Origin: Candidatus Omnitrophota bacterium
Lineage (GTDB): Bacteria > Omnitrophota > Gorgyraeia > Aquiviventales > Aquiviventaceae
Length of the DNA stretch: 64,000 nt
Assembly: GCA_023247255.1 (NCBI GenBank)
Contig: JAHFGV010000009.1
Location: 2,773 to 66,772 of the forward strand
Reading direction: 5' to 3'
Of the stretch, positions 1 through 64,000 are shown piece after piece. A model generated the notes under the pieces. The model ran no database searches and had not been told where the DNA came from. It saw nothing but the letters and a program-made list of their open reading frames with translations. The position numbers and the translations under genes are program-made. The stretch's first letter is position 1. Each line of letters opens with the position of its first letter.

Positions 1-901
1 GAAGAGCCATTTGCCTGCGTTTGGCTTCAATCCACGCTACCAGACGTTCCGGTTCGATGAACAGAAGCATCATCGGTGGGAACAAAAAAAGGAAGATGGT
101 CGGCACATGAAGGGTCAGCCATAACATGATCTGGAAGAGGATTCCAAGCCCAATTCCGAAGAGTCGGGTGCGTTGCACAAACCACAATATCGGTATCGTC
201 ATTTCAAATGCTAGCAGGGTGATTCCTAGTCCATAGCACAATCCAGGATGCTCACCGAGCCACGCGCGTAAGGGAAAATCCCGCACCACCCCGATTGCAG
301 GATAATGAATCAAGGTGTAGTAAGGATTCCCCGTCAACCAGTTACCCCCACCGGTTATTTTGCTGAGTGCGGTATACACGAAGGTCCAAGCCAATTGAAG
401 CTGGAGCATGCGTTGGATGAAGATGGGGCGTAGACGCCGGTGGGCTTGTGTGTCCGTGCGCCGCAAGCTGTCCAAAGACAAGAAATCCCCATGATAGTTC
501 GTGACACTCATCAGAAAAAGGCTCACCAGCAAGATGTCGAAGCTCAACGTCCCGATATGGTAGTCATTGAGCGCGTAAAAGTAATAGCAAACCAACGTCA
601 TCAGGATACAGCTAATCTGCGACCATAGGCCAAGCGTAAACAGTGTGAGGGTGACGTAGAAAGCCACGACGAATAATCCCACTACCCAATCAGGGCTAGC
701 TTCCACAACCCGCAGTATTGCTATGGGAAAGAAAGAAAAATTCTTGGTTTTAAAAGCGCTGGACAAGTAATTCTCATCCAGACGAAGCAGGGAAGGGATG
801 ACGTGTGCCCCTACGGTGAAGGCCATGGCCAGTCGAAACAAAGACAGACTGATGGATGGCCGTTCCACCAGGAAAGCCCGATGCCAAAGGGTGCGGATCA
901 T
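1..901 (-). CDS. integral membrane protein, partial (C-terminus beyond window start); HTTM/vitamin-K-gamma-carboxylase-like fold suspected
   Basis: Reverse-strand frame open from ATG (complement 899-901) to the window edge. My translation begins MIRTLWHRAFLVERPSISLSLFRLAMAFTVGAHVIP and is multi-TM hydrophobic. The N-terminal W-x-R-x-F...SLxLFRxxxxF pattern resembles HTTM-domain proteins. Not in the ORF track because there is no stop inside the window. Confidence 0.5.
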   Translation of the reverse strand, partial: MIRTLWHRAFLVERPSISLSLFRLAMAFTVGAHVIPSLLRLDENYLSSAFKTKNFSFFPIAILRVVEASPDWVVGLFVVAFYVTLTLFTLGLWSQISCILMTLVCYYFYALNDYHIGTLSFDILLVSLFLMSVTNYHGDFLSLDSLRRTDTQAHRRLRPIFIQRMLQLQLAWTFVYTALSKITGGGNWLTGNPYYTLIHYPAIGVVRDFPLRAWLGEHPGLCYGLGITLLAFEMTIPILWFVQRTRLFGIGLGILFQIMLWLTLHVPTIFLFLFPPMMLLFIEPERLVAWIEAKRRQMAL

Positions 902-1139
902 CTGTACTCCATTTCAAAACCCACGGTATTGCGGGTTTCAGATTTTAGATTAGGCCTATGCACTTCACGCAACTCGCAAGCGGCTCGCTCAACATGTGCA
1001 TGAGGCAAGGTGGCGTCAAGTGCATAGGCCTATTTTAGATTGTGGATGAGCTCGTCAATCACGAGGTGCACCCCGTCTTGAGGTTTTCCGGCCTGTGATA
1101 AGGAAAGCCTTGCCGTCCGTCTCCATGCCGCAGGTGGAA

Positions 1140-1580
1140 TTAGATTCCGTACAGATCGATTCTTCCGATGAATACTCGAACAATCTCGGCCGGTGCAGAG
1201 ATGGTCAGCGGAAGATGCGCATCCACCCATGCTCTCGGCACGATGAACATCAGACGCGTGCCCTCACGCTGGAAATAGGCATGCTGCCATGTGTTGAGCA
1301 TCGCTTCGGCCTCATCAGGAAATAGGCCGTTAGCAACAAGGGCCTCTCGGAGCGACCCACGCAGTCGTCCGACGTTTTCGGCGCTCAGGGTCTGATCAGG
1401 AAAGTCCGCTGAGACTTCTGCTAAGACCGCTTCTGGGTCGGCGGTGAGCGTCAAGGCTCCAAGTTCCTTGAAGGCTAACCGACCATTCGGACCCACCCGC
1501 ACTAGCCACACGCTTGGGAGCGTCAATCCAGCCCCAGAAGAATCCGTTGGACTCAGCAAGGTCACTTGCCGGGTCTGCAT
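1140..1580 (-). CDS. hypothetical protein
   Basis: 146-aa ORF co-oriented and closely spaced with neighbours; no recognisable motif. Confidence 0.35.
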   Translation of the reverse strand: MQTRQVTLLSPTDSSGAGLTLPSVWLVRVGPNGRLAFKELGALTLTADPEAVLAEVSADFPDQTLSAENVGRLRGSLREALVANGLFPDEAEAMLNTWQHAYFQREGTRLMFIVPRAWVDAHLPLTISAPAEIVRVFIGRIDLYGI

Positions 1581-1625
1581 GGTGTGTTTGGTTCGTAACA
1601 GCGAGTTAAGGTGTGCGACACCGCG

Positions 1626-2153
1626 CTAGAACAGGTAGCGTTCGCTCTCCCCGTTGTGGGCACGGACGTCAACGGCCTGAACTTGTCTTGGCGCCGTCCA
1701 TTGCACGTGATCCGTCTTTGGTCCAGGCCACGGGCCTCCCAGCGAGAGATTCCACCATTGGAGTTTGCCCACTGTCCGTTCTGAGAGCTCCGTCGTCTCT
1801 GCTCGTTCTGCGCCTTTGGATTGGTGGAATCGGATGCCCTCGTAGGAGGTGTTCGCATCGGGGTAGAACTCATTCAGGAGGCCGCCTCGAAATTCCACGC
1901 TCACGTTGACTGGCTGCGTCTGATCGAACGAGGCCGAGGGATGGAAGTACAGCACCGGGGTCTCAAGCCGCATGGTAACACTCTCGTTGCGATTGGTTGG
2001 ATGAAGCCCTTTATCGACGTCCCTTAACACGTCATCTTTGATGCGGTGGACAAAATCGGGAACGGCTTCCGTGGCTTCGATGACATTCATACCGCCAGCG
2101 ACAAACCCGTTATTGTAGTGTTGGCTGGTGATCGTGCCCCATTCATGGATCAC
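1626..2153 (-). CDS. hypothetical secreted protein. The N-terminal signal-peptide exon-like segment (complement 2178-2276) lies upstream in frame, separated only by TGA at 2175-2177.
   Basis: GTG-start ORF in the track. Upstream in the same frame reads MNIRNRLRSVEENPQWLSVLFTVAAVLSTPTQA-TGA-AQDEPSLVIHEWG, a canonical signal peptide with an AXA cleavage site. Confidence 0.4.
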   Translation of the reverse strand: MIHEWGTITSQHYNNGFVAGGMNVIEATEAVPDFVHRIKDDVLRDVDKGLHPTNRNESVTMRLETPVLYFHPSASFDQTQPVNVSVEFRGGLLNEFYPDANTSYEGIRFHQSKGAERAETTELSERTVGKLQWWNLSLGGPWPGPKTDHVQWTAPRQVQAVDVRAHNGESERYLF

Positions 2154-2473
2154 GAGCGATGGCTCGTCCTGCGCTCATGCCTGAGTTGGCGTCGACAGAA
2201 CGGCTGCGACTGTAAACAAAACGCTCAGCCACTGCGGATTCTCTTCGACACTCCTCAGCCGATTCCTTATGTTCATGAGTACCCTCCGGTTTTCATCCTC
2301 AGCGTGTTAGCTCCCCGAGCGTTCGAGGGGCTGGGAACAGTCGCCAGGCGTTGGCGTGGCGTCTGATAGTCCAGCGATTCATGGAGCCGCTCCGCTTCAT
2401 ACCAGATGCGGTAGAGCTGCCAGGCGACCTGGCCCTCGGCCAGCATCGAGGAGTTACTGTTTTCCGCAGCCTG

Positions 2474-2932
2474 CTAATAGTCACAACGATACGCGAGTTG
2501 CCGGCGAACGTCATCCGGACTCTCGATGAGGTCCGGATACTGGGCGTACACTACTGCAAACGATTTGAAGGATGGAAACTTCCAATTCAAATAACGGCAG
2601 AATCTGGGAGCGTCTTCGTTCGAGAGCACACCGATAAGAACGTTACGCCGAATGTTATCGTAGCCGATAGCGCGGGTAGGAAAAATCTCATGAGGATCCA
2701 AGGGAATACCGGTGTTGTCTCTGATTCCATAAACCTCTGCGAATCCATAAGACTTTCCCACGTGAAAGAACATGATCCAACCTGCCGGAGGAAATAAAAG
2801 AGGTATTCTGGGTAGTTCGCGTTTAAAAAATGGACTGAGATAATTGAGCCGAAAAGTCTGGTAATGGAACACGAGCGTCCAGAGGATGACAAACAGGGTA
2901 ATAACCCTATGCCGCAATCGAAGGGTTACCAT
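2474..2932 (-). CDS. hypothetical N-terminally membrane-anchored protein
   Basis: 152-aa ORF with one N-terminal hydrophobic helix (ITLFVILWTLVF); last gene of the minus-strand block before the 450-bp divergent intergenic region. Confidence 0.4.
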   Translation of the reverse strand: MVTLRLRHRVITLFVILWTLVFHYQTFRLNYLSPFFKRELPRIPLLFPPAGWIMFFHVGKSYGFAEVYGIRDNTGIPLDPHEIFPTRAIGYDNIRRNVLIGVLSNEDAPRFCRYLNWKFPSFKSFAVVYAQYPDLIESPDDVRRQLAYRCDY

Positions 2933-3476
2933 AGCAAAGAGTATACTCCTTTGCCTGTTCCTGAGTTATTCCTATTATTGCGCTAGAAACTTGATACCGC
3001 CTCTTGTAATCTGTTCTCCCACGCCCCACGTCTCCCGCCCCCTGCCCCTGTCTTTAATTCCCCTTGCCTCTAGTTTTAACTCCCTCGCCCCGTGCACTCA
3101 CGCCTTAAGCGAAGACGAGTTTCTCGGCATTCTATTAGGCTTAAGGGATGTGGAACCGGATACTGTTGTCGTATTCCAGATAAGTGTTGATTTTATCAGA
3201 CAGCTTTCAGAGAAGATTTAAGAGAAGAAAGCCATTAACAGACTGAGGAAGAACCCTTAACCCTGAACCGACTGGTATTTTTCAGCATCCTGTTAGTGCT
3301 CAATCCTCATCCCAAAGATCTTCCATGCTTTTCACGGGTTAGTTTTTTAACCCATCTGTTTTCAAGTAGTTATACATCAAGAAATGTATTTATTAAGTTT
3401 CTTGTCTGAGTTCTGGTACGTAACCTGCTTACATAGACTGTCACAGACTGTCCTAGTAGAAGGAGGCTATAGAAGT

Positions 3477-3659
3477 ATGCTCGATGGTCGGCTTACAATT
3501 ACAGAAGTAGCACAACAGCTAGGGGTTACGCCAAAGACAATCATGCGCTGGGAAAAATCAGGAAAGATCAAGCGGGCTAAGCGGGATTGGAAAGGTTGGC
3601 GGATTTACTCCCATGAAGAACTCCAAGAGATGAAGAGTTTTGTCGAAACAGTTTATTAA
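3477..3659 (+). CDS. small helix-turn-helix DNA-binding protein (MerR/excisionase-type HTH)
   Basis: MLDGRLTITEVAQQLGVTPKTIMRWEKSGKIKRAK... is a typical HTH. GGAGG lies 9 nt upstream of this ATG, so the track start at 3384 is probably too early. First gene of the plus-strand EPS operon. Confidence 0.55.
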   Translation: MLDGRLTITEVAQQLGVTPKTIMRWEKSGKIKRAKRDWKGWRIYSHEELQEMKSFVETVY

Positions 3660-3673
3660 AAAGTGAGGAAGCT

Positions 3674-4612
3674 ATGATCAAACATCGCTTATGGTTACGC
3701 TTGTTAGAGGCATCCTGTGGGCTGTTGTTGGTTACGGTCACAAACGCCCCGGTTTCAGCCGAGCAGGACGAAAATCCACTCTATCCATCCAATTCTGATC
3801 AATCGAAGAGTGCCTCATCTACCACTACCTCCGGGCCCATTATTGGCTACAAACCTATTCCCGAAAGCGCGCTGAGCGTGGTCATCCCTGCAAATGCTCA
3901 GGTTGCTGCATCTTCGAGTCCTGCGACGCCGCAGCTTAGGAGTTCTGTAGCAGCGGTAACTTCCGCATCCACCGTCCAGCCGAGTCCAAGCGTTTCCCCA
4001 TTGCCAGTGGTTTATCAGACTGGCGTGGTGGGAGAGGGGTTTTACACATTGGGCCGCGATGACGTGATCCGGATCGGCGTCCAGAACCAGCCGGAGTTTT
4101 CCGGAGATTTCATGATCGGATTTGATGGGCGCATTCAGTACAACTACCTGGGCGATATTCCCATTGCGGGAATGACGAAGTACGAAGTGAAACAAGTGCT
4201 GGAGCAATTGCTCGAGCAATACGTCCGTGTTCCGGTGGTAAACATCATGATTGTCGCCTATAACTCGAAAGTCGTCTATGTCATTGGCGAGGTGCACCAG
4301 CCGGGGAAGTTCATCATGCGGGGTGACCAAATCAAGTTGCGTGAGGCGATTCTGGCGGCTGGCCTTCCCAACAGCCGGGCAGCCCTGCAACGGGTTCATG
4401 TGATCCAACCCGATTTGGAGAAGCCACGCGTGCGCGTCATCAACGTTAAAAGAATTCTCTACAAGGGTAATCTCAAGTATGACATTGATCTGAGTGCCGG
4501 GGAGATTGTTGTTGTGCCATCCACCGTGCTCAGCAAGGTGAACGATTTTCTGGCGGCGCTACTGAGTCCTGTGACCCGGGCCGCATCGGTGGCTGCCCTG
4601 GCGGCTATGTGA
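3674..4612 (+). CDS. polysaccharide export outer-membrane protein, Wza/EpsE-like (Poly_export + SLBB)
   Basis: Signal peptide, Ser/Thr/Pro-rich linker, then YTLGRDDVIRIGV...GDIPIAGMTKYEVKQ...VYVIGEVHQPGKF characteristic of Wza-family exporters. Confidence 0.8.
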   Translation: MIKHRLWLRLLEASCGLLLVTVTNAPVSAEQDENPLYPSNSDQSKSASSTTTSGPIIGYKPIPESALSVVIPANAQVAASSSPATPQLRSSVAAVTSASTVQPSPSVSPLPVVYQTGVVGEGFYTLGRDDVIRIGVQNQPEFSGDFMIGFDGRIQYNYLGDIPIAGMTKYEVKQVLEQLLEQYVRVPVVNIMIVAYNSKVVYVIGEVHQPGKFIMRGDQIKLREAILAAGLPNSRAALQRVHVIQPDLEKPRVRVINVKRILYKGNLKYDIDLSAGEIVVVPSTVLSKVNDFLAALLSPVTRAASVAALAAM

Positions 4613-4723
4613 CAGGGGATGTGAGGGAGGGTTAGCGGGTCGGCGAGTGAGCGCGTTAGCCCGTTAACACGCAAACGCGACAACTCGCTCACACGCAAAC
4701 CTACTGACTCGTAAACCACTCTG

Positions 4724-6262
4724 TTGTTTATTGCTGAGGAGATGATGGTTCAAACTGAGACGTCAATTGGCTGGCAGGATTATCTGACGATCGTCTTTCG
4801 TCGTCGGTGGTACTTCCTGATTCCCTGCGCTCTTATCGTTATAGCGATTCTGATCGTCGGGTTTTTCCTTCCCAAGATCTACCGGGCGGAGACGCTGTTG
4901 CTTGTCGAGGAACGGCAGGTGATGAACCCCCTCATTCAAGGGCTTGTCGTTTCCACATCGGTCGATCAGCGGATGCGTATCCTGCGTGAGGAATTGCTTA
5001 GCTGGACGAGCCTCAGCCGTTTGGTGACGGAACTCGGTTTGGACAAAGGCGTCAAAAGTCCCTTGGCTTTTGAACGTCTCATCAAGCGGCTGCAAAAAGA
5101 CATCACCGTGAAAATGCGCGGGCATGATCTGGTCACCGTTTCCTACGAAGAGCAGAATCCTCACCTTGCCCAGAAATTGGTCAACACCATCACTAACCTC
5201 TATATGGAGCGCAACATCCAATCGCAGAGCACCGAGGCGGAGACGGCGATCAGCTTTATTGAAAAGGAATTGGCGATCTATCGGAAGAAGCTGGAGGATT
5301 CGGAGAAGAACTTGCGGGATTTCAAAGAGCTTTACATCACACAGATGCCGGTGGCGAATGAATTAAATCAACAGATCATTCAACTGGAGATTTTCCTGGC
5401 TGGGCTTTTGGTGGATAACACCGAACAGCATCCCACCGTGGTTCAGACGAAACGGCGCATTCAGGAGCTGAGGGAAAAACGAAACTCCGAAATCCGTCGG
5501 GTGGTCGCTCAAGCGGTCGTGGGGGGTGGGGATTCCGAATTTTATCAGCAGATGGCTCAATCGTTGGAGGATCCGGTTGCCGACGAATCCGCTTTAAGCC
5601 CTACGGTCCGCACGGCACGAGAAGCTTATCGAGCTTGGGTCGAGCGCTTGGACAGTCCCTCGACGATTCCCCAGTCTTCCGTTACGCCTGTGCAAGTCAT
5701 TGCTTCTACCCCTAAAGAAGGGGAGCAGCCTTCGTTCGAAGTGATCGGCGGTAACGGAGCTGCCTCCGTTTCTTTAGGTCCCCGCCAGGAGCAAGAACTG
5801 GCGCGTTTGACCCGTGATTATCAGGTGAACCAGTGGAACTACAACAATCTGTCGCAACGCTTGGAGCGTGCCAAGATTACTCAGAGGCTGGGTGAGTCGG
5901 ATGAAGGCACGAAGTTCAAGGTGCTGGAACCGGCCCGTCTACCGCTTAAACCGATACGCCCGAATTTTATAAAACTCTTTTTCCTCGCGCTCTTTTTGGG
6001 TATGAGTATTGGAGCGGGAGTGGCTTTTATCGCCGAATATCTGGACCAGTCTTTTCAATCTGCGGAAGAACTGGAAGCGGCCTTGGCCGTACCCGTTCTG
6101 GGGAGTATTTCCACCATCGTGACCGAAGGGGATATCGAGGCCAGGCGGACGCGCCTGAAAACGTGGGTGTCTTGGAAGATTCAACGGAAACGATTTCAAG
6201 ATCACGTGGTTAGTCCCATCTGGTCTCGCATCGACCGTGTTCTTGTGCGTTTGGGATTGTAA
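4724..6262 (+). CDS. polysaccharide chain-length determinant (PCP/Wzz/GumC-like), kinase domain not fused
   Basis: Two TM helices (res ~30-50 and ~430-450) flank a long coiled-coil periplasmic region; position between Wza and BY-kinase. Confidence 0.75.
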   Translation: MFIAEEMMVQTETSIGWQDYLTIVFRRRWYFLIPCALIVIAILIVGFFLPKIYRAETLLLVEERQVMNPLIQGLVVSTSVDQRMRILREELLSWTSLSRLVTELGLDKGVKSPLAFERLIKRLQKDITVKMRGHDLVTVSYEEQNPHLAQKLVNTITNLYMERNIQSQSTEAETAISFIEKELAIYRKKLEDSEKNLRDFKELYITQMPVANELNQQIIQLEIFLAGLLVDNTEQHPTVVQTKRRIQELREKRNSEIRRVVAQAVVGGGDSEFYQQMAQSLEDPVADESALSPTVRTAREAYRAWVERLDSPSTIPQSSVTPVQVIASTPKEGEQPSFEVIGGNGAASVSLGPRQEQELARLTRDYQVNQWNYNNLSQRLERAKITQRLGESDEGTKFKVLEPARLPLKPIRPNFIKLFFLALFLGMSIGAGVAFIAEYLDQSFQSAEELEAALAVPVLGSISTIVTEGDIEARRTRLKTWVSWKIQRKRFQDHVVSPIWSRIDRVLVRLGL

Positions 6263-7095
6263 TGCAAATGTACGAATCCTTCTACGGTCTTAAAGAAAAG
6301 CCTTTCAGTATGACGCCGGATCCGCGGTATTTCTATCCTTCGGCTAAGCACCAGGATGCGTTAAACCATATGGTCTACGCGATCCAGGAGCGCCGCGGAT
6401 TTGTCGTCGTCACCGGGGACATCGGTTCCGGCAAAACGACCCTCTCGCGCGTTCTCTTCCAGAAGCTGGATCCGGGCACTCAGACAGCGGTCATACGCAA
6501 CACGCAACTGACGGCCAAGGATTTGGTAGCCATGACGTTAGACGAGTTGGAAATTCCGTATGCCCCCGGCAGAACGAAGATGCAATTGATCGGCCTGTTA
6601 AACGAGTTTCTCATCCAACAGCTTAAGGACAATGCCAACGTCGTGCTTTTGATTGATGAAGCACAAAATCTCAAGCCCGCAGTCTTGGAAGAGGTCCGCA
6701 TGCTTTCCAACCTAGAGACGGAGAGGGAAAAGCTCATTCAGATTATCCTCATGGGTCAGCCGGAGCTTAAATCGACTCTGTGGTTAAAGTCGCTCACGCA
6801 ATTGCGTCAGCGCATTACGCTCCATTATCACCTGGCGCCTTTGGGTCAAGCGGAGATGGCGATTTACATTGGCCATCGGCTTCATGTCGCCGGCGCCAAT
6901 GGATTACCCATCTTCCGCTGTGATACCTTCCCGCAGATCTTTCACCACACTCAAGGGGTTCCCCGTCTCATTAACGCGATATGTGATCGGGCGCTTCTGA
7001 CCGGTTACATCAACGAGACCAAGACCATCGGCTCCGACGTCATTGACGAAGTCGCGCGCGAGCTTCCAGCACTGATGGAGCAACCCACCGCATGA
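6262..7095 (+). CDS. ExeA/GspA-like AAA ATPase (XrtA/PEP-CTERM-locus associated ATPase type)
   Basis: Walker A GDIGSGKTT, Walker B VVLLIDEAQ; N-terminal MQMYESFYGLKEKPF typical of ExeA-like proteins; ATG overlaps the preceding stop. Confidence 0.75.
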   Translation: MQMYESFYGLKEKPFSMTPDPRYFYPSAKHQDALNHMVYAIQERRGFVVVTGDIGSGKTTLSRVLFQKLDPGTQTAVIRNTQLTAKDLVAMTLDELEIPYAPGRTKMQLIGLLNEFLIQQLKDNANVVLLIDEAQNLKPAVLEEVRMLSNLETEREKLIQIILMGQPELKSTLWLKSLTQLRQRITLHYHLAPLGQAEMAIYIGHRLHVAGANGLPIFRCDTFPQIFHHTQGVPRLINAICDRALLTGYINETKTIGSDVIDEVARELPALMEQPTA

Positions 7096-7137
7096 ACGTA
7101 ATAAACGTAACACGTGACATGTTCACGTAACACGTAG

Positions 7138-7477
7138 CGAGGAACAGAAAAATACCCCTGGCTATCGGAAACTCCAGGGGTGGCAAGCTGCCATCGTCTG
7201 GCACATGAGGTTTATCGAGTTACCAGAAACTTCCCCCAAGAAGAACGGTTTGGAATAGTTGCCCAATGTAAGATGGGCTGCGCTTTCTGTGCCTACACAT
7301 TTAGTTGAAGGCCATGCTCGTGCTGGAAAACGAGAGCTGAGACGGTTCGTCGCTATGGCGCTCGGTTCGTTGGCAGAAGTCGAGTATCTCTTAGAACTGG
7401 GCTTTTGCAAAAATAGCCAACGCGTTGACCGAGTGTTGTGTCATTTCCCAAGAGAAGGTAATGAGGATTGTGTCATG
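7138..7477 (+). pseudogene. four-helix-bundle protein (23S rRNA intervening-sequence protein family) pseudogene: no start codon, frameshift near 7265, 3' end interrupted by MITE
   Basis: Frame A (7138-7255) reads ...SETPGVASCHRLAHEVYRVTRNFPQEERFGIVAQ. A second frame (7259-) reads VRWAALSVPTHLVEGHARAGKRELRRFVAMALGSLAEVEYLLELGF. Together these align to the intact paralogue at 9570-9932 (…NTIYKLTSTFPKEESYGLISQMRRAAVSVPVNIAEGYARNHRAELRQFLYVALGSLAELETL). Confidence 0.5.
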
Positions 7478-7586
7478 TTTCATGAGTCATGTGTCATGAA
7501 AAAAGCAGAAAATAAACAGGCATATCAAGCACGGCCAAAGTACGCCTTTTGCTTTCCATGACACATAACACATGACTCATGAAACA
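7469..7586. repeat. MITE-like hairpin repeat, copy 1 (arms built from CATGACACA/TGTGTCATG units around a ~58-bp core)
   Basis: Left arm tgtgtcatgtttcatgagtcatgtgtcatg, right arm catgacacataacacatgactcatgaaaca; core near-identical (1-2 mismatches) to reverse complement of 61338-61396. Confidence 0.55.
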
Positions 7587-7661
7587 GACGTGAGCGCTGC
7601 CACTAATCTCGATGCATTTTGCAAAACCTCTGTCACTTGTTACGTGTTACGGGAGTAACGA

Positions 7662-8582
7662 ATGAGCAAAATCACTCAGGCCCTTGAGAAGGCGGCGCGG
7701 GAGAGGCTCCAGCGCGAGAAGGAACAAGTTACAGTCGCTGCCAAGGAAACCACGATTCCCTTGGCCGCTTCGGCTCTTTCCGATATCGCCTCTGCGGGAG
7801 AGATCCAGATCGATTCCCACATTGTGGGAGCTACCGATTCGCAGTCTCCTATCGCTGAGCAATACCGCATCCTGCGCACTAATCTCCAGTCCTTGCGCTT
7901 TCAGTCGAGTCCAAAGGCCATCGTCATCACAAGCTCCGTGCATGGGGAAGGCAAGTCCGTGACTGCCCTCAATCTGGCCTTGGCTTTTTCCCGTCAAGAA
8001 AATCTCCGCGTAGTGCTCGTCGATGGGGATCTGCGCAAGGGTACGATTTGGAAATGGTTAGGTCTGCCTGAGCGTAGCGACGGTCTTGCGAGTGTGCTGC
8101 AAAGTGGCGGCCAGCTTAACGGTTCATTGGTGCGATTGCATCAGCCACCCCTGACGATTCTTCCGGCTGGTCTTGCTCCGGAACATCCTGCTGAGCTTCT
8201 GGAATCTTCCAGTATGAAGCGGCTGATTGGTACGCTGAAGGCTCAGTTCGACTTGGTTCTGATCGACTCTCCTCCTGTGCTTCCGGTTTCCGATCCCGGT
8301 ATTCTGGCCTCTCAGGTGGACGGGGTGTTGTTCGTTGTTCGAGCCGGCAGGACCCAGCGAAAGACGGTGATACAGGCCCAAAATCTCCTCAAGCAGATGA
8401 AGGCAACCTTCTTGGGTTGTGTCTTGACGCATGTGGAGTACTACCTTCCCGGCTATTACCGCTACTACCAGTATCGGTATGGCTCGAAAGAGCAGACAAG
8501 TGGCAAGGGAGTTAAAGACGGGGGCACGGGGCAAGAGACAGGGGGCGAGGGAAGACAAAAAGTACAAAGGAATACAGGTTAA
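7662..8582 (+). CDS. BY-family protein tyrosine autokinase (CpsD/CapB/Wzc cytoplasmic domain type)
   Basis: P-loop SSVHGEGKSVTALNLA, Walker B LVLIDSPPVL, C-terminal tyrosine cluster YYLPGYYRYYQYRYG. Confidence 0.8.
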   Translation: MSKITQALEKAARERLQREKEQVTVAAKETTIPLAASALSDIASAGEIQIDSHIVGATDSQSPIAEQYRILRTNLQSLRFQSSPKAIVITSSVHGEGKSVTALNLALAFSRQENLRVVLVDGDLRKGTIWKWLGLPERSDGLASVLQSGGQLNGSLVRLHQPPLTILPAGLAPEHPAELLESSSMKRLIGTLKAQFDLVLIDSPPVLPVSDPGILASQVDGVLFVVRAGRTQRKTVIQAQNLLKQMKATFLGCVLTHVEYYLPGYYRYYQYRYGSKEQTSGKGVKDGGTGQETGGEGRQKVQRNTG

Positions 8583-8752
8583 AAGATTACAAGATAAGAG
8601 ATGAAAAATACTAGGACCGGTTTTAAAAAAGGACGGGCGATGTCTAACTTTCAAGATTTGTGGGGATCTCTTATCAGTTCCCCCGCCCCCCGCCTCTCAT
8701 CCCCTGCCCCTAGTTTTGACTCCCTCGCCCCACGTCCCTTGCCCCATACTTT

Positions 8753-9541
8753 ATGAGAATGTTGACGTATCTACGTGAACTCTATCGCTACCGGGACCTC
8801 CTCTTCAGCCTAACGGCGCGTGACATTAAGGTGCGCTACCGCCAGACGCTGCTCGGAGTCGCATGGGCGGTTATGCAGCCTCTGGCTTTTATGTTCATCT
8901 TCACCCTGGTGTTTCAGAAATTCGGCAAGGTCAGCTCCGATGGAACCCCCTATCCCTTATTCTCTTATACGGGCCTTGTTCCGTGGACCTTTTTCTCGAC
9001 CAGCCTTGGGCTTGCCGTCAACTCGATTGCAGGCAACATGAGCCTTGTCAAGAAAGTCTATTTCCCCAAAGAGGTTTTTCCCATCGGTGTGGTTCTGGCA
9101 TGCTTCGTGGATTTCCTCATCGCCTCGAGTCTGGTAGGGGGGCTTTTAATGTTCTACCGGTTTCCGGTCAACGTGCAGATAATCTGGATTCCGTGGCTCA
9201 TCGGTCTTGAAATCGTTTTTTTGATCGGTATCAGTCTGCTTGTCTCTAGCCTGAACGTTTTCTTTCGAGACGTTAAATACATCGTTCCCCTGGCGGTGCA
9301 GCTCTTGATGTTCACCACCCCGGTTATCTATCCCACCTCGATGGTGCCTGAGCCTCTGCGGCGCTACTTTCTCCTCAATCCCATGGCTGTTGTTGTCGAT
9401 GGGGTGCGTCGTGTAGTCTTGCACGGACAACCCCCTGAGCTTGGGCCTCTCGTGCTTAGCACGGCGCTTGTCGGTCTCTTCGTTGGTCTCGCCTATGGTT
9501 ACTTCAAGCGCGTCGAAGTACGTTTTGCAGACCTCATCTAA
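8753..9541 (+). CDS. ABC-2 type polysaccharide exporter permease (Wzm-like)
   Basis: N-terminal YRYRDLLFSLTARDIKVRYRQTLLGVAWAVMQP signature of ABC-2 permeases; six predicted TM helices. Confidence 0.8.
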   Translation: MRMLTYLRELYRYRDLLFSLTARDIKVRYRQTLLGVAWAVMQPLAFMFIFTLVFQKFGKVSSDGTPYPLFSYTGLVPWTFFSTSLGLAVNSIAGNMSLVKKVYFPKEVFPIGVVLACFVDFLIASSLVGGLLMFYRFPVNVQIIWIPWLIGLEIVFLIGISLLVSSLNVFFRDVKYIVPLAVQLLMFTTPVIYPTSMVPEPLRRYFLLNPMAVVVDGVRRVVLHGQPPELGPLVLSTALVGLFVGLAYGYFKRVEVRFADLI

Positions 9542-9545
9542 AAGC

Positions 9546-9969
9546 GAGACAGGAGACAGGAGACAAGTGATGAAGCCAATTAAAAGTTACAGGGATCTTG
9601 AAACCTGGCAAGAGGGAATACGTCTTGTGAATACCATCTACAAACTTACCAGTACCTTTCCCAAAGAGGAGAGTTACGGACTCATTAGCCAGATGAGGCG
9701 TGCGGCTGTTTCTGTTCCAGTCAATATAGCGGAGGGGTATGCTCGCAACCACCGGGCGGAATTACGCCAATTCCTCTATGTTGCACTTGGGTCATTAGCT
9801 GAATTAGAAACGCTTAGCATTGTGGCTTGTCAAGTTAGTTATATTGATCAGGCCTGTCTCTCAAGAGAGCTTGAATCGTCCATAGCGGTCTTACGTTTTA
9901 AGACCTTAGCCTTCTTGCGTCATTTGAGGTAGCTTGCCATGTCTCCTGTCTCCTGTCTCCTGTCTCCTG
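9546..9969. mobile_element. hairpin-terminated insertion between wzm and wzt carrying the four-helix-bundle gene; arms are heptamer arrays (GAGACAG)x3 at 9546-9567 and (GTCTCCT)x4 at 9941-9969
   Basis: Arms are reverse complements of each other; right arm supplies the ATG and first ~10 codons (MSPVSCLLSPAP) of the downstream ABC ATPase. Confidence 0.4.
9570..9932 (+). CDS. four-helix-bundle protein (23S rRNA intervening-sequence protein family)
   Basis: MKPIKSYRDLETWQEGIRLVNTIYKLTSTFPKEESYGLISQMRRAAVSVPVNIAEGYARNHRAELRQFLYVALGSLAELETL matches family signature; track start 9441 overlaps wzm and is rejected. Confidence 0.7.
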   Translation: MKPIKSYRDLETWQEGIRLVNTIYKLTSTFPKEESYGLISQMRRAAVSVPVNIAEGYARNHRAELRQFLYVALGSLAELETLSIVACQVSYIDQACLSRELESSIAVLRFKTLAFLRHLR

Positions 9970-11216
9970 CGCCATGTCCCATTACGTTCGATCACGTCTG
10001 GAAACGCTACCGCATAGGCTCCAAACATGACAGCCTCCGCGATGCGATTCCTCGATTCTTTAAGCAAGAGGCCGGACTCAATGGACAATCATTGCACGAA
10101 GGCGAGTTCTGGGCGATTCAGGACGTGACTTTTGAAGTCAAACATGCCGAGACCGTGGGCATCATCGGACCCAATGGGGCGGGCAAGAGTACCGCTTTGA
10201 AACTGCTCTCCAAAATCTGCAAGCAAACGAAAGGACAGATACAAGTGATCGGCCGCCTGGCCGCGTTGATTGAAGTGGGTGCCGGTTTTCATCCTGATCT
10301 GACCGGCCGCGAAAATATTTATCTCAACGGGACCATCATGGGTCTGCGCCGCAAAGAGATCGACCGACTCTTTGATTCGATCGTGGAGTTCTCGGAACTT
10401 AAAGACTTCCTCGAGATGCCCGTGAAGCGTTACTCTTCGGGAATGGCGGTGCGTCTGGGATTTTCGGTCGCCGCTCACGTCAACCCGGAGGTTTTGCTGA
10501 TCGATGAGGTGCTTGCCGTCGGGGATCTCGTTTTTCAGCAGAAATGTTACCAACGCCTGCAGGATCTAAAGGCGGCTGGGACGACAATCGTGTTTATCTC
10601 GCACAACCTGGAGGCGATTCAACGGCTCTGTGACCGCGTTGTTCTCCTGGACAAGGGGCTCCTCATCCAGGAAGGAAATCCGGCCGAGGTCATCGCGGGC
10701 TATCGCAACAAGGTCCTCCAGACATACCGTTCCAAGATGCGCCTGCCGCATGGCAATGTCATCGAGGAACGGTCTCTCGATGAGGTGGCATTCACGCAGG
10801 CTTTTCTCACAGACGCCTCTGGCAATATCTCAGACGCATTCTCTACGGGAGATACCGTCAGATTGCACCTGAGCTACCACGCTAAGCGGAATATCGAGCA
10901 GCCCAGGATTGTGGTTACGATCGAACGCCTCGATGGACTCGTCTGCCACACCACCTCAACCGCACATGCCATAGATGCATTCACTATCTCCGAAGGCGAC
11001 GCTAGCCTGATGTTGGAATACGACGCTTTGAACCTGTTGCCAAACACGTATCGGATTCAGGCAGCCCTCTTCGAACATAACAATCCCGTTCCCTTGTCCG
11101 CATCCAGCTATCAACTCTATTTCACCTTGACCTCAGACAGTCCTGAGATTGGGGCTGTGCATCTCGATCATCACTGGGACACAAAGGTGATTCCTGCAAG
11201 AGACAAAGTCCATTAA
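9939..11216 (+). CDS. ABC transporter ATP-binding protein Wzt-like with ~150-aa C-terminal extension (probable carbohydrate/terminal-cap binding domain)
   Basis: Walker A GPNGAGKST, signature YSSGMAVRLGFS, Walker B LLIDEVLAVGD; residues ~270-425 form an extra domain beyond the NBD. Confidence 0.8.
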   Translation: MSPVSCLLSPAPCPITFDHVWKRYRIGSKHDSLRDAIPRFFKQEAGLNGQSLHEGEFWAIQDVTFEVKHAETVGIIGPNGAGKSTALKLLSKICKQTKGQIQVIGRLAALIEVGAGFHPDLTGRENIYLNGTIMGLRRKEIDRLFDSIVEFSELKDFLEMPVKRYSSGMAVRLGFSVAAHVNPEVLLIDEVLAVGDLVFQQKCYQRLQDLKAAGTTIVFISHNLEAIQRLCDRVVLLDKGLLIQEGNPAEVIAGYRNKVLQTYRSKMRLPHGNVIEERSLDEVAFTQAFLTDASGNISDAFSTGDTVRLHLSYHAKRNIEQPRIVVTIERLDGLVCHTTSTAHAIDAFTISEGDASLMLEYDALNLLPNTYRIQAALFEHNNPVPLSASSYQLYFTLTSDSPEIGAVHLDHHWDTKVIPARDKVH

Positions 11217-11218
11217 CG

Positions 11219-13156
11219 ATGTGTGGCATCGTAGGGGTGTGGAACTTAAGTGGTGGACGAGTGGGCGAAAACGTCCTTTCTGCGATGCTCTCGACCATTC
11301 GCTACCGCGGACCCGATGACAGCGACGTCTGGGTGGATAACTCCATTGGCTTGGGGCACTGCCGTCTGAGCATTTTGGATTTGAGCACGCGAGCCCGGCA
11401 ACCCTTTCTGAGTGCTGATGGTCAAGGTGTTCTTGTGTACAACGGGGAAGTGTACAACTATCAAGAGTTAGGCTCCGAACTCAAGCAGGAAGGCGTTTCC
11501 TTAATCAGCACGTCAGATACTGAGGTAGTTCTGTATGCCCTCCACCGCTGGGGTCCTGAACGAGCCATCCCGCGCTTTAATGGCATGTTTGCCCTGGCCT
11601 ACTTTGATCGCCGGACACAGAAGCTGTGGTTGGCTCGGGATCGACTAGGGATTAAACCACTCTACATCACCCGTTCTTCGTCAGGCGTTGTCTTTGGCTC
11701 TGAAATCAAAGCCTTGTTGGCGCATCCCGATGTCTCAGGCCGACCGGACATCCATGCTTTGACGGGACATGTGCTCTGCCGGCGTCTTGAAGGCACAGTG
11801 ACTCCTTTCGAGGGAATCCAATCGATTCAACCGGGGACGATCCTAGAGATCAGTCCTTCTGCAAGCGAAACCCTAACGTATTTTGATGTGCTGCGAGACC
11901 TCGATCTTGCTCGGCTGTTGGCTGCGGCCGAGGATGATCCCCTGCAGTTGGCCTCGGAGTTCAAGCGCCTCTTTTGCGAAAGCGTCTCCATGCATCTGGT
12001 AAGCGACGTTCCACTGGCTGCGATGTGCAGCGGTGGCGTCGATTCCAGCCTCATGACAGCGATTACGGTACCCCACAAACGCGACATCGTGGCGTATGTG
12101 GCGGACGTGAAAGGTGCACGGGTGAGCGAAGGGCGAAAGGCCAAGATCGTCGCTCGTCATCTAGGCATTCAGATACGACAGGTCGATGTAGATCAAGACG
12201 ACTACCTGCGGCTATGGCCGCTTACCATTTGGCACAACGACCAGCCTAATTTTCTCGTCAATGACGCGCCGTTTTTTGCTGTGGCGAATGCCTGCCGGCG
12301 GGATGGATTCAAGGTGGTCTTGACGGGGGAAGGCTCGGATGAACTCTTCGGCGGTTATTCCTGGTATCCGAATGTTTATCGGATGTGGAGACAACGACGC
12401 CGCCATGCCACGCTGTTTCCGGATATACCGTTCTGGAAGGCTATTGGGAGGTTTCTTCCACCTCTAAATCCGCTGGATCTTGACGCTTTGAGCGAGACCC
12501 CATTTTCTCGCATCCGGCAACGAGGCACCCCCGATGAGCGCCTGCGGCGCTTGTGTGTTGCCGACGTCGATCAGTACCCCCTGCGTCAGGCGGCCTTGTT
12601 CAAAAAACTCTCCCCGGTGTCTTGCGTGGAAGATCGGGCGTTTCTTTCCTATTGCCTGGACGATTTGTACAGCGTTCTGCAACTCTTGCTTCAGCGTAAC
12701 GACCGGATGGGGATGGCTTCGTCCATTGAATCGCGGGTGCCCTTTCTTGAAAATCGACTCATCGATTTTGCCATCCATTTACCGCGCCGAGCCAAGTATC
12801 ACCGGGGTATCACGAAATGGGCTGTCAAGGCTACGGCCGAACAATACCTTCCTCGCGAGATCGTCCATGCCCCAAAGATCGGCTTTGGGGTGGATGGCAA
12901 CTCATGGCGAATTGCAGCGAAGGTTCTGTTCCAGCCCGGAGCTATCGTGCAGGAGATCTTTAAGTGGCGCAGCTCTTCCATGCCTCTCTTGCGGGAACAA
13001 CTGGCTAAGCATCCGGGAATCGCCCTGACTATGGTTGGGGTAGAGCTGTGGGGACGGATCTTTCTGAGGAAGGATCAACCTGAAGCATTGGGAGAAGAAC
13101 TCGTCCGGATGTGTGGTCTCTCATCCAGCGCGAAGGTCTCGGCACGCCCCGCTTAG
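11219..13156 (+). CDS. asparagine synthase (glutamine-hydrolysing) family amidotransferase
   Basis: N-terminal MCGIVG nucleophile, PP-loop CSGGVDSS; 645 aa. Confidence 0.85.
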   Translation: MCGIVGVWNLSGGRVGENVLSAMLSTIRYRGPDDSDVWVDNSIGLGHCRLSILDLSTRARQPFLSADGQGVLVYNGEVYNYQELGSELKQEGVSLISTSDTEVVLYALHRWGPERAIPRFNGMFALAYFDRRTQKLWLARDRLGIKPLYITRSSSGVVFGSEIKALLAHPDVSGRPDIHALTGHVLCRRLEGTVTPFEGIQSIQPGTILEISPSASETLTYFDVLRDLDLARLLAAAEDDPLQLASEFKRLFCESVSMHLVSDVPLAAMCSGGVDSSLMTAITVPHKRDIVAYVADVKGARVSEGRKAKIVARHLGIQIRQVDVDQDDYLRLWPLTIWHNDQPNFLVNDAPFFAVANACRRDGFKVVLTGEGSDELFGGYSWYPNVYRMWRQRRRHATLFPDIPFWKAIGRFLPPLNPLDLDALSETPFSRIRQRGTPDERLRRLCVADVDQYPLRQAALFKKLSPVSCVEDRAFLSYCLDDLYSVLQLLLQRNDRMGMASSIESRVPFLENRLIDFAIHLPRRAKYHRGITKWAVKATAEQYLPREIVHAPKIGFGVDGNSWRIAAKVLFQPGAIVQEIFKWRSSSMPLLREQLAKHPGIALTMVGVELWGRIFLRKDQPEALGEELVRMCGLSSSAKVSARPA

Positions 13157-13198
13157 GGTAGTCTGACACGGACTGGGAAATCGAAGGAAAGGCTCCAC

Positions 13199-14251
13199 AT
13201 GCAGGATATAGCGGATGCACAAGTCGCAGAGAGTCTTGATCCTCAGGTTCTTATCCGCTCGCTCATCCATTCGATTGATCAGGTCATAGCCGGATTGATT
13301 CCCGAGGGGGCTCCTTGCGCATTGGTCGATTTTCCCAGTCACTCGAACGTCGGAGACAGCGCGATTTGGCTTGGTGAAAAAAAGGTTCTACGCCGTCGCG
13401 GTGTTACCGTTGTCTATGTCTGTGATGGGCGGACTTATGCACGTAAGCATCTGACAAAACGGTTGGGTCGAGAAGGGATCATTTTGATTCATGGAGGAGG
13501 TAATCTCGGTGATCTCTGGCCGGCGAGAGAGCAGTTTCGAGAAAAGATCATTCAGGATTTCACGGATCACAAGATCATCCAGCTTCCCCAGTCCATCCAC
13601 TTTGCTAAGTCGGAGAATCTCAAACAGGCAAAGGTTGTCTTCAACGCGCATCCTGATTTGACCATTCTGGTGCGTGACACGCACAGCTTTGAGATGGCAA
13701 AGAATGAATTTTCCGCAAAGAGCATTCTCTGTCCTGATCTAGCGTTTGCGCTCGATCGGCCATCTCGACCTTCGCTACCGGAGAGCGAAATGGTGTGGCT
13801 TTCACGCACCGATAAGGAATCGATGGGTTTTGCTTTAGGCGATACCTCGCCACATTTAAAGGGAGCACCCCTGAATAAAACCGATTGGCTCGGCGAGCGG
13901 CCCACGTTAACGCATAAGCTCTACACTTTCGTCAAAGAACGGATCGAGCGACGTCCCACGTATCTGGGCTGGTGTTCGGGGTTCTTATCCCAGGGCTACG
14001 ACTGGATTGCGAATCAGCGCTTAGAGCGGGGATACCGTGCTTTGAGTAGAGGCCGCGTGGTGATTACGGATCGTCTTCATGGCCACATCCTCAGCCTGCT
14101 CTTGGGCATTCCGCATGTGTTGCTCGACAATAATTACGGGAAGCTTCGGCGGTTCTATGAAACCTGGACATCCCAGAGCAGCCTCACATTTTGGGCAACC
14201 TCACCGGAACAAGCAAGGACCCTCGCAGAAAAGCTTCTTAGGCAAAGCTGA
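13199..14251 (+). CDS. polysaccharide pyruvyl transferase family protein
   Basis: DFPSHSNVGDSAIW...ILIHGGGNLGDLW...VITDRLHGHILSLLLGIPHVLL pattern of CsaB/WcaK-type pyruvyl transferases. Confidence 0.65.
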   Translation: MQDIADAQVAESLDPQVLIRSLIHSIDQVIAGLIPEGAPCALVDFPSHSNVGDSAIWLGEKKVLRRRGVTVVYVCDGRTYARKHLTKRLGREGIILIHGGGNLGDLWPAREQFREKIIQDFTDHKIIQLPQSIHFAKSENLKQAKVVFNAHPDLTILVRDTHSFEMAKNEFSAKSILCPDLAFALDRPSRPSLPESEMVWLSRTDKESMGFALGDTSPHLKGAPLNKTDWLGERPTLTHKLYTFVKERIERRPTYLGWCSGFLSQGYDWIANQRLERGYRALSRGRVVITDRLHGHILSLLLGIPHVLLDNNYGKLRRFYETWTSQSSLTFWATSPEQARTLAEKLLRQS

Positions 14252-14266
14252 CCACGGATTGAGCGA

Positions 14267-16120
14267 ATGGCGAACTTTTTGCTCGTGATCGACCCAGACC
14301 AAACGCGGCGCGAGGCGTTTATCGGAGGAGTCAAGACGCGCATAGCGCCACTGGAAGGACTGACCTCTTCGCGTCTTGACGTCGGTGACTGTTCCGTTCT
14401 TTGGGCAATCAATCCTCAAGCGCCTATGAGCCAATGCGTTGACGAAAGCGGCGCTGCCATCCTATGGGGAGAGGCGATTCAAGGACCGGGGCCAAAGCGG
14501 CTGAGTGCTTCCGAGCTTAAGGACTACTGGAAAGACCCTCTCCAACGTATGCCAGAAGCCTTGGATGGGTTCCATGCGGCGATCCGTTATACGCCGGGAT
14601 CCCGTTTAGTGATCGGTGCCGATCCACTGGGATTGTTTCCCCTGTATTACCATGCTGCCAATGACATCCTGCTGGTTGGCTCGAGCGTTGAGTTGTTCCA
14701 GTATCATCCGAGCTTCTCTGGAAAATTGTCGAAAGATGCTCTCGTTGACATTCTTTTGATCACGCATCCTGTGGATGGCATGACGATCTTCCGAGACGTC
14801 CGCCGCGTTCAAGCAGGCCATCTGCTTCTTTGGAATAAGGGCTCAGCTCCTCAAGAGCTGAAGCAATATGAGCTTCGCCCTTCGGATAGGTATTTCGATC
14901 TTCCTCACGGCGCTTTGGTGAATAAGCTTGATGACGTGCTGAACGACGCCATCGCGCGACACGTTCAGAGGGATAAAGCACACAGCATGCTGCTCTCCGG
15001 CGGTCGCGATTCGCGGATGCTCGCAGGCTTTATGAAGCGAGCGCATCTTAAGGAGATAGAAGCCCTCACGTTAGGCCATTCATTGAAAGATTACGAGCTG
15101 AGTTGTGCCCGTCGAGTGGCGCGGATGCTGCACTTAAAACATCGATGGGTGGACATTCCACAGGAGGATTACCCCCAGTACGCAGCGTCGCACGCCCGGT
15201 GGATGCACGGATCAGCGGGTTTTCAAGGCATCATGTTTTGGGGGCTGCCCGCCCATCTGCGAGACCTGCCACCGCGCCTGGTTACAGGACACGTGATGGA
15301 CTCCATTGTGGGAGGCAGCCACATCCCTTGGGCTTTCGATCCTGAAAGGGGAGAGCCGTCTTTTCAGACGTTCTTTGGGAATGTGAATCGCTATGGTCTC
15401 CCGGTTCCTTTCGTTGAACAACTCCTTAATCCTTCCCTCAACGATCTCGTGCAGCAAAGGATCACTCGCATGCAAGAGATTTACAACGGCTATGGCCGAT
15501 TGGAAAGCCAGAAAGCCTTATGCTTCGATCTTTACCACAGACAACGCTTTTTTATAGGAAGCATTCCCTGGATATGCTCGTTTGGGGCATGGCCGATTCT
15601 ACCGGCCGTCGATCATCGGCTACTCGATCATCTCACTGGAATGCCGGCGTCCTTTCTGGCGGGTCGGCATGGGCAGGATGCCTTATTGAAAGCAAAATTT
15701 CCTGAACTGGCCGCATTACCCTTGGATCGGAATTCAAGAAACACGCGGCCGCTTCAACCCCGTCTTCGTCACATGCTGGGTGATTCTCTGAAACAGCGTG
15801 TTTTTTCTCTGCGCCAGCATCTCGCTAACGGTAATGGTCATGGAAGGGTCGAACCGAAATCTGAGCGGCGCTATTTCTACCGTCTTTTTGACATCAATGG
15901 TCCGGGGTGGATGCGTGTCAGAGAACTGGCCGATTCCAAGAGAGGAGTTCTGTCTTCCTTAGTGAATAAAGAGGTCTATGAGCGTGCATTGCCATCACCG
16001 CAGACGATCCTTCAATACGCCGACCCGCTGGTGGAATCTGCAGGGCTTAAGTCGCTTTTAGGATTAATCTTGATATTGAGACAACGTCTGGAGAGTTTTG
16101 AGGCTGGAGAGGTTAGCTAA
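14267..16120 (+). CDS. asparagine synthetase B-like amidotransferase paralogue lacking the N-terminal Cys
   Basis: PP-loop LLSGGRDSRMLAG present; N-terminus MANFLLVIDP has no Cys2 nucleophile. Confidence 0.65.
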   Translation: MANFLLVIDPDQTRREAFIGGVKTRIAPLEGLTSSRLDVGDCSVLWAINPQAPMSQCVDESGAAILWGEAIQGPGPKRLSASELKDYWKDPLQRMPEALDGFHAAIRYTPGSRLVIGADPLGLFPLYYHAANDILLVGSSVELFQYHPSFSGKLSKDALVDILLITHPVDGMTIFRDVRRVQAGHLLLWNKGSAPQELKQYELRPSDRYFDLPHGALVNKLDDVLNDAIARHVQRDKAHSMLLSGGRDSRMLAGFMKRAHLKEIEALTLGHSLKDYELSCARRVARMLHLKHRWVDIPQEDYPQYAASHARWMHGSAGFQGIMFWGLPAHLRDLPPRLVTGHVMDSIVGGSHIPWAFDPERGEPSFQTFFGNVNRYGLPVPFVEQLLNPSLNDLVQQRITRMQEIYNGYGRLESQKALCFDLYHRQRFFIGSIPWICSFGAWPILPAVDHRLLDHLTGMPASFLAGRHGQDALLKAKFPELAALPLDRNSRNTRPLQPRLRHMLGDSLKQRVFSLRQHLANGNGHGRVEPKSERRYFYRLFDINGPGWMRVRELADSKRGVLSSLVNKEVYERALPSPQTILQYADPLVESAGLKSLLGLILILRQRLESFEAGEVS

Positions 16121-16121
16121 A

Positions 16122-17255
16122 ATGTCGGTTGTGGTCAGTCGCATAACGAGGTCGGACACCGAGACTCAGTGTAGAACCCAGGCATTGATTGAGGCTGCGG
16201 CTGCACGTTATGAGATCAGCTATGAGGTGAAAGGATCGGCCATCGCCGATGATGCCAATGCGTGGTTAGCCGCTAGTTTATTCCCTGCAATGAAACTGGG
16301 AGAAACGCTTCGATTGGAAGGCTTATTGGATAACCAATTGCTGCAAGGCGCCTCTCGCCTCCAAGACATCTTCCACGTTTGGTACCCGGATTTGCGTAAG
16401 GTATCCATTGAGTCAAGGCTCAGCGATAGCAGTAAAAAAGAGCGGCCAATAGCCACTCATGCAGTCGGCTGTTTCTTTTCAGGAGGTGTGGATTCGTTCT
16501 ATTCCATCCTGAAACACAAAGAGGAAATCACGCATCTTTTATTCATACACGGATTCGACATTCGGCTGGATGATCAGAAAATTTACCAGGCCTCTTTGAA
16601 GGCTGTGCATGAGGTAGCCGAGGCGCTTGGCAAGGAGGTTATCGAGATACGCACGAACCTGCGCGATTTTGGCGACCGCTATGTGAAGTGGGGGGAACAC
16701 TATTTTGGGGCAGCGCTCGCAAGCACAGCCTTACTCCTATCGTGCCAGCTAAAGAAAGTCTATCTGCCCAGTTCACACACCTATGAGCACCTTCATCCCT
16801 GGGGCTCTCACCCGCTCCTCGATCCTTTATGGAGCACCGAGACGATGGAGATTGTTCATGATGGCTGCGAGGCATCGAGGATTGAGAAGATTGCCCAGAT
16901 CGCTTCCTATGACATGGTGCGGAAATCTTTGCGGGTGTGCTGGCTGAATTGGGATAGGGCCTATAACTGCGGTCGCTGTGAGAAATGTCTACGCACGATG
17001 ACGAGCCTGCGCGCGCTGGGCGTTTCTGACATGCCTACTTTCAATCGTGCTTTAGACCTGAGCTTGGTGTCCCGTTTGGACGGCTCCAACCCTACGACGC
17101 GAATCTTTATCCAGGAAAACCTAAAGGCGGCCGAAGAGTCTAACGACGTCTCGTTGGCCAAGGCCCTTCGCAAGGCCTTAAACGGCCGGTACTCCCGAAT
17201 CGTAAGGAATGGGTCAGAAAGAATACTCAGAAAGCTTCGGCCTCTCTTCAAATGA
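16122..17255 (+). CDS. PP-loop ATPase, QueC-like / WbuX-PseA-type N-acetyl-sugar amidotransferase candidate
   Basis: CFFSGGVDSFYSIL PP-loop, C-terminal C-W-x-N-x5-CGRCEKCLR zinc-ribbon pattern like QueC C-terminus; GGAGAGG RBS 8 nt before ATG 16122; ~375 aa like WbuX family. Confidence 0.55.
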   Translation: MSVVVSRITRSDTETQCRTQALIEAAAARYEISYEVKGSAIADDANAWLAASLFPAMKLGETLRLEGLLDNQLLQGASRLQDIFHVWYPDLRKVSIESRLSDSSKKERPIATHAVGCFFSGGVDSFYSILKHKEEITHLLFIHGFDIRLDDQKIYQASLKAVHEVAEALGKEVIEIRTNLRDFGDRYVKWGEHYFGAALASTALLLSCQLKKVYLPSSHTYEHLHPWGSHPLLDPLWSTETMEIVHDGCEASRIEKIAQIASYDMVRKSLRVCWLNWDRAYNCGRCEKCLRTMTSLRALGVSDMPTFNRALDLSLVSRLDGSNPTTRIFIQENLKAAEESNDVSLAKALRKALNGRYSRIVRNGSERILRKLRPLFK

Positions 17256-18187
17256 CCAGCGTTGTGGTTTGCACTTTCAATCGATGCGAGAGTTTGCGGG
17301 ATACGTTGTCCTCTCTCGGTGAGCAGATACTCAAGGAAGGTTTGGAACTGGAGATCATCGTCGTGGATAACAACAGTTCCGATCGAACCCCGCAGGTCGT
17401 GGAGGAGGCGGCGAAGGATTCACCCTGGCCGATGCGCTACGTTTTTGAGAAGACTCAGGGACTCAGCCATGCAAGGAATCGCGGCATCCGAGAATCTCAC
17501 GGAGAGTTTCTGGCCTTCACCGATGACGATGTGCTGCCTGATCGCGGATGGGTTCAAGCGTTGTACGAAGCATTCATCGATCACTCCGCTGATTGCGCGG
17601 GTGGAAAGATTCTTCCGAAGTGGACCGAGTCGCCCCCGGATTGGTGTCTGGCGGAGGAAGTCCGAGCGCAACTGTGGGCAGTCCTTGCGCTGCTCGATCG
17701 TGGAGAAGAGATGCTTGTGGCCGAGACCTTAAATGGCAGCTTTCTTTTCGGCGCGAACATGGCCTTTCGCAAGAGCGTATTTGAGGAAGTGGGTTTTTTT
17801 AACCCGGCCCTGGGACGCTCAGGGGAGAATCTATTCAGCGGTGACGATACAGAGATGCTGCGACGGGCTTTGATGTCTCGAAAACGCGTCGTCTACAGCC
17901 CGCAGGCCATCGTCTACCACAAGGTATCACCTGAGCGATTGCATATAGGCTACCTGCGACGTTGGAAGTTTAACGTCGGTCTGACGAGCGCTCGGATTCA
18001 TCCGCAACCTTCCCGTTTGGTGCCGGCATGGCTCATGCGCGAGTGCCTCAGCAATGGCCTGGGCGCCTGCGCGGCCTATGTGCGAGGATCACGATTCATG
18101 GGTATTGCCCGAGAGCTGGCGTTTTGGTCCCAGGCAGGACGCATTGTGGCAACCATTAGTCCAAGGGTAAAAACAAACAAGGAGTAG
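17252..18187 (+). CDS. glycosyltransferase family 2
   Basis: VVVCTFNRCESLRDTLSSL... FTDDDV (DxD) ... GT-A fold hallmarks. Confidence 0.8.
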   Translation: MTSVVVCTFNRCESLRDTLSSLGEQILKEGLELEIIVVDNNSSDRTPQVVEEAAKDSPWPMRYVFEKTQGLSHARNRGIRESHGEFLAFTDDDVLPDRGWVQALYEAFIDHSADCAGGKILPKWTESPPDWCLAEEVRAQLWAVLALLDRGEEMLVAETLNGSFLFGANMAFRKSVFEEVGFFNPALGRSGENLFSGDDTEMLRRALMSRKRVVYSPQAIVYHKVSPERLHIGYLRRWKFNVGLTSARIHPQPSRLVPAWLMRECLSNGLGACAAYVRGSRFMGIARELAFWSQAGRIVATISPRVKTNKE

Positions 18188-19078
18188 GTGATGACGATTG
18201 ACGTGGATTCCTACCGTAAACGCTGGCGGGAGGGTATTTGTCTAGACCCGCAGAAAGACATTCCCCAGAATTTTCTGGATGAATTGGAGACATACTCCGG
18301 GTTACCCAGAGAAGAAGCCTCGCGCCTCTTTTATAACGGTACCGAGGAATACGCCAAAGAGTGGCGAGAGAAGTATCAGAATGATCCCAACGCGCGCATT
18401 AAGTTCTATGACGAATCTTTCACGCACATCTTCTTTGTGATGCACAACAGTGCCCTGAACACCGAGCTGAGCAGTCCGCTTTTGTATGTCTACGCCGCCG
18501 ATTGGGCCAAGCGGATGGGGGTGCGCAGCTATTTAGATTACGGATCAGGGACGGGCTCCGGTGCGATGTTTTTTGCGAGGCAGGGAATCGCAACGACCCT
18601 CGCGGATATTTCCAGCAGGATGCTCTCTTTTACCCGCTGGCGTTTCGAGCGACGTGGGCTTCAGGCTAATTATTTGGATTTAAAGCAGGACTCACTTCCC
18701 GAAAACGCTTTCGATATGATCACTTCCTTCCACGTTCTTCAGCACGTCGAGGATCCTGTGGCGACCATGAGACAGTTGCGAAACGCCCTCAAACCGGGAG
18801 GCATCCTGTTGGTTAACGGCGCTCTCAGAAAAGATCGAGAACGCCCCATGCAGCCAGACCACAGGGGTGCTCTGACACGACGCAAGTTCCGCTCGGTAGG
18901 CCTGCAAACGCTATGGCCTCCTATCTATGACATGCGTGAGCTCTCCAACACAACACCTCAGGCCTACCGAAGGATCGAGCGCCCAGCGATCGTAAATGCC
19001 GCAATCGGATTCTTCGACACTTGCGTCACAGCACCCGCTCTTCGTCGATCGCTTTACCTAATGACGCATCCAACATAA
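18188..19078 (+). CDS. class I SAM-dependent methyltransferase
   Basis: Motif I LDYGSGTGSGAMFFARQG, motif post-I/II region LKPGGILLVN. Confidence 0.75.
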   Translation: MMTIDVDSYRKRWREGICLDPQKDIPQNFLDELETYSGLPREEASRLFYNGTEEYAKEWREKYQNDPNARIKFYDESFTHIFFVMHNSALNTELSSPLLYVYAADWAKRMGVRSYLDYGSGTGSGAMFFARQGIATTLADISSRMLSFTRWRFERRGLQANYLDLKQDSLPENAFDMITSFHVLQHVEDPVATMRQLRNALKPGGILLVNGALRKDRERPMQPDHRGALTRRKFRSVGLQTLWPPIYDMRELSNTTPQAYRRIERPAIVNAAIGFFDTCVTAPALRRSLYLMTHPT

Positions 19079-19170
19079 CTGTTTCAAGTGGCACGTAACA
19101 TGTAACGCCCAACGGAGACGTTGATTCCTGACCCCACAGGGGTGTTAGGCAGCGCAATCACACGACGAAC

Positions 19171-20388
19171 ATGCCAACGATACAGTGGGTCAATGAACCG
19201 CAGCCTTTAAGGCTAGACGACTACGTTCAGGCGAAGGCCACACTCATCCAGCGCGTGATGGGTTTGGAAGGGGTTCTTGCCGTCTACGAGCACAGGAAAA
19301 AGGGAGATGCCTACGATCTGGGTATCTCAGACATTGACCCCGCAGTGGTTACCGAGGAGAGACTTCCAGAGAAGACCTGTCAGGTATTAAGAGCCCTTTC
19401 TAAGGATCCCGAGATCGTTAAGTTGCTTCGGGCGGCTGTGAGTGCTATTCCTTTGAGCGTATTTCAGGATCCTACCCGACAAGCCCTCTCCCATCTTTGT
19501 CTTTTGGCAGGCTCTACCCAGCAGGTGCAAACTTTCTCCGAAGCCGAGGGTACCATGACGCGTGTGTTTGCAGCAGCGGAGCAGGCTGGTCGAGCGACGA
19601 TTTCGTTGATGCAGCGTCTGCACGATCGGCGTTGGAACGTTTTGGGGACACTCGGAAACTTGAAGGGGGTCATGCATAACGCCCTTAACGCCTTAGGCCC
19701 TATTGAAGGTTGGCCGGAGGAGTTTCAAGATTGGTGGATGCGCGTGAGTCGATTACGACACCATTGGTTCTCGTTGGGACACGAGCGCTATGAAGAATTG
19801 GTGGGACTGACACAGTTAGGATACCTGCTTTCGATGCGTACCTGCTGGAAGTTAGACGCGATCTTCAAGGCTGAGGGTTTGGTGGGGTCTGGGAATACGC
19901 GATTCGTCCTCTGTCCCACTCCTCATCGGGATCTTCTCTGTTTCATCGATTCCGAAGCAGAGCAGGATCGTATACTCTCGCGGCTTGCGGCACGATGCCA
20001 GGGTTGGAACGTGGTGTGCCTTCCGAAGACTTTCTACGCGCAGGCCATCGAAATGACGGCTTATGCTTCCGGATCCTTTAGGGACCTTTTGGTTCAGTGT
20101 CTCGGTACCGATAAACCTCATCCTTCAACGCAACTGAGCGAGTTATCCAAGTCAGTGCTTGGCCGACGCGTGAGGGTGCAGCAGGCGTATTTGGAGTTTT
20201 TAGAGTCCCATCGATTTCCTCGAATTGGCTGCGAAGGTACTTGGTGGCTACGTCTTGGGCGAGCGGCAGGCTCCACAAAGAAAAGCTCACACTGGTTGGT
20301 GAACTCCTTCAAAGGGCTGGGGCTTCAGATTCAGACAGCGCAGGTGGTTCTGCGAGCAAAAGCCACTCTTTTCGCTAACGCATCATGA
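19171..20388 (+). CDS. hypothetical protein (405 aa)
   Basis: Long ORF in operon context between methyltransferase and GT; no confident motif (weak HRDL-like segment only). Confidence 0.45.
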   Translation: MPTIQWVNEPQPLRLDDYVQAKATLIQRVMGLEGVLAVYEHRKKGDAYDLGISDIDPAVVTEERLPEKTCQVLRALSKDPEIVKLLRAAVSAIPLSVFQDPTRQALSHLCLLAGSTQQVQTFSEAEGTMTRVFAAAEQAGRATISLMQRLHDRRWNVLGTLGNLKGVMHNALNALGPIEGWPEEFQDWWMRVSRLRHHWFSLGHERYEELVGLTQLGYLLSMRTCWKLDAIFKAEGLVGSGNTRFVLCPTPHRDLLCFIDSEAEQDRILSRLAARCQGWNVVCLPKTFYAQAIEMTAYASGSFRDLLVQCLGTDKPHPSTQLSELSKSVLGRRVRVQQAYLEFLESHRFPRIGCEGTWWLRLGRAAGSTKKSSHWLVNSFKGLGLQIQTAQVVLRAKATLFANAS

Positions 20389-22520
20389 AACCTCTAGTCA
20401 GCATCATTATCCCAACGCGCAATCGGGCCGAGACGTTTTTGCCTCAGGCGATTCGCTCTGTCGTCGCACAGACCTACGCGAATTGGGAGATGTTCGTCGT
20501 GGACGATGCCTCGACGGATAATACCGCTTCTGTGGTCGCTCTTTTTGCGCATAACGACCCGCGGATTCGGTATCTGCGAGCCCAAGGCAAAGGACCTGGC
20601 ATGGCGCGAAAGATCGCCTCCCAACAGATCTCTGGGGAGTATCTTGCTTTTCTCGATGACGATGATGTGTGGCTTCCGGATAAGCTCGACATCCAGATGG
20701 GGTATTTCAATCAGCATCCTGAGGTGGCACTACTCTACACGAAGGCGATCGTGATTGATGGACAAAACAAGTCTTGTGGGGAGAAACCTTCAGGGCCTGC
20801 GACGCGAACGTTTCAAGACTTGATCGAGCGTAACGCCATCGTTCTTTCCTCAGCCCTGGTGCGTCGCTCTTCTTTTGAGAAAGTCGGTGGGTTTGATGGA
20901 TACATCAGCCCTTCTGAGGACTACTACTTGTGGCTGCGCATCAGCCGACTCTATCCGATTGCTTATCTGGAGCAGTCCTTGGTTCACTACCGAAGACATC
21001 AGACGAATTTTTCCAGTCAGGCCGCTTGGAAGCGATTGCAGAAGGCGGTGGAGATATTCGAGCGCATCCAGCGATTGCCCCTCGCTGTGGAGGATCGTGT
21101 ACGCGTAGAGCGTCGACTCCGTCACCTGCGCTACCTTTATGGGAGACATCTCATTTTTAATCACCAACTTCCCGAAGCCCGCTGCCAATTCCAGAGCCTC
21201 CTGAAACTTGAGGGAAACTCCTCCTTGAACGACTCTTTACGTGCCCTAGGTTTGTGTGGGCTCACGTGGGCTCCTCGACCGGTTTTGGACGTTCTCCGTC
21301 GCCGATGGCAAAGGCAGGAACCGCAGTTGTTTTTTTCAGGAAAACCGGGCAATTCCGCGATGACCCCAATGGCCCATCGGATTGTCTATGTGGAGGCAGG
21401 CTCAGGTACGGGAGGATCGGCGAAATCCCTGTATCGGCTCTTAACCCACCTTAACCGGAGGCGATGGCAGCCGATCGTCATCATGCATGAGACCGCCCCG
21501 ATTGTATCGCGCATCCGGGAGATGGGCATTGAGGTTCATGTCAGACGATTGCGTCCGAAGATGGATGAGGATCGGCCCAGCTCAGGCGGATTTGGGAAGA
21601 ACCTGGTTGGTTTTCATCTGCCGCTGGCGCTCGAATTATGGAAGCTCTTCAGGGGCACGCGTCCAGCGTTGATTCATCTCAACAACAGCCCACAAGTAGG
21701 CCTCGCTGCCATCGTGGTTGCCCGGATGCTTGGCATTCCAGTGGTTTCTCATCTGCGAACGACGCGTGGCCTCAGCCGGCTTGAAAAACGGTTGATGCCA
21801 GGGATCCGTCGACTGATCGTTCTGAGCCAGCCGATGGCGCATCTTTGCAGAGCCGAGGGGTTGACGGATGCAAAGTTCTGCGTGATCCCCGATGGCGTGG
21901 AGATTTCTGAGTCACAGGCGACTAGCCGATTGATGGCGCGAGAAGCGTTGGGATTGGACGCAGAAGGTCCCGTTATCGGGATCGTTGGTCGCTTGATTCC
22001 CTTTAAAGGCCATGAAGATTTCTTCCGCGCCGGGGCCCTTTTGGCAAAGCGACATCCGGGTTTACGTTTCGTCGTCGCTGGCGGGTTCGTTCCCGAGACT
22101 AACGGGTTTGAACAACGATTGCATCGACTCGTCGACTCTCTCGGCTTGACATCGTCGGTGCGATGGCTGGGATGGCGAACACATACGGAAGAAGTGTATG
22201 CGGCACTCGATGTGTTGACGATGCCTTCGCAAGTAGCCGAGGGGCTTCCCTCGACGATTCTTGAAGCGATGGCGAGTGGCATTCCGGTGGTCGCTTCAGA
22301 CATCGGAGGCATTCCCGACGTAGTCGCTCATGGCTCGACCGGTTTTCTGGTGCCGCCTAAGGATCCCCATCGATTGGCGGAGGCTGTCGGGATGCTTCTG
22401 AGTCAACCGACTCTGCGGCAATCATTCGCTCATGCAGCGCTAGAGCGCGTTCGGCAATTCGATATACAGATCACCGTGAAACGTCTGGAAAGCCTGTATG
22501 AAGAATGTGTGCAAGGATGA
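20385..22520 (+). CDS. bifunctional glycosyltransferase: N-terminal GT2 fused to C-terminal GT4
   Basis: N-term MKPLVSIIIPTRNRAE...FLDDDD (GT2); C-term EGLPSTILEAMASGIPVVASDIGGIPDVV (GT4 E-x7-E region). Confidence 0.8.
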   Translation: MKPLVSIIIPTRNRAETFLPQAIRSVVAQTYANWEMFVVDDASTDNTASVVALFAHNDPRIRYLRAQGKGPGMARKIASQQISGEYLAFLDDDDVWLPDKLDIQMGYFNQHPEVALLYTKAIVIDGQNKSCGEKPSGPATRTFQDLIERNAIVLSSALVRRSSFEKVGGFDGYISPSEDYYLWLRISRLYPIAYLEQSLVHYRRHQTNFSSQAAWKRLQKAVEIFERIQRLPLAVEDRVRVERRLRHLRYLYGRHLIFNHQLPEARCQFQSLLKLEGNSSLNDSLRALGLCGLTWAPRPVLDVLRRRWQRQEPQLFFSGKPGNSAMTPMAHRIVYVEAGSGTGGSAKSLYRLLTHLNRRRWQPIVIMHETAPIVSRIREMGIEVHVRRLRPKMDEDRPSSGGFGKNLVGFHLPLALELWKLFRGTRPALIHLNNSPQVGLAAIVVARMLGIPVVSHLRTTRGLSRLEKRLMPGIRRLIVLSQPMAHLCRAEGLTDAKFCVIPDGVEISESQATSRLMAREALGLDAEGPVIGIVGRLIPFKGHEDFFRAGALLAKRHPGLRFVVAGGFVPETNGFEQRLHRLVDSLGLTSSVRWLGWRTHTEEVYAALDVLTMPSQVAEGLPSTILEAMASGIPVVASDIGGIPDVVAHGSTGFLVPPKDPHRLAEAVGMLLSQPTLRQSFAHAALERVRQFDIQITVKRLESLYEECVQG

Positions 22521-25357
22521 AGAATCGCTTCCTAAGACTTAAGCGAGGGATCAAACGACTGCTGGCACATCTCGCTCTGGCGAGTGGGCTCTTGGCTTTG
22601 ATCCGTTGGATATCCGGGCAGCGTCAGGATCGCTTTGCCATCCTGATGTATCACCGGCTAGGTCCCCAAGGACTTCCTCAAGAGGTGTTCGCGCATCAGA
22701 TGCGCTACGTCTCAAAACACTATCGATTGCTTCCGCTGGAAGAATTGGTCAGGCGGCACGTTCACAAAGAACCCATGCCACGCGGGGCAATGGCCATCAC
22801 CTTTGACGACGGCTACCGAGATTGTCTTGAAGTGGCGCAGCCGATTCTTTCATCGCTTGGTTTGCCAGCGACGGTGTTTCCCGTGGTCTCAGGGATTAAG
22901 GATGCGCAGCCCTTGTGGACGCATGTGGTCACGACGGTGTGTGAGCATCTTCCAGCAAACGAGGTATCGGTTCCCTTGGACTCTGAAACCCGACGTTACT
23001 CATGGAGAAACGATGCCGAACGCGGTCTGGTTGCTGAGACGATCAAGGAACAGCTCAAGCGTTTGGACAGCCAGTCGTTTGAGCGCGCTTTAGCGTTCTT
23101 GAAAGCGCAATGCCCTGACTGGAAACGCTTGACATGGGAGCAAGCGCCCATCGTGGATCGTCAGGGACTCCTGACGCTGCAAAAGTCCGGTTGGAATGTG
23201 GGTGCGCACACCGTGACTCATCCGATTCTCAGTCGCCTCTCGTTGGATCAGCTTCGCGGAGAGATCGAAGGTTCCAAACGTTGGCTTGAGGAACAGTTGA
23301 AGGAACCGGTGAGCGTGTTTTGTTATCCGAACGGAAAGTCTGACGACTACAATCCAGCAGTCATTCAGATCGTAGAAGCGTCTGGCTTCTCGGCAGCCTG
23401 CACCGCTGAGGAAGGCTGGAACGATGACACAACGTCCCCTTGGCAGATGAAGCGCCTGGTAACTTCAGAGCTTTCTCTGGCTGTCTTTGCCTGCGGGTTG
23501 GAATCGCTCTTTGCTCCTCGTCGTTGTCTGCACGCGCTTCGTGAGGGATGTCTCTTTTCGATCTCGAAGCTGAAGCGATTGGTTCTACGTGGGGGACTCC
23601 GTGCGCTGTGGGATTGGATGAAGGAACGACTGTGGATGGATCGAGAAGGGATTTTAATGACACTTCTTCTCAATCAGCCGCTGCGCATTCCACGAGCTAA
23701 GATTTTCTGCAACTACGCCTGGGCGAGTGAAGATGACCTAAAGAACTTACCGAATGTATTCCCGAGCCTTAACCCTCAGGTGATTCGCAAGCGCTATGAG
23801 CATGGGGATCGCTGTTGGGTAGGACGGAGAGAGACAAAGATCGTAACCTTCATGTGGATCGGCCGAGCAGCATGGGATGTTTGGTATTTCAGAGGCGAGA
23901 TTCCTTTGCTTCCTCACCAATGCTACAGCTATAACGCCTTTACTATCCCCTCCGCTCGAGGCTTGGGTGTGTTTCCTCAATGTGTGGAAGCTGCCCGGCA
24001 GGCACTCCTTGAAGAGGGGGTCACTTCTTTACTCGGTGTTGTGGATTCCAGAAACAGCGTTTCCTTACGGACCCTCAAGCGCTTCGGGATGTTTACCAGT
24101 GGCAGCCTATCGTTGAGGCGGCAATGGGGTTTCATGAAGCGTCGGATCGTTAAAATCACAGATGTGGAATCATCCCGTCATTCTAGCCATTCGTCGCTCA
24201 AACCCCTGTTGCGTCATCACCTCCCAGTCGCTGTGGTCTTAGGGCAGGGAAGAACAGGGCTCGGCGTGAATCGGCTCTTGGGGCGTCTGGGCATTCGGGT
24301 AGTCGGCGTCGATGCCGATGGACAAGCCTTGGGATTTCGTTCCCGTTACGTCACCCCGCAGCAAATCTCATGGGGAGAGACTCAGACGCTGTTGCAACTT
24401 TGCAAGGACCTGCGTCGAGGCACGGATGTCAAACCCGTTCTGATTCCCACATCGGATGATACGGTGCGATGGTTGATGAAGGATTGGGATGTTCTGGCAT
24501 CATCCATGCAGTGCTTGGCTCCAGAGCTCTCTGTCTGGGACATGCTCATGGACAAAAAACGCTGCCTGGAGGCTGCTGCTGCTTTAGGGGTCCACACGCC
24601 CAAAACATTTCGTGCGGATGAGGCTTTGCATGAGAGAGAGGGTCAGGGCTTCATTTATCCATGCGTTTTAAAGCCCATCGATAGACGAGCGATTTCCGGC
24701 CTTAATGGAGAGAAGGTATTTCTGCCGAAGGCTCGCGAGGAGATCCAAAGGGTGATCGCAGGTCTGGGCAGTCGACCTGAGCAATGGGTGGTCCAGGAGT
24801 TGATCCCGGGAGAGGATCGCTCTCATGGATCCTGCGCTGTGTGTTTGGGGCATCAGGGAGAAGTGTTGGGAGTTTTCACCAGTAGGAAGTTGCGTCAGTA
24901 TCCACCAGGCTACGGGATTGCGACGATCTGTGAAAGCGCTTGGGAGAGTGTTTTGGCTGAGCAAGCGATTCGGTTCCTACAAGGAGTGGGTTTCCGCGGG
25001 GTAGCAGAGGTGGAGTTCAAGCAGGATGCACAGGACGGAAAATGGAAGTTGATCGAAGTCAATCCTCGTCTTTGGATTCAGCACACGCTTGCTGCTCGAT
25101 GTGGGGTGAACCTGGCCTATGTCCTCTACCTGGCAACGATCGGTTTGGAACCCAAGCCATTGCCACGACAGAAAGAGAACATCCGATGGATTGCGGCAGA
25201 ACTGGATTGGTTCTCGCTGCGCCAAATCGCGCGTCAGCGTCGAGTGAATTGGCAGGAGTGGACTGAGGGTTTTCGGGCAGAGCGGGAGACTTCCTTGTGG
25301 CAGTGGGACGATCCCCGTCCGGCTATCCACCGTGCGCGGGAGCTCATGAGTTCTTAG
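22505..25357 (+). CDS. trifunctional fusion: polysaccharide deacetylase (NodB) – FemAB/GNAT-like acyltransferase – ATP-grasp ligase
   Basis: res ~95-110 MAITFDDGYRDC (NodB motif 1); res ~400-540 FemAB/GNAT-like; res ~690-870 VLKPIDRRAISGLNGEKVFL...ELIPGED...AEVEFKQD...KLIEVNPRLW (ATP-grasp). Confidence 0.7.
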   Translation: MCARMKNRFLRLKRGIKRLLAHLALASGLLALIRWISGQRQDRFAILMYHRLGPQGLPQEVFAHQMRYVSKHYRLLPLEELVRRHVHKEPMPRGAMAITFDDGYRDCLEVAQPILSSLGLPATVFPVVSGIKDAQPLWTHVVTTVCEHLPANEVSVPLDSETRRYSWRNDAERGLVAETIKEQLKRLDSQSFERALAFLKAQCPDWKRLTWEQAPIVDRQGLLTLQKSGWNVGAHTVTHPILSRLSLDQLRGEIEGSKRWLEEQLKEPVSVFCYPNGKSDDYNPAVIQIVEASGFSAACTAEEGWNDDTTSPWQMKRLVTSELSLAVFACGLESLFAPRRCLHALREGCLFSISKLKRLVLRGGLRALWDWMKERLWMDREGILMTLLLNQPLRIPRAKIFCNYAWASEDDLKNLPNVFPSLNPQVIRKRYEHGDRCWVGRRETKIVTFMWIGRAAWDVWYFRGEIPLLPHQCYSYNAFTIPSARGLGVFPQCVEAARQALLEEGVTSLLGVVDSRNSVSLRTLKRFGMFTSGSLSLRRQWGFMKRRIVKITDVESSRHSSHSSLKPLLRHHLPVAVVLGQGRTGLGVNRLLGRLGIRVVGVDADGQALGFRSRYVTPQQISWGETQTLLQLCKDLRRGTDVKPVLIPTSDDTVRWLMKDWDVLASSMQCLAPELSVWDMLMDKKRCLEAAAALGVHTPKTFRADEALHEREGQGFIYPCVLKPIDRRAISGLNGEKVFLPKAREEIQRVIAGLGSRPEQWVVQELIPGEDRSHGSCAVCLGHQGEVLGVFTSRKLRQYPPGYGIATICESAWESVLAEQAIRFLQGVGFRGVAEVEFKQDAQDGKWKLIEVNPRLWIQHTLAARCGVNLAYVLYLATIGLEPKPLPRQKENIRWIAAELDWFSLRQIARQRRVNWQEWTEGFRAERETSLWQWDDPRPAIHRARELMSS

Positions 25358-25638
25358 TTGGACAAACGTATGCGTCGGTTGCCTCTATCGATTGCAGCGC
25401 CGCTTGCAGTGAATGTTTCGCGAAAGATGATAGAAACAGCAGTCTGGTCTTTGGGGAGTTTAAGGCGAGCGCTGAGAATACGTTGGGCAGCGCGTTGCAT
25501 AGTTTCTCGTCGACTCGCTGTGGGCGTCAAAGGATGATTGGTCAGGTACATGCGGATGGCCTCGCGCACGCGTTCACTGCGACTCCGATGCTCGGCTTTT
25601 GCCAAGGTATCCACCCAGAACCACGAAGATATATCCAA
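25354..25638 (-). CDS. possible ribbon-helix-helix (CopG-like) small protein
   Basis: TTG-start ORF; VDTLAKAEHRSRSERVREAIRMYL fits the RHH helixA-G/SRSE-helixB signature; convergent with the 950-aa gene (4-nt overlap); no clear RBS. Confidence 0.3.
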   Translation of the reverse strand: MDISSWFWVDTLAKAEHRSRSERVREAIRMYLTNHPLTPTASRRETMQRAAQRILSARLKLPKDQTAVSIIFRETFTASGAAIDRGNRRIRLSN

Positions 25639-25653
25639 CTGAAAAGGATGTAG

Positions 25654-27120
25654 ATGGCTTTCAAGTCCTTTAACACGGCGATTCCGGTTGCGCTGCAGAC
25701 GCGGCGAGCGCTCCCCACCATTGACCGGCGCATATGGCTCATGGCGGTTTTGGCCTGTGGGTTTGCGGTCTTGGTGATGAAGGAGGTCGCATTGCCTTCA
25801 TCCCTCATCTTAGTTTTTGGGGGGCTGGGACTCTTCGCTTTGTTTGCAGTCGGCCTCCAGAGTCCGGAGATTCCGTTCTACGTGCTGGTTGCTTACCTCC
25901 CGTTTAGCCGTCTACTCGTCGGTGATTTCGGTACCCAGGCGACGGCGCTGAATCTTACCAACATCTTCACCTTAGGGGTGTTCATCGCTCATGTGTTTCG
26001 GCAAGGAGCGCGTGGACAAGCCCCATTTCAATCCACACCGTTGAATCGTATGATCTCGTTGTTCTGCGCCTTAGGGGCGGCCGCTTTGATACGGGCGGGT
26101 TGGGATTATGGTTCCTGGTATGCCTGGCACTATCTCATTCCCCTCAAGCGTTGGCTTACCCCGATGTTTCTTTACTTCCTCACGCTTTGGGTGGTGCGAG
26201 ATAAAAGAGTGCTGAAGACTTCAGCGATCCTCATCATGATCGTCGTGACTCTGGTTGCCCTCATGGCGATTCGGGATTACATGAATGTCGAGGGAAGCGG
26301 CTTTGAAGCCTCGCGCATCGGAGGGATCGCCGAACATTCCAATACCTTGGGGGCTTTCTTCGTCTACTACATGTTTTTACATCTAGGTTTCTTCCTCACC
26401 CACACTTCGAGGCCTCGAGCGTGGCTTTTATTGATTCCGTTTCTGCTTTGCTTCCGGGGAATCATGGTGACATTCTCCCGCGGGGCTTACCTGGCATTCG
26501 CGATAGGATCTCTGGCAGCCTGTTGGTTTCGACATAAGCTCTTGTTCGTTACCGCCGTAGTCGCACTGGTGTTTGCGATTCTCAATCCGACGTTGTTGCC
26601 TTCAGGGATTCGCTACCGGATGGGAATGACGATAATTCATCATGATACGGGTGTGGTTCAAGAGGACATCACGCAGAACCTCGAGGGCAGCTCGGCCTCG
26701 CGTATTGAGATATGGCGCGGAGCGCTCAAGATGATCCAGGATCATCCTTGGTGGGGGGTCGGTTACGAAGCCTTTCCTCGGTTCATGCCAAGTTATACCG
26801 AGGGAAAGATCGGATACATGGACGCCCATAATAGCTATCTCTTAATCGCTGCAGAGATGGGTTTACCGACTCTCGGTGTCTTTCTACTCGTTCTTTTAAT
26901 GATTGGATACTATACCCACTGGCTCTATCGGCATGCCCAGGACAAGGCGTTGAAGGCTATCGCCCTGGGATTCTTGGCGGGGTTGGCCGGGCTGTGGGTG
27001 GCGAATCTCTTCGGTTCACGCATGGACCACGCAGAGGTATCCGGATACTTCTGGATTATTTGTGGCCTTATTATGCGCGGCGTGTTGATTGAGCGGCAGG
27101 AATTAGCACACAGCAAATAG
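25654..27120 (+). CDS. O-antigen ligase/polymerase family membrane protein (Wzy_C-like)
   Basis: ~11 TM helices with a periplasmic loop; DAHNSYLLIAAEMGLPTLGVFLL matches the O-antigen ligase/Wzy_C motif. Confidence 0.65.
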   Translation: MAFKSFNTAIPVALQTRRALPTIDRRIWLMAVLACGFAVLVMKEVALPSSLILVFGGLGLFALFAVGLQSPEIPFYVLVAYLPFSRLLVGDFGTQATALNLTNIFTLGVFIAHVFRQGARGQAPFQSTPLNRMISLFCALGAAALIRAGWDYGSWYAWHYLIPLKRWLTPMFLYFLTLWVVRDKRVLKTSAILIMIVVTLVALMAIRDYMNVEGSGFEASRIGGIAEHSNTLGAFFVYYMFLHLGFFLTHTSRPRAWLLLIPFLLCFRGIMVTFSRGAYLAFAIGSLAACWFRHKLLFVTAVVALVFAILNPTLLPSGIRYRMGMTIIHHDTGVVQEDITQNLEGSSASRIEIWRGALKMIQDHPWWGVGYEAFPRFMPSYTEGKIGYMDAHNSYLLIAAEMGLPTLGVFLLVLLMIGYYTHWLYRHAQDKALKAIALGFLAGLAGLWVANLFGSRMDHAEVSGYFWIICGLIMRGVLIERQELAHSK

Positions 27121-27147
27121 CACACAGCACATGGCAGACACAACGGA

Positions 27148-29631
27148 ATGAAGGGATCCCACTCCGAACTCCAAACTCCGAATTCCGAATCCCGAACTGG
27201 GAAACATGTCCTATATCCCAGCCTGGGTATGATCGTTTCCCAATTCCCAGAGATGCACGAGACGTTCATCATGCGGGAACTGAGCGCGTTGCGCGATGCA
27301 GGAATTCCTCTGCGTATCTATTCATTGAAACGCTGCCGCGATCCTATCGTACATCCGCAAGCGCAAAAACTTCTCGGGTTGACTCGCTATGTGGTATGGA
27401 ACGATGCCGTTGTTTGGGTACGTGCGGCCGGGTTAGTTCTCCGGCGTCCGATGCGGGCGTTCTCGATACTCGGCTGGGTGGTTCGCCATCATTCTGGGAG
27501 GGCTTTCCTTTTGGCAAAGGCGCTCGTGGTATGGGCACAGGCGATTGTAATCGCCGAGAAGATGCGCGAGGAGGGGATTACGCATATCCATGCGCATTGG
27601 GCAACGGTGCCGACGACGGCGGCTGTGATCGCTTCCGATTGGCTGGGTATTCCCTTTAGCTTCACGGCGCACGCGTGGGATATCTTTGTTCGGAATCCAT
27701 CCCTGAAAGAGAAGATACGACTTTCAGCTAGGGTGATGACCTGCACGGATTACAACCGGCGGTTTCTCCAGCACTTGTGTCCGGGAGAGCGAGAGAAGAT
27801 CATCGTGAACTATCACGGCGTGGACCTCGGGAAGTTTCAACAACTACAACAAGAGACAAGAAACAGGGGACAGGGGACATGTTTTGTGTCTCCTATCTCC
27901 CGTCTCCCGTCTCCCGTCTCCTGTCCCGTTTTTCTATCGGTGGGTCGGCTCGTTGAGACCAAAGGCTATCCTGTTCTTTTGGAAGCCTACCGACGGCTGA
28001 AGTCGGAGGGCATGGCGTTTCACGCGGTGATCGTTGGGGAAGGTTGCCTGCGTGATAGGCTGGAACATCAGATTCGTGTGAACCATCTGGCCGATGTCGT
28101 CGAGTTGAGAAACGCGATGGGGCAGGAGGCACTACGCAAGCTCTATCGGGATGCCTTCGCCTTTGTCCTGCCTTGCACCGTTGCTGAAGACGGGGACCGC
28201 GATGGGATTCCGAATGTCATTCTCGAGGCCATGGCTTGTAGTTTGCCGATAGTCTCGACACAGATCTCGGGAATCCCAGAAGCCGTGCAGGATCGCCGCA
28301 GCGGATTGTTGGTTCCACCCAACGATGGGGAAGAGCTCGCTCGCGCCTTGAAACTTTTGCTGCAGCGGCCGAGTTTTGCCCGTGTATTGGGTGACCACGG
28401 GCGAATGTGGGCGGAGTGTACGTTTGACGCCCGCGAGCATATGCAACAACTCGTGGTTCGGATGAGGGGGTTGTTAGAGAAATCTGTTAGACCCGTTAAC
28501 GTCATGTACGTCATTTGGTCGCTGGAGGTCGGTGGGGCAGAGCGTGTTGTGATGACGCTCGCCAGTGGCCTGGACCGTAAGCGGTTTTCTCCGATCGTGG
28601 TGTGTCTCAATCAGGAAGGACGTATGGCGGCCATGCTTAAACAGCAAGGGATTACTGTGATTGCCCTGAACAAGCGTCCGGGAGTCGATTTGGGGATGCT
28701 GGTGCGTCTGGCGTGGTTGATGAGGCAGCATGGCGTGCAAGTTGTGCACGCGCATCTATGGGGAGCGAATCTGTGGGCGCGTATCGCTGCCATGATGGCA
28801 AGGGTACCGGTCGTCATTGTCCACGAACACGGGATGCAGCCTTGGCGAGGAACCTGGCATTTCCGAATCGACCGTTGGCTGGGACGAAGAACGAGCCGGA
28901 TTCTCTTTGCATCCTCGGAAGTCATGCAGAAGTATGGTGCAAAGACGGGGATGGCACAAAGGCGTTGCCTGTGGGTTCCCAATGGAATCGACGGGAGGCC
29001 GCAAGGATTGGATCGTACCCGTTTGCGAGCACGATTGGGTTTTTCCGATGAAGATCGCGTCGTGATCAGTGTCGGCCGACTCTCACCAGAGAAAGGGCAT
29101 GAAGATTTGTTGCTTGCCTTCGCTCAACTGAGGCAACAGGTGCCTCAGGCGCGTTTGGTATTGGTAGGAGACGGGATAGAGCGAGACACGCTCCAGGCGC
29201 TTCAAGCACGCTGTGGACTTAACGGTGAAGTGACCTTCGCGGGAGTGCAGGACGACGTGCGTCCGTGGCTCGCTGCTGCCGACGTCTACGTTCAGCCTTC
29301 GAGGCGGGAAGGTTTGTCACTGGCCGTTCTTGAGGCGATGGCCTTCGGGCTTCCCGTCATCGCGACCCATGTAGGGGATACGGCACGTGTCATTACCGAT
29401 GGAATGACAGGATACCTAGTGCCTGCTCAGCAACCGGAGGTCTTATCGGCTAAGCTCAAGCAGGTTCTCGATCAACGGGATCAGCAAGGAACTTTAGTAG
29501 AGGCGGCCCGCGCGCTTGTGCAGCGTGATTACTCCGAGCGCCAGATGGTGGGGATAGTGGAGAGGGTTTACGAGGAAGAACTCGTCAAAGAAACAATAAT
29601 TAGCACACAGCAATTAGTACACAGCACATAG
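27148..29631 (+). CDS. tandem GT4–GT4 glycosyltransferase (WbdA-like architecture)
   Basis: Two complete GT4 modules: DGIPNVILEAMACSLPIVSTQISGIPEAV (res ~350) and REGLSLAVLEAMAFGLPVIATHVGDTARVI (res ~720). Confidence 0.8.
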   Translation: MKGSHSELQTPNSESRTGKHVLYPSLGMIVSQFPEMHETFIMRELSALRDAGIPLRIYSLKRCRDPIVHPQAQKLLGLTRYVVWNDAVVWVRAAGLVLRRPMRAFSILGWVVRHHSGRAFLLAKALVVWAQAIVIAEKMREEGITHIHAHWATVPTTAAVIASDWLGIPFSFTAHAWDIFVRNPSLKEKIRLSARVMTCTDYNRRFLQHLCPGEREKIIVNYHGVDLGKFQQLQQETRNRGQGTCFVSPISRLPSPVSCPVFLSVGRLVETKGYPVLLEAYRRLKSEGMAFHAVIVGEGCLRDRLEHQIRVNHLADVVELRNAMGQEALRKLYRDAFAFVLPCTVAEDGDRDGIPNVILEAMACSLPIVSTQISGIPEAVQDRRSGLLVPPNDGEELARALKLLLQRPSFARVLGDHGRMWAECTFDAREHMQQLVVRMRGLLEKSVRPVNVMYVIWSLEVGGAERVVMTLASGLDRKRFSPIVVCLNQEGRMAAMLKQQGITVIALNKRPGVDLGMLVRLAWLMRQHGVQVVHAHLWGANLWARIAAMMARVPVVIVHEHGMQPWRGTWHFRIDRWLGRRTSRILFASSEVMQKYGAKTGMAQRRCLWVPNGIDGRPQGLDRTRLRARLGFSDEDRVVISVGRLSPEKGHEDLLLAFAQLRQQVPQARLVLVGDGIERDTLQALQARCGLNGEVTFAGVQDDVRPWLAAADVYVQPSRREGLSLAVLEAMAFGLPVIATHVGDTARVITDGMTGYLVPAQQPEVLSAKLKQVLDQRDQQGTLVEAARALVQRDYSERQMVGIVERVYEEELVKETIISTQQLVHST
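27853..27927. repeat. 75-bp hairpin repeat inserted in frame inside the GT4–GT4 gene (arms gagacaagaaacaggggacaggggaca / tctcctatctcccgtctcccgtctcccgtctcctgtccc)
   Basis: Self-complementary arms around tgttttgtg loop; encodes RNRGQGTCFVSPISRLPSPVSCP linker; same GACAGG/CCTGTC heptamer family as 9546-9969. Confidence 0.5.
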
Positions 29632-29634
29632 CAT

Positions 29635-31128
29635 ATGGCAGACCGCAAACCGAAAACTGCTTCCCAGCCACGTAGGCACGTAGGCACGGATGCACGACGT
29701 GTCTCCTCTGCCTTGTCTGCTCTCCCACGTTTCAAGCGTAAGGTTGTCATGGGGCTGAGCTTATTGCTCATCATCGGTTACGTGGCTAAGCTCGTCGATA
29801 CGCGCTATCCCTGGCTGTGGGCTTACCTGCTGGATCAGATCAGACCTCAGACGGTGCAAGCATCCGCAGGCCCGACCCACGTCCTGTTCACTTTCGTCGA
29901 CCATTTTGAACCGCACGACCAAGCGACCATGGATCGGTGGATGAGCGCTTATCCCCAGATGGCTGCGCGCCATCGCGATGCCGATGGACGTTTTCCGCAA
30001 CACTCGTGGTTTTGGCATTTCAGCTATGCCGATGGATTCGAGACCTTGTCGTACCTGAAGCAGCTGGCCGAGCTTTCTTATCAAGGATTCGGAGAGGTGG
30101 AGCTGCACCTGCACCATGGGCCCGATTCCGAAGAGAGCTTTTTAGAGCTCATGCGCAAGCGCCTGCAACTTTCACGATGGACGGGTTCGATGGTGACGGC
30201 CGAGACAAGGCCACAGACGCATTTTGGATTCATTCACGGATTATGGGCGCTGGACAATTCACGCGGGGGTAAGACCTGCGGTGTCAATAATGAGTTGACG
30301 CTGCTGGCACGTTTAGGCTGCTATGCGGATTTTACGCACCCCTCATGGGGGCCTATGCATCCGCGGATGGTCAATCGGCTTTACTACGCGACGGACGATC
30401 CGATGCGTCCTAAGTCCTATGACCGAGGTCCGGTCATGCAGGTGGGACGCTTACCTATCGGGGACCTGCTCATTTTCGAAGGGCCCAGTGTGGTGCGCTT
30501 GCGCGGTATCAAACCCGTCTATGACCATGGGGATGTGACGCAGGTAGATCTTCCGACCTCCGAGCGCGTCGATGCCTGGGTGCGAACCGGTATTCACGTC
30601 GAGGGACGTCCCGAGTGGGTTTTTATCAAAGTCTACACGCATGGGGCCATTGCGCGAGACCATGAGGCAGTCCTAGGACGCTGGAGCGACCGGATGCATG
30701 AATACCTGGAAGGTCATTACAACGATGGTGAGCGTTACGTCCTGCACTACGTCACGGCCCGCGAGGCCTACAACATCGCCAAGGCTGCGGAGGTGGGTAA
30801 ATCTGGGGATCCCAATGCGTTCCGTGATTTCGTTATCCCTCCCTACGCGAACCGGACCCTCATAGCCTCCGTACCCTATGAGCTCATCAGCGCTGACGAA
30901 GAGAAGTTGTGGGTGCGGTTGCTGACGCCACCCAGCAGTCGTGTAAGTATGCGATTGCATGCGCGCGTCGTTGACGTTTCTGGCGATGCGTCTGACATCG
31001 TGATTGAGCCCACGGATGAAGATACAGGGCTTACTCTCGCCACGACAGGAGAAGGAATCGTAACGTTTGAGTATGAGAGAAGAGGTATCAATCAGCAAGT
31101 AGCACATAGAGCAGATGGTACAAGATGA
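29635..31128 (+). CDS. hypothetical membrane-anchored protein (alternative start 29749)
   Basis: Single TM (MGLSLLLIIGYVAKLV) then large soluble domain with His-rich motifs (ELHLHHG); the region 29635-29748 overlaps a repeat so the true start may be the ATG at 29749. Confidence 0.5.
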   Translation: MADRKPKTASQPRRHVGTDARRVSSALSALPRFKRKVVMGLSLLLIIGYVAKLVDTRYPWLWAYLLDQIRPQTVQASAGPTHVLFTFVDHFEPHDQATMDRWMSAYPQMAARHRDADGRFPQHSWFWHFSYADGFETLSYLKQLAELSYQGFGEVELHLHHGPDSEESFLELMRKRLQLSRWTGSMVTAETRPQTHFGFIHGLWALDNSRGGKTCGVNNELTLLARLGCYADFTHPSWGPMHPRMVNRLYYATDDPMRPKSYDRGPVMQVGRLPIGDLLIFEGPSVVRLRGIKPVYDHGDVTQVDLPTSERVDAWVRTGIHVEGRPEWVFIKVYTHGAIARDHEAVLGRWSDRMHEYLEGHYNDGERYVLHYVTAREAYNIAKAAEVGKSGDPNAFRDFVIPPYANRTLIASVPYELISADEEKLWVRLLTPPSSRVSMRLHARVVDVSGDASDIVIEPTDEDTGLTLATTGEGIVTFEYERRGINQQVAHRADGTR

Positions 31129-32303
31129 ACCGAGCGACGAGCGACGAGCAACGAACCACGTCCCCCGCACCTTGCCCCATAAAGGTGGTCTACGTGATTG
31201 ACGATTTGGGCCTGGGAGGGGCGCAGAGGCAACTGACCGAGCTCGTTAGGGCGATCGACCGCAGCCGGTATCAGCCTTACGTGGTGAGTCTTTCAACCCA
31301 GCGCTTGGCTTACGCTAAGAATATTCGTGAGCTTGAGATTCCCTTGACGCTGATTGAGCATGAAGGGATATGGTCTTGGCGAACCCTTTGGCAGATCCTT
31401 CGCTTGCTGCAAAGGGTGCGGCCTACCGTCGTGCACACGTGGCTTTTCACCGCCGATCTCTATGGACGCCTGGCGGCTTGGCTGACGCGCGTGCCGGTGA
31501 TCGTCAGTGCCGTCCGCAGCGTGGATCCTTGGAAGCCGAGACATTACATTTTTGCGGATCGGCTCTTGTGCAATGTGACGAGCGCTTTTACTGTCAATGC
31601 GCAGGCTATCGGCGAGGTGCTTCGTAAGCGAGAGGGCGTTGAGCCCTCCAAACTCCATACGATCTATAACGGGGTGGATCTTTCGGCGTTCGATCCTTCG
31701 ATTCAGGATGGAGCGCTCCGGCGTCATCTTGGACTGGATAGAGTCGTTCGGCTTGTGGGTATCGTCGGACGTCTGGCTCCGGAGAAGGATCATCAGACGT
31801 TTCTGCACTCCGCAAGGTTGGTGGTAGAGCGTCATCCGGATGTTCGTTTCCTCATCGTCGGCAATGGTCCGCTGCGATCCGAGCTCGATGCGATGATCCG
31901 CAAGCTGAAACTACAGGCTCATGTCCACATGCTGGAGAGTCAGCAGCCGATCACTCCGATCTTCGCCGCCCTCGATATGGTTGTCGTCAGCTCGCGCTAC
32001 GAAGGCTGCTGCAACGTCATTCTAGAGGCTATGGCGATGGGCAAGCCCGTTATCGCCACAGACGTAGGAGGAAATCCGGAGTTGGTGAGTCACGAAGAAA
32101 CGGGATTTTTGATTCCGCCCGGGGAGCCCCAAGCGATGGCTGAGGCTATCGAGCGACTCTTGCAGCAGCGCTCTCGCGCGCAGTACTTCGGGCAGCAGGC
32201 GCGGCGTATCGTAGAGTCCCGGTTTAATCTGAAGCGCATGATCGATCAGACGATGGCTTTGTATGACGCACTGCTATGTCGTGTTGGCCCGTTAACGCGT
32301 TAG
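31125..32303 (+). CDS. glycosyltransferase family 4
   Basis: VVYVIDDLGLGGAQRQ N-terminus and EGCCNVILEAMAMGKPVIATDVGGNPELV C-terminal GT4 motif. Confidence 0.8.
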   Translation: MNRATSDEQRTTSPAPCPIKVVYVIDDLGLGGAQRQLTELVRAIDRSRYQPYVVSLSTQRLAYAKNIRELEIPLTLIEHEGIWSWRTLWQILRLLQRVRPTVVHTWLFTADLYGRLAAWLTRVPVIVSAVRSVDPWKPRHYIFADRLLCNVTSAFTVNAQAIGEVLRKREGVEPSKLHTIYNGVDLSAFDPSIQDGALRRHLGLDRVVRLVGIVGRLAPEKDHQTFLHSARLVVERHPDVRFLIVGNGPLRSELDAMIRKLKLQAHVHMLESQQPITPIFAALDMVVVSSRYEGCCNVILEAMAMGKPVIATDVGGNPELVSHEETGFLIPPGEPQAMAEAIERLLQQRSRAQYFGQQARRIVESRFNLKRMIDQTMALYDALLCRVGPLTR

Positions 32304-32429
32304 CGCATTTTCGCGTTCAACTTGAACAAACCCAACCCGCGAGTTCACCAACGCGCCAACGGGCAAACTCGCTAACCAGCGGGTGGTTTTCAACGGAGGA
32401 ATGAAGTACTGATTAAACGAGTGAGGTGA

Positions 32430-34730
32430 GTGATGCAACGATATGTGCCGACGATTCTCGTCTTGGTGATAGGTATGAGTTTGGGGTATGGCGTCGCAGC
32501 ATCGGGAGGGCCTGTGCAGGCGTTGCTTCGTCCCATGAAGGCCCTTTCGCATTTGATATCAAGCCCCGGTGATGCGTTGAAGGAGGGGTTAAAACCGCAA
32601 CCCCCATCCTCTTCTGCTTCTGCGAAAAACGCGGTCTTCTGGTTAAGCAGTTTTGAGTCTTCGGAAGAGATCGATAGACGTTGGAAGACTCGCAGTGTCG
32701 TAGCCAAGGTAGATAAACTCCATGCCAGCCATGGACTCTCCGCCGCGCGGTTGACCTATCAGATGGCTACGGCTCCCGCTTTTATGATGGAGAACTACCT
32801 GGATAGTGGACACGGCGATTGGCGGGGCTATGAAGCCCTGGAGTTTGATCTCACCAACGCAAATCCCAGCCAGGAGCGGATGATCCTAAAACTGAAAGAT
32901 CAGGATGGCCGCGGCTACAGCGAGGATATCTTCGTCAATTCAGGCGCATCGCAACATATCCGCGTGCGTCTGGAAGACGTTCAGGGTTACCTCGATCTTT
33001 CGCACGTCATCCAACTCAACCTGTTTCGATGGAAACCGCGCAAGGAGGCGACGTTTTATCTGGATGCCGTGTGCCTGACTCCCGCTGCACAGAGAATACC
33101 CGAATCGGATACGACGGGCTCATCGGGTTCATCAGTGATTCCCGTCTCTGCGGCTGTGACTCCGCAGGAGTCTTGGCAAGTGAAGTGGGTTTCGGGTCTG
33201 ACGAAGGTGTTTCGCGATCCCGCGCTTTTGGAGCAGGCGGCAACACCACCTCTTCGTCTAGCGCTCTCCAAGGGGGAATACGAGAGTGTACAAATCCTTG
33301 TCATTGGAGGAGAGCAGCCCGTTCAAGTGAAAGTTTCCGTTGGGCCACTCACGCATAGCGATGGACAGACCCAGTTTCCCAATGGCGTCGTCGAGATCCG
33401 TCGAGTCGATTACGTAACGACGAAGCAGCCTTACTATCCCGTAACCTTCGTCGGGGATTGGCCGGATCCCTTGCCGAGTGCGGATACGATCGACGTCCCC
33501 GCCGGTCAGGTTCAGCCTATCTGGATCACGGTGGGTGCGCCGACGCACCTTGTGGCCGGTCAATACAACGCGACCATCACCCTCCGCGGTTCGGATGGCC
33601 GTATCGAGCAAATGGAGCTGATCGTCACGCTATGGGACTTCACCCTTCCCCGGACAGCAAGTCTTAAGACAGCTTTTGATTTCTATCCCTCGCGACTCAG
33701 AAAGACCTATCAGGAGTTCGTTCTAGGCGGATCCGTTTGGGAGACTCGCTTAGAAGAATTGCAGCGGCTCTATTACTTGGATATGCTTAAGCACCGCGTT
33801 TCTCCCATTCTGCAAGCGGATCCTTCCAATGCTCGGTTCCAGCAAGAGATTGCCGAATATCTTAACCGTGGACTGAGCGCATTAGGAATTGGCTCCAGAG
33901 GAGGCAGCAACGGCAACAATTGGCCGAAGGATCCTGGGCAACTGGAGCAGGTCATGAGCTGGTATCGCAAGGCGGCTGAGTCCTTGCGTTTTCAACAGCT
34001 ATTGGATTTAGCCTACGTCTATACCTATGATGAGCCTCAGCCCGGAGATCCGAAGGTTGCGCGGGTGATGGCAGCGATTCACCAAGTCGATCCGGCGCTT
34101 AAGAATCTTCTGGTGATGCACTATGCCCCGGATCCTGTGCAGCATGCGGATTGGCTTAAGGATGCCGACATCATTTGCTTGCGTATCGCAAGCTTTGATC
34201 CTGCACAGGCACAGCAGCTCAAAGGGATGGGTAAGGAAGTGTGGATGTACGTCTCATCACCGGCGCATCCTTTTCCGGCGCTTGTCATTGATTATCCGGC
34301 CATCGCCCATCGTATTCTGCCGTGGATGGCCTGGAAGTATGGGGCGACAGGACTGCTCTATTGGTGCGTCGACTTCTGGAACGGAGATCCTTGGCAGGAT
34401 CCGGCAAACTTCAGCAAAGATCAGAACGGAAACGGTGCCTTGTACTACCCCAGCGCCGAAGGGCCGGTACCTTCGATCCGCATGGAGGCTTTGAGGGATG
34501 GCATTGAAGACTATGAATATCTCACTCTCTTGAATACGCTCTTAGAAAGTGCGAAAGGCATGGAGGATTCTGATCCGACTCTATTCGAGCAGGGACGCAA
34601 GCTCGTAGGCGTTGGATCGGATATCGTGGATTCCCTGCGCAGCTACAGCAAGGATCCCGAAAGGCTGTTGGCTTATCGAAAGGCCGTTGCCGAGACGATT
34701 GAGAAACTACAAAGAGTGTTAGCCCGTTAG
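32430..34730 (+). CDS. secreted large hypothetical protein, DUF4091-like/glycoside-hydrolase-like C-terminal region (possible EPS-modifying hydrolase)
   Basis: Signal peptide MMQRYVPTILVLVIGMSLGYGVAAS; C-terminal WMYVSS...LLYWCVDFWNGDPWQDP...ALYYPSAEGPVPSIRMEALRDGIEDYEYL pattern. Confidence 0.45.
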   Translation: MMQRYVPTILVLVIGMSLGYGVAASGGPVQALLRPMKALSHLISSPGDALKEGLKPQPPSSSASAKNAVFWLSSFESSEEIDRRWKTRSVVAKVDKLHASHGLSAARLTYQMATAPAFMMENYLDSGHGDWRGYEALEFDLTNANPSQERMILKLKDQDGRGYSEDIFVNSGASQHIRVRLEDVQGYLDLSHVIQLNLFRWKPRKEATFYLDAVCLTPAAQRIPESDTTGSSGSSVIPVSAAVTPQESWQVKWVSGLTKVFRDPALLEQAATPPLRLALSKGEYESVQILVIGGEQPVQVKVSVGPLTHSDGQTQFPNGVVEIRRVDYVTTKQPYYPVTFVGDWPDPLPSADTIDVPAGQVQPIWITVGAPTHLVAGQYNATITLRGSDGRIEQMELIVTLWDFTLPRTASLKTAFDFYPSRLRKTYQEFVLGGSVWETRLEELQRLYYLDMLKHRVSPILQADPSNARFQQEIAEYLNRGLSALGIGSRGGSNGNNWPKDPGQLEQVMSWYRKAAESLRFQQLLDLAYVYTYDEPQPGDPKVARVMAAIHQVDPALKNLLVMHYAPDPVQHADWLKDADIICLRIASFDPAQAQQLKGMGKEVWMYVSSPAHPFPALVIDYPAIAHRILPWMAWKYGATGLLYWCVDFWNGDPWQDPANFSKDQNGNGALYYPSAEGPVPSIRMEALRDGIEDYEYLTLLNTLLESAKGMEDSDPTLFEQGRKLVGVGSDIVDSLRSYSKDPERLLAYRKAVAETIEKLQRVLAR

Positions 34731-34790
34731 CGCGTTTGCGAATTGGCGGGTTTGCGGGTTTAGGATTTTAACGCACCAACGCGCTAGCCA

Positions 34791-35648
34791 ATGATAATGA
34801 AACTATTCCTCTTCACAACTGACAACGCTTTTGCCTTGCGCGCACAGGAAGCGGGGGTCGACAGCGTGATCGTCGACTGGGAGTCGAGGGGTAAGAGGCA
34901 AAGGCAGAGCCGGTATCCTCTCGAGGTCAACCAGGATACTCCGGAAGATGTCTCGCGTCTGGCGCAGCGGCTGACGATTCCGGTGACGGTTCGCGTCAAC
35001 GGTTTCGGGCTACACACGGCGGATGAGATTGAATGTGCCTTGGATCACGGAGCGCGCATTCTGATGCTGCCCATGGCGCAGCAGCCCGATGAGGTTGAGG
35101 GATTCCTGAAACAGGTCCGCCATCGGGTGAAAACGATCGTTCAGATTGAAACGCAGGCTTTGGTTGAACAGGCCTGCGCGCTTCGAGATTTTGCGTGGGA
35201 TTACGCTTATATCGGGCTGAACGATCTCATGGTATCCCGCGGGGGTTGGTTCCTGTGGGATGCTGTACTTGATGGGACGGTGGAGCGGCTTTTTCAAGCC
35301 CTCGCTGACCGCGCCGTCGGATTGGGTGGGGTAACCGTGGTGGGGGGAGGACTTCCTGTCCGGTTCGCTCTGCTCCTGCATGAAATGGTCCGACTCGGTT
35401 GCCAATTGAGTTTCTTGCGGCGTACGTTCAAAAAGGAACTCATGGATCGCGATTTCAACGCGGAGATTCGGGCCGTTCGGGGCTTTTGCGAAGCCAGTGC
35501 TCATCGAGGAGAGCAGGCAATTATCTGGGATCATCAAAGATTCGTGGAGGAGCTATTAACCCTGCGAAGGAATAATGACTTTGCTCGTCATGTACAGCAC
35601 TCACAAGCCGAGTGGGGAACACCTCTGTCGGTTGAAGGCGTTACGTGA
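34791..35648 (+). CDS. HpcH/HpaI aldolase/citrate-lyase family protein
   Basis: VDSVIVDWES ... TIVQIETQALVEQ ... YIGLNDLMVSRGG match the TIM-barrel HpcH/HpaI pattern. Confidence 0.6.
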   Translation: MIMKLFLFTTDNAFALRAQEAGVDSVIVDWESRGKRQRQSRYPLEVNQDTPEDVSRLAQRLTIPVTVRVNGFGLHTADEIECALDHGARILMLPMAQQPDEVEGFLKQVRHRVKTIVQIETQALVEQACALRDFAWDYAYIGLNDLMVSRGGWFLWDAVLDGTVERLFQALADRAVGLGGVTVVGGGLPVRFALLLHEMVRLGCQLSFLRRTFKKELMDRDFNAEIRAVRGFCEASAHRGEQAIIWDHQRFVEELLTLRRNNDFARHVQHSQAEWGTPLSVEGVT

Positions 35649-36525
35649 TTCTTTAAAAGTCATCGTCGCCACTACCGAAGAAGAGGCAAAGGCCATGGCC
35701 CCTGAGGTTGAGATTATCTTGGGGCATCGATATCTGCGTCAGTGTCTTGCGGTTGCCAGACGGTTGCGTTGGGTTCAAAGCTCCGCCGGTGGGGTGGATC
35801 AACTTCCCTGTGAGGGGCTTGCTTCACGCGGCATTCTGTTGACGCGAACCACGTTATCGTCATCGGTGATTGCACGGCATGCCATCACTTTAGCTTGGGC
35901 CCTGACTCGGGGTTTGCCACAGGCTTTTAAACTTCAAGCCAGTAGACGATGGGATCCTGCGGGAGTGTCTTTCCTGAGCATGCCGCGACAGGCTTTGGTT
36001 CTCGGAATGGGGTGTATCGGACGCACCCTTGCCGCTCAGCTACGCTCCGAGGGATTGCGTGTGATTGGGGTCAAACGCACCCTCGATGAAAGTGTCAGGG
36101 CTTGGTGTGATGATTTGCGCGATACACAAACATGGCAGAGCGCTTTGCCAGAAGTGGACTGGTGTTTCGTAGCTTTGCCTCTGACGGAAACTACCCGACA
36201 TTTCGTCGACGAGACCGTCATGCGTGCGCTACCCGCTCACGCGGTTTTGGTAAATGTGGGGCGCGGAGAGGTTCTGGATACCGAGGCACTCATCCGTGTC
36301 CTCAACGATGGCCATTTGGGAGGTGTTGCTCTGGATGTGGTGGAGAAACAGCCCTTGCACTCCGACGATTCTCTCTGGCAAGCGCCGCGTCTGTTGATCA
36401 CTCCCTATGTGGCTGCGCACGAACCGAATCGCGCTGCAGCGCTGGAGCGTTTCTTTGAATCTCAGGTTCAGCGCTATCTGGATGGTGAACCGTTAGAAGA
36501 TGTGGTTGTGTTCGATAAGCAATGA
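35575..36525 (+). CDS. D-isomer-specific 2-hydroxyacid dehydrogenase (NAD-binding)
   Basis: LVLGMGCIGRTLAAQLRSEGLRVIGVKR Rossmann motif; VLVNVGRGEV; catalytic H in ITPYVAAHEP. The start is uncertain: the track start overlaps the upstream gene by 74 nt, and a TTG at 35632 is an alternative. Confidence 0.7.
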   Translation: MTLLVMYSTHKPSGEHLCRLKALRDSLKVIVATTEEEAKAMAPEVEIILGHRYLRQCLAVARRLRWVQSSAGGVDQLPCEGLASRGILLTRTTLSSSVIARHAITLAWALTRGLPQAFKLQASRRWDPAGVSFLSMPRQALVLGMGCIGRTLAAQLRSEGLRVIGVKRTLDESVRAWCDDLRDTQTWQSALPEVDWCFVALPLTETTRHFVDETVMRALPAHAVLVNVGRGEVLDTEALIRVLNDGHLGGVALDVVEKQPLHSDDSLWQAPRLLITPYVAAHEPNRAAALERFFESQVQRYLDGEPLEDVVVFDKQ

Positions 36526-36903
36526 GTGACAAGGGATAAATTAGGTTTGCGCGTTAGCCCGTTAAAATCTTAAACCCGCAAACGCGCTAACTTTTTTGGT
36601 TCTTCCGGCTTTGCAGTGGTTAAAAGGAACAATACTTCCCTCTCCCCAAAGGGGAGAGGGATCGGGTGAGGGGAAGATACTCAGGAGAGCGGAGAATAGG
36701 TTGCATTACCGCCATGCCGATTCGACGCTGCACTCAGCGCAAGGGGCAACCTTTCATTTGCTGCGCTCAGTATGAGTGAAGCCGATCCGATTGGCACATT
36801 TCCCTCCACCAACCCCCCCTCGCCCTAACCCTCTCCCTTTTCAGGGAGAGGGGAAAGAATGCCCATGGTAATCCCGGAAGCGCCAGCTTTTTAAGGTATC
36901 CTC

Positions 36904-37692
36904 ATGAGAATTGTGGCACTGACGTTTCATGATGTGGTGACGAAGGAAGAGAGCGCTTCTTCTCAGGCCGACGTGTTCTACCGCATCACCACCGGTGAGT
37001 TGGAAACCGTGCTCTCTCAACTACGTCGACTCGGCTATCAAGCTGCCAATTCAAAAGAATTCCGGGTTTGGCAAGAGGCAAGATCCAATCTTTCTAAGAG
37101 GGTTGTGGTGCTGACATTCGACGATGGATATGCCAGCCATTTTGAATCCGTTGCCCCCTTGCTTTTGCGCTATCGCTTCAGTGGGACATTTTTTGTTCCC
37201 GCGGCCTTGGTTGGACGATCGGGTTATATGAGTTGGGACCAATTGCGCAAACTGGTTTTCCTGGGTATGGAAATCGGATCGCACGGGCTCTCCCACAGGC
37301 CCTTTACGCAGCTATCTCGCCAGCAACTCGACCTGGAACTGACAGGGTCCAAGCGCTTGTTGGAAGATAATCTCGGAATACCCATCCGCGCCATCGCTGC
37401 TCCAGGAGGGTTTTGGAGCGCCTCTGTGGCCGAGGCTGTTCGACGTGCCGGTTATGAGGCGGCTTGGGTTTCAACGATTGGCACCAACGGCCCTCAGACA
37501 AACCCCCTAGCCTTGCGCCGGGTTGTGGTGCGTCGGCCATTCTCTGCCGAGCGTATTGTATCGATGGTCGAAGGTTGGCAACCCGCATTCTGGTGGGCGT
37601 CGAGCCAGCAGCATACGATTCAATTGCTCAAGCGTCTATTAGGAGTCTACCGGTATGAGCAGCTCAAACGTCGACTCGTGCCGAATGCGTAA
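36904..37692 (+). CDS. polysaccharide deacetylase (NodB family)
   Basis: VVVLTFDDGYASHFESVAPLL... GMEIGSHGLSH NodB motifs. Confidence 0.75.
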   Translation: MRIVALTFHDVVTKEESASSQADVFYRITTGELETVLSQLRRLGYQAANSKEFRVWQEARSNLSKRVVVLTFDDGYASHFESVAPLLLRYRFSGTFFVPAALVGRSGYMSWDQLRKLVFLGMEIGSHGLSHRPFTQLSRQQLDLELTGSKRLLEDNLGIPIRAIAAPGGFWSASVAEAVRRAGYEAAWVSTIGTNGPQTNPLALRRVVVRRPFSAERIVSMVEGWQPAFWWASSQQHTIQLLKRLLGVYRYEQLKRRLVPNA

Positions 37693-37753
37693 GAGTGTTA
37701 GCACGTTTTCGCGCTAACGGACTAACGGGGCAAACACGCTAACATTAGGTACC

Positions 37754-38881
37754 ATGACTCTCATCTTCTGGGTTTCACTGACGGTACTGATCTACATCTA
37801 CATCGGCTACCCGCTTTTGGTGTGGATCTGCGCGCGTGTGTGGGGGCGTTTGCCGCAGCGATCATCCATTCTGCCATTGGTATCTCTGGTGATTCCAGCC
37901 TATAACGAAGCCCTGTATATCGAGGGGAAGTTGCGTAATAGTTTAAATCTTGACTATCCGAAGGATCGTTTGGAGGTTGTCGTGGCCTCTGATGGATCGA
38001 CGGATGAGACGGAAGCGATCGTCAAGCGATTTCGTCCTTTTGGCGTGCGGTTGGTATCGATGGTGCAGAACATTGGGAAATCTGCCATGCTCAATCGAGT
38101 GATGGGTTTCTTGAGTGGAGAAATCGTCGTTTTCTCCGATGCTTCCACTGAGCTCGCTGCGAATGCCATCCGTTTTTTGATGCGTTCTTTCGCAGACCCT
38201 AAAGTAGGTTGCGTCTCAGGGAAATATCATCTCAAGCAAGTGAAAGACCTGCGTTCACAGGGGGAAGGGTTGTATTGGCGCTACGAAACGTTCATCAAGG
38301 AACAGGAGAGTCGACTCCATTCGATTCTAGGTGCCCATGGAGCCTGTTATGCTATCCGCAAGCGACTGTTTCAACCTTTGGAGAACGCTTCAATCAACGA
38401 CGATTACCTCATTCCCATGCGAATTGTGGCCCAGGGATACCGAGCCGTGTATGAGCCCGAGGCCATGGCGTGGGAAGAAGAGTCGACTTCAATGGAAGGA
38501 GAGTTTTCCCGACGTCGACGCATCGCTGCCGGGAACTGTCAACAGATTGTCGCTTTGCGCTCCCTTTTGTCACTCCGACACGGGTGGGTGGTTTTTTGTT
38601 TCTTCTCCCACAAAGTCCTGAGGTCCTTTGCTCCAGTGTTTCTGGGTATTCTTATCCTATCGAGCTTCGGATTACCAAATCCCTGGCGGTTTCTGTCCCT
38701 TGCTTTTCAGTCCCTATTCTATGCGAGCGCATGGGTGGGGTATTACTGTCAAAAACGGGGTTATCCGGTTAAGTGGTTATCGCCATCACTGTATTTTTGT
38801 CTGGGTAATTTAGCTACTCTGGCCGGTTTGATACGATATTTCTTAGGTAGAAAAAGATTAATCTGGGAAAGGGCGCGTTAA
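37754..38881 (+). CDS. glycosyltransferase family 2 (processive/cellulose-synthase-like topology with C-terminal TM helices)
   Basis: N-terminal TM, VIPAYNEAL, ASDGSTDET (DxD), C-terminal multi-TM region. Confidence 0.75.
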   Translation: MTLIFWVSLTVLIYIYIGYPLLVWICARVWGRLPQRSSILPLVSLVIPAYNEALYIEGKLRNSLNLDYPKDRLEVVVASDGSTDETEAIVKRFRPFGVRLVSMVQNIGKSAMLNRVMGFLSGEIVVFSDASTELAANAIRFLMRSFADPKVGCVSGKYHLKQVKDLRSQGEGLYWRYETFIKEQESRLHSILGAHGACYAIRKRLFQPLENASINDDYLIPMRIVAQGYRAVYEPEAMAWEEESTSMEGEFSRRRRIAAGNCQQIVALRSLLSLRHGWVVFCFFSHKVLRSFAPVFLGILILSSFGLPNPWRFLSLAFQSLFYASAWVGYYCQKRGYPVKWLSPSLYFCLGNLATLAGLIRYFLGRKRLIWERAR

Positions 38882-38891
38882 TACAGAAATA

Positions 38892-38907
38892 TGGTATGAA
38901 ACGTGCT
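38892..38907 (+). promoter_or_regulatory. candidate sigma-54 promoter (TGGTAT-N5-GTGCT; GG-N10-GC)
   Basis: -24/-12 spacing satisfied, 23 nt upstream of ATG 38929; near-identical architecture to 42738-42753. Confidence 0.3.
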
Positions 38908-38928
38908 TTATATAAATATAGGGGTTCT

Positions 38929-39750
38929 ATGACTTTATCCAAGTTCGTAAGGCATATAATCCACTTGTTTGGGACTCTTGTCACTCTAGTTCTACTGGCC
39001 ACACCGGTACAATCGGCTGTGATTGATTTTGACTTCAACACCCTTGCAGATGGGGCCAACAATGCGGCGGTCAAGGATTACATGCAGGGTGTCCTTGATG
39101 TGGAGCGACCAGGAGAGACCGTAGCAGTGCAGGGAGCTAGGGCGGAGAAAAACTACAACGGCGATCGACATGTCGTCGGCCCAGTTTCAGGGAGTGTGGT
39201 AACATCCGAAACCTTGGGTACCTCTGATCTTAACGTCCACCATGACTTACCCTTCGACGCTTTTCTCATCAATGGGGGTAGCGCAACGCAAATCACCATG
39301 ACCTTTTCTTTCCCTATTTATCTTGGGTCGTTCGACTATGAAATCTTTCCCGATGGAACCTGTCCACGAGAGACTTGTGCAGAAGCTAACTGGCCGGATT
39401 TTTCCTTTGAAGCCGATGACGTTCTGCAATTTCGTACCTTGGGGATCGTGCCGGGTACCGAAGGCACCTATGCGCATTCTCCGCGCAGCGGTCCGATTCG
39501 CAATGAACGCGCTCCTCAATTTCTTGGTATGAGTAGTTTATGGCTCTTCCCCGATGGGGTGACGAAATTGGAATTTATTGATTGGCCCAGACATATTGGC
39601 ATCGATAACCTCCATATCGATGATGATAAGGGTAGAGGGACTGAGGGACCTCCGGTTGTTCCAGAGCCGACATCGCTTTTCTTGATGACTACAGGGCTAG
39701 CGGGGTTGGCTGTCTCAGGACGTCGCTCTAAGTTACTACAAAAAACGTGA
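38929..39750 (+). CDS. PEP-CTERM sorting-domain protein (exosortase substrate)
   Basis: Signal peptide MTLSKFVRHIIHLFGTLVTLVLLATPVQSA; C-terminal VVPEPTSLFLMTTGLAGLAVSGRRSKLLQKT (PEP motif, TM helix, basic tail). ATG 38896 is an alternative start. Confidence 0.7.
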   Translation: MTLSKFVRHIIHLFGTLVTLVLLATPVQSAVIDFDFNTLADGANNAAVKDYMQGVLDVERPGETVAVQGARAEKNYNGDRHVVGPVSGSVVTSETLGTSDLNVHHDLPFDAFLINGGSATQITMTFSFPIYLGSFDYEIFPDGTCPRETCAEANWPDFSFEADDVLQFRTLGIVPGTEGTYAHSPRSGPIRNERAPQFLGMSSLWLFPDGVTKLEFIDWPRHIGIDNLHIDDDKGRGTEGPPVVPEPTSLFLMTTGLAGLAVSGRRSKLLQKT

Positions 39751-39911
39751 AAGTAAGTTGCGAGGATGTCGTTCGTAGATGCCTTCGACATTTTAAAATA
39801 AACGACGACTATGATGTCCAAAGACAGAGCAGTCTAGGTTTTTTATCTGTTCAGAGCCCGAGGTGTTTTTTTAACTTATTTTTTTGGTAACCTTTAACGA
39901 GGAGATTAGTA

Positions 39912-40625
39912 ATGCAAAAGGGAGCAGCAATCATTTTTTTAGCAGGAGGACTTATCCTGCTTGGTGCCGGTTCGGTTGGAGCAGTTCCTGTGATTGATGG
40001 GTTTCTCGGTGTTGGAGAATGGACCGGAGGAGTACTCAGTGGGAGTGATCCCAACGAACCTCTAATCCCGGACAGCTATGATCTTTCTGGGGTTGTTATG
40101 ATCAAAGAATTGGGAGGCTCTCCAGGAGACGACGGTTTGTACGTTCTCTTAACGACTTATGCCGTACCGTCACTGGTAGATGCAGATGTAGGGCCACCGC
40201 CAGCATCAGTCAATATCGCTACCGACTACGATGGAGATTCAGATTTTGCGGATGCAGGAGATTTGTTTACCGTACATACCCTATTCACCGGTTTTGACGT
40301 GTTTAGCCCAACCGCTGGCCTGTTGCTAGATGGGGTGGCTGGTGTTCATTACGCAATGGGTTCGGTGATCGAGTATTTTATCCCTTCTTCGGTCATTTCC
40401 AGTGTTGTACCTCTACCGAGTTCTTTTTCAGGATTTGCCATTTATGACAATGGAGGAGATGCTCCGGATGATCGTATGCCAATTAAGCTAGGGGGGGGTG
40501 GTCCGGGAGAAGAGCCTGTTATTCCGGAACCTGCTTCTTTATGGTTAATGAGTGGCGGGCTTGGTCTTCTGGCTTCCCAGTATCGAGGAAGGCGGTGGCA
40601 GCGGCCATGCTCGACTCAGTCCTAA
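39912..40625 (+). CDS. PEP-CTERM sorting-domain protein
   Basis: GAGGAG RBS; signal peptide; C-terminus VIPEPASLWLMSGGLGLLASQYRGRRWQR. Confidence 0.75.
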   Translation: MQKGAAIIFLAGGLILLGAGSVGAVPVIDGFLGVGEWTGGVLSGSDPNEPLIPDSYDLSGVVMIKELGGSPGDDGLYVLLTTYAVPSLVDADVGPPPASVNIATDYDGDSDFADAGDLFTVHTLFTGFDVFSPTAGLLLDGVAGVHYAMGSVIEYFIPSSVISSVVPLPSSFSGFAIYDNGGDAPDDRMPIKLGGGGPGEEPVIPEPASLWLMSGGLGLLASQYRGRRWQRPCSTQS

Positions 40626-40990
40626 CTGTTTTTTACAGACACTTTGTTGTTTGAAAACAACACTTATCCCCTAATTTACTGGCTTTTGGAAGTTGTTCAG
40701 GCATCGGGGTGTTAGTTTTTTAAAGATCTAAGTATGTGGACAAAAATATCTTGATATATTTCTTCGCGTTTCTCGTCGAACGTTCCACTATTCACTGATC
40801 ACTGGCCACTGACTGAGTGATACCCATAGAGTTATGGTCATGAAGGACCAAGGAAGTATTAAAAATTTAGAGAGTTAGGAAATAAATTGGCATGCTCTCT
40901 GCTTAGTAAAAGAAGTGTCATCGGTTTTATGGTTTTAAGTCTGTTTGTCGCATGATTGAAGTGTGAAGTGATTGAAGGCTCTGAAGGGTT

Positions 40991-41755
40991 GTGGCTGTGA
41001 GTCATTTCCCCACCGGTGAGCCAATCCTTAACCCAGGAATTTATTTAGATACGATGAGTGTTCTTGTCGCTAAATTACTAACGGCCCATCAAGGACTGGT
41101 TGTTGAGCTTCAACGGTTCTGGTTGCTCTGGAGCTACCAGCATCCCGTGCCTCCTTTTACGTTGGCATGGCGATTGGTTCTGAAGCGCGCAGTGGATGTG
41201 ATTGCTTCTGCCTTAGGGCTTCTTTTTCTGATGCCGCTTTTGGCATGTATCGCCTTGGCGGTGAAGCTTACTTCCAAAGGACCGATCTTTTATAATCAAG
41301 AACGGGTGGGGCATTTTGGTGAGCGTTTTACCATGTATAAATTCCGTACGATGATAGTGGACGCTGAAGTCAATGGTCCGGTTTGGGCAGATCAGCAGAG
41401 AGATCCGCGCGTCACGCCACTGGGCAATTTTCTAAGACAGACCCACCTCGATGAGTTACCGCAGCTTTTGAATGTTTTGACGGGACAAATGAGTTTGGTA
41501 GGGCCACGGCCCGAGCGACCTTGCTTCGTAGAAAGATTGGATCGTCAGATTCCCCGCTACGATAGGCGTCTGTTGGTTAAGCCCGGTCTTACGGGATTGG
41601 CACAGGTTCATTATCGGTATGACCAGACCGTGGATGATGTCAAGCGTAAGTTGCGATTTGACCTGTTTTATATCAAGCGTATGTGTCTAATGCTTGACCT
41701 GCGCATCCTTGCGTGGACATTCTTGGTTGTGGTAACCGGGCGTGGAATTCGTTAG
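40991..41755 (+). CDS. bacterial sugar transferase (polyprenyl-phosphate glycosyl-1-phosphate transferase, WbaP/EpsL C-terminal-domain type) – priming enzyme
   Basis: [20 protein letters not shown]...[27 protein letters not shown]...[25 protein letters not shown]. Confidence 0.75.
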
Positions 41756-41814
41756 GCGTGTTTGCCGTACGTATTACGTGTTACGCAGATACAGGAGAGA
41801 AGAGGAGGACGGCA

Positions 41815-42489
41815 ATGCGAAAAACAGCAGCAAGTATCGTTTTGGTAATTGGGCTTATGCTGTTTGGTACCGAGGCGGTTGGGGCGGTCCCAGCCATTGA
41901 TGGGTTATTGGGTGTGGGGGAATGGAGCGGAGCGATTCTCAGCGGGACCGATCCCAACGAAGCCTTGATTCCTAACAGTTATGACTTGTCAGGCATCGTC
42001 ATGATCCAAGAGATGGGGGGAGCTGCCGCAGATGACGGGTTGTACATTTTGATTACGACCTACGCAGCACCGAGTTTAGTCGATTCAGGTGTGGGTCCGC
42101 CTCCCGCATCTGTGAGCGTCATTACCGACTACAATGGAGACTTGGACTTTGCCGATGCAGGCGATATTTTCACGGTCCATACCCTAGCGAGCGGATTCGA
42201 TGTCTTCAGTCCAACGGCAGGGCTTCTTTTAGACGGTGTAGCCGGAACCCATTATGCTTTTGGTTCGGTCATTGAGTATTTCATTCCATCCTCGGTCATC
42301 GCTGGCATAGTGCCTCTACCCAGTAGTTTTGCGAGCTTTGCTGTCTACGACAATGGTGGCGATGCTCCGGATGACCGTATGCCGAATCTTGGATTCTTCA
42401 CGCCCGTTCCAGAACCTTCCAGCATGCTTTTGATGGGGCTTGGGCTATTGGGTGGTATTATCCAACGCCGAAGGGGGCTATTTTCTTGA
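41815..42489 (+). CDS. PEP-CTERM sorting-domain protein, paralogue of 39912-40625
   Basis: AGGAGGA RBS before ATG 41815; ~65-70% identity to 39912-40625 throughout; C-terminus PVPEPSSMLLMGLGLLGGIIQRRRGLFS. Confidence 0.75.
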   Translation: MRKTAASIVLVIGLMLFGTEAVGAVPAIDGLLGVGEWSGAILSGTDPNEALIPNSYDLSGIVMIQEMGGAAADDGLYILITTYAAPSLVDSGVGPPPASVSVITDYNGDLDFADAGDIFTVHTLASGFDVFSPTAGLLLDGVAGTHYAFGSVIEYFIPSSVIAGIVPLPSSFASFAVYDNGGDAPDDRMPNLGFFTPVPEPSSMLLMGLGLLGGIIQRRRGLFS

Positions 42490-42533
42490 GCGGTTGATCG
42501 ATTTTAAGTGAATTCACACCTTCTCTTCTTCTC

Positions 42534-42569
42534 CAGCAGGCAGCTTTGTAAAGGCTGCCTGCTTTTTTT
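42534..42569 (+). terminator. rho-independent terminator
   Basis: cagcaggcagc-tttgtaaag-gctgcctgc followed by TTTTTTT. Confidence 0.8.
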
Positions 42570-42737
42570 AATAAACGTTATGTTGAAATAAATCATCATA
42601 GTGTAAGCACGTGATCTCTCGCTTTCGTGATCGTTCTTCACTCATAGAAAGTTTGGAATAGCTATTTATATAAGCCCTAATATATCAAAGAGTTACGTGT
42701 CTGTTTTTGTAAACAGATGTCGTAAAAAATCTCAGTT

Positions 42738-42753
42738 TGGTACAAAAACTGCT
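42738..42753 (+). promoter_or_regulatory. candidate sigma-54 promoter (TGGTAC-N5-CTGCT; GG-N10-GC)
   Basis: ~65 nt upstream of ATG 42819 of a PEP-CTERM gene. Confidence 0.3.
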
Positions 42754-42818
42754 CAATATCAACTTAGATATGTGAGGGAGTAGTGGTCAGTGACCAACGA
42801 CAGCCGGTGAGAGGAAAA

Positions 42819-43252
42819 ATGGGAAAGCTTAGATTCCTTCTTGTGCTATTCGTCATAGGAAGTGGGTTCCTTTTCACGAGTGGTTGTCAGGACTAGTAAA
42901 TAGCCTTATTTCGAGCCTGGTTGATAATTTTATTTCGAGCCTATTCGGTAGTGGAGCAGATTCTGATTCAGAGGCGTGGGCTATCTTTAATTCTGAAAGT
43001 GCCATTTCTGAAGAAGCTGAGCTTTTGCTTGAAGCGAGTTCAACGGATGGAGAGAATAGTAGTGGAGAGAGTAGTAGTTTTTCTGGAATAGAATTGTCAA
43101 ACAGCGCCGTTCCTGTGGCTACTCTTCACAATCCTGAGCCTGCTAGCCTTGCGTTATTTGGAGGAGGGCTGGTCGGTCTGATCTCTTTGAATCGGAAAAG
43201 AATCTCTAGGCGTAAGTCAACGTCTTCATCGACCTCACCGGAAGGAAGTTAG
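42819..43252 (+). CDS. small acidic Ser-rich PEP-CTERM protein; reading frame broken by a −1 shift at the T4 run 42871-42874
   Basis: AGGA RBS then ATG 42819 encodes MGKLRFLLVLFVIGSGFLF (signal peptide); body (track ORF 42884-43252, TTG) is in −1 frame and ends NPEPASLALFGGGLVGLISLNRKRISRRK. Confidence 0.5.
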
Positions 43253-43260
43253 CGCGCCTC

Positions 43261-44193
43261 GTGAAAGGATCCCAACACATGCGTCAGTCTATCCTAGCGA
43301 CAGCGCTCATAAAGGCGATTCGTGAAACCACTCGTCTTTTTAGTTCCCATCGCAAGCTCTGGCTCCCATTTTTAGTCACTGCTTGCGTGGAAGCCTGTTT
43401 GTTGGGAATGATCTGGTTAGCGCCCCACCCGCCCTTTTCAAAACTTTTTGCTCCACCCATCCGTTACTTCTTCGGTGACCGCATGCTTCACTATCCTTGG
43501 CACCTTTGGTTTCTGTATTACGCAATGAAGCACACCCAGGTAATGGCATCGATTACGGTAGGGGCATTCATGACGGGTGTAGCTTGCGCCCTGGTGCGTC
43601 AATGGCATCAGGGCGGCATACTTTCCATTCGGGACGTGCTGGTTCATCGAGAGGTACGCTATGTGAGGGTATGTATCCTATGGGCCGTTATCTGGGGAAT
43701 GGCTAGAGTAGCCGGTGTAGTCGTTGCGCGTTTTATCCCTGATCCCATAGGCCGATTCTGGGTAGGGCTTGGCTTGATTCTGTTGCTACAAAGCGCGCTC
43801 ATCTACGCAATCCCAGTGGTGATTTTTCATCGATGCTCATGGCTAAAGGCTATGGGGTACAGCGTGAAAGAGACGCTCCGTCATCCTGTGAGCACGATCT
43901 TGGTGGTGGTGCTTCCGAGCACGTTGCTAGTTTTGTTTGCCATCGTCGTCAGCCCTGGGCGTGCGACTCAATGGATGGTTCAAATATCTCCCGAATTCAT
44001 GCTGGTGTGTATGCTCGGTCGTTTAATCCTGTGGACTGTTGTCGACGCTGTAGTGACAGTTTCCGTGTGTCATCTGTGGTGGTTCCATCGCGGTCCATCC
44101 TTGGAACCGGTTGCCTGTTCTCATGCGAAGTCCCTGTCAAGCGCTGTTGCCGCCTCATCGGGTGATCTCAAAGAGAATGCTGTGGTTGCGTGA
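43261..44193 (+). CDS. polytopic membrane protein of unknown function
   Basis: 310 aa, ~7-8 predicted TM helices, Trp/His-rich loops; no known motif. Confidence 0.5.
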   Translation: MKGSQHMRQSILATALIKAIRETTRLFSSHRKLWLPFLVTACVEACLLGMIWLAPHPPFSKLFAPPIRYFFGDRMLHYPWHLWFLYYAMKHTQVMASITVGAFMTGVACALVRQWHQGGILSIRDVLVHREVRYVRVCILWAVIWGMARVAGVVVARFIPDPIGRFWVGLGLILLLQSALIYAIPVVIFHRCSWLKAMGYSVKETLRHPVSTILVVVLPSTLLVLFAIVVSPGRATQWMVQISPEFMLVCMLGRLILWTVVDAVVTVSVCHLWWFHRGPSLEPVACSHAKSLSSAVAASSGDLKENAVVA

Positions 44194-45214
44194 ACTCGTA
44201 AGAACTACTTGCGCGTTAGCCAGTTTGCGAACTGAGCGTTTTCCACTTACCAACCCGCAAACCCGCAAACTCACAAACCTGCCAACTCGCAAACCCGCCA
44301 ACCCACTCACTTACTTCGCCCTTCTATGTATCCCATTGCTTATCTCAGGATGCAGCTCATCCTACCAAGGGGAACGGTTATTCTGGCATGCCCAGCGTCT
44401 GGCTATTCCCATTCTCAAGAATCCGACTGACGTGACTGCGGGTCAGCTTTCCAAAGCCGTGGCAGCGTTTCAGAAAGTGGTGAAACACACGCCGGATACG
44501 ATTTGGGCTGCTCGGGCGCATGCCGCGATAGGATCTCTTTATGTGACTCAACGCGAGTTTGACAAAGCGCGGGAAGCCTATTTCTTAGTTCTCGAGAATT
44601 ATCACCAGCACCGAGCGCTGGTTCTGGCGTGTCGTGTGTCTATTGCCAAGACCTATGAAATGGAGAAAGACTGGGAAAAAGCCGTCAAGGTATATGAGGA
44701 AATTCCTGACCAACACCCTTGGACCCAAATGGGTTTAGAAACGCCGCTTTATATCGCCAAGACCTATGCCGAGCGCAAGGAATCGGATAAGGCCACCCGG
44801 GCTTATGAGCGCGCCATCCGCCGATACCTAAGACTGATCCCGACAGCTCCCAGTCGTCAAAAGGAGTTGCAAGTAAAAGGGTACCTGGCGAGCGCCTATC
44901 TAAATGTGGGCGAAGGGCAACAGGCTATTGATCTTTTCGAGGAACTTCTGGCAGACGGAAAGAATATTTCTGTGAATCGTCCTGTTATCCTGCTGATGAT
45001 GGGCAGGATTTACGAGATTAAGTTACATAACCGCGAAAAGGCGAATCAAGCTTATGCCACACTGATCGCTGAGTTTCCAGATCATGCATTAGCCGCGGTA
45101 GCCAAACGTCAACTGGAGCAAAACGGTTATTCTTCCGAACAACCTGCTTCTGTTACCGGCTTGGGTCCTATGGTTCCTCAAGTTCCGCAGCCAGGGGCGT
45201 CTGCAGCACCCTGA
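44111..45214 (+). CDS. TPR-repeat lipoprotein (PrsT-like but short); true start probably downstream of track start
   Basis: Lipobox LLISGC-SSS; TPR-like helical repeats (AHAAIGSLYVTQREFDKAREAYF..., KAVKVYEEI...); the track N-terminus is translated from CCGCAAAC tandem repeats and is unlikely to be real. Confidence 0.55.
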   Translation: MPVLMRSPCQALLPPHRVISKRMLWLRELVRTTCALASLRTERFPLTNPQTRKLTNLPTRKPANPLTYFALLCIPLLISGCSSSYQGERLFWHAQRLAIPILKNPTDVTAGQLSKAVAAFQKVVKHTPDTIWAARAHAAIGSLYVTQREFDKAREAYFLVLENYHQHRALVLACRVSIAKTYEMEKDWEKAVKVYEEIPDQHPWTQMGLETPLYIAKTYAERKESDKATRAYERAIRRYLRLIPTAPSRQKELQVKGYLASAYLNVGEGQQAIDLFEELLADGKNISVNRPVILLMMGRIYEIKLHNREKANQAYATLIAEFPDHALAAVAKRQLEQNGYSSEQPASVTGLGPMVPQVPQPGASAAP

Positions 45215-45277
45215 CACTGAGGGGGTCGTTTATCCATAATTTCTAATCTAGCGGTTCATTGACTTCTACTGAGGAAA

Positions 45278-46135
45278 ATGCTCCGATTCTCTATGCGTTC
45301 CTGTTTGTTAGGTGTTTTCTTTTCGTCAGCCTTGTTGCTCTTATTCTGGCCTACTTTGGTCTGGATGGCCCAGCGGTTTGAAGCGCACGATTCTTTTTAT
45401 TCTCATGGTTGGTTGATTCCTGTGGCCAGTGGTTGGTTGATCTGGCGCAGCCGTGTTGCTCTGGCAGCGACGAAGCGTCAGGGCAGTCTCTGGGGACTGC
45501 TGTTGTTAGTTCCATCGGTGGCGGTTCATGTGATAGCCACTTGGTGGGATCTTCACTTTGTTTCAGGATTTACGATGATGGCGGCTGTCTGGGCAACGGT
45601 GTGGACGCTCTGGGGATTCCAGACGTTGTGGGTGTTACGCGTGGGTTTGTTGTTCTTGCTCTTCATGGTCCCGCTGCCTAGTATTTTGCTTATTTCCATC
45701 AGCTTCAAGTTGAAGCTGATCGCTGCGATGCTGGCTACGAACCTGCTGACGTTGCTAGGAATGCCCGCGCATCAGGCAGGATCCACGATTCACGTGCCGG
45801 GAGCGTCAGTGATAGTCGATGATGCCTGCAGTGGTCTGCGTTCTCTCATCAGCCTGGTGGCGTTGACTAGTTTGTGGACTTGTCTGGTTGGGCCTTCCTT
45901 TAAACGGTGGCACAAGGCAGTACTTTTGGCATCGTCCATCCCGATTGCCCTGGCGGCCAACATGACGCGCATTCTGGTGTTAGTGTTTCTCACTGCCATC
46001 TATGGTCCCAAGATCGCGGAGGGATTCATTCATTATGGCTCTGGGCTGGTGGTGTTCGGTCTTGCCTTGTTGGCTTTGGTATGGCTCAGTCAGTGTATGA
46101 TCAAACCGGAACCTGCCTCCGGCATGTTGTCTTAA
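45278..46135 (+). CDS. exosortase (EpsH/XrtA family, short form)
   Basis: 8 TM helices; conserved DDACSGLRS (Cys) and NMTRILV (Arg) exosortase motifs. Confidence 0.8.
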   Translation: MLRFSMRSCLLGVFFSSALLLLFWPTLVWMAQRFEAHDSFYSHGWLIPVASGWLIWRSRVALAATKRQGSLWGLLLLVPSVAVHVIATWWDLHFVSGFTMMAAVWATVWTLWGFQTLWVLRVGLLFLLFMVPLPSILLISISFKLKLIAAMLATNLLTLLGMPAHQAGSTIHVPGASVIVDDACSGLRSLISLVALTSLWTCLVGPSFKRWHKAVLLASSIPIALAANMTRILVLVFLTAIYGPKIAEGFIHYGSGLVVFGLALLALVWLSQCMIKPEPASGMLS

Positions 46136-46149
46136 GAATCGCTGTCCCG

Positions 46150-46839
46150 ATGACTCCACGCTGCGCGCGTCATACCTCAGATGCCAAAGATTCCAAACAC
46201 CGGCACCCGGTTTATGCCGTCGAGCCGGCCTTGGCGGCTTTAGGGGTGGTGGTTTTGGCTTCGTGGGTGTTGTGGGCGGGACAGACACCGGCCAGAGGGA
46301 CTTTTCATCCGTTTTCTGTTCCTCAGACCCTAGGCCTGTGGACGGGCAAGTCTCTTGCCGTAGATCAGCGCACCTTAGATATTCTTGAGACGGATGATGT
46401 GACGTTAATGGAGTACCAGATGGGCCAGGAGCCGCCGGTTTGGTTCGCTCAGGTAGCTGGATTTGGACATCGAGCCGCGTTTCATCCACCCGAGTTGTGC
46501 TATGTGGGCAGTCATTTTGAGGTGTTGGAGCGACAGCCTGTATCGGTGATAGTCAATGGGAAGCCCCAACGCCTGATGCGGCTTTTGATCGGGCAGGGAA
46601 AAGATCGCTTTGAAGCGTGGTACTGGTTTTCAGTCAACGGCAGGGTGACCCCGAACTACTATCAACAACAGCTTTGGCTGGTTGGGCAGAACATCCGTCG
46701 TCAGACAGCTTCAGGAACCTTGGTTAGGATTTCCACTCCATTCACGGATGCAAGGAGTACTCACCGACGGCTATTGGCGTTTGTCAGTTCTTATGAAAAG
46801 TATGCCGGTCAGCCCTTCACAGCAACCGATGCTTCGTAG
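46150..46839 (+). CDS. EpsI-family exosortase-associated protein
   Basis: Starts after exosortase stop; N-terminal TM then TLDILETDDVTLMEYQMGQEPPVWFAQVAGFGHRAAFHPPELCYVGSHFEVL typical of EpsI. Confidence 0.65.
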   Translation: MTPRCARHTSDAKDSKHRHPVYAVEPALAALGVVVLASWVLWAGQTPARGTFHPFSVPQTLGLWTGKSLAVDQRTLDILETDDVTLMEYQMGQEPPVWFAQVAGFGHRAAFHPPELCYVGSHFEVLERQPVSVIVNGKPQRLMRLLIGQGKDRFEAWYWFSVNGRVTPNYYQQQLWLVGQNIRRQTASGTLVRISTPFTDARSTHRRLLAFVSSYEKYAGQPFTATDAS

Positions 46840-46973
46840 CCGAGACATCCCGCCCACCCGTTCGCTGAAGCAAACCAACTGGGCGGATGGCCGAAGGCCG
46901 TTGGCCTATGACAGGACAGTTTCTCCCATCTCCCATTCTCCCCCAGTCATTTCCCATCATCGCATAAAGCTTC

Positions 46974-47002
46974 TTGACTCCCGGAAGGACTCGTGGTATT
47001 CT
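46974..47002 (+). promoter_or_regulatory. candidate sigma-70 promoter TTGACT-N17-TATTCT upstream of the PAS kinase
   Basis: Near-consensus −35/−10 with 17-nt spacer, 49 nt before ATG 47051. Confidence 0.3.
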
Positions 47003-47050
47003 CATCCTCTTGTGCTTTCTTGCCAACAGGACAGCTTAACCACTCCTTGG

Positions 47051-48127
47051 ATGGAAGACACGTTCCAAACAGTTGAATCCTGGCAACAGTTGTGCATGGT
47101 GGCTCCTTGCGGGCTGATTCTTGTGGATAGCCAGGGGATCATCCGTTTCATGAATCCTGCGGCGGCCACGCTTTTGGGTTTGGATTCCAGTACTGTTCTC
47201 GGACATGTGCTTCTGGATGCGTTAACAGGCTGGAAAGACACGATTTTTGCCTCAACGCTTGCTAGCCTCTTTGCCAGTTCCTCGGAGGCCATAGATTTCA
47301 CTGTTTTTGGTGTAGACCAGCAGCCTTTACGTCTTTCGGTAGCCTGCGTTCCCAACGGGACGACAAAGCCACGCGGCTTGCTTTTGACCATCACCGAGCA
47401 GGGAGATACCGACAGCCTGAAGCGACGGCTCCACCGTGCGGAATACCAAGCCTCTATCGGAAAATTGGCCAGAGGCATCGCCCATGAGTTGAACAGTCCT
47501 TTGGATGGCGTATTGCGGTATACCCACTTGGCTTTGGAACAGCTTACGGAGGATTCCTCAATTCGTGAATACCTGGTTCACGTCAAGCAAGGCCTGGATC
47601 GGATGGTCCGAGCCGTACGGACTTTCTTGGAATTCTCCCGACAGGTCACCACTCCTGCCCATCGAGTGGCTGATCTGAATCGATTGATTGAAGACGCCCT
47701 GATATTGCTCCAGCCCCGTGCCCGCTTTCAGCATGTCCAGATCGTGAAACATTTCGATCCCTCCCTGCCTGCTGTGTTGGATAGCGGGATTCAACATGTC
47801 GTTCTCAACCTCGTGAAGAATGCGTTCGATGCGATGCCGCGCGGAGGTCTCCTGACGATTACCACACGCCTGAATGGAGACTCGATCTATGTGGAGGTGG
47901 AGGATACCGGAATGGGTATTCCTGAATCGATTCACCCGCGCATTTTCGAGCCTTTCTTCTCCACCAAGCCGATTCACCAAGGCAGTGGTTTGGGGTTGGT
48001 CATTGCGAAGGAAGTGGTGGAACGCTCAGGCGGCACGATCGAGTTTACCAGTCATGCCGGAGTGGGAAGTCGGTTCTGCGTTCGTCTTCCGATTGCTCAA
48101 CAGCAGCCAGGAGAAAATGGCGCGTAA
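47051..48127 (+). CDS. PAS-domain sensor histidine kinase (PrsK-like partner of the sigma-54 regulator; soluble)
   Basis: PAS (LILVDSQGIIRFMNPAAATLLG), H-box ARGIAHELNSPL, N/G boxes LVKNAFDAM...DTGMGI...GSGLGL. An alternative start at 46829 overlaps epsI. Confidence 0.7.
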   Translation: MEDTFQTVESWQQLCMVAPCGLILVDSQGIIRFMNPAAATLLGLDSSTVLGHVLLDALTGWKDTIFASTLASLFASSSEAIDFTVFGVDQQPLRLSVACVPNGTTKPRGLLLTITEQGDTDSLKRRLHRAEYQASIGKLARGIAHELNSPLDGVLRYTHLALEQLTEDSSIREYLVHVKQGLDRMVRAVRTFLEFSRQVTTPAHRVADLNRLIEDALILLQPRARFQHVQIVKHFDPSLPAVLDSGIQHVVLNLVKNAFDAMPRGGLLTITTRLNGDSIYVEVEDTGMGIPESIHPRIFEPFFSTKPIHQGSGLGLVIAKEVVERSGGTIEFTSHAGVGSRFCVRLPIAQQQPGENGA

Positions 48128-49520
48128 CCGTATTCTAGTGGTTGACGACGATCCTTTGATTCGCGGATCGTTATATGAGTACCTGCGTGGCCAGCGCTAC
48201 GAAGTGGAGATGGCCGCGGATGGTCTTGAGGCAATCAATCAGATGACACGGCATGCATTCGATTTGGTCATTACTGACTGGAAGATGACTCAAGTGGATG
48301 GGCTCCATTTGTTAAACCATATCAAGGACAATCATGGCCACGTCAACGTGGTTATTCTCACCGGTTTTGGCACCATCGGTTCTGCGGTCGAAGCTATTCG
48401 TCATGGGGCTTTTGACTATCTAACCAAACCCATTCAGCCGGGTGAGTTGCAAACTACCGTCGAGCGGGCCCTCAGCCGCCAGGATGCGTTCGGCATGAGC
48501 TTAACGGGCGATCCCTTTGAAGGGGTCATCGGTGATGATGTTAAAATACAGCAGGTGTTTGCCATGGTCAGGGCCGTAGCCAGCACTCCCTCAACGGTGT
48601 TGCTTGAAGGAGAAAGCGGAACCGGCAAACGCGTCATTGCACAGGCGATCCATCGCTCCGATGGTCATCGGGCCCAGCAGCCATTCATCGAGATTAGTTG
48701 CGGGGCTTTGTCCGATACCCTGTTGGAAAGCGAGCTCTTCGGCCATGTGAAAGGGGCTTTTACAGGGGCGATTCGTGATAAACAAGGACGTTTTGAAATC
48801 GCCCATGGCGGCACTCTATTGCTCGATGAGGTCGATACCATTCCCGGTGCCCTTCAGGTAAAGCTGCTGCGCATCATTCAAGACCGGCGTTTTGAGCGTG
48901 TGGGCGATTCCAAGACGATGCAAGTGGATGTGCGCATCATCGCGGCCAGTAACCGCCGCCTGATTGATTGTGTCCGGCAAGGTAAGTTCCGTGAAGACCT
49001 GTATTATCGTCTGAATGTTTTTGCCATTTGCCTGCCACCGCTGCGCGAACGCGGCAGGGATATCCAGCCTCTGGCACAGCATTTCATCAGTCGTTACGCG
49101 ACTCGGATGGGCAAAGCGGTTGAAGGCTTGACGGATGAAGCCTTGGGGTTGCTCAATCGCTATCCGTGGCCAGGCAACGTGCGGGAATTGGAAAACGTCA
49201 TTGAACGTGCGGTGATTTTGGCTCGACATTCCAAGTTACAACCGGCAGATTTGCCAGACGAATTGCGCCATTTTTCAAAAGAGACGGTCAGTGTATCCCG
49301 TGTAGGTCCTACGCCAGATACTGCCGAGGAGACTTTGGATGATTCCTCTGCTCGTCGGACATTGCGGGATGCTTTAAAACCCTCGGAACGCGACCTCATC
49401 ACTCAAGTGTTGGCTGAGGTGCGTTGGAACCGATCCGAGGCAGCTAAACGCCTAGGGATTCATCGGTCGACACTCTACCACAAAATACGACAACTCGGGA
49501 TTGTAGGTTCGCTACATTGA
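48117..49520 (+). CDS. sigma-54-dependent response regulator (NtrC family; PrsR-like)
   Basis: Receiver ILVVDDDPLIRGSL...DLVITDWKM; AAA+ GESGTGKRV, GAFTGA; Fis-type HTH RSEAAKRLGIHRSTLYHKIRQLGI; start overlaps kinase stop by 11 nt. Confidence 0.8.
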   Translation: MARNRILVVDDDPLIRGSLYEYLRGQRYEVEMAADGLEAINQMTRHAFDLVITDWKMTQVDGLHLLNHIKDNHGHVNVVILTGFGTIGSAVEAIRHGAFDYLTKPIQPGELQTTVERALSRQDAFGMSLTGDPFEGVIGDDVKIQQVFAMVRAVASTPSTVLLEGESGTGKRVIAQAIHRSDGHRAQQPFIEISCGALSDTLLESELFGHVKGAFTGAIRDKQGRFEIAHGGTLLLDEVDTIPGALQVKLLRIIQDRRFERVGDSKTMQVDVRIIAASNRRLIDCVRQGKFREDLYYRLNVFAICLPPLRERGRDIQPLAQHFISRYATRMGKAVEGLTDEALGLLNRYPWPGNVRELENVIERAVILARHSKLQPADLPDELRHFSKETVSVSRVGPTPDTAEETLDDSSARRTLRDALKPSERDLITQVLAEVRWNRSEAAKRLGIHRSTLYHKIRQLGIVGSLH

Positions 49521-49583
49521 CTCGGTCAGCGGTTGTATCATTGACTTCATTACCTATCGTTTTTTCATTGATTATCCGAGTCG

Positions 49584-50651
49584 ATGGCATCTGCAGGTGC
49601 TGAGAAGTCCTTAAGGTTGACGGATGTAGTTGAGGAAAAACGATGGCTGCGTTTACAGGATTGCTTTGCAAATGTCTTGGGAATGCTAGTGCGTACTGTC
49701 AGCGCCTCCCGGGATCTTTTGGTTGAGCCGAGTTGGGGTTCATTAAGACAGCCGACCGAGTCACTCATCGATGGGCTTCGTATCGGCGATGAGCTTGAAA
49801 GTCTTTTACCTTTCCAGAATCCTCCGAAGACAGTTTCCATCCTTACCGTTCCGCTTGGATTGACCTACGCCTTAGTTCCCATCCATCTGCGCACGGGTGT
49901 CGAAAGGCTCGTGGCCTACTTCATCATCGGGCCAGCGATTGTGGGAGTTCGTGAAAACGAATCACAATTTTGCAAGCGAGCAGAGGCACTGGGATTGAAT
50001 GCGGATCGGATATGGCCGCTTTTGCTTTTCCTGAGGTCCTATACCCATAGCGGTTTCCGTCAGGCCATTGAGTTGTTGGATGAAGTAGGATCTTCCCTGA
50101 TCGAATTCGCTTATCAACTGCACCCATCCCATCTAGCATTGGCTTCTAGTACCCTAGCCGTTGAGGCAAGGCATGTGACTCGACGGGATCGACTGCTAAA
50201 GGTGCTTCTGGATGCAGCCGTCAAGTGTACCGGCGCCGACGGTGGCTCCGTGATGCTTTATACCCCTGCGGGTGACCGCTTGACAATCGCCGCAGCGGTT
50301 GGCTTAAGCGATCAGGTGGTGGCTCAAACGTGCTCCAGACGGGGGGAAGGAATCGCAGGTGTCGTAGCCAGAGAATGTTCGATTCGTATTATTGATAAAA
50401 CTCACGCACAGGAGCGCTTCAAAAGTCTGATGCAGCGTCCTGAGCTTGTGTCTTCTCTGGTAGCCAGCCTGATTCCTGAAGCAAACCAGGAACCGATTGG
50501 GGTATTAAACCTTCGAACCAGCCGTCTCGAGTCGCGTTTTACGCAAGATCATGTAGAGCTTTTGCGTCGGTTACTCGATCTAGCCAGCACGGCCCTGAGT
50601 AGTCTTTCCCCGCTTTCCTCCAGCAAGGCTAATCCCTGTGCTCAAAGCTGA
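49584..50651 (+). CDS. GAF-domain protein
   Basis: C-terminal half LKVLLDAAVKCTGADGGSVMLYTPAGDRLTIAAAVGLSDQV...GIAGVVARECSIRIID resembles GAF. Confidence 0.5.
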   Translation: MASAGAEKSLRLTDVVEEKRWLRLQDCFANVLGMLVRTVSASRDLLVEPSWGSLRQPTESLIDGLRIGDELESLLPFQNPPKTVSILTVPLGLTYALVPIHLRTGVERLVAYFIIGPAIVGVRENESQFCKRAEALGLNADRIWPLLLFLRSYTHSGFRQAIELLDEVGSSLIEFAYQLHPSHLALASSTLAVEARHVTRRDRLLKVLLDAAVKCTGADGGSVMLYTPAGDRLTIAAAVGLSDQVVAQTCSRRGEGIAGVVARECSIRIIDKTHAQERFKSLMQRPELVSSLVASLIPEANQEPIGVLNLRTSRLESRFTQDHVELLRRLLDLASTALSSLSPLSSSKANPCAQS

Positions 50652-50783
50652 CGATATGGGGCACGGGAACTGATAAGAAATCCTCGTAAGGAATTTTCGA
50701 TTGCTGATTTACCATTCACGGACAGAAGCAAAGCGTCAGGAATATCGGGTGGGTGTGCGGCTTGCAGATAATTTTAGGAGTGA

Positions 50784-52190
50784 TTAGAAACGTTGTTTAC
50801 GCAGATAGGCGGGGAGGATTTTAAGGCTGGTACGATACTTGGCAATCGTTCTACGGGCGACACGGATGTGGCGCTCTGCCAGTTTCTTGACCAAAGCTTC
50901 GTCGCTGAGCGGATGTCGGGCATCTTCATCACCGACCAGACGTTGCATCTGGGCTTTAATGGTTGTTTCTGACACGTGTTCATCCGAGTGATTCTGTGGA
51001 ACGTAACTCGGAAACCACTCCTCCAGACGCAAAACCCCCCAAGGGCTGGAGATACTCTTATCCGCGATCGCCCGGCTCACCGTGGAGGGATGGCGACCGA
51101 TGAGTTTGGCCACCTGAGCTTGGGTGAGGGGTTTCAGGGCTTGCGGCCCTTGATCGAGGAAGTCCCGCTGAAGACTTAACAAGCAACGCCCAATGGATAG
51201 TAAAGTAGTCTGGCGCTCGTCAATCGCGCGAATCACCCACTGCGCCTGGCGGAATTTAGTGGCTAAAAATTCCTTAGCCTCCGATGGGGTATGTGGGTCG
51301 CGGAGCATTTTCTGGTAAGCTCGGTTGAGCCAGAGGCTTGGCATTCGCTCGTCGTTGAGTTCCACGTCATAGTAGTTTTCTCGTCGGATGATGATTAGGT
51401 CGGGTACCAGGCAGGCCGATGATATTGGGTGTGCGAAGTAACTGCCTGGTTTAGGGTTCAATTGTTTTATCTGCTCCAGGGCAGAGGCTACCTGTGAAAT
51501 GGGAACCCGCATAGCCTTGGCTAAGGCGCTGACACGTTGTTGCACCACAAGCGGGAAATGGTCCCGGAGCATTCGGTAAGAGAGACTGTCTTGCGCATGA
51601 CGGTGCTGGAGCTGAATCATGAGACATTCCTGGAGGTTTCTTGATCCCACTCCCGCAGGATCCAATCCTTGAATCGTTTGCAGAATGCCTTCGAGCTGCT
51701 GGGCCTCCACGTGCAGTTCCTGAGTAAGCTGTGTCAGTTCGACTTCCAGATACCCGCTTTCATTCAGGTGATAGACGAGCGCTTCTGCAAGGCTATAGTC
51801 ATGCGCGGATAGTTTTTGGCAACCCAACTGCTTCATCAACCACGCATGAAGCGATTCCCCTGTCCAATGGTAGCGCTCGATACTTTGGAAATCCGCTTGG
51901 CTACTCGACGATAATTCCTGCCTTTCTGAGGGATCTTCCCACTCTTGGTCCCTATCATCTGGCCCATCCGGACTGTCGCTGTGCGTCATTTGGGCATTTT
52001 CAGGGGAATCCCTAGAATCACGTTCCTCCGCCGGTTCATAGACTTCTAGTAGAGGATTTTCTTGCGCCTGTTGTTGCAGAAAAGTCTGGAGTTCCATGAT
52101 TGGCATGCGCAGGACTTCAAGCGCTAAAGCAAGGTGAGGTGCCAGTTGCAATTGCTGTTGTGTCGTTTGTGTGGTTTGTAGTCCAGTCAT
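50784..52190 (-). CDS. rpoN: RNA polymerase sigma-54 factor
   Basis: Gln/acidic N-terminal region, HTH, C-terminal RpoN box ARRTIAKYRTSLKI. Confidence 0.85.
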   Translation of the reverse strand: MTGLQTTQTTQQQLQLAPHLALALEVLRMPIMELQTFLQQQAQENPLLEVYEPAEERDSRDSPENAQMTHSDSPDGPDDRDQEWEDPSERQELSSSSQADFQSIERYHWTGESLHAWLMKQLGCQKLSAHDYSLAEALVYHLNESGYLEVELTQLTQELHVEAQQLEGILQTIQGLDPAGVGSRNLQECLMIQLQHRHAQDSLSYRMLRDHFPLVVQQRVSALAKAMRVPISQVASALEQIKQLNPKPGSYFAHPISSACLVPDLIIIRRENYYDVELNDERMPSLWLNRAYQKMLRDPHTPSEAKEFLATKFRQAQWVIRAIDERQTTLLSIGRCLLSLQRDFLDQGPQALKPLTQAQVAKLIGRHPSTVSRAIADKSISSPWGVLRLEEWFPSYVPQNHSDEHVSETTIKAQMQRLVGDEDARHPLSDEALVKKLAERHIRVARRTIAKYRTSLKILPAYLRKQRF

Positions 52191-52421
52191 TTTGCGAGAA
52201 TCCAGTTAAAGGGTGCAAAGGGATAACGGACGGATGTGGAGAAAAGAATAAGCATAGCATGTTTGATGCCAACTGGCAACAAAAAATCCGATTCAAAATA
52301 ATCGTTATTAGACCTTGACAGCGAGGGTGAGTTAAGGGTATAGTTTTGCCACTATTGTGGCAGGAAGTGGAAGGAAGTGGTTTCCCACTTCAGAGGAAGT
52401 GGGGGAGGTTAGTGTTGTGTC

Positions 52422-52859
52422 ATGTTTTATGGAGAGTACGCACACACCATTGATCGCAAGGGCCGCATCATTGTGCCGGCCAAGTTTCGGCAAGTGCTGA
52501 AAGAGCAGCAGATTCATTCCTTGTTCATCACGCGTGGCTTGGATGGATGTCTTTTTCTGTTTCCGGAAGCAGAATGGCGCATCGCTGAGAATCGATTCAA
52601 GCAGATCCCTTTTACCAAAGGGGAAGGGCGCAAGTTTACCCGGCTTCTGTTTTCCGGTGCGATGGAGGTGACCATCGATTCCCTCGGGCGGCTCCATGTG
52701 CCCAAGACCCTGAAGGAGTTTGCCGGGATCAAACAAGATGTGGTGGTCGTCGGAGTTTCCAACCGAATGGAAGTTTGGTCGAAAGAGAATTGGCAGGTGT
52801 TTTACGAAAGCTCGCGACAGAGCTTTGAAGAAGTCGCTGAGCGCGTGATGGTGGAGTAA
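52422..52859 (+). CDS. mraZ: transcriptional regulator MraZ
   Basis: MFYGEYAHTIDRKGRIIVPAKFRQ start and duplicated MraZ domain. Confidence 0.85.
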   Translation: MFYGEYAHTIDRKGRIIVPAKFRQVLKEQQIHSLFITRGLDGCLFLFPEAEWRIAENRFKQIPFTKGEGRKFTRLLFSGAMEVTIDSLGRLHVPKTLKEFAGIKQDVVVVGVSNRMEVWSKENWQVFYESSRQSFEEVAERVMVE

Positions 52860-52900
52860 TCAGAAATCAGAACTCAGGGTGTGGTAGTTCTCAACCCCGG

Positions 52901-53818
52901 ATGTTTCTTGTCTGTAGTTTTATGATAGCGGCGGTGCATCAACCGGTGATGGCAAAGGAAGTTCTCCACTTCCTGAACCCGGCTGCCACGTCTGTGATCG
53001 TAGATGCCACCGTCGGAACGGCGGGACACAGCTTGCAGCTGGTGCCTCAGTTGATCCCCAACGGCAAGCTGATTGCCATCGATCGCGATTGTCAAGCGCT
53101 CGAGGTAGCCCAGCAACGACTCGGTGAATTTCAGTCAGTTGTTACGATGGTGCACGGTGACTTCCGACAGTTATCTGAGATTCTTAAGCAGCAAGGCCTC
53201 TCGCAAGTCGATGGGATACTCTTCGATTTAGGCATGTCCAGTTTTCAATTGGACTGCGCCGAGCGAGGATTCAGTTTTTTAAAGGAAGGCCCACTCGATA
53301 TGCGGATGGATTCCAAACAGTCCACTACCGCCGCCGCATTGATCCATAAGCTGTCTGCCGCAGAACTCCACCTGATCTTAAGGACGTTTGGGGAGGAACG
53401 TTTCGCCAGACGCATCGTATCGCGGATCATCCAAGAGCGCGGACAGAATCCCATCGAGACGACTACTCAATTAGCACAGTTGATCAGCCGCGCGGTTCCC
53501 AAAAGCGCACGGTACCAACGGCTGCATCCTGCGACAAGGACGTTTCAGGCTCTGCGCATGGCCGTGAATGACGAAGGCGCCGCTCTGCAAGCGGTGCTGG
53601 AGTGTATTCCGTCTTTGCTGCGCCCGAAAGGAAGATTGGTCGTGATTAGTTTTCATTCGATTGAAGACCGGATGGTAAAGCGGGCTCTCGTCCATGGGAT
53701 CCATGCCGGTTGGTGGACGCCCTTGACGAAAAAGCCCGTGCGGCCCTCTGCCGAAGAAGTGACGAGTAATCCTCGTGCGCGCTCAGCAAAGCTGCGAGCC
53801 GCACAGCGTTGTGCATAG
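52901..53818 (+). CDS. rsmH: 16S rRNA (cytosine1402-N4)-methyltransferase
   Basis: HQPVMAKEVLHFL...VDATVGTAGHS...; an internal Met at 52922 may be the true start. Confidence 0.85.
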   Translation: MFLVCSFMIAAVHQPVMAKEVLHFLNPAATSVIVDATVGTAGHSLQLVPQLIPNGKLIAIDRDCQALEVAQQRLGEFQSVVTMVHGDFRQLSEILKQQGLSQVDGILFDLGMSSFQLDCAERGFSFLKEGPLDMRMDSKQSTTAAALIHKLSAAELHLILRTFGEERFARRIVSRIIQERGQNPIETTTQLAQLISRAVPKSARYQRLHPATRTFQALRMAVNDEGAALQAVLECIPSLLRPKGRLVVISFHSIEDRMVKRALVHGIHAGWWTPLTKKPVRPSAEEVTSNPRARSAKLRAAQRCA

Positions 53819-53827
53819 GAGGAAGCC

Positions 53828-54130
53828 GTGTCGGTGTATCGCTGGTTGGTTTTGATTGGCATTGTGGTGATCGTGGGGTGCTTACAGGTCGCTCAGCGAA
53901 CCGCTGTGTTCCTGAAAGGCTACGGTTTAGGCGAACGGTCAAATCAGATTCATGCTCAGGAAACCGAGGTGTTGTGGTTGAAGGCACAAACCATTTCCTT
54001 GGTTTCGCCCAGGCGATTATTAGATGAGGCTGGGCGGTTGGCCTCACACAAACAACGAGGATCGATCGCTTCCCCCCAGGGTTTACGCGTAGTATCGATA
54101 CGCGGTCGCGGTGATGGCACGAACGACTAA
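53828..54130 (+). CDS. ftsL: cell division protein FtsL-like
   Basis: 100-aa protein with one TM (WLVLIGIVVIVGCL) followed by a coiled coil, in the canonical position between rsmH and ftsI. Confidence 0.5.
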   Translation: MSVYRWLVLIGIVVIVGCLQVAQRTAVFLKGYGLGERSNQIHAQETEVLWLKAQTISLVSPRRLLDEAGRLASHKQRGSIASPQGLRVVSIRGRGDGTND

Positions 54131-55844
54131 CGAACGGATCCTCAACATATGGCTGGTGAGTCTGGGGCTGCTGATGGGGTTGTGGATGCGCTGCTTCTGG
54201 ATTCAAGGGGTGGCTTCGCGTCGATACACAGCCGTGTTGAGCGCTCAACATCGCTTGCGCACTGTTCTGCCTGCTCAGCGGGGGACGATTTACGATCGTT
54301 CCGGAAGGCCCCTGGCCTTGAGTGTGCTTGCCCCTTCGGTGTTTGCCAACGCACGTCAGATTGTTGCCAAGCGTCAGACAGCTGAGCGGTTGGCTGCGAT
54401 TGTGCCCCGGGATGTTACAAGGATCCAGCGGCGACTGGAACGCGACAAGGGTTTTGTCTGGATTGCCCGTCAACTGGAGCCGGAAGTGGCCAGTCAGGTT
54501 TTAGATTTGAAGATGGTTGGTTTGGGCATGATGGAAGAGCCGAAACGACGCTATCCACACGGCCATCTGGCTGGACATGTTGTTGGGGTCGTGAATATTG
54601 ATGGGCGCGGGCTGGAAGGACTGGAGATGACCTTCAACAGTTTGCTCCACGGTCAGAATGGATGGCGCTCCACGCTACGAGATGCGAAAGGAAACATCCT
54701 GATAGGTCCATGGACCGCACAAAGTCCTCCGGTAAATGGGCTGGACATTGTATTAACCATTGACAGTGTGGTGCAACAATTGACCGAAGAAGCCCTGGCA
54801 TGGGGGGTGAAAACCTACCACGCCAAAGGCGGATCGGTTGTAGTGATGGATCCGTATACCGGCGCTATCTTCGCCATGGCCAACTGGCCGGTTTATGATC
54901 CGAACGAACCCGGCCGTTCTCTAGCCGAGCATCGACGCAATCGAGCGGTGACTGATCTGTTCGAGCCAGGGAGTATTTTCAAGATTGTTTCGGCAGCGGC
55001 CTTACTGGAAGAAGGCAAAGTCAGTCCAGAAGAAAACGTTTTCTGTGAGCAAGGGACGTACCGAACCGTGGCAGGGCATATTCTTCACGATCACAAACCG
55101 CATGGCATGCTCTCCTTCCATGATGTGATCAAATTCTCCTCCAATATCGGCGTGGCCAAGATGGCTCAGCGTCTTAGCCCAGAGGAACTCTACCGGTATA
55201 TCCGGATGTTTGGCTTTGGGCAGAAGACGGCGATAGATGTGCCCGGAGAGGTCAACGGAATCATCCAACCGCCCACTCGATGGTCAAAACTTTCTCCATT
55301 CATTATTCCCATCGGACAGGAAATCGCAGCCACGCCGATTCAACTGGCGGTCATGACTGCCGTCGTGGCCAATGGAGGGATGCGTGTGCGGCCGTATGTT
55401 GTGGAGCGTATTCAAAGTTCCGATGGCTCGGTGATACGTGTTCCATCCACGGAGCCTCCGGTACGTATTATCCGAGAGTCAACCGCCAAGATTTTGCAGG
55501 GAATGTTGTCCAGCGTCGTAGAGTCGGGCACCGGTCAACTGGCGAGCGTCGACGGCCTCCAAGTTGCCGGTAAAACCGGGACGGCTCAAAAACTTGAGCC
55601 GACCGGCAGCTACTCCCACAGCCGTTTCTTCGCTTCGTTTGTTGGCTTTGGGCCGGTGCCTGACTCTCGATTTGTAATCGTGGTTTCTATCGATGAACCC
55701 CGGCCACTCTATTTTGGAGGAGTGGTGGCAGCGCCGATCTTCAAGCGGATCGTGAACCCGTTAGCCGACTACTGGGACCTGCGGCAGGTTCCATCGGCTC
55801 CCACATTGACGCAACAATCTGATCCTGTCACACGAAAGACATAA
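54111..55844 (+). CDS. ftsI: peptidoglycan D,D-transpeptidase FtsI (PBP3)
   Basis: TM anchor, dimerisation domain, transpeptidase motifs SIFKIV (SxxK), SSN, KTGTA. Confidence 0.85.
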   Translation: MMARTTNERILNIWLVSLGLLMGLWMRCFWIQGVASRRYTAVLSAQHRLRTVLPAQRGTIYDRSGRPLALSVLAPSVFANARQIVAKRQTAERLAAIVPRDVTRIQRRLERDKGFVWIARQLEPEVASQVLDLKMVGLGMMEEPKRRYPHGHLAGHVVGVVNIDGRGLEGLEMTFNSLLHGQNGWRSTLRDAKGNILIGPWTAQSPPVNGLDIVLTIDSVVQQLTEEALAWGVKTYHAKGGSVVVMDPYTGAIFAMANWPVYDPNEPGRSLAEHRRNRAVTDLFEPGSIFKIVSAAALLEEGKVSPEENVFCEQGTYRTVAGHILHDHKPHGMLSFHDVIKFSSNIGVAKMAQRLSPEELYRYIRMFGFGQKTAIDVPGEVNGIIQPPTRWSKLSPFIIPIGQEIAATPIQLAVMTAVVANGGMRVRPYVVERIQSSDGSVIRVPSTEPPVRIIRESTAKILQGMLSSVVESGTGQLASVDGLQVAGKTGTAQKLEPTGSYSHSRFFASFVGFGPVPDSRFVIVVSIDEPRPLYFGGVVAAPIFKRIVNPLADYWDLRQVPSAPTLTQQSDPVTRKT

Positions 55845-55860
55845 CACGCGGATTTTCCTA

Positions 55861-57369
55861 ATGACGACGATGATGACCCTTCGAGAGTTGTTGTACGGCC
55901 TGACGGCGGAATCCATCGCCCCGGTGTCGATTACAGGGATCTGTTGCCATTCGAAGCAGGTGCGTCCGGGAGATTTGTTTATCGCCATTCGAGGGCCAAG
56001 AAGCGACGGACACGCTTTTATTGAAGAAGCCATTGCGCGAGGAGCCGCGGCTATCTTGGCGCAGTCTTTGCCGGCGATCTATCGATCGAGTGCAAGGATC
56101 GTTCCCCAACTGCGTGCCTGTCCTTGCGTCGTGGTTGCGGATACGCACAAAGCCCTATCGGTGATTGCTGCCCGGTTCTTTAGGCATCCGTCCCGCAAGC
56201 TGCGATTGGTGGGTGTCACCGGGACAAATGGTAAGACGACCACGACCTATCTGCTTAAAGCCATACTGGAATCTGCCGGGGCCCATGTGGGGTTGCTGGG
56301 GACAATCGTGTATCAAATCGGAGAACGCATGGTTCCTTCGACGAACACGACCCCGGGGCCGTTGGAGTTGCAGCGCTACATTGCGCAGATGGCATCCGAG
56401 GGGCTGGAGTGGTGCGTGATGGAAGTATCATCGCATGGCCTGGCGCAAGGGCGAATCGATGGTCTGGAGTTTGAGGCGGGAATCTTCACCAACCTAGGTT
56501 CGGATCATCTGGATTACCACAAGACCATCGAGGCCTACGCAGCAGCCAAACGGAGGCTCTTCGACTATTTAAGGCCTCATGGCCACGCCGTGGTCAATGG
56601 GGATGATTCCTATGGCCGTATCCTGGCACAGACGATTCCGCATGCGGTGATTACTTATGGTATGCAGCGTCCCGCAAGAGTCATGGCGCGCGAGATTTTT
56701 TGTTCATGGGAAGGGACCCGGCTTTTGTTGGAAAGTCCCTGGGCGGTCATTCCGATCACCACGCCGCTTTTGGGAAGACACAACGTGATGAATATCGCTG
56801 CTGCCGTCACCACCTTGCTGGCTCTGGGAATCGCCCCCGCAGCCATTCAGGATGCTTTGGCTTCCTTCGATCAAGTGCCGGGACGCTTTGAGCGTGTGTC
56901 GAACGATACAGGCGTCCATGTCGTGATCGATTACGCCCATACCGCAGAGGCCATGCGTCTGGTTCTTCTGTCGTTGCGGGAACTGACTCGTGGACGCTTG
57001 ATTGTCGTGTTTGGATGTGGCGGCGATCGCGATCAGGCTAAACGTCCGATGATGGGGAAGATCGCAAGCCTGTTGGCCGATGCGGTGGTCCTGACGTCCG
57101 ACAACCCTCGGGGTGAAGATCCGCTTGAGATCATCCGTCAGATTCGTTCAGGATTTGTTCCTGGTTTTTCTAATTTCCACGAAGTCTCGGATCGCGAGCA
57201 GGCCATTGCCACAGCCTTGGCGATGGCCCGGTCGAACGATACGGTATTGATTGCAGGCAAGGGGCATGAATCTTTTCAAATCTTTCACCATGTCTCGGTG
57301 CCCTTTCTGGATCGGGAAGTTGCTGAACGATGGGCTTGGTCTCGGCACAGCGTGGTTCTTTCCTCATGA
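55861..57369 (+). CDS. murE: UDP-N-acetylmuramoyl-L-alanyl-D-glutamate–2,6-diaminopimelate ligase
   Basis: Mur ligase P-loop VGVTGTNGKTTTTYL, DAP-type recognition region (DNPRGEDP). Confidence 0.85.
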   Translation: MTTMMTLRELLYGLTAESIAPVSITGICCHSKQVRPGDLFIAIRGPRSDGHAFIEEAIARGAAAILAQSLPAIYRSSARIVPQLRACPCVVVADTHKALSVIAARFFRHPSRKLRLVGVTGTNGKTTTTYLLKAILESAGAHVGLLGTIVYQIGERMVPSTNTTPGPLELQRYIAQMASEGLEWCVMEVSSHGLAQGRIDGLEFEAGIFTNLGSDHLDYHKTIEAYAAAKRRLFDYLRPHGHAVVNGDDSYGRILAQTIPHAVITYGMQRPARVMAREIFCSWEGTRLLLESPWAVIPITTPLLGRHNVMNIAAAVTTLLALGIAPAAIQDALASFDQVPGRFERVSNDTGVHVVIDYAHTAEAMRLVLLSLRELTRGRLIVVFGCGGDRDQAKRPMMGKIASLLADAVVLTSDNPRGEDPLEIIRQIRSGFVPGFSNFHEVSDREQAIATALAMARSNDTVLIAGKGHESFQIFHHVSVPFLDREVAERWAWSRHSVVLSS

Positions 57370-57486
57370 GACCGACAGGACATTGTGAATGGGGGATTGT
57401 AGATCTCGGATTTCGGATTGAAAGACGCAATCGATTTGCAATCGAGAATTCGAATCCGCGGTATCGTCGGTTTTGAAACGGGATCG

Positions 57487-58893
57487 ATGATGTGGACGGT
57501 GACGCAGCTTCTTGAAGCGACTCAGGGAGAGCTGATACAGGGCGGCTGCAATGATTCCATTGCCGGTATCGCGATCGATTCCCGACGCCTCGTCGCCGGG
57601 GAAGCCTTCGTGGCGATTCAGGGCCGCCGCTTGGATGGGCATGATTTTATCAAAGAGGCCGTCCAACAAGGGGCTTCTTGCCTTCTGGTTTCCGAGAGCT
57701 CGGTGTTGCAGAAGCATTCGTTGAACGGTATGCCGGCCATCCGGGTTGCCGACACGACTCAAGCATTGGGCGAATTAGCCCGGTATCATCGTCGGCGAAT
57801 TGGATTGTCCGTAGTGGCGGTGACCGGTTCTTGTGGAAAGACAACGACGAAAGATCTCATTGCGCATCTGTTAGGGGCGTTTGGTTCTGTGCTTAAGACC
57901 GAAGGCAATCAAAACAACCACATCGGAGTTCCACTGAGTTTGCTGCGGATCAGGCCGGATCATCAAGTGGCGGTGGTGGAGGTGGGAAGCAATCATCCGG
58001 GGGAGATCGCGTACTTGGCTTCTATCGTGCAGCCGGACGTCGCGGTGATCACCAATATCGGGCCAGCGCACCTTGAGTTTTTCGGATCATTGACAGAAGT
58101 GCTTCGAGAGAAGCTTTCCCTTTTAGAGGCTTTGCAGCCAGAGGGAACGGCTGTGATTCCTGGGGATCAGTTGGAAGTATGCCTGGAAGCATCGCGGCGA
58201 CTTCACCCGAGGGTTCGATTCGCCAGTTTCGGGACCAGTGATCGTTGCGACCTTCAGGCGATGGATATTCAACGGACCGCGGATGGGATGAGCTTGCATC
58301 TGAGGGATCATCTCGGTCAGTGGACGATTCCGTTGGTGGGTTACCACAATGTGGAGAACGCTTTGGCGGCCTTAGCCTGTGTGTGGGCTTTGGGATTTTC
58401 TTTGTCATCGGCAAAAGAAACCTTGAGGTCTTTTAGCAGCCTCCCGCTTCGTTCACAAGTCTTAAGGGGTAATGGCTTGACCATCCTCAATGACTGTTAC
58501 AACGCCAATCCGCTTTCATGCGCCCGGGCGCTGGAAACGCTCAAGGACATGCCTGTTCACCGACGATTGGCGATTCTGGGCGATATGCTGGAACTGGGGG
58601 ATTATGCTCCCTTGGCGCATCAGGCGATTGGACGGCTGGCTGCTCAAACCGGAGTGGAAATGGTGATGGCAGTCGGACAATATGCGGATTGCGTGGCTCG
58701 TGGGGTTGAGGAAGCGCAATCCAGTTGTGTGATGACCTATCGGACAGTGCAAGAGCTGATGGTAAACCTTCGAGACATTGTGCAGCCCGGGGATGGTGTT
58801 TTGGTGAAGGGATCTCGGCGACTCAACCTGGAACAAGTCACGGAATTTTTACTCCACCGTCGCGACCATGAGGATGGGACTGCTGCTGTCTGA
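57487..58893 (+). CDS. murF: UDP-N-acetylmuramoyl-tripeptide–D-alanyl-D-alanine ligase
   Basis: VAVTGSCGKTTTKD P-loop; start moved to MMWTVTQLLEA (the track start 57418 adds 23 non-conserved residues). Confidence 0.85.
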   Translation: MMWTVTQLLEATQGELIQGGCNDSIAGIAIDSRRLVAGEAFVAIQGRRLDGHDFIKEAVQQGASCLLVSESSVLQKHSLNGMPAIRVADTTQALGELARYHRRRIGLSVVAVTGSCGKTTTKDLIAHLLGAFGSVLKTEGNQNNHIGVPLSLLRIRPDHQVAVVEVGSNHPGEIAYLASIVQPDVAVITNIGPAHLEFFGSLTEVLREKLSLLEALQPEGTAVIPGDQLEVCLEASRRLHPRVRFASFGTSDRCDLQAMDIQRTADGMSLHLRDHLGQWTIPLVGYHNVENALAALACVWALGFSLSSAKETLRSFSSLPLRSQVLRGNGLTILNDCYNANPLSCARALETLKDMPVHRRLAILGDMLELGDYAPLAHQAIGRLAAQTGVEMVMAVGQYADCVARGVEEAQSSCVMTYRTVQELMVNLRDIVQPGDGVLVKGSRRLNLEQVTEFLLHRRDHEDGTAAV

Positions 58894-59869
58894 GGCGGCG
58901 GTCGTTTTTTTGATCAGCGCCAGCTTATGTATGTTAGTCGGACGTGTGGCCGTTAGGCTACTCAGTCGCACTCAGTGCATGCAACCGGATCGGTACGAAG
59001 ATTGCGCCCCCCTGCTCGCCTACCAACAGACCAAGCCCCGAGTTCCAACTATGGGAGGGGTGTTTGTTTTGGGTGTGGGCATTCTGGTGGCCATCACCGC
59101 TGGAGCCTTAGAGCATTCCAGTGGTTGGGGGATATTAGGGTCCATCCTTGGTCTGGCCGCAGTTGGGTTTTGGGATGATTGGCTGAAATGTCGTTCCCGG
59201 AAAGGTACTGGCCTAGGCGCATTTCCTAAGCTCCTGATCGCTTTGGGCATTGGAGGGTTTTTAGCAGTCGCGATGGGTTCGGGTCGTGTTGTTCAAGGGG
59301 GCTTCAGCAAGCTGGAGATCCCTGTGATTAATCAGAGTATAGAATTGGGATGGCTGTCTATTCCCTTTGCCATGTGCGTGATGGCGGGCTGTGCGCATGC
59401 CGTAAACCTTACCGATGGGATGGATGGTTTGGCCGCCGGCTGCATGGCTATCGCTTTCTCGGCATTTGGACTGTTGCTCCTGCGCGATCCTTCTCAGGGT
59501 CCAGCGATGGTGTTTTGGTGTGTCAGTCTAGCAGGAGCGTGCGTAGGGTTTTTGTGGTTCAACGGGTTTCCTGGGTCTGTTTTTCTTGGAGATGTTGGGG
59601 CCCTCGGGCTGGGGGCAGCTCTGGCGGCGCTTAGCCTGTTGAGCCACAAGGCTCTGTGGTTGCTTGTGATTGGAGGCGTGTTTGTTCTAGAGGCGCTATC
59701 GGTGATGCTGCAGGTGGCGTCGTACAAATGGCGCGGTAAGCGACGGATCTTTCGAGTCGCTCCCTTACATCACCATTTTCATTTGGGTGGCTTGAGCGAG
59801 CCCAAGGTGGTCATGCGTTTCTGGATCATGGGGCTGCTTTTGGCGGCGGCGGGTTTGGTGGTGGGATGA
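58868..59869 (+). CDS. mraY: phospho-N-acetylmuramoyl-pentapeptide transferase
   Basis: 10-TM protein; NAVNLTDGMDGLA and VFLGDVGALGLG MraY motifs. Confidence 0.85.
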   Translation: MRMGLLLSEAAVVFLISASLCMLVGRVAVRLLSRTQCMQPDRYEDCAPLLAYQQTKPRVPTMGGVFVLGVGILVAITAGALEHSSGWGILGSILGLAAVGFWDDWLKCRSRKGTGLGAFPKLLIALGIGGFLAVAMGSGRVVQGGFSKLEIPVINQSIELGWLSIPFAMCVMAGCAHAVNLTDGMDGLAAGCMAIAFSAFGLLLLRDPSQGPAMVFWCVSLAGACVGFLWFNGFPGSVFLGDVGALGLGAALAALSLLSHKALWLLVIGGVFVLEALSVMLQVASYKWRGKRRIFRVAPLHHHFHLGGLSEPKVVMRFWIMGLLLAAAGLVVG

Positions 59870-61302
59870 CGGTTGCTGTTGCGCTCTCAGGATCGGTCCA
59901 TACGCTGGAGGGTTGGGCGTCTCAGAAATCTGTGTCTGATGTGTTTGGAGATAGCTGGGCCGGACGTCGAGTCACCGTCTTGGGGTTGGCCAGAAGTGGC
60001 GTTGCTGCGGCTGAGTTGCTTTGTCGAATCGGTTGTCGGGTGGGGCTTTCGGAGCTTCGGGATACGCCGGCCACACGCTCGGCGCAGGCGATACTGCGAG
60101 AACGAGGCATAGAGGTTGTAGAACTCGGGGGGCACTCTCGAGAGCTCATTACCGCATCGGATCTCGTGGTGGTCAGCCCTGGGATTTCGGAGACTGCCGA
60201 GCCTGTTGTGTGGGCCCGTGAGCTGGGATTGCCGGTCTTAAGCGAGATTGAGCTGGCCTTTCATTTCTGTCCGGTACCAGTCGTCGCTGTCACCGGCACT
60301 AACGGAAAGAGTACCGTGGTGACGCTCATTGCCGAAGTTCTGCGCAGTTGTGGCAGGCAAGCGATCGCCTGCGGCAACTTAGGCCTTCCTTTTTCAGCCG
60401 TGATCGGACGATTCGGTCCCAAGGGTATTGCAGTGGTAGAGGTTAGTTCTTTTCAGCTTCTTCATTGTGAGCGCTTTCGACCCCGTATTGGAGTCCTGTT
60501 AAATCTGGGTACCAACCACCTTGACCGCCATCCGAATTGGCAAACCTATTGTGAAGCCAAACGGCGGCTGTTCCAAGCGCAAACCCAAAAGGATTGGGCG
60601 GTGCTCAACGGGACCGATACCTCGGTCGTGGCGTTGGGTGAGGGACTGCTCGCTCAGCGCGTGTGGTTCGGTCAGAATCGGTCCAATGGCCCCGATTGGT
60701 TTCTGAGTCCCAAGACCCAGGCCAGTTTATCTGAGACGGCACAGGCGGTCCTTCAGGTGGCGCGGATTCTCGATATCCCGGATCCGTTGACCTGGCAGGT
60801 GATTCGTTCGTTTCGGGGATTGGAACATCGATTGGAGCCTGTGGCGACGATCCGCGGGATTCGATTCATCAACGATTCTAAATCGACCACACCGGAAAGC
60901 CTGCTGTATGCCTTGAAACGTCTTTCCGGGGAACTGGTGTTGATCATCGGAGGAAGGGACAAGGGTTTAAACTTCCAGCCGTTGATTGCCGCGCTTAAAG
61001 AGCCGCGCATCAAGGGACTGGTGTTGATCGGAGAATCCCGTCGCAGACTTCGTCAGTTACTGGATGAGGCTCTCCTCGCTGAGTTTGTCTCTCATGGTCG
61101 ATCCGTTGGCGCATCCTCTCGTTCTGTTTGGCAAGTGCGCGAATGCGACTCGTTGGAACAGGCCCTTGAGGCTGCGATTTCTCTGGCTCATCCGGGGACC
61201 ACGGTGCTGTTTTCTCCCGCGTGCGCCAGCTTTGACATGTTCCAGGATTTCGAACAACGAGGCCAGCGTTTCAAGGCAATCGTGCAGAAGCTGGTGTCAT
61301 GA
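59866..61302 (+). CDS. murD: UDP-N-acetylmuramoylalanine–D-glutamate ligase
   Basis: VVAVTGTNGKSTV P-loop, N-terminal Rossmann VTVLGLARSG. Confidence 0.85.
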   Translation: MTVAVALSGSVHTLEGWASQKSVSDVFGDSWAGRRVTVLGLARSGVAAAELLCRIGCRVGLSELRDTPATRSAQAILRERGIEVVELGGHSRELITASDLVVVSPGISETAEPVVWARELGLPVLSEIELAFHFCPVPVVAVTGTNGKSTVVTLIAEVLRSCGRQAIACGNLGLPFSAVIGRFGPKGIAVVEVSSFQLLHCERFRPRIGVLLNLGTNHLDRHPNWQTYCEAKRRLFQAQTQKDWAVLNGTDTSVVALGEGLLAQRVWFGQNRSNGPDWFLSPKTQASLSETAQAVLQVARILDIPDPLTWQVIRSFRGLEHRLEPVATIRGIRFINDSKSTTPESLLYALKRLSGELVLIIGGRDKGLNFQPLIAALKEPRIKGLVLIGESRRRLRQLLDEALLAEFVSHGRSVGASSRSVWQVRECDSLEQALEAAISLAHPGTTVLFSPACASFDMFQDFEQRGQRFKAIVQKLVS

Positions 61303-61450
61303 AAGACTGTTTCATGTTTCATGTGTCATGAGTCATGGAAAGCAAAAGGCGTACTTTGGCCGTGCTTGAGATGCCTGTTTATTTTCTGCTTTTTTCATGA
61401 CACATGAACCATGACACAGCCCTTATTACTTCTCTTGGAACATGACACAA
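61297..61450. repeat. MITE-like hairpin repeat, copy 2 (inverted relative to copy 1), occupying the whole murD–ftsW spacer
   Basis: 61338-61396 equals reverse complement of 7501-7560 with 1-2 mismatches; flanking TGTGTCATG/CATGACACA arrays; murD stop lies in the first unit. Confidence 0.55.
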
Positions 61451-61457
61451 CACTGAT

Positions 61458-62573
61458 ATGACCCCACGACAGTTGCGCCGGATTTTTCTGATGATCGTCT
61501 TTACCCTCCTCGGGCTAGGGATCATCGAGGTCTATTCCGCAACGTCCTTGATGTCCCACATGGCGTATGGAGATAGCTTGTGGTTTGTCAAACGTCATCT
61601 TGCGGCGATTGTGGTGGGATTGAGTCTGGGATTGGGATGTCTGATGGTTCCTTATCCTGCAGTGCGCGGCCAGGCTCGTTGGCTATTTTTGATTAGCCTT
61701 GTGCTTTTGTTTTTAGCTTTCGTGTGGGGGCAAGAGATCGGTGGTGCAAGACGCTGGCTGCGCCTGGGACGGTTGAGCTTTCAACCCTCTGAGTTTGCAC
61801 AATTGTCCGTAGTGATCTACTTGGCGGATCTGCTTGCGCGGACCCGGGGAAAGATTCGACAGGGTTGGCAGGGGCTTTGGGCTCCCCTTTTGGTGAGCGG
61901 CCTTGTGGCTGGCGTTATTCTTCTGCAACCGGATTTGGGAACAGCGGTGGCCATCGGATCGATTGCCTTGCTGTTGTTGTGGATGGCAAAGGCTCGCTGG
62001 TCAGACCTGGTGTGTGTCAGCGTCATCGCTTTAGTGGCTGTTGGAATACTCATAGCCGGCGAGGAATACCGGCGAAGGAGAATCTTTGCGTTTCTTGATC
62101 CTTGGAAAGATCCGCAGGGCAGTGGCTACCAGATCTTGCAATCTTATTTCGCGCTAGCCTCGGGAGGGTGGTTGGGACAAGGCCTGGGGGGATCGTCGCA
62201 GAAGCTTTTTTATCTGCCCAGCGCGCATACGGATTTTATCTTCGCCATGGTTGGGGAGGAGCTGGGATGGCTGGGCACGACTGCTGTTTTGGCACTGCTG
62301 GCTTTGTTGTTGAGTTGCGGATTTCGAATCGCCTTGTCGCTCCAGAATTGGTTTAGCAAATATCTCGTGTGCGGATTGGTGGGGATGATGGGGCTTGAGG
62401 CGATGATCAACATCGCTGTGGTTACCGGCTTGATGCCCACCAAAGGTCTACCCCTGCCCCTGGTTTCCTATGGCGGCAGTGCCATGGTGGTCAATCTCAT
62501 CGCTTGTGCGCTCATCCTGCACGCTAGTCGTCATGATCAACGATACACGCTTGAAAGTGCTCTTGGTCGCTGA
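61458..62573 (+). CDS. ftsW: peptidoglycan glycosyltransferase/lipid II flippase FtsW (SEDS family)
   Basis: 10-TM SEDS protein; HTDFIFAMVGEELG and PTKGLPLPLVSYGGS motifs. Confidence 0.85.
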   Translation: MTPRQLRRIFLMIVFTLLGLGIIEVYSATSLMSHMAYGDSLWFVKRHLAAIVVGLSLGLGCLMVPYPAVRGQARWLFLISLVLLFLAFVWGQEIGGARRWLRLGRLSFQPSEFAQLSVVIYLADLLARTRGKIRQGWQGLWAPLLVSGLVAGVILLQPDLGTAVAIGSIALLLLWMAKARWSDLVCVSVIALVAVGILIAGEEYRRRRIFAFLDPWKDPQGSGYQILQSYFALASGGWLGQGLGGSSQKLFYLPSAHTDFIFAMVGEELGWLGTTAVLALLALLLSCGFRIALSLQNWFSKYLVCGLVGMMGLEAMINIAVVTGLMPTKGLPLPLVSYGGSAMVVNLIACALILHASRHDQRYTLESALGR

Positions 62574-63714
62574 AGGAAGCGGCGGACATCTGATTCCCGC
62601 CTTGGAGGTGGCCCAGCGATTGGCCAACCAAGGGGTTCTAGCCAAGGTGTGGTATGCCCAGCGTCCGCGCAGTGCGCGATTGCTCCAAGCCTTGTCCCAA
62701 CAAATGCTCAGCGATCGTTTGTCGGTTGAGGCGATTCCCCTACCGAGTTCTTCCCATGTATTGAATCGAGTCAAAGCCTGTGGTGATCTCTGGCTGCGGA
62801 CGCATCAGTGTTTCAAAGCTTTTGGCCCACATATCATTGTGGGTTTTGGCGGATGGATCTGTGCACCAGTGATGCTGGCGGCACGTCTTGCCTATCCGCA
62901 TATCCAGTGGCATCAGGCAAAGGACGCGAGTTATCCCGAGGGGTTTCCGAATCGCGTTCGCACGATGGTGCATGAGCAAAACGTCGTCATGGGACGGGCC
63001 AATCGACTCTTAGCCTACTGGGTCAACCGGGTGGCTCTTTCATTTGAGAAAGCCCAAACGTTCAAAAATCCTCCATCTTGGGTGAGGACAGGAATGCCGA
63101 TCCGCTCAGGGATTGGAAGGATGCGTCAATCGACAGACGCCGCACGATTTGGGTTCAGTCCCGAGAAACCCACGGTACTTGTTTTGGGAGGCAGCCAGGG
63201 ATCGCGTGCCCTCAACCGATTAGTGAGCCAAGGGCTATCCCTTTGCTCGGAGCAAGAACGACGCCAGTGGCAATTTCTTCATGTTACAGGGATGGAGGAT
63301 GAACCGGACGTTCGTGAACTTTACTCCTCGGCTGGCATCCAGGCGTGGGTATCGCCTTTTCTGGTGGATATGGAAAGCGCCTATGCACAGGCGGATGTGG
63401 TCATCGCCCGGGCGGGTGCTTCCACCCTTGCAGAGTTAGCGAGTTGTGGCCGGCCGGCCGTACTGATCCCTTATCCTTATGCCCGGGCGCATCAGCATGC
63501 CAATGCGCGTCTGGCGGAATCGGTCGGAGGGGCGTTCGTCGTGGAAGAGCACGAGGCTACCGCCTCCAGACGCCTGCTCGAGGCCATTCGGTGGTTATTG
63601 CATGATCCACAGTTACGAACCTGCATGGGCCAGAACATGCAACGCCTGGCCGTGACGGATGCCACGCAGCGGTTAGCAGATCTTATCGTGGAGACGGCGA
63701 TCCTATCACAATGA
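62533..63714 (+). CDS. murG: UDP-N-acetylglucosamine–N-acetylmuramyl-(pentapeptide) pyrophosphoryl-undecaprenol N-acetylglucosamine transferase
   Basis: LKVLLVAEGSGGHLIPALEVA N-terminal G-loop; start set at MINDTR (the track start 62470 overlaps ftsW by 100 nt). Confidence 0.85.
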   Translation: MINDTRLKVLLVAEGSGGHLIPALEVAQRLANQGVLAKVWYAQRPRSARLLQALSQQMLSDRLSVEAIPLPSSSHVLNRVKACGDLWLRTHQCFKAFGPHIIVGFGGWICAPVMLAARLAYPHIQWHQAKDASYPEGFPNRVRTMVHEQNVVMGRANRLLAYWVNRVALSFEKAQTFKNPPSWVRTGMPIRSGIGRMRQSTDAARFGFSPEKPTVLVLGGSQGSRALNRLVSQGLSLCSEQERRQWQFLHVTGMEDEPDVRELYSSAGIQAWVSPFLVDMESAYAQADVVIARAGASTLAELASCGRPAVLIPYPYARAHQHANARLAESVGGAFVVEEHEATASRRLLEAIRWLLHDPQLRTCMGQNMQRLAVTDATQRLADLIVETAILSQ

Positions 63715-63755
63715 TAATCAGAGACATTGTCGATTGACGATTTTCGATTTTGAAA

Positions 63756-64000
63756 ATGTCCAGGGATAGCACAGTGATCATTGAGCCGGGTATGCGTTTG
63801 CATTTTATGGGCGTCGGAGGCATCGGGATGAGCGGCCTGGCGCAGTTGTGTAAGAATACAGGCTGTGTGGTTTCCGGATGCGACGTAAAGGCTAACGCTT
63901 TGAGTCACCGTTTGCATGAGCAGGGCGTTCGGATCTGGGAAGGCCACGACGCCTCCCATCTCAAGGAAACCCCAGACGTTGTTATCTACAGCTCGGCTGT
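63756..64000 (+). CDS. murC: UDP-N-acetylmuramate–L-alanine ligase, N-terminal fragment (truncated by window end)
   Basis: My translation MSRDSTVIIEPGMRLHFMGVGGIGMSGLAQL...VVIYSSA matches MurC N-terminus (hIHFIGIGGIGMSG); absent from the ORF track because there is no stop inside the window. Confidence 0.6.
   Translation, partial: MSRDSTVIIEPGMRLHFMGVGGIGMSGLAQLCKNTGCVVSGCDVKANALSHRLHEQGVRIWEGHDASHLKETPDVVIYSSA

Follow-up and report, generated by a model that had tools for sequence, protein, structure and literature searches.

An in-frame hairpin of tandem heptamers in a glycosyltransferase hinge resembles the flanks of a four-helix-bundle gene cassette

In a stretch of 64,000 nucleotides from a Candidatus Omnitrophota bacterium (the window), a hairpin made of 7-nt units lies in frame inside the gene of a fused GT4-GT4 glycosyltransferase (GT). 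On balance, and with only slightly more belief than doubt, we read this element as a degenerate, cargo-less heptamer hairpin of the intervening-sequence (IVS) type, related to cassettes that carry a four-helix-bundle (4HB) gene and lodged in the hinge of the enzyme. Most likely it is a remnant, without a gene of its own and tolerated where it lies, of the little-understood element whose repeats flank small 4HB genes in the window and in many other bacteria. Coordinates are collected in Table 1.

Table 1. Coordinates of the hairpin element, its host gene and the sister 4HB cassette in the window
Feature	Position	Strand	Remarks
Host gene, GT4-GT4 fusion glycosyltransferase	27148..29631	+	827 aa as called
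Left (5') arm gagacaagaaacaggggacaggggaca	27853..27879	+	27 nt, purine-rich
Left-arm heptamers in order: GAGACAA GAAACAG GGGACAG GGGACA	27853..27879	+	TRF ACAGGGG x2.4
Loop TGTTTTGTG (tgttttgtg)	27880..27888	+	one unit, GTTTTGT, in heptamer register
Right (3') arm tctcctatctcccgtctcccgtctcccgtctcctgtccc	27889..27927	+	39 nt, pyrimidine-rich
Right-arm heptamers in order: (G)TCTCCT ATCTCCC GTCTCCC GTCTCCC GTCTCCT GTCCC	27889..27927	+	
Complete element, 11 heptamers in a single register	27853..27929	+	77 nt, direct reading
Codons E236-V257	27853..27918	+	sole disordered internal segment of the first GT4 module, pLDDT < 50
Sister-cassette left arm, GAGACAG x3	9546..9565	+	
Intact four-helix-bundle gene (23S rRNA IVS / S23p family), cargo	9570..9932	+	TIGR02436 E=1.3e-29
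Sister-cassette right arm, TGTCTCC x4.3	9940..9969	+	

The anatomy of the element can be read directly. Four purine-rich units are followed by one loop unit and by six units of the GTCTCCY type. TRF detected 5.4 copies of GTCTCCC in the right arm (score 55), which contains an exact period-7 run of 26 nt; such exact runs are enriched in the window (4 vs 0 expected). Judged by at least three tandem copies of a 7-nt unit, the element (x5.4 and x2.4) is a tandem heptamer repeat, and its two arrays converge as an inverted pair at short distance. The sequence-only reading had described a self-complementary repeat of exactly 75 bp. Its arms and 9-nt loop are present as quoted, but the pairing is imperfect: the arms are unequal in length, complementary at 70-85% over 20-30 nt, and have diverged without compensatory changes, with no covariation between them. 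The length of 75 bp reflects a chosen boundary; the heptamer register gives 77 nt, and relative to homologues the surplus is about 54-66 nt. In the minimum-free-energy fold the apical loop is 5 nt long. None of the three sense frames contains a stop codon between 27853 and 27929, as read from the sequence, and an out-of-frame ATG is found at the junction of left arm and loop (27878-27880). Two independent assemblies, ENA ERZ27276474 and Logan SRR14366783, carry the element without any difference and, with three assemblies in agreement, an assembly artefact was ruled out. An integron attC site (single-sided), a REP/REPIN (a fixed sequence with a RAYT transposase) and a CRISPR (direct repeats with spacers) were rejected on anatomy.

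Pfam assigned two sets of Glyco_transf_4 and Glycos_transf_1 domains to the host protein, and the homologues P0002, P0003 and P0014 are likewise fusions. Since a further heptamer array occupies 27161-27197, the true start of the gene is likely M28, at 27229. Partnerless period-7 arrays are seen at gene ends or starts at 27161-27197, 31129-31156 and 52855-52878. As claimed earlier, the element occupies 25 in-frame codons of the open reading frame; they are translated as ETRNRGQGTCFVSPISRLPSPVSCP, directly before VFLSVGRL. The peptide first quoted was correctly placed but missed its first two residues. The site itself had been taken for the linker between the two GT4 halves and is instead the hinge between the N- and C-lobes inside the first GT4 module. 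This module is predicted to adopt a GT-B fold (two Rossmann-like lobes in the AlphaFold model, N- and C-lobe domains in Pfam). In the AlphaFold2 model (ma266939f672f, mean pLDDT 91.9) the low-confidence segment covers construct residues 209-230 and begins at the first base of the element, which fits the idea of an insert tolerated in a linker, though not in the one initially named.

The additional length was directly visible when the hinge was compared with those of 101 homologues: at 37 residues it exceeds their median of 19 (range 17-39) by about 18, and the three closest orthologues have linkers of 12-16 residues encoded by unrelated DNA. These alignments support an insertion or expansion relative to homologues, although not all of the 25 residues are demonstrably inserted. 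The protein search returned no homologue above 62% identity, the GTDB species representatives yielded only distant relatives (22-35% identity) and no empty-site allele, and a PDB sequence search matched only the C-lobe, to 6kih, which is uninformative on the hinge. Hinge length is variable in the family, with 4-5 homologues carrying long, unrelated hinges. The longest (SSASPFSSPLSSPLP, in P0083 from Leptolyngbyaceae) was considered as a parallel and rejected, its tract being pyrimidine-rich and not clearly heptameric.

The arm units had been noticed to resemble those around a 4HB gene, and this likeness stood up to closer analysis. The sister cassette, about 18 kb from the element, contains a gene that also bears PF05635 in the protein collection's own annotation. 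Direct comparison places the arms of both in one GAGACAG/CTGTCTC heptamer family with equal polarity, the left arm of the element being richer in G than in C on the + strand, as are the upstream arms of 4HB cassettes. With up to 2 mismatches, 14-mers from the two arms have 5 and 10 matches in the window (0.46 and 0.45 expected), which all fall at this site or in the 4HB arms except for a weak one at 46921. This unit family is present at 2-3 sites in the 64 kb, where other arrays use other units, and the element is the only hairpin of its heptamer type. The sister cassette (9546-9969) sits between two ABC-transporter genes, outside rRNA. Its arms are 100% complementary over 20 nt, and the ABC-transporter ATPase gene at 9939..11216 takes its start codon and its first ~10 codons (MSPVSCLLSP) from the right arm. 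The permease gene and the 4HB gene are 28 nt apart here and 35 nt apart in a 96%-identical strain, a 7-nt difference. The window also contains two copies of a different hairpin element, 118-123 nt long, at 7469-7586 and 61302-61424.

The element had originally been interpreted as an empty MITE, that is, a transposon that is non-autonomous, carries terminal inverted repeats and depends on a transposase supplied in trans. Inverted ends, small size and a position inside a gene would agree with a classical MITE, as would the existence of dispersed hairpin repeats in the window. However, the flanks ...CTACAACAA and GTTTTTCTA... share no direct repeat, and inspection by eye at both the 75-nt and the 77-nt boundaries revealed no target-site duplication. 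Neither a second copy in the window nor an associated transposase was found; the related cargo is a 4HB protein and not a known transposase, and the arms are tandem arrays of a locus-specific unit, unlike fixed terminal repeats recognised by one enzyme. A MITE is therefore very improbable, and the 4HB 'parent' looks like an rRNA-type IVS placed outside rRNA rather than a transposon.

The same architecture was directly observed at 4HB loci elsewhere. Inverted flanking arms (score of at least 12) were present at 43 of 66 metagenomic 4HB loci, compared with 1 of 44 control ORFs taken from the same loci (Mann-Whitney p=7e-14). The arm period was 7 in 35 of the 43 armed loci and 8 in 6, the upstream arm contained more G than C in 39 of them (p=3e-8), and the heptamer unit differed from locus to locus. 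None of 80 related 4HB loci was located in rRNA. Like arms were found on two Nostoc plasmids, pNPUN01 of N. punctiforme (NPUN_RS34290) and pNe_5 of N. edaphicum (HUN01_RS02755), and short-loop, 'empty' heptamer hairpins adjoin the cassettes at three loci (L049, L058 and L064). Parallel in-frame cases were also directly observed at two other loci, with heptamer arrays of the same family in loops of genes that neighbour a 4HB gene. At locus L034, a UDP-GlcNAc 2-epimerase gene stands beside a 4HB gene, with in-frame CTCACCY arrays at 3 sites, one of them 12 units or 28 codons long; these arrays are direct only, so in-gene heptamer arrays need not be hairpins. At locus L080, heptamers arranged as an inverted pair occupy the inter-domain linker of an E2 acyltransferase, and they belong to one family with the arms of the neighbouring 4HB gene. 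Three further candidates (L025, L067 and L091) were discarded as in-gene cases, their long ORFs being read-through frames across cassettes. In the limited literature searched, no paper connected heptamer arms with 4HB genes located outside rRNA.

The direct-only arrays of L034 would also be compatible with a home-grown low-complexity linker, in which a chance heptamer seed expanded by replication slippage and then underwent a local inverted duplication, with no relation to 4HB genes and no role for the hairpin. Such an origin would suit a hinge that accepts many lengths, the partnerless period-7 arrays common at gene boundaries in the window, and arms that are unequal, poorly paired and not significantly folded as DNA. 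We nevertheless consider it rather unlikely, because the unit family is that of the 4HB arms, with a single weak match elsewhere in the window (at 46921), because the inverted pair carries the polarity of the cassettes, and because L080 likewise has a linker with an inverted pair beside a cassette with matching heptamers.

Folding was compared with that of shuffled sequences. As RNA, the element beats shuffles on both strands, moderately for the sense strand (z -3.0) and more strongly for the antisense strand (z -4.6), an asymmetry also seen at L080; as DNA it was indistinguishable from shuffled sequences (z -0.75 and -1.4). A motif scan identified a G-quadruplex motif, G3N9G3N4G3N4G3, on the template (minus) strand at 27899-27927, where the complement of the right arm is an array of the G3N4 type (candidate G-quadruplex oligonucleotide sequence GGGACAGGAGACGGGAGACGGGAGACGGG). 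The window contains 11 such motifs, most of them within inverted-arm or C-rich repeat elements. These properties could reflect a maintained regulatory structure: either an entry site for RNase III or decay in the GT mRNA or an antisense transcript, or a template-strand (GGGAGAC)n G-quadruplex slowing distal transcription. Heptamer repeats of the G3N4 type form G-quadruplexes in vitro (PMC4692102) and IVS stems are RNase III substrates (PMC4990558). We judge a maintained structure to be distinctly unlikely, given the lack of covariation between the arms and the existence of a single instance. Moreover, ViennaRNA preferred the hairpin over the quadruplex even with G-quadruplexes enabled, a terminator and promoter scan around the gene gave nothing at the element, Rfam at gathering threshold had no match in the whole window, and in the work of Rehm et al. 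such repeats showed no regulatory role.

The unit length of 7 nt, not divisible by 3, and the location within a glycosyltransferase gene of an EPS/LPS cluster also evoke a contingency locus, where gain or loss of one unit would shift the frame and switch a surface-polysaccharide GT off or on. The LOS genes of Haemophilus, Neisseria and Campylobacter are the classic target class of such phase variation, and the 7-nt strain difference at the 4HB arm would be in line with it. Against this, the array has only ~3 perfect units, the three assemblies, a very thin sampling, are identical, and an exact look-up in a collection of 15 billion proteins returned 0 of 9 predicted products (+/-1 to 3 units). 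The host is an environmental Omnitrophota bacterium and not a host-adapted pathogen. We regard phase variation at this site as highly implausible.

We return to a cargo-less relic as the preferred explanation. The element would belong to a class of hairpins in which tandem arrays of a 7-nt unit, inverted relative to each other, form the arms. In cargo-bearing members such as 9546-9969, the arms bracket a 4HB gene (S23p / 23S-rRNA-IVS protein), which is how an rRNA intervening sequence is built, here placed outside rRNA. An ORF-less GAGACAG/CTGTCTC copy or footprint would have settled in the length-tolerant hinge between the Rossmann lobes, and would have been retained because its sense frames are free of stops and its net length causes no frameshift. 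Its translation product is predicted to be a disordered, Ser/Pro-rich loop of ~22 residues. Slippage probably alters the length of the arrays by 7 nt at a time. Since a coding region accepts only changes of 21 nt without a frameshift, the units would have drifted apart and the arms pair poorly. The element is most likely near-neutral for the enzyme now. Were it still active, it would probably act at the transcript level, as an imperfect double-stranded stem of the type cut by RNase III, and cutting would lower the level of intact GT mRNA. A common origin of the element and the 4HB cassette is what we infer; against it stand the 18 kb between the two and the presence of just one hairpin of this heptamer type in 64 kb, and the likeness of the G/A-rich heptamers could be convergence, as the arms are compositionally biased in general.

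A broader reading, which we put forward tentatively and consider possible at best, is that 4HB (S23p/Avd-like) genes with locus-specific inverted heptamer arms are widespread, undescribed self-propagating cassettes, or extra-rRNA IVSs. They would occur in Omnitrophota, Cyanobacteria and many uncultured lineages, and their arms would seed STRR-type repeats, including in-frame arrays in enzyme loops. The 75-bp hairpin would then be a cargo-less derivative or an excision footprint, and the 4HB protein would act on the arms by binding, protecting or propagating them. Heptamer tandem repeats, rRNA intervening sequences and the very abundant 4HB/S23p proteins, each so far unexplained, could belong to one system; the window holds all three phenomena together, and across the 80-locus comparison the 4HB and inverted-heptamer architecture is general and lies outside rRNA. 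If this is true, the hairpin is evidence that such elements can enter protein-coding sequence and get translated. They would help to diversify the loops and linkers of enzymes and, on the practical side, would give rise to short contigs and to questionable start codons in metagenome annotation.

Among known systems, MITEs and REPINs are likewise small and non-coding, have inverted ends and are able to sit in or near genes. Unlike them, the element shows no target-site duplication, has no cognate transposase or RAYT, and is built from tandem arrays that vary by locus, with no multiple near-identical copies in the 64 kb. Cyanobacterial STRR repeats are further short heptamer arrays. GGACCGG x4 occurs at 49 sites inside and between genes of Geobacter metallireducens (PMC2700814), and TAACTGA repeats are found in Beggiatoaceae, Cyanobacteria and Bacteroidetes (PMC4679880). 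The arrays described here resemble these three groups in being short, tandem, rich at gene boundaries, occasionally within ORFs, and unexplained; in the others a single unit recurs across the genome, mostly as direct arrays rather than as inverted pairs specific to each locus, with no in-frame hairpin described in an enzyme hinge. The repeats GGGAATC of Xanthomonas and GGGGA(C/T)T of Nostoc are also G-rich heptamers, and each Xanthomonas genome has 70-75 cases of two convergent repeat sites close together (PMC4692102). They share with the present arrays the tandem 7-nt units of G3-4N3-4 type, the proximity of convergent arrays and, within ORFs, a preference of the G-rich strand for the non-coding side. 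They are mostly intergenic with no 4HB-gene link reported, and one heptamer dominates the genome, whereas the element and each 4HB locus have their own.

IVSs devoid of an ORF occur in Salmonella and other bacteria. The closest described relative is the IVS of Coxiella burnetii, which has an S23p ORF and a 28-bp terminal stem. There, 2-3 tandem, strain-variable GACAGAT heptamers immediately precede the ORF start, and RNase III cuts at the first of them (PMC4990558). The element differs from IVSs in lying in a protein-coding GT4 region and not in a helix of 23S or 16S rRNA, in its degenerate stem, and in that a putative RNase III excision from mRNA would destroy the message instead of being harmless. 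Unlike ORF-containing IVSs it has a 9-nt loop and no ORF, while the sister cassette has both the ORF and the heptamers. Like IVSs it has terminal inverted repeats, which in its case may form a stem; in the loop of an IVS the S23p/four-helix-bundle ORF is optional, and the 75-bp element would correspond to the ORF-less version; and the sister cassette, like the Coxiella IVS, carries heptamers (GACAGGA GACAGGA GACAAGT G-ATG) at the matching position.

The 75-bp sequence was found at 27853-27927 of the window, where a 9-nt loop separates a purine-rich arm of 27 nt from a pyrimidine-rich arm of 39 nt. Extended to 27929, it reads in a single register as 11 heptamers, the first five being GAGACAA, GAAACAG, GGGACAG, GGGACAT and GTTTTGT and the other six GTCTCCT, ATCTCCC, GTCTCCC, GTCTCCC, GTCTCCT and GTCCCGT; Tandem Repeats Finder reported ACAGGGG x2.4 and GTCTCCC x5.4. 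The sequence-only reading had presented the element as self-complementary: inverted arms are indeed present, but their pairing is imperfect (70-85% over 20-30 nt). Minimum free energies were -29.7 kcal/mol (z -3.0) for the sense-strand RNA and -37.4 (z -4.6) for the antisense RNA, and folding as single-stranded DNA gave no difference from shuffles. The template strand carries a G3N9G3N4G3N4G3 motif at 27899-27927. The stretch is identical in an ENA and a Logan assembly of the same organism and is thus not an assembly artefact. By its MurE, the organism is a Candidatus Omnitrophota bacterium.

Window-internal counts were made over 64 kb of the genome. Exact tandem runs of period 7 numbered 4 against 0 expected, and none of any other period from 3 to 15 was found in the window save one of period 8. 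Arm 14-mers searched with at most 2 mismatches gave 5 and 10 matches against about 0.45 expected; a single weak one, at 46921, fell outside the element and 9544-9968. A TTCTCCC/ATCTCCC array of the same unit type as the element's right arm spans 46921-46955; its minus strand contains a G4 motif, and no partner is obvious. The region 9544-9968 corresponds to a sister cassette, whose cargo is an intact gene for a four-helix-bundle (4HB) protein (TIGR02436; PF05635 '23S rRNA intervening sequence protein') and whose arms, built on the unit common to the element, pair perfectly over 20 nt. The cassette separates an ABC-2 permease gene from the cognate ATPase gene, which takes its start codon and first ~10 codons from the right arm; the resulting MSPVSCLLSP resembles the SPVSCP of the glycosyltransferase (GT) hinge because the same heptamer occurs in both. 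In a strain with a 96%-identical 4HB protein, the permease-to-4HB spacer measures 35 nt versus 28 nt in the window, one heptamer more. A second cassette and two copies of a longer hairpin are listed in the table; the second copy, in the murD-ftsW interval of the dcw cluster, folds as RNA with z ~ -6.5 on both strands and may represent an sRNA or a small dispersed element.

Repeat features of the window and in-frame arrays of a comparison locus
Feature	Location	Unit or type	Remark
Sister cassette, left arm	9546-9565	GAGACAG x3	
Sister cassette, right arm	9940-9969	TGTCTCC x4.3	
Second cassette, arms	7123-7148 / 7629-7654	ACGTAAC-type, inverted	encloses decayed, frame-broken 4HB gene (about 7150-7440)
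Hairpin, copy 1 (118 nt)	7469-7586	CATGACA-type heptamer arms	nested in second cassette
Hairpin, copy 2 (of 118-123-nt element)	61302-61424		reverse orientation; ~60-nt core common with 7469-7586
Post-ATG array, GT cluster	27161-27197	ACTCCGA x5.4	
Post-ATG array, GT cluster	29669-29696	CACGTAGG x3.5	
Post-ATG array, GT cluster	31129-31156	CGAGCGA x3.4	
Epimerase array, locus L034	375-395	CTCACCY	N-terminus
Epimerase array, locus L034	469-524	CTCACCY	
Epimerase array, locus L034	947-1030	CTCACCY	12 units = 28 codons, mid-protein

Other repeats were observed in the window. Inverted G-rich/C-rich arms at 8494-8552 / 8680-8745 (GGGGCAAGAGACAGGGGGCGAGGGA / TCCCTCGCCCC...) bracket 168 nt and both carry G-quadruplex motifs, on opposite strands; the left one supplies the C-terminal codons of gene 7662..8582, and a related C-rich array at 3020-3091 is partnerless. 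Between two genes, 142 nt are enclosed by an inverted G-rich/C-rich repeat (36648-36673 / 36816-36841) whose arms are 85% complementary and carry G4 motifs, one strand each. Successive gene junctions of the GT cluster (27104-27140, 29598-29640 and 31098-31125) have a common motif, TAGCACACAGCA...ATGGCAGAC, each followed just past the next ATG by its own short tandem array, which makes the annotated N-termini of these genes doubtful. GTGG-containing direct repeats at 52357-52410, upstream of the first dcw-cluster gene (ORF 52422..52859), look like a candidate MraZ operator by position alone and bear no relation to the heptamer elements.

We fetched 80 metagenomic loci encoding proteins 42-64% identical to the window 4HB, all selected as homologues of that single protein, and compared the upstream and downstream flanks (150 nt each) of every 4HB gene with one another. 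Inverted matches scoring at least 12 were found in 43 of the 66 loci with enough flank, against 1 of 44 other ORFs from the same loci, a small control set (Mann-Whitney p=7e-14). The arm period in the 43 positive loci was 7 in 35 and 8 in 6, and the unit was locus-specific (AGTGGTC, TCAGGGG, GTGAGTT, GGCATTA and others). Read on the sense strand of the 4HB gene, G exceeded C in the upstream arm at 39/43 loci (p=3e-8), a polarity matched by the left arm of the element. Cargo-less short-loop heptamer hairpins adjoin the cassettes in three loci (L049, L058, L064). None of the 80 4HB genes was inside an rRNA gene; three (L019, L053, L057) had a tRNA gene on either side, at a tRNA-to-tRNA distance of about 470-570 nt and possibly within the spacer of an rRNA operon, so that cassettes also occur in stable-RNA transcripts outside rRNA genes. 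Arms were likewise seen on cyanobacterial plasmids, in Nostoc punctiforme pNPUN01 (NPUN_RS34290, GGGTGTG... / ...CCTACAC) and N. edaphicum pNe_5 (HUN01_RS02755, TAGGGAG x8 / TCCCTAC x4). Plasmids alpha and gamma of Nostoc PCC 7120 (L094 / L095) encode an identical 4HB protein with a downstream array only (CTTCTGC/CCTCTGC x5); on gamma an ISL3 transposase gene lies right against the upstream side, and the left arm may therefore have been lost. Only two control ORFs, each of ~120 aa (L064 298-663 and L051 175-537), had heptamer-type inverted flanks, and each may encode a divergent 4HB paralogue or be another type of cargo. Contigs with 4HB homologues are mostly < 3 kb, and Logan contigs break or fuse chimerically exactly at a TGTCTCC array (L011 1050-1367 and the start of L005), a pattern suggesting that metagenome assemblies are systematically broken up by heptamer arms.

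Two GT4 glycosyltransferase modules are fused in the 827-aa product of the host gene, ORF 27148..29631. As had been proposed, the element keeps the reading frame; it encodes ETRNRGQGTCFVSPISRLPSPVSCP, followed immediately by VFLSVGRL. Its assignment to the GT4-GT4 linker was mistaken: it connects the two Rossmann lobes (N- and C-terminal) within the first module, and the true linker lies ~200 residues beyond. The HGxD-to-SVGRL distance is 37 residues, compared to a median of 19 in 101 homologues (range 17-39; 17-20 in 76/101). From the conserved Phe to (L/V)FLSVGRL there are 30 residues, versus 12-16 in the three closest orthologues (59-62% identity; 2/3 likewise fusions), whose hinge DNA is unrelated and non-repetitive; the suspected insertion was borne out by alignment as an expanded hinge. 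In a confident AlphaFold2 model of the first module (pLDDT 91.9), the only internal disorder spans E236-V257 (nt 27853-27918), starting at the element's first base. Homologue spacing, orthologue comparison and this disordered segment together indicate about 18-22 extra residues, and an insertion of nine heptamers (63 nt = 21 codons) would fit. No empty-site allele was present in the sequence collections searched, so the insertion boundaries are uncertain.

Two further genes contain heptamers in frame. Directly 3' of the 4HB gene in L034, a UDP-GlcNAc 2-epimerase gene (346-1656), whose Pfam match spans profile positions 11-346 of 347, carries the CTCACCY arrays listed in the table; GTGAG, complementary to them, stands at the contig start right before the 4HB start codon. 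In L080, an E2 acyltransferase gene (1858-3231) starts inside the right arm of the 4HB cassette, and its flexible lipoyl/E3-binding inter-domain linker holds an inverted pair (2148-2180 / 2215-2245, 77-80% complementary) of the heptamer family common to the cassette arms. The linker RNA shows the same fold asymmetry as the window element (antisense z -5.1, sense z -0.7). On these sequence parallels, the GT element is one case of a recurrent pattern.

The element had been regarded as an empty MITE, a reading that failed the defining tests. It is best explained as a degenerate, cargo-less, IVS-like (intervening-sequence-like) heptamer hairpin, probably descended from a cassette. We propose that the hairpin lodged in a permissive GT hinge, where it would be translated as a disordered loop and retained because it is stop-free and of a length that preserves the frame. 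Arm pairing may have decayed under selection against frameshifts; the element is likely near-neutral, and a residual RNase III or G-quadruplex effect may conceivably persist. Phase variation at the element is so far without support.

In the literature searched, no paper linked heptamer arms to 4HB genes located outside rRNA. Four-unit heptamer arrays occupy 49 sites inside and between genes in Geobacter metallireducens (PMC2700814), and TAACTGA arrays lie close to start codons in Beggiatoaceae (PMC4679880). G-rich heptamers are described from Xanthomonas (GGGAATC), with 70-75 convergent, closely spaced pairs of repeat sites in each genome, and from Nostoc (GGGGA(C/T)T); they form G4 structures in vitro, with no role found (PMC4692102). 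The nearest described object is the 23S rRNA IVS of Coxiella burnetii, in which an S23p ORF lies within a 28-bp terminal stem and is preceded by 2-3 tandem GACAGAT heptamers ahead of the ATG, strain-variable in number, the first repeat being the RNase III cleavage site (PMC4990558).

Follow-up and report, generated by a model that had tools for sequence, protein, structure and literature searches.

A repeated palindromic element with tandem-heptamer arms between murD and ftsW in an Omnitrophota genome and its likeness to rRNA intervening sequences

Introduction

Few bacterial operons are as conserved as the dcw cluster, and in relatives of the Omnitrophota bacterium considered here, murD and ftsW are translationally coupled through a 4-nt overlap. 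In the window, that is, the whole 64-kb stretch of DNA that was analyzed, the ftsW start is now separated from the murD stop by 155 nt and has no recognizable Shine-Dalgarno sequence. The locus poses the question of what fills this spacer, how it came to be there and what it could do to the mRNA of the operon. The original prediction was that the spacer is occupied by the second, inverted copy of a MITE that could act as an internal attenuator, an RNA-processing site or a promoter.

Two inverted copies of one element

The spacer that runs from the murD stop (61300-61302) to the ftsW start (61458) is indeed filled by one of the two copies of an element that were found in the 64-kb window. The segment 61307-61454 on the forward strand (copy B, 148 nt, with CT at both ends) is the reverse complement of the segment 7432-7587 (copy A, 156 nt, inverted orientation, minus strand), with 87.8% identity over 156 columns in the local alignment and blastn comparison, which is to be set against the limit of ~70% that accompanied the original prediction. 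Once gap columns are excluded, the identity is ~92%; there is one gap of 7 nt, exactly one heptamer unit, and one gap of 1 nt. In the core, 61338-61395 in copy B and 7499-7556 in copy A, 57 of the 58 positions are identical, with one mismatch; the boundaries originally given for copy A (7501-7560) were off by ~3-4 nt. The core includes a 33-mer that is exact in both copies but was found in none of 100 dinucleotide shuffles. The heptamer pattern TCATGNNTCATGNNTCATG yields 12 matches, all within the two copies, compared with 0.22 expected.

The order of genes, assigned with Pfam, is murF-mraY-murD-[element]-ftsW-murG. All the features of copy B are given on the forward strand. The murD gene ends with the codons GTG TCA and the TGA stop (61294-61302), followed by AAGA, CTG and the left arm, which consists of four tandem heptamers, TTTCATG, TTTCATG, TGTCATG and AGTCATG (61310-61337). 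Next are the 58-nt core (61338-61395), which folds into an apical hairpin and the inner helix of 7 bp, and the right arm of three inverted heptamers, CATGACA, CATGAAC and CATGACA (61396-61416), to which copy A adds one more unit, for a total of four. Beyond the right arm there is a one-sided 24-nt spacer, CAGCCCTTATTACTTCTCTTGGAA (61417-61440), the most diverged stretch between copies A and B, then the terminal unit CATGACACAACACT (61441-61454), GAT and the ATG of ftsW. As originally noticed, the murD stop is located inside the first unit, with the TGA within TGTCATGA (61295-61302); the distance of 8 nt proposed between the last unit and ftsW was approximate, given that the ATG at 61458 is 3 nt past the end of the segment shared by the two copies and 10 nt past CATGACAC. 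The ATGA at the murD end (61299-61302) recurs at 61458-61461.

The ftsW gene (61458-62573, 371 aa) starts with ATGACC, as in the relatives, and this start is backed by full-coverage 371-aa homologs that begin with MTP[RK]; the public gene call (P0001) begins at 61491, 11 codons late. The nearest other FtsW proteins are 65-68% identical, and the homologs bear the name Candidatus Omnitrophica.

An assembly artefact was considered as well and was ruled out by two lines of evidence, the ENA contig L121, from an independent assembly, which agrees over 12.5 kb with 0 mismatches, and the break of a Logan contig of SRR14366787 (L122) at 61378. The break coincides with the point where a 31-mer common to the two copies diverges, which indicates that the second read set, too, contains both copies.

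The element, at 144-156 nt, is interrupted by stop codons in each of the six frames and has no conserved ORF. The sole ORF common to both copies encodes 21 aa, MKKAENKQA[Y/S]QARPKYAFCFP; there is no ribosome-binding site (Shine-Dalgarno sequence) in front of it in copy B, and the single substitution in the core is non-synonymous. Rfam contains no match to the element at the gathering threshold or at E<=1, and a concatenated six-frame peptide query made from the core retrieved no protein among 5.8 billion. A 20-mer from the core has 0 matches in the GTDB representative genomes and three in the JGI metagenomes, all of them due to chance and located inside an unrelated coding region, and a blastn search with the core and the tail against 127 kb of the relatives' loci produced no match. 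Scans of the element for sigma-70 promoters and intrinsic terminators detected none, which leaves the proposed roles of a promoter or an intrinsic attenuator without support and makes transcriptional read-through plausible.

Insertion at a former stop-start overlap

The element is missing from the murD/ftsW junction in six of the six related lineages examined. One of these retains the ATGA overlap with no insert (L125/L126), and two others retain it with a heptamer hairpin just 5' of the overlap, translated as the C-terminal tail of MurD, the hairpin being different from the element in one case (L127/L128) and different again in the other (L133). The junction in L134 is a 1-nt gap, and the closest relative (L123) has an extra 334-aa ORF at this position. 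When the window sequence is joined at its two ATGAs, the result is GGTGTC-ATGA-CCCC, with the GTCATGAC junction that L125 also has; the mraY/murD junction of the window keeps its ATGA overlap. As judged by this comparison, the murD-ftsW spacer DNA is an insertion at the former overlap of the murD stop and the ftsW start, because four relatives lack the spacer (ATGA overlap or, in one of them, a 1-nt gap). The heptamer arrays themselves might arise in situ instead of by insertion, given that L127 and L133 have other heptamer hairpins at this very junction, but such an origin cannot account for the 58-nt core that is common to copies A and B.

A predicted long stem

The inverted arms are made of tandem heptamers of the form NNTCATG and CATGANN, respectively, and the long stem anticipated from them was borne out by in silico folding. 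The transcribed strand of copy B folds with dG -59.4 kcal/mol (z -5.5), and the values for the two strands of copy A are -52.7 and -60.4 kcal/mol. The main stem, 61307-61332 paired with 61394-61419, comprises 24 bp and is interrupted twice by a single nucleotide. An outer helix of 8 bp is formed by the last codons of murD, GTGTCATG (61294-61301), and positions 61441-61448 of the terminal unit, so that the base of the predicted stem juxtaposes the murD stop and the ftsW start. At one position of the arms, copies A and B differ by a compensated change from G:C to T:A, which hints at selection on pairing.

The nested copy and its host cassette

Copy A resides inside another element. The 566-nt spacer between the genes 6262-7095 and 7662-8582 is filled by a cassette (7097-7655, forward strand) that consists of inverted heptamer arms, ACGTAAC-type on the left (7103-7141) and GTTACGT-type on the right (7631-7653), around a frameshifted pseudogene (~7138-7431) of the PF05635/TIGR02436 family (tblastn E 1e-17; TIGR02436, 77 bits). 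The arms pair through 7126-7141 and 7636-7651, in a stem of 16+5 bp. Copy A interrupts the 3' part of this four-helix-bundle pseudogene, a case of an element nested in an element.

A sister cassette (9546-9969, forward strand), ~2 kb past the host cassette, is wedged between the ABC transporter genes wzm (8753-9541) and wzt and has an intact ORF. It is composed of (GAGACAG)x3, the gene 9570-9932 and (TGTCTCC)x4, the arms pairing in a 19-bp stem, and the 120-aa product of the gene (PF05635, E 2e-32) is of the same family as the pseudogene in the host cassette. A 96%-identical copy of the cassette protein also occupies the wzm-wzt site in another sample (ERZ27296333), in a closely related population.

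Heptamer arrays and PF05635 genes more widely

The window contains six exact period-7 arrays, compared with 0.03 expected, and two arrays of period 8, compared with 0 expected; period 7 is the only tandem period that is strongly over-represented, the others being near expectation. One heptamer hairpin was observed in frame inside the ORF of a glycosyltransferase (27849-27925).

The survey of PF05635 covered 10 distinct genes, two in the window and eight elsewhere, from Omnitrophota, Nitrospirota and Bacteroidota. All 10 are adjoined by heptamer arrays, in most cases as inverted pairs on both sides of the gene, and the arms of the cassettes pair into stems of ~20 bp. In one of the five bacteroidotal loci (L021, L033, L039, L054 and L068), namely L054, the arrays on both sides are apparently in direct orientation. 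Those PF05635 genes for which the neighbors are annotated are found at operon junctions, in the window as well as between yggS and proC in an Omnitrophota relative (L123), at the same wzm-wzt site in another member of the Omnitrophota (L129/L130), with a 71% identical protein and related heptamers, and between an RND adaptor and its pump in Nitrospirota (L131/L132).

A scan of genomes with a heptamer-array pattern returned >117 loci from many phyla, a set too unspecific to pick out family members. The 117 unrelated loci obtained with this pattern contain 334 arrays, 59 of which are in inverted pairs, with a bimodal distribution of spacing, 0-60 nt, that is, plain hairpins, and 350-530 nt, that is, gene-sized. 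Not every gene-sized pair encloses a PF05635 gene, one having rplY in its place, and a pilin gene is another example of the ordinary genes found between inverted heptamer pairs, so that heptamer arms are not specific to the cassettes that encode the IVS protein. No sequence homology was found between the element and any four-helix-bundle cassette; the link between the two is architectural. A scan of viral contigs with the four-helix-bundle protein yielded no relatives.

Affinities of the element

Among the known palindromic intergenic elements, the best match in design is with the intervening sequences (IVS) of rRNA, which are known in ORF-bearing forms and in ORF-less forms of ~100-150 nt, such as those in Salmonella. 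The 23S rRNA of Coxiella burnetii contains an IVS of 428 nt, described as selfish, that carries an S23p ORF and has a 28-bp stem of terminal inverted repeats, which is cleaved by RNase III; tandem heptamers (GACAGAT), two or three depending on the strain, lie upstream of the ORF, and the origin and mobility of IVS are given as unresolved (PMC4990558). The PF05635 family was still termed functionally uncharacterized in a 2024 survey. The likeness extends to the terminal inverted repeats, which form stems of 20-28 bp in IVS and of 24 bp in the element, to the tandem heptamers, located beside the ORF in Coxiella, with a variable number of units, and to the coexistence of forms with and without an ORF, the sister cassettes in the window being those that carry PF05635; furthermore, IVS are regarded as selfish insertions that are tolerated since the host RNA still works. 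The differences are that the element is located at a junction in an mRNA operon and not in helix 25 or 45 of 23S rRNA (helix 45 in Coxiella), there being no rRNA within the window, that it has neither an ORF nor sequence homology to the described IVS, and that its excision by RNase III is a prediction. The element is thus fairly probably an ORF-less, IVS-like palindromic insertion of a heptamer-armed class, with a hairpin predicted to serve as an RNase III substrate or to stabilize the mRNA of the dcw operon.

Direct heptamer repeats of another kind, with unknown function, are located immediately 5' of start codons in Beggiatoaceae, cyanobacteria and Bacteroidetes; nearly all sets of the TAACTGA type are direct repeats, and one of the 170 is inverted (PMC4679880). 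These STRR/TAACTGA repeats resemble the element in that they are intergenic tandem 7-mers near start codons, with a sporadic phylogenetic distribution, and in both, a stop or start codon within the unit is presented in all three frames within three units. They differ in that here the heptamers have another sequence, form inverted pairs on either side of a unique core and belong to a unit that is duplicated as a whole; the difference from the cyanobacterial STRR includes the NNTCATG unit and the host, which belongs to the Omnitrophota and is not a heterocystous cyanobacterium.

The classification as a MITE, under which the repeat was originally described, is apt in that the element is repeated, short (within the limit of ~600 bp), noncoding and inserted and has inverted arms, but no target-site duplication is consistent between the two copies, no transposase was found and only two copies are known. 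In the same vein, the element shares with MITE, Correia, ERIC, RUP and BOX repeats a size of ~150 nt, the noncoding character, inverted arms, co-transcription in operons (presumed for the element) and nesting, and differs from them in its tandem heptamer arms, in having no demonstrable target-site duplication and no known transposase partner, and in that only two copies of it have been seen. A classical MITE in the strict sense, a deletion derivative of an IS that is mobilized in trans by a DDE or other transposase recognizing TGTGTCATG-type ends and that generates a target-site duplication of fixed length, is an unlikely identity for it. The small size, noncoding character and inverted arms fit such an origin, as do the two diverged copies, in opposite orientations at unrelated sites, one of them nested in another element. 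Both copies are flanked by CT..CT, but these dinucleotides may belong to the element itself. The deletion of 7434-7585 together with one AG opens the frame of the pseudogene, to 118 aa compared with the 120 aa of the intact gene, but a frame would be restored by chance in one case out of three, and NCBIfam, a local HMM and BLAST neither recognize the C-terminus so obtained nor tell the alternative C-termini apart. A solo copy of the end of the element is compatible with mobility, too: the reverse complement of the terminal unit, AGTGTTGTGTCATG(TT), stands on its own, as a 16-mer, at the start of mraZ (52411-52426), where it adjoins the MraZ-box promoter. The ATGA..ATGA at copy B, which lies at distances of 4 nt and 3 nt from the shared segment, is absent at copy A. 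Furthermore, the arms are tandem arrays instead of unique ends, copy A having one whole unit more than copy B. The inverted arrays are subterminal, with the 24-nt spacer and an extra unit lying outside them on one side; the outermost unit of copy A has no inverted partner, and the outer TGTGTCAT unit is partnered only in copy B, where the partner is murD sequence. No transposase was detected among the 10 unassigned ORFs of the window and no related IS in the window, and the searches revealed no further copies.

It is less probable still, and on the whole improbable, that the element is a selected cis-regulatory device of the dcw cluster, with the heptamers acting as iterons bound by a regulator or with the entire structure acting as a leader or attenuator for ftsW. 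Its position directly 5' of ftsW, the stem base that brings together the murD stop and the ftsW start, and the recurrence of the terminal 16-mer at the start codon of mraZ, beside the MraZ-box promoter, speak for such a device, but the absence from the junction in all six related lineages examined, the opposite orientation of the second copy, which sits in a pseudogene between unrelated genes, and the absence of any terminator-like or promoter-like site in the element count against it.

Resemblance to REP/BIME sequences is confined to the intergenic location of hairpins in operons, able to stabilize the upstream mRNA, the differences being in size (a REP is an imperfect palindrome of 20-40 nt), in the conserved REP head and in the RAYT, for which no gene was detected in the window. 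That the element is a REP/BIME-type sequence mobilized by a RAYT (Y1 transposase), or else a gene for a small RNA or a small protein, is very improbable, although it is hairpin-forming, intergenic and repeated and its 21-aa ORF is open in both copies: it exceeds a REP by far in size and lacks a GTAG-type head, and no RAYT/Y1 transposase was found among the window ORFs tested; it has no Rfam match at E<=1, no promoter and no terminator; and the ORF is without a Shine-Dalgarno sequence in copy B, the single substitution in the core is non-synonymous and the six-frame peptide search was empty.

Discussion

The reading of the element as an ORF-less, IVS-like insertion suggests the following scenario. 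The element probably belongs to a class of palindromic insertions with inverted tandem-heptamer arms, the gene-carrying members of which enclose a gene for the IVS four-helix-bundle (S23p) protein. One copy was inserted at the ancestral overlap of the murD stop and the ftsW start (..GTC ATGA CC..), and the other, in inverted orientation, entered an older four-helix-bundle cassette at a distance of 54 kb, in its 3' part. In the dcw transcript, the element would be carried passively and is presumably transcribed within the dcw operon. By analogy with the rRNA IVS, the stem of ~24 bp is expected to be a substrate of RNase III; alternatively, it may be a 3'-protective hairpin for the murD-proximal mRNA. 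Correia elements are known targets of RNase III. Processing of this kind would split the polycistronic mRNA between murD and ftsW. Of the three roles offered in the original prediction, that of an RNA-processing site is, by analogy, the best supported. The signature motif and the gene of RNase III are absent from the 64-kb window, which is uninformative. At the level of translation, a structured spacer of 155 nt would replace the direct termination-reinitiation coupling between murD and ftsW, although the base of the hairpin, by joining the stop and the start, may preserve some of this coupling. What the analysis shows is the repeat with its insertion, nesting and fold, and the architecture it has in common with the IVS-protein cassettes; transcription through the element, cleavage by RNase III and any effect on the expression of ftsW are inferred.

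A broader possibility, put forward tentatively and with more doubt than confidence, is that the IVS-type four-helix-bundle cassettes with heptamer arms form a widespread mobile family in mRNA operons, with the element as its ORF-less form. If so, IVS would not be a peculiarity of rRNA; cassettes, each with its own heptamers, would settle at the junctions of operons, and within coding sequences too, among Omnitrophota, Nitrospirota, Bacteroidota and other bacteria, and would be tolerated as the stem is processed or looped out in the RNA. The element would then be non-autonomous, and the four-helix-bundle (S23p/Avd-like) protein would maintain or mobilize the cassettes.

The presence of a structured 155-nt insert implies that the murD/ftsW junction, in one of the most conserved operons, tolerates disruption, and the element provides a natural test case for hairpin elements that reshape the mRNA of an operon. 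The window ties together heptamer repeats, ORF-less palindromic elements and the protein family of the 23S rRNA IVS. If the common architecture reflects a common mechanism, the origin and mobility of IVS, a question that has been open since 1990, would become testable in ordinary mRNA contexts.

Heptamer arrays at the murD/ftsW junction

The murD/ftsW junction, which hosts the ORF-less, heptamer-armed hairpin in this window, is a recurrent site for heptamer arrays. In two other Omnitrophota lineages, heptamer hairpins different from the window element lie at the extreme 3' end of murD, a TGAACCT-type hairpin in locus L127 (9960-9990) and one built of CATTCCC x4 in locus L133 (about 1441-1500); both read as C-terminal tails of the murD product, and murD still overlaps ftsW by ATGA. 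The closest relative, locus L123 (FtsW identity 68%), carries a 334-aa ORF inserted between murD and ftsW (8992-9996), which overlaps murD by 4 nt, ends 4 nt before ftsW and has no Pfam matches. The public ftsW call in the window (P0001, 360 aa, start 61491) begins 11 codons 3' of the conserved ATGACC start at 61458, which is the start found in the 371-aa FtsW homologues.

The terminal sequence of the element, AGTGTTGTGTCATGTT, has an exact 16-nt copy at 52411-52426, overlapping the mraZ start codon (by chance, about 3e-5 exact 16-mer copies would be expected in 64 kb), and the mraZ 5' UTRs of relatives are unrelated at this position; this copy may be a solo end or the remnant of a third insertion. 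The dcw promoter region (52300-52400) is conserved between the window and relatives, with 17 nt between TTGACA and TATAGT and then GGAAGTGG repeats resembling MraZ operator boxes; there are three of these repeats in the window, the first two lying 10 nt apart.

Cassettes and arrays elsewhere in the window

The inverted copy of the element, copy A, sits within a frameshifted four-helix-bundle pseudogene cassette (7097-7655) with heptamer arms ACGTAAC/GTTACGT, which takes up the spacer that separates an AAA ATPase gene from a tyrosine-autokinase-like gene. A second cassette (9546-9969), inserted between wzm and wzt, holds an intact 120-aa gene of the PF05635/TIGR02436 family (9570-9932), flanked by (GAGACAG)x3 on one side and (TGTCTCC)x4 on the other. 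The wzm/wzt insertion site is conserved in two further Omnitrophota populations, with aa identities of 71% and 96% for the cassette protein. In frame with Wzt, the right arm forms an N-terminal extension, and the extension peptide is similar in both (MSPVSCLLSPAPCPITF versus MTPVPRPLSPVPCPITF).

An in-frame heptamer hairpin (27849-27925) lies within the 827-aa glycosyltransferase ORF 27148-29631; its first arm (GAGACAA, GAAACAG, GGGACAG, GGGACA), intervening tgttttg and second arm (TGTCTCC, TATCTCC, CGTCTCC x3) translate to ..QQETRNRGQGTCFVSPISRLPSPVSCP.., directly ahead of the GRLVETKG motif. Two period-8 arrays ~10 kb apart (34718-34761 and 44245-44306) contain the same octamer in opposite orientation (GTTTGCGG / AACCCGCA), and further short-period arrays are located at 29669-29696, 31131-31154, 52855-52877 (mraZ-rsmH spacer) and 63726-63749 (murG-murC spacer).

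A gene-less counterpart in Bacteroidetes

Locus L030, from a Bacteroidetes MAG (JAEWBT010000107.1), contains an ORF-less element (6884-7060) that runs from (TTCATGT)x3 through a ~100-nt core to (CATGACA/CATGAAA/CATGACC)x7. The heptamer type is that of the murD-ftsW element and the core is unrelated; this element, from a different phylum, is an independent instance of the same gene-less architecture.
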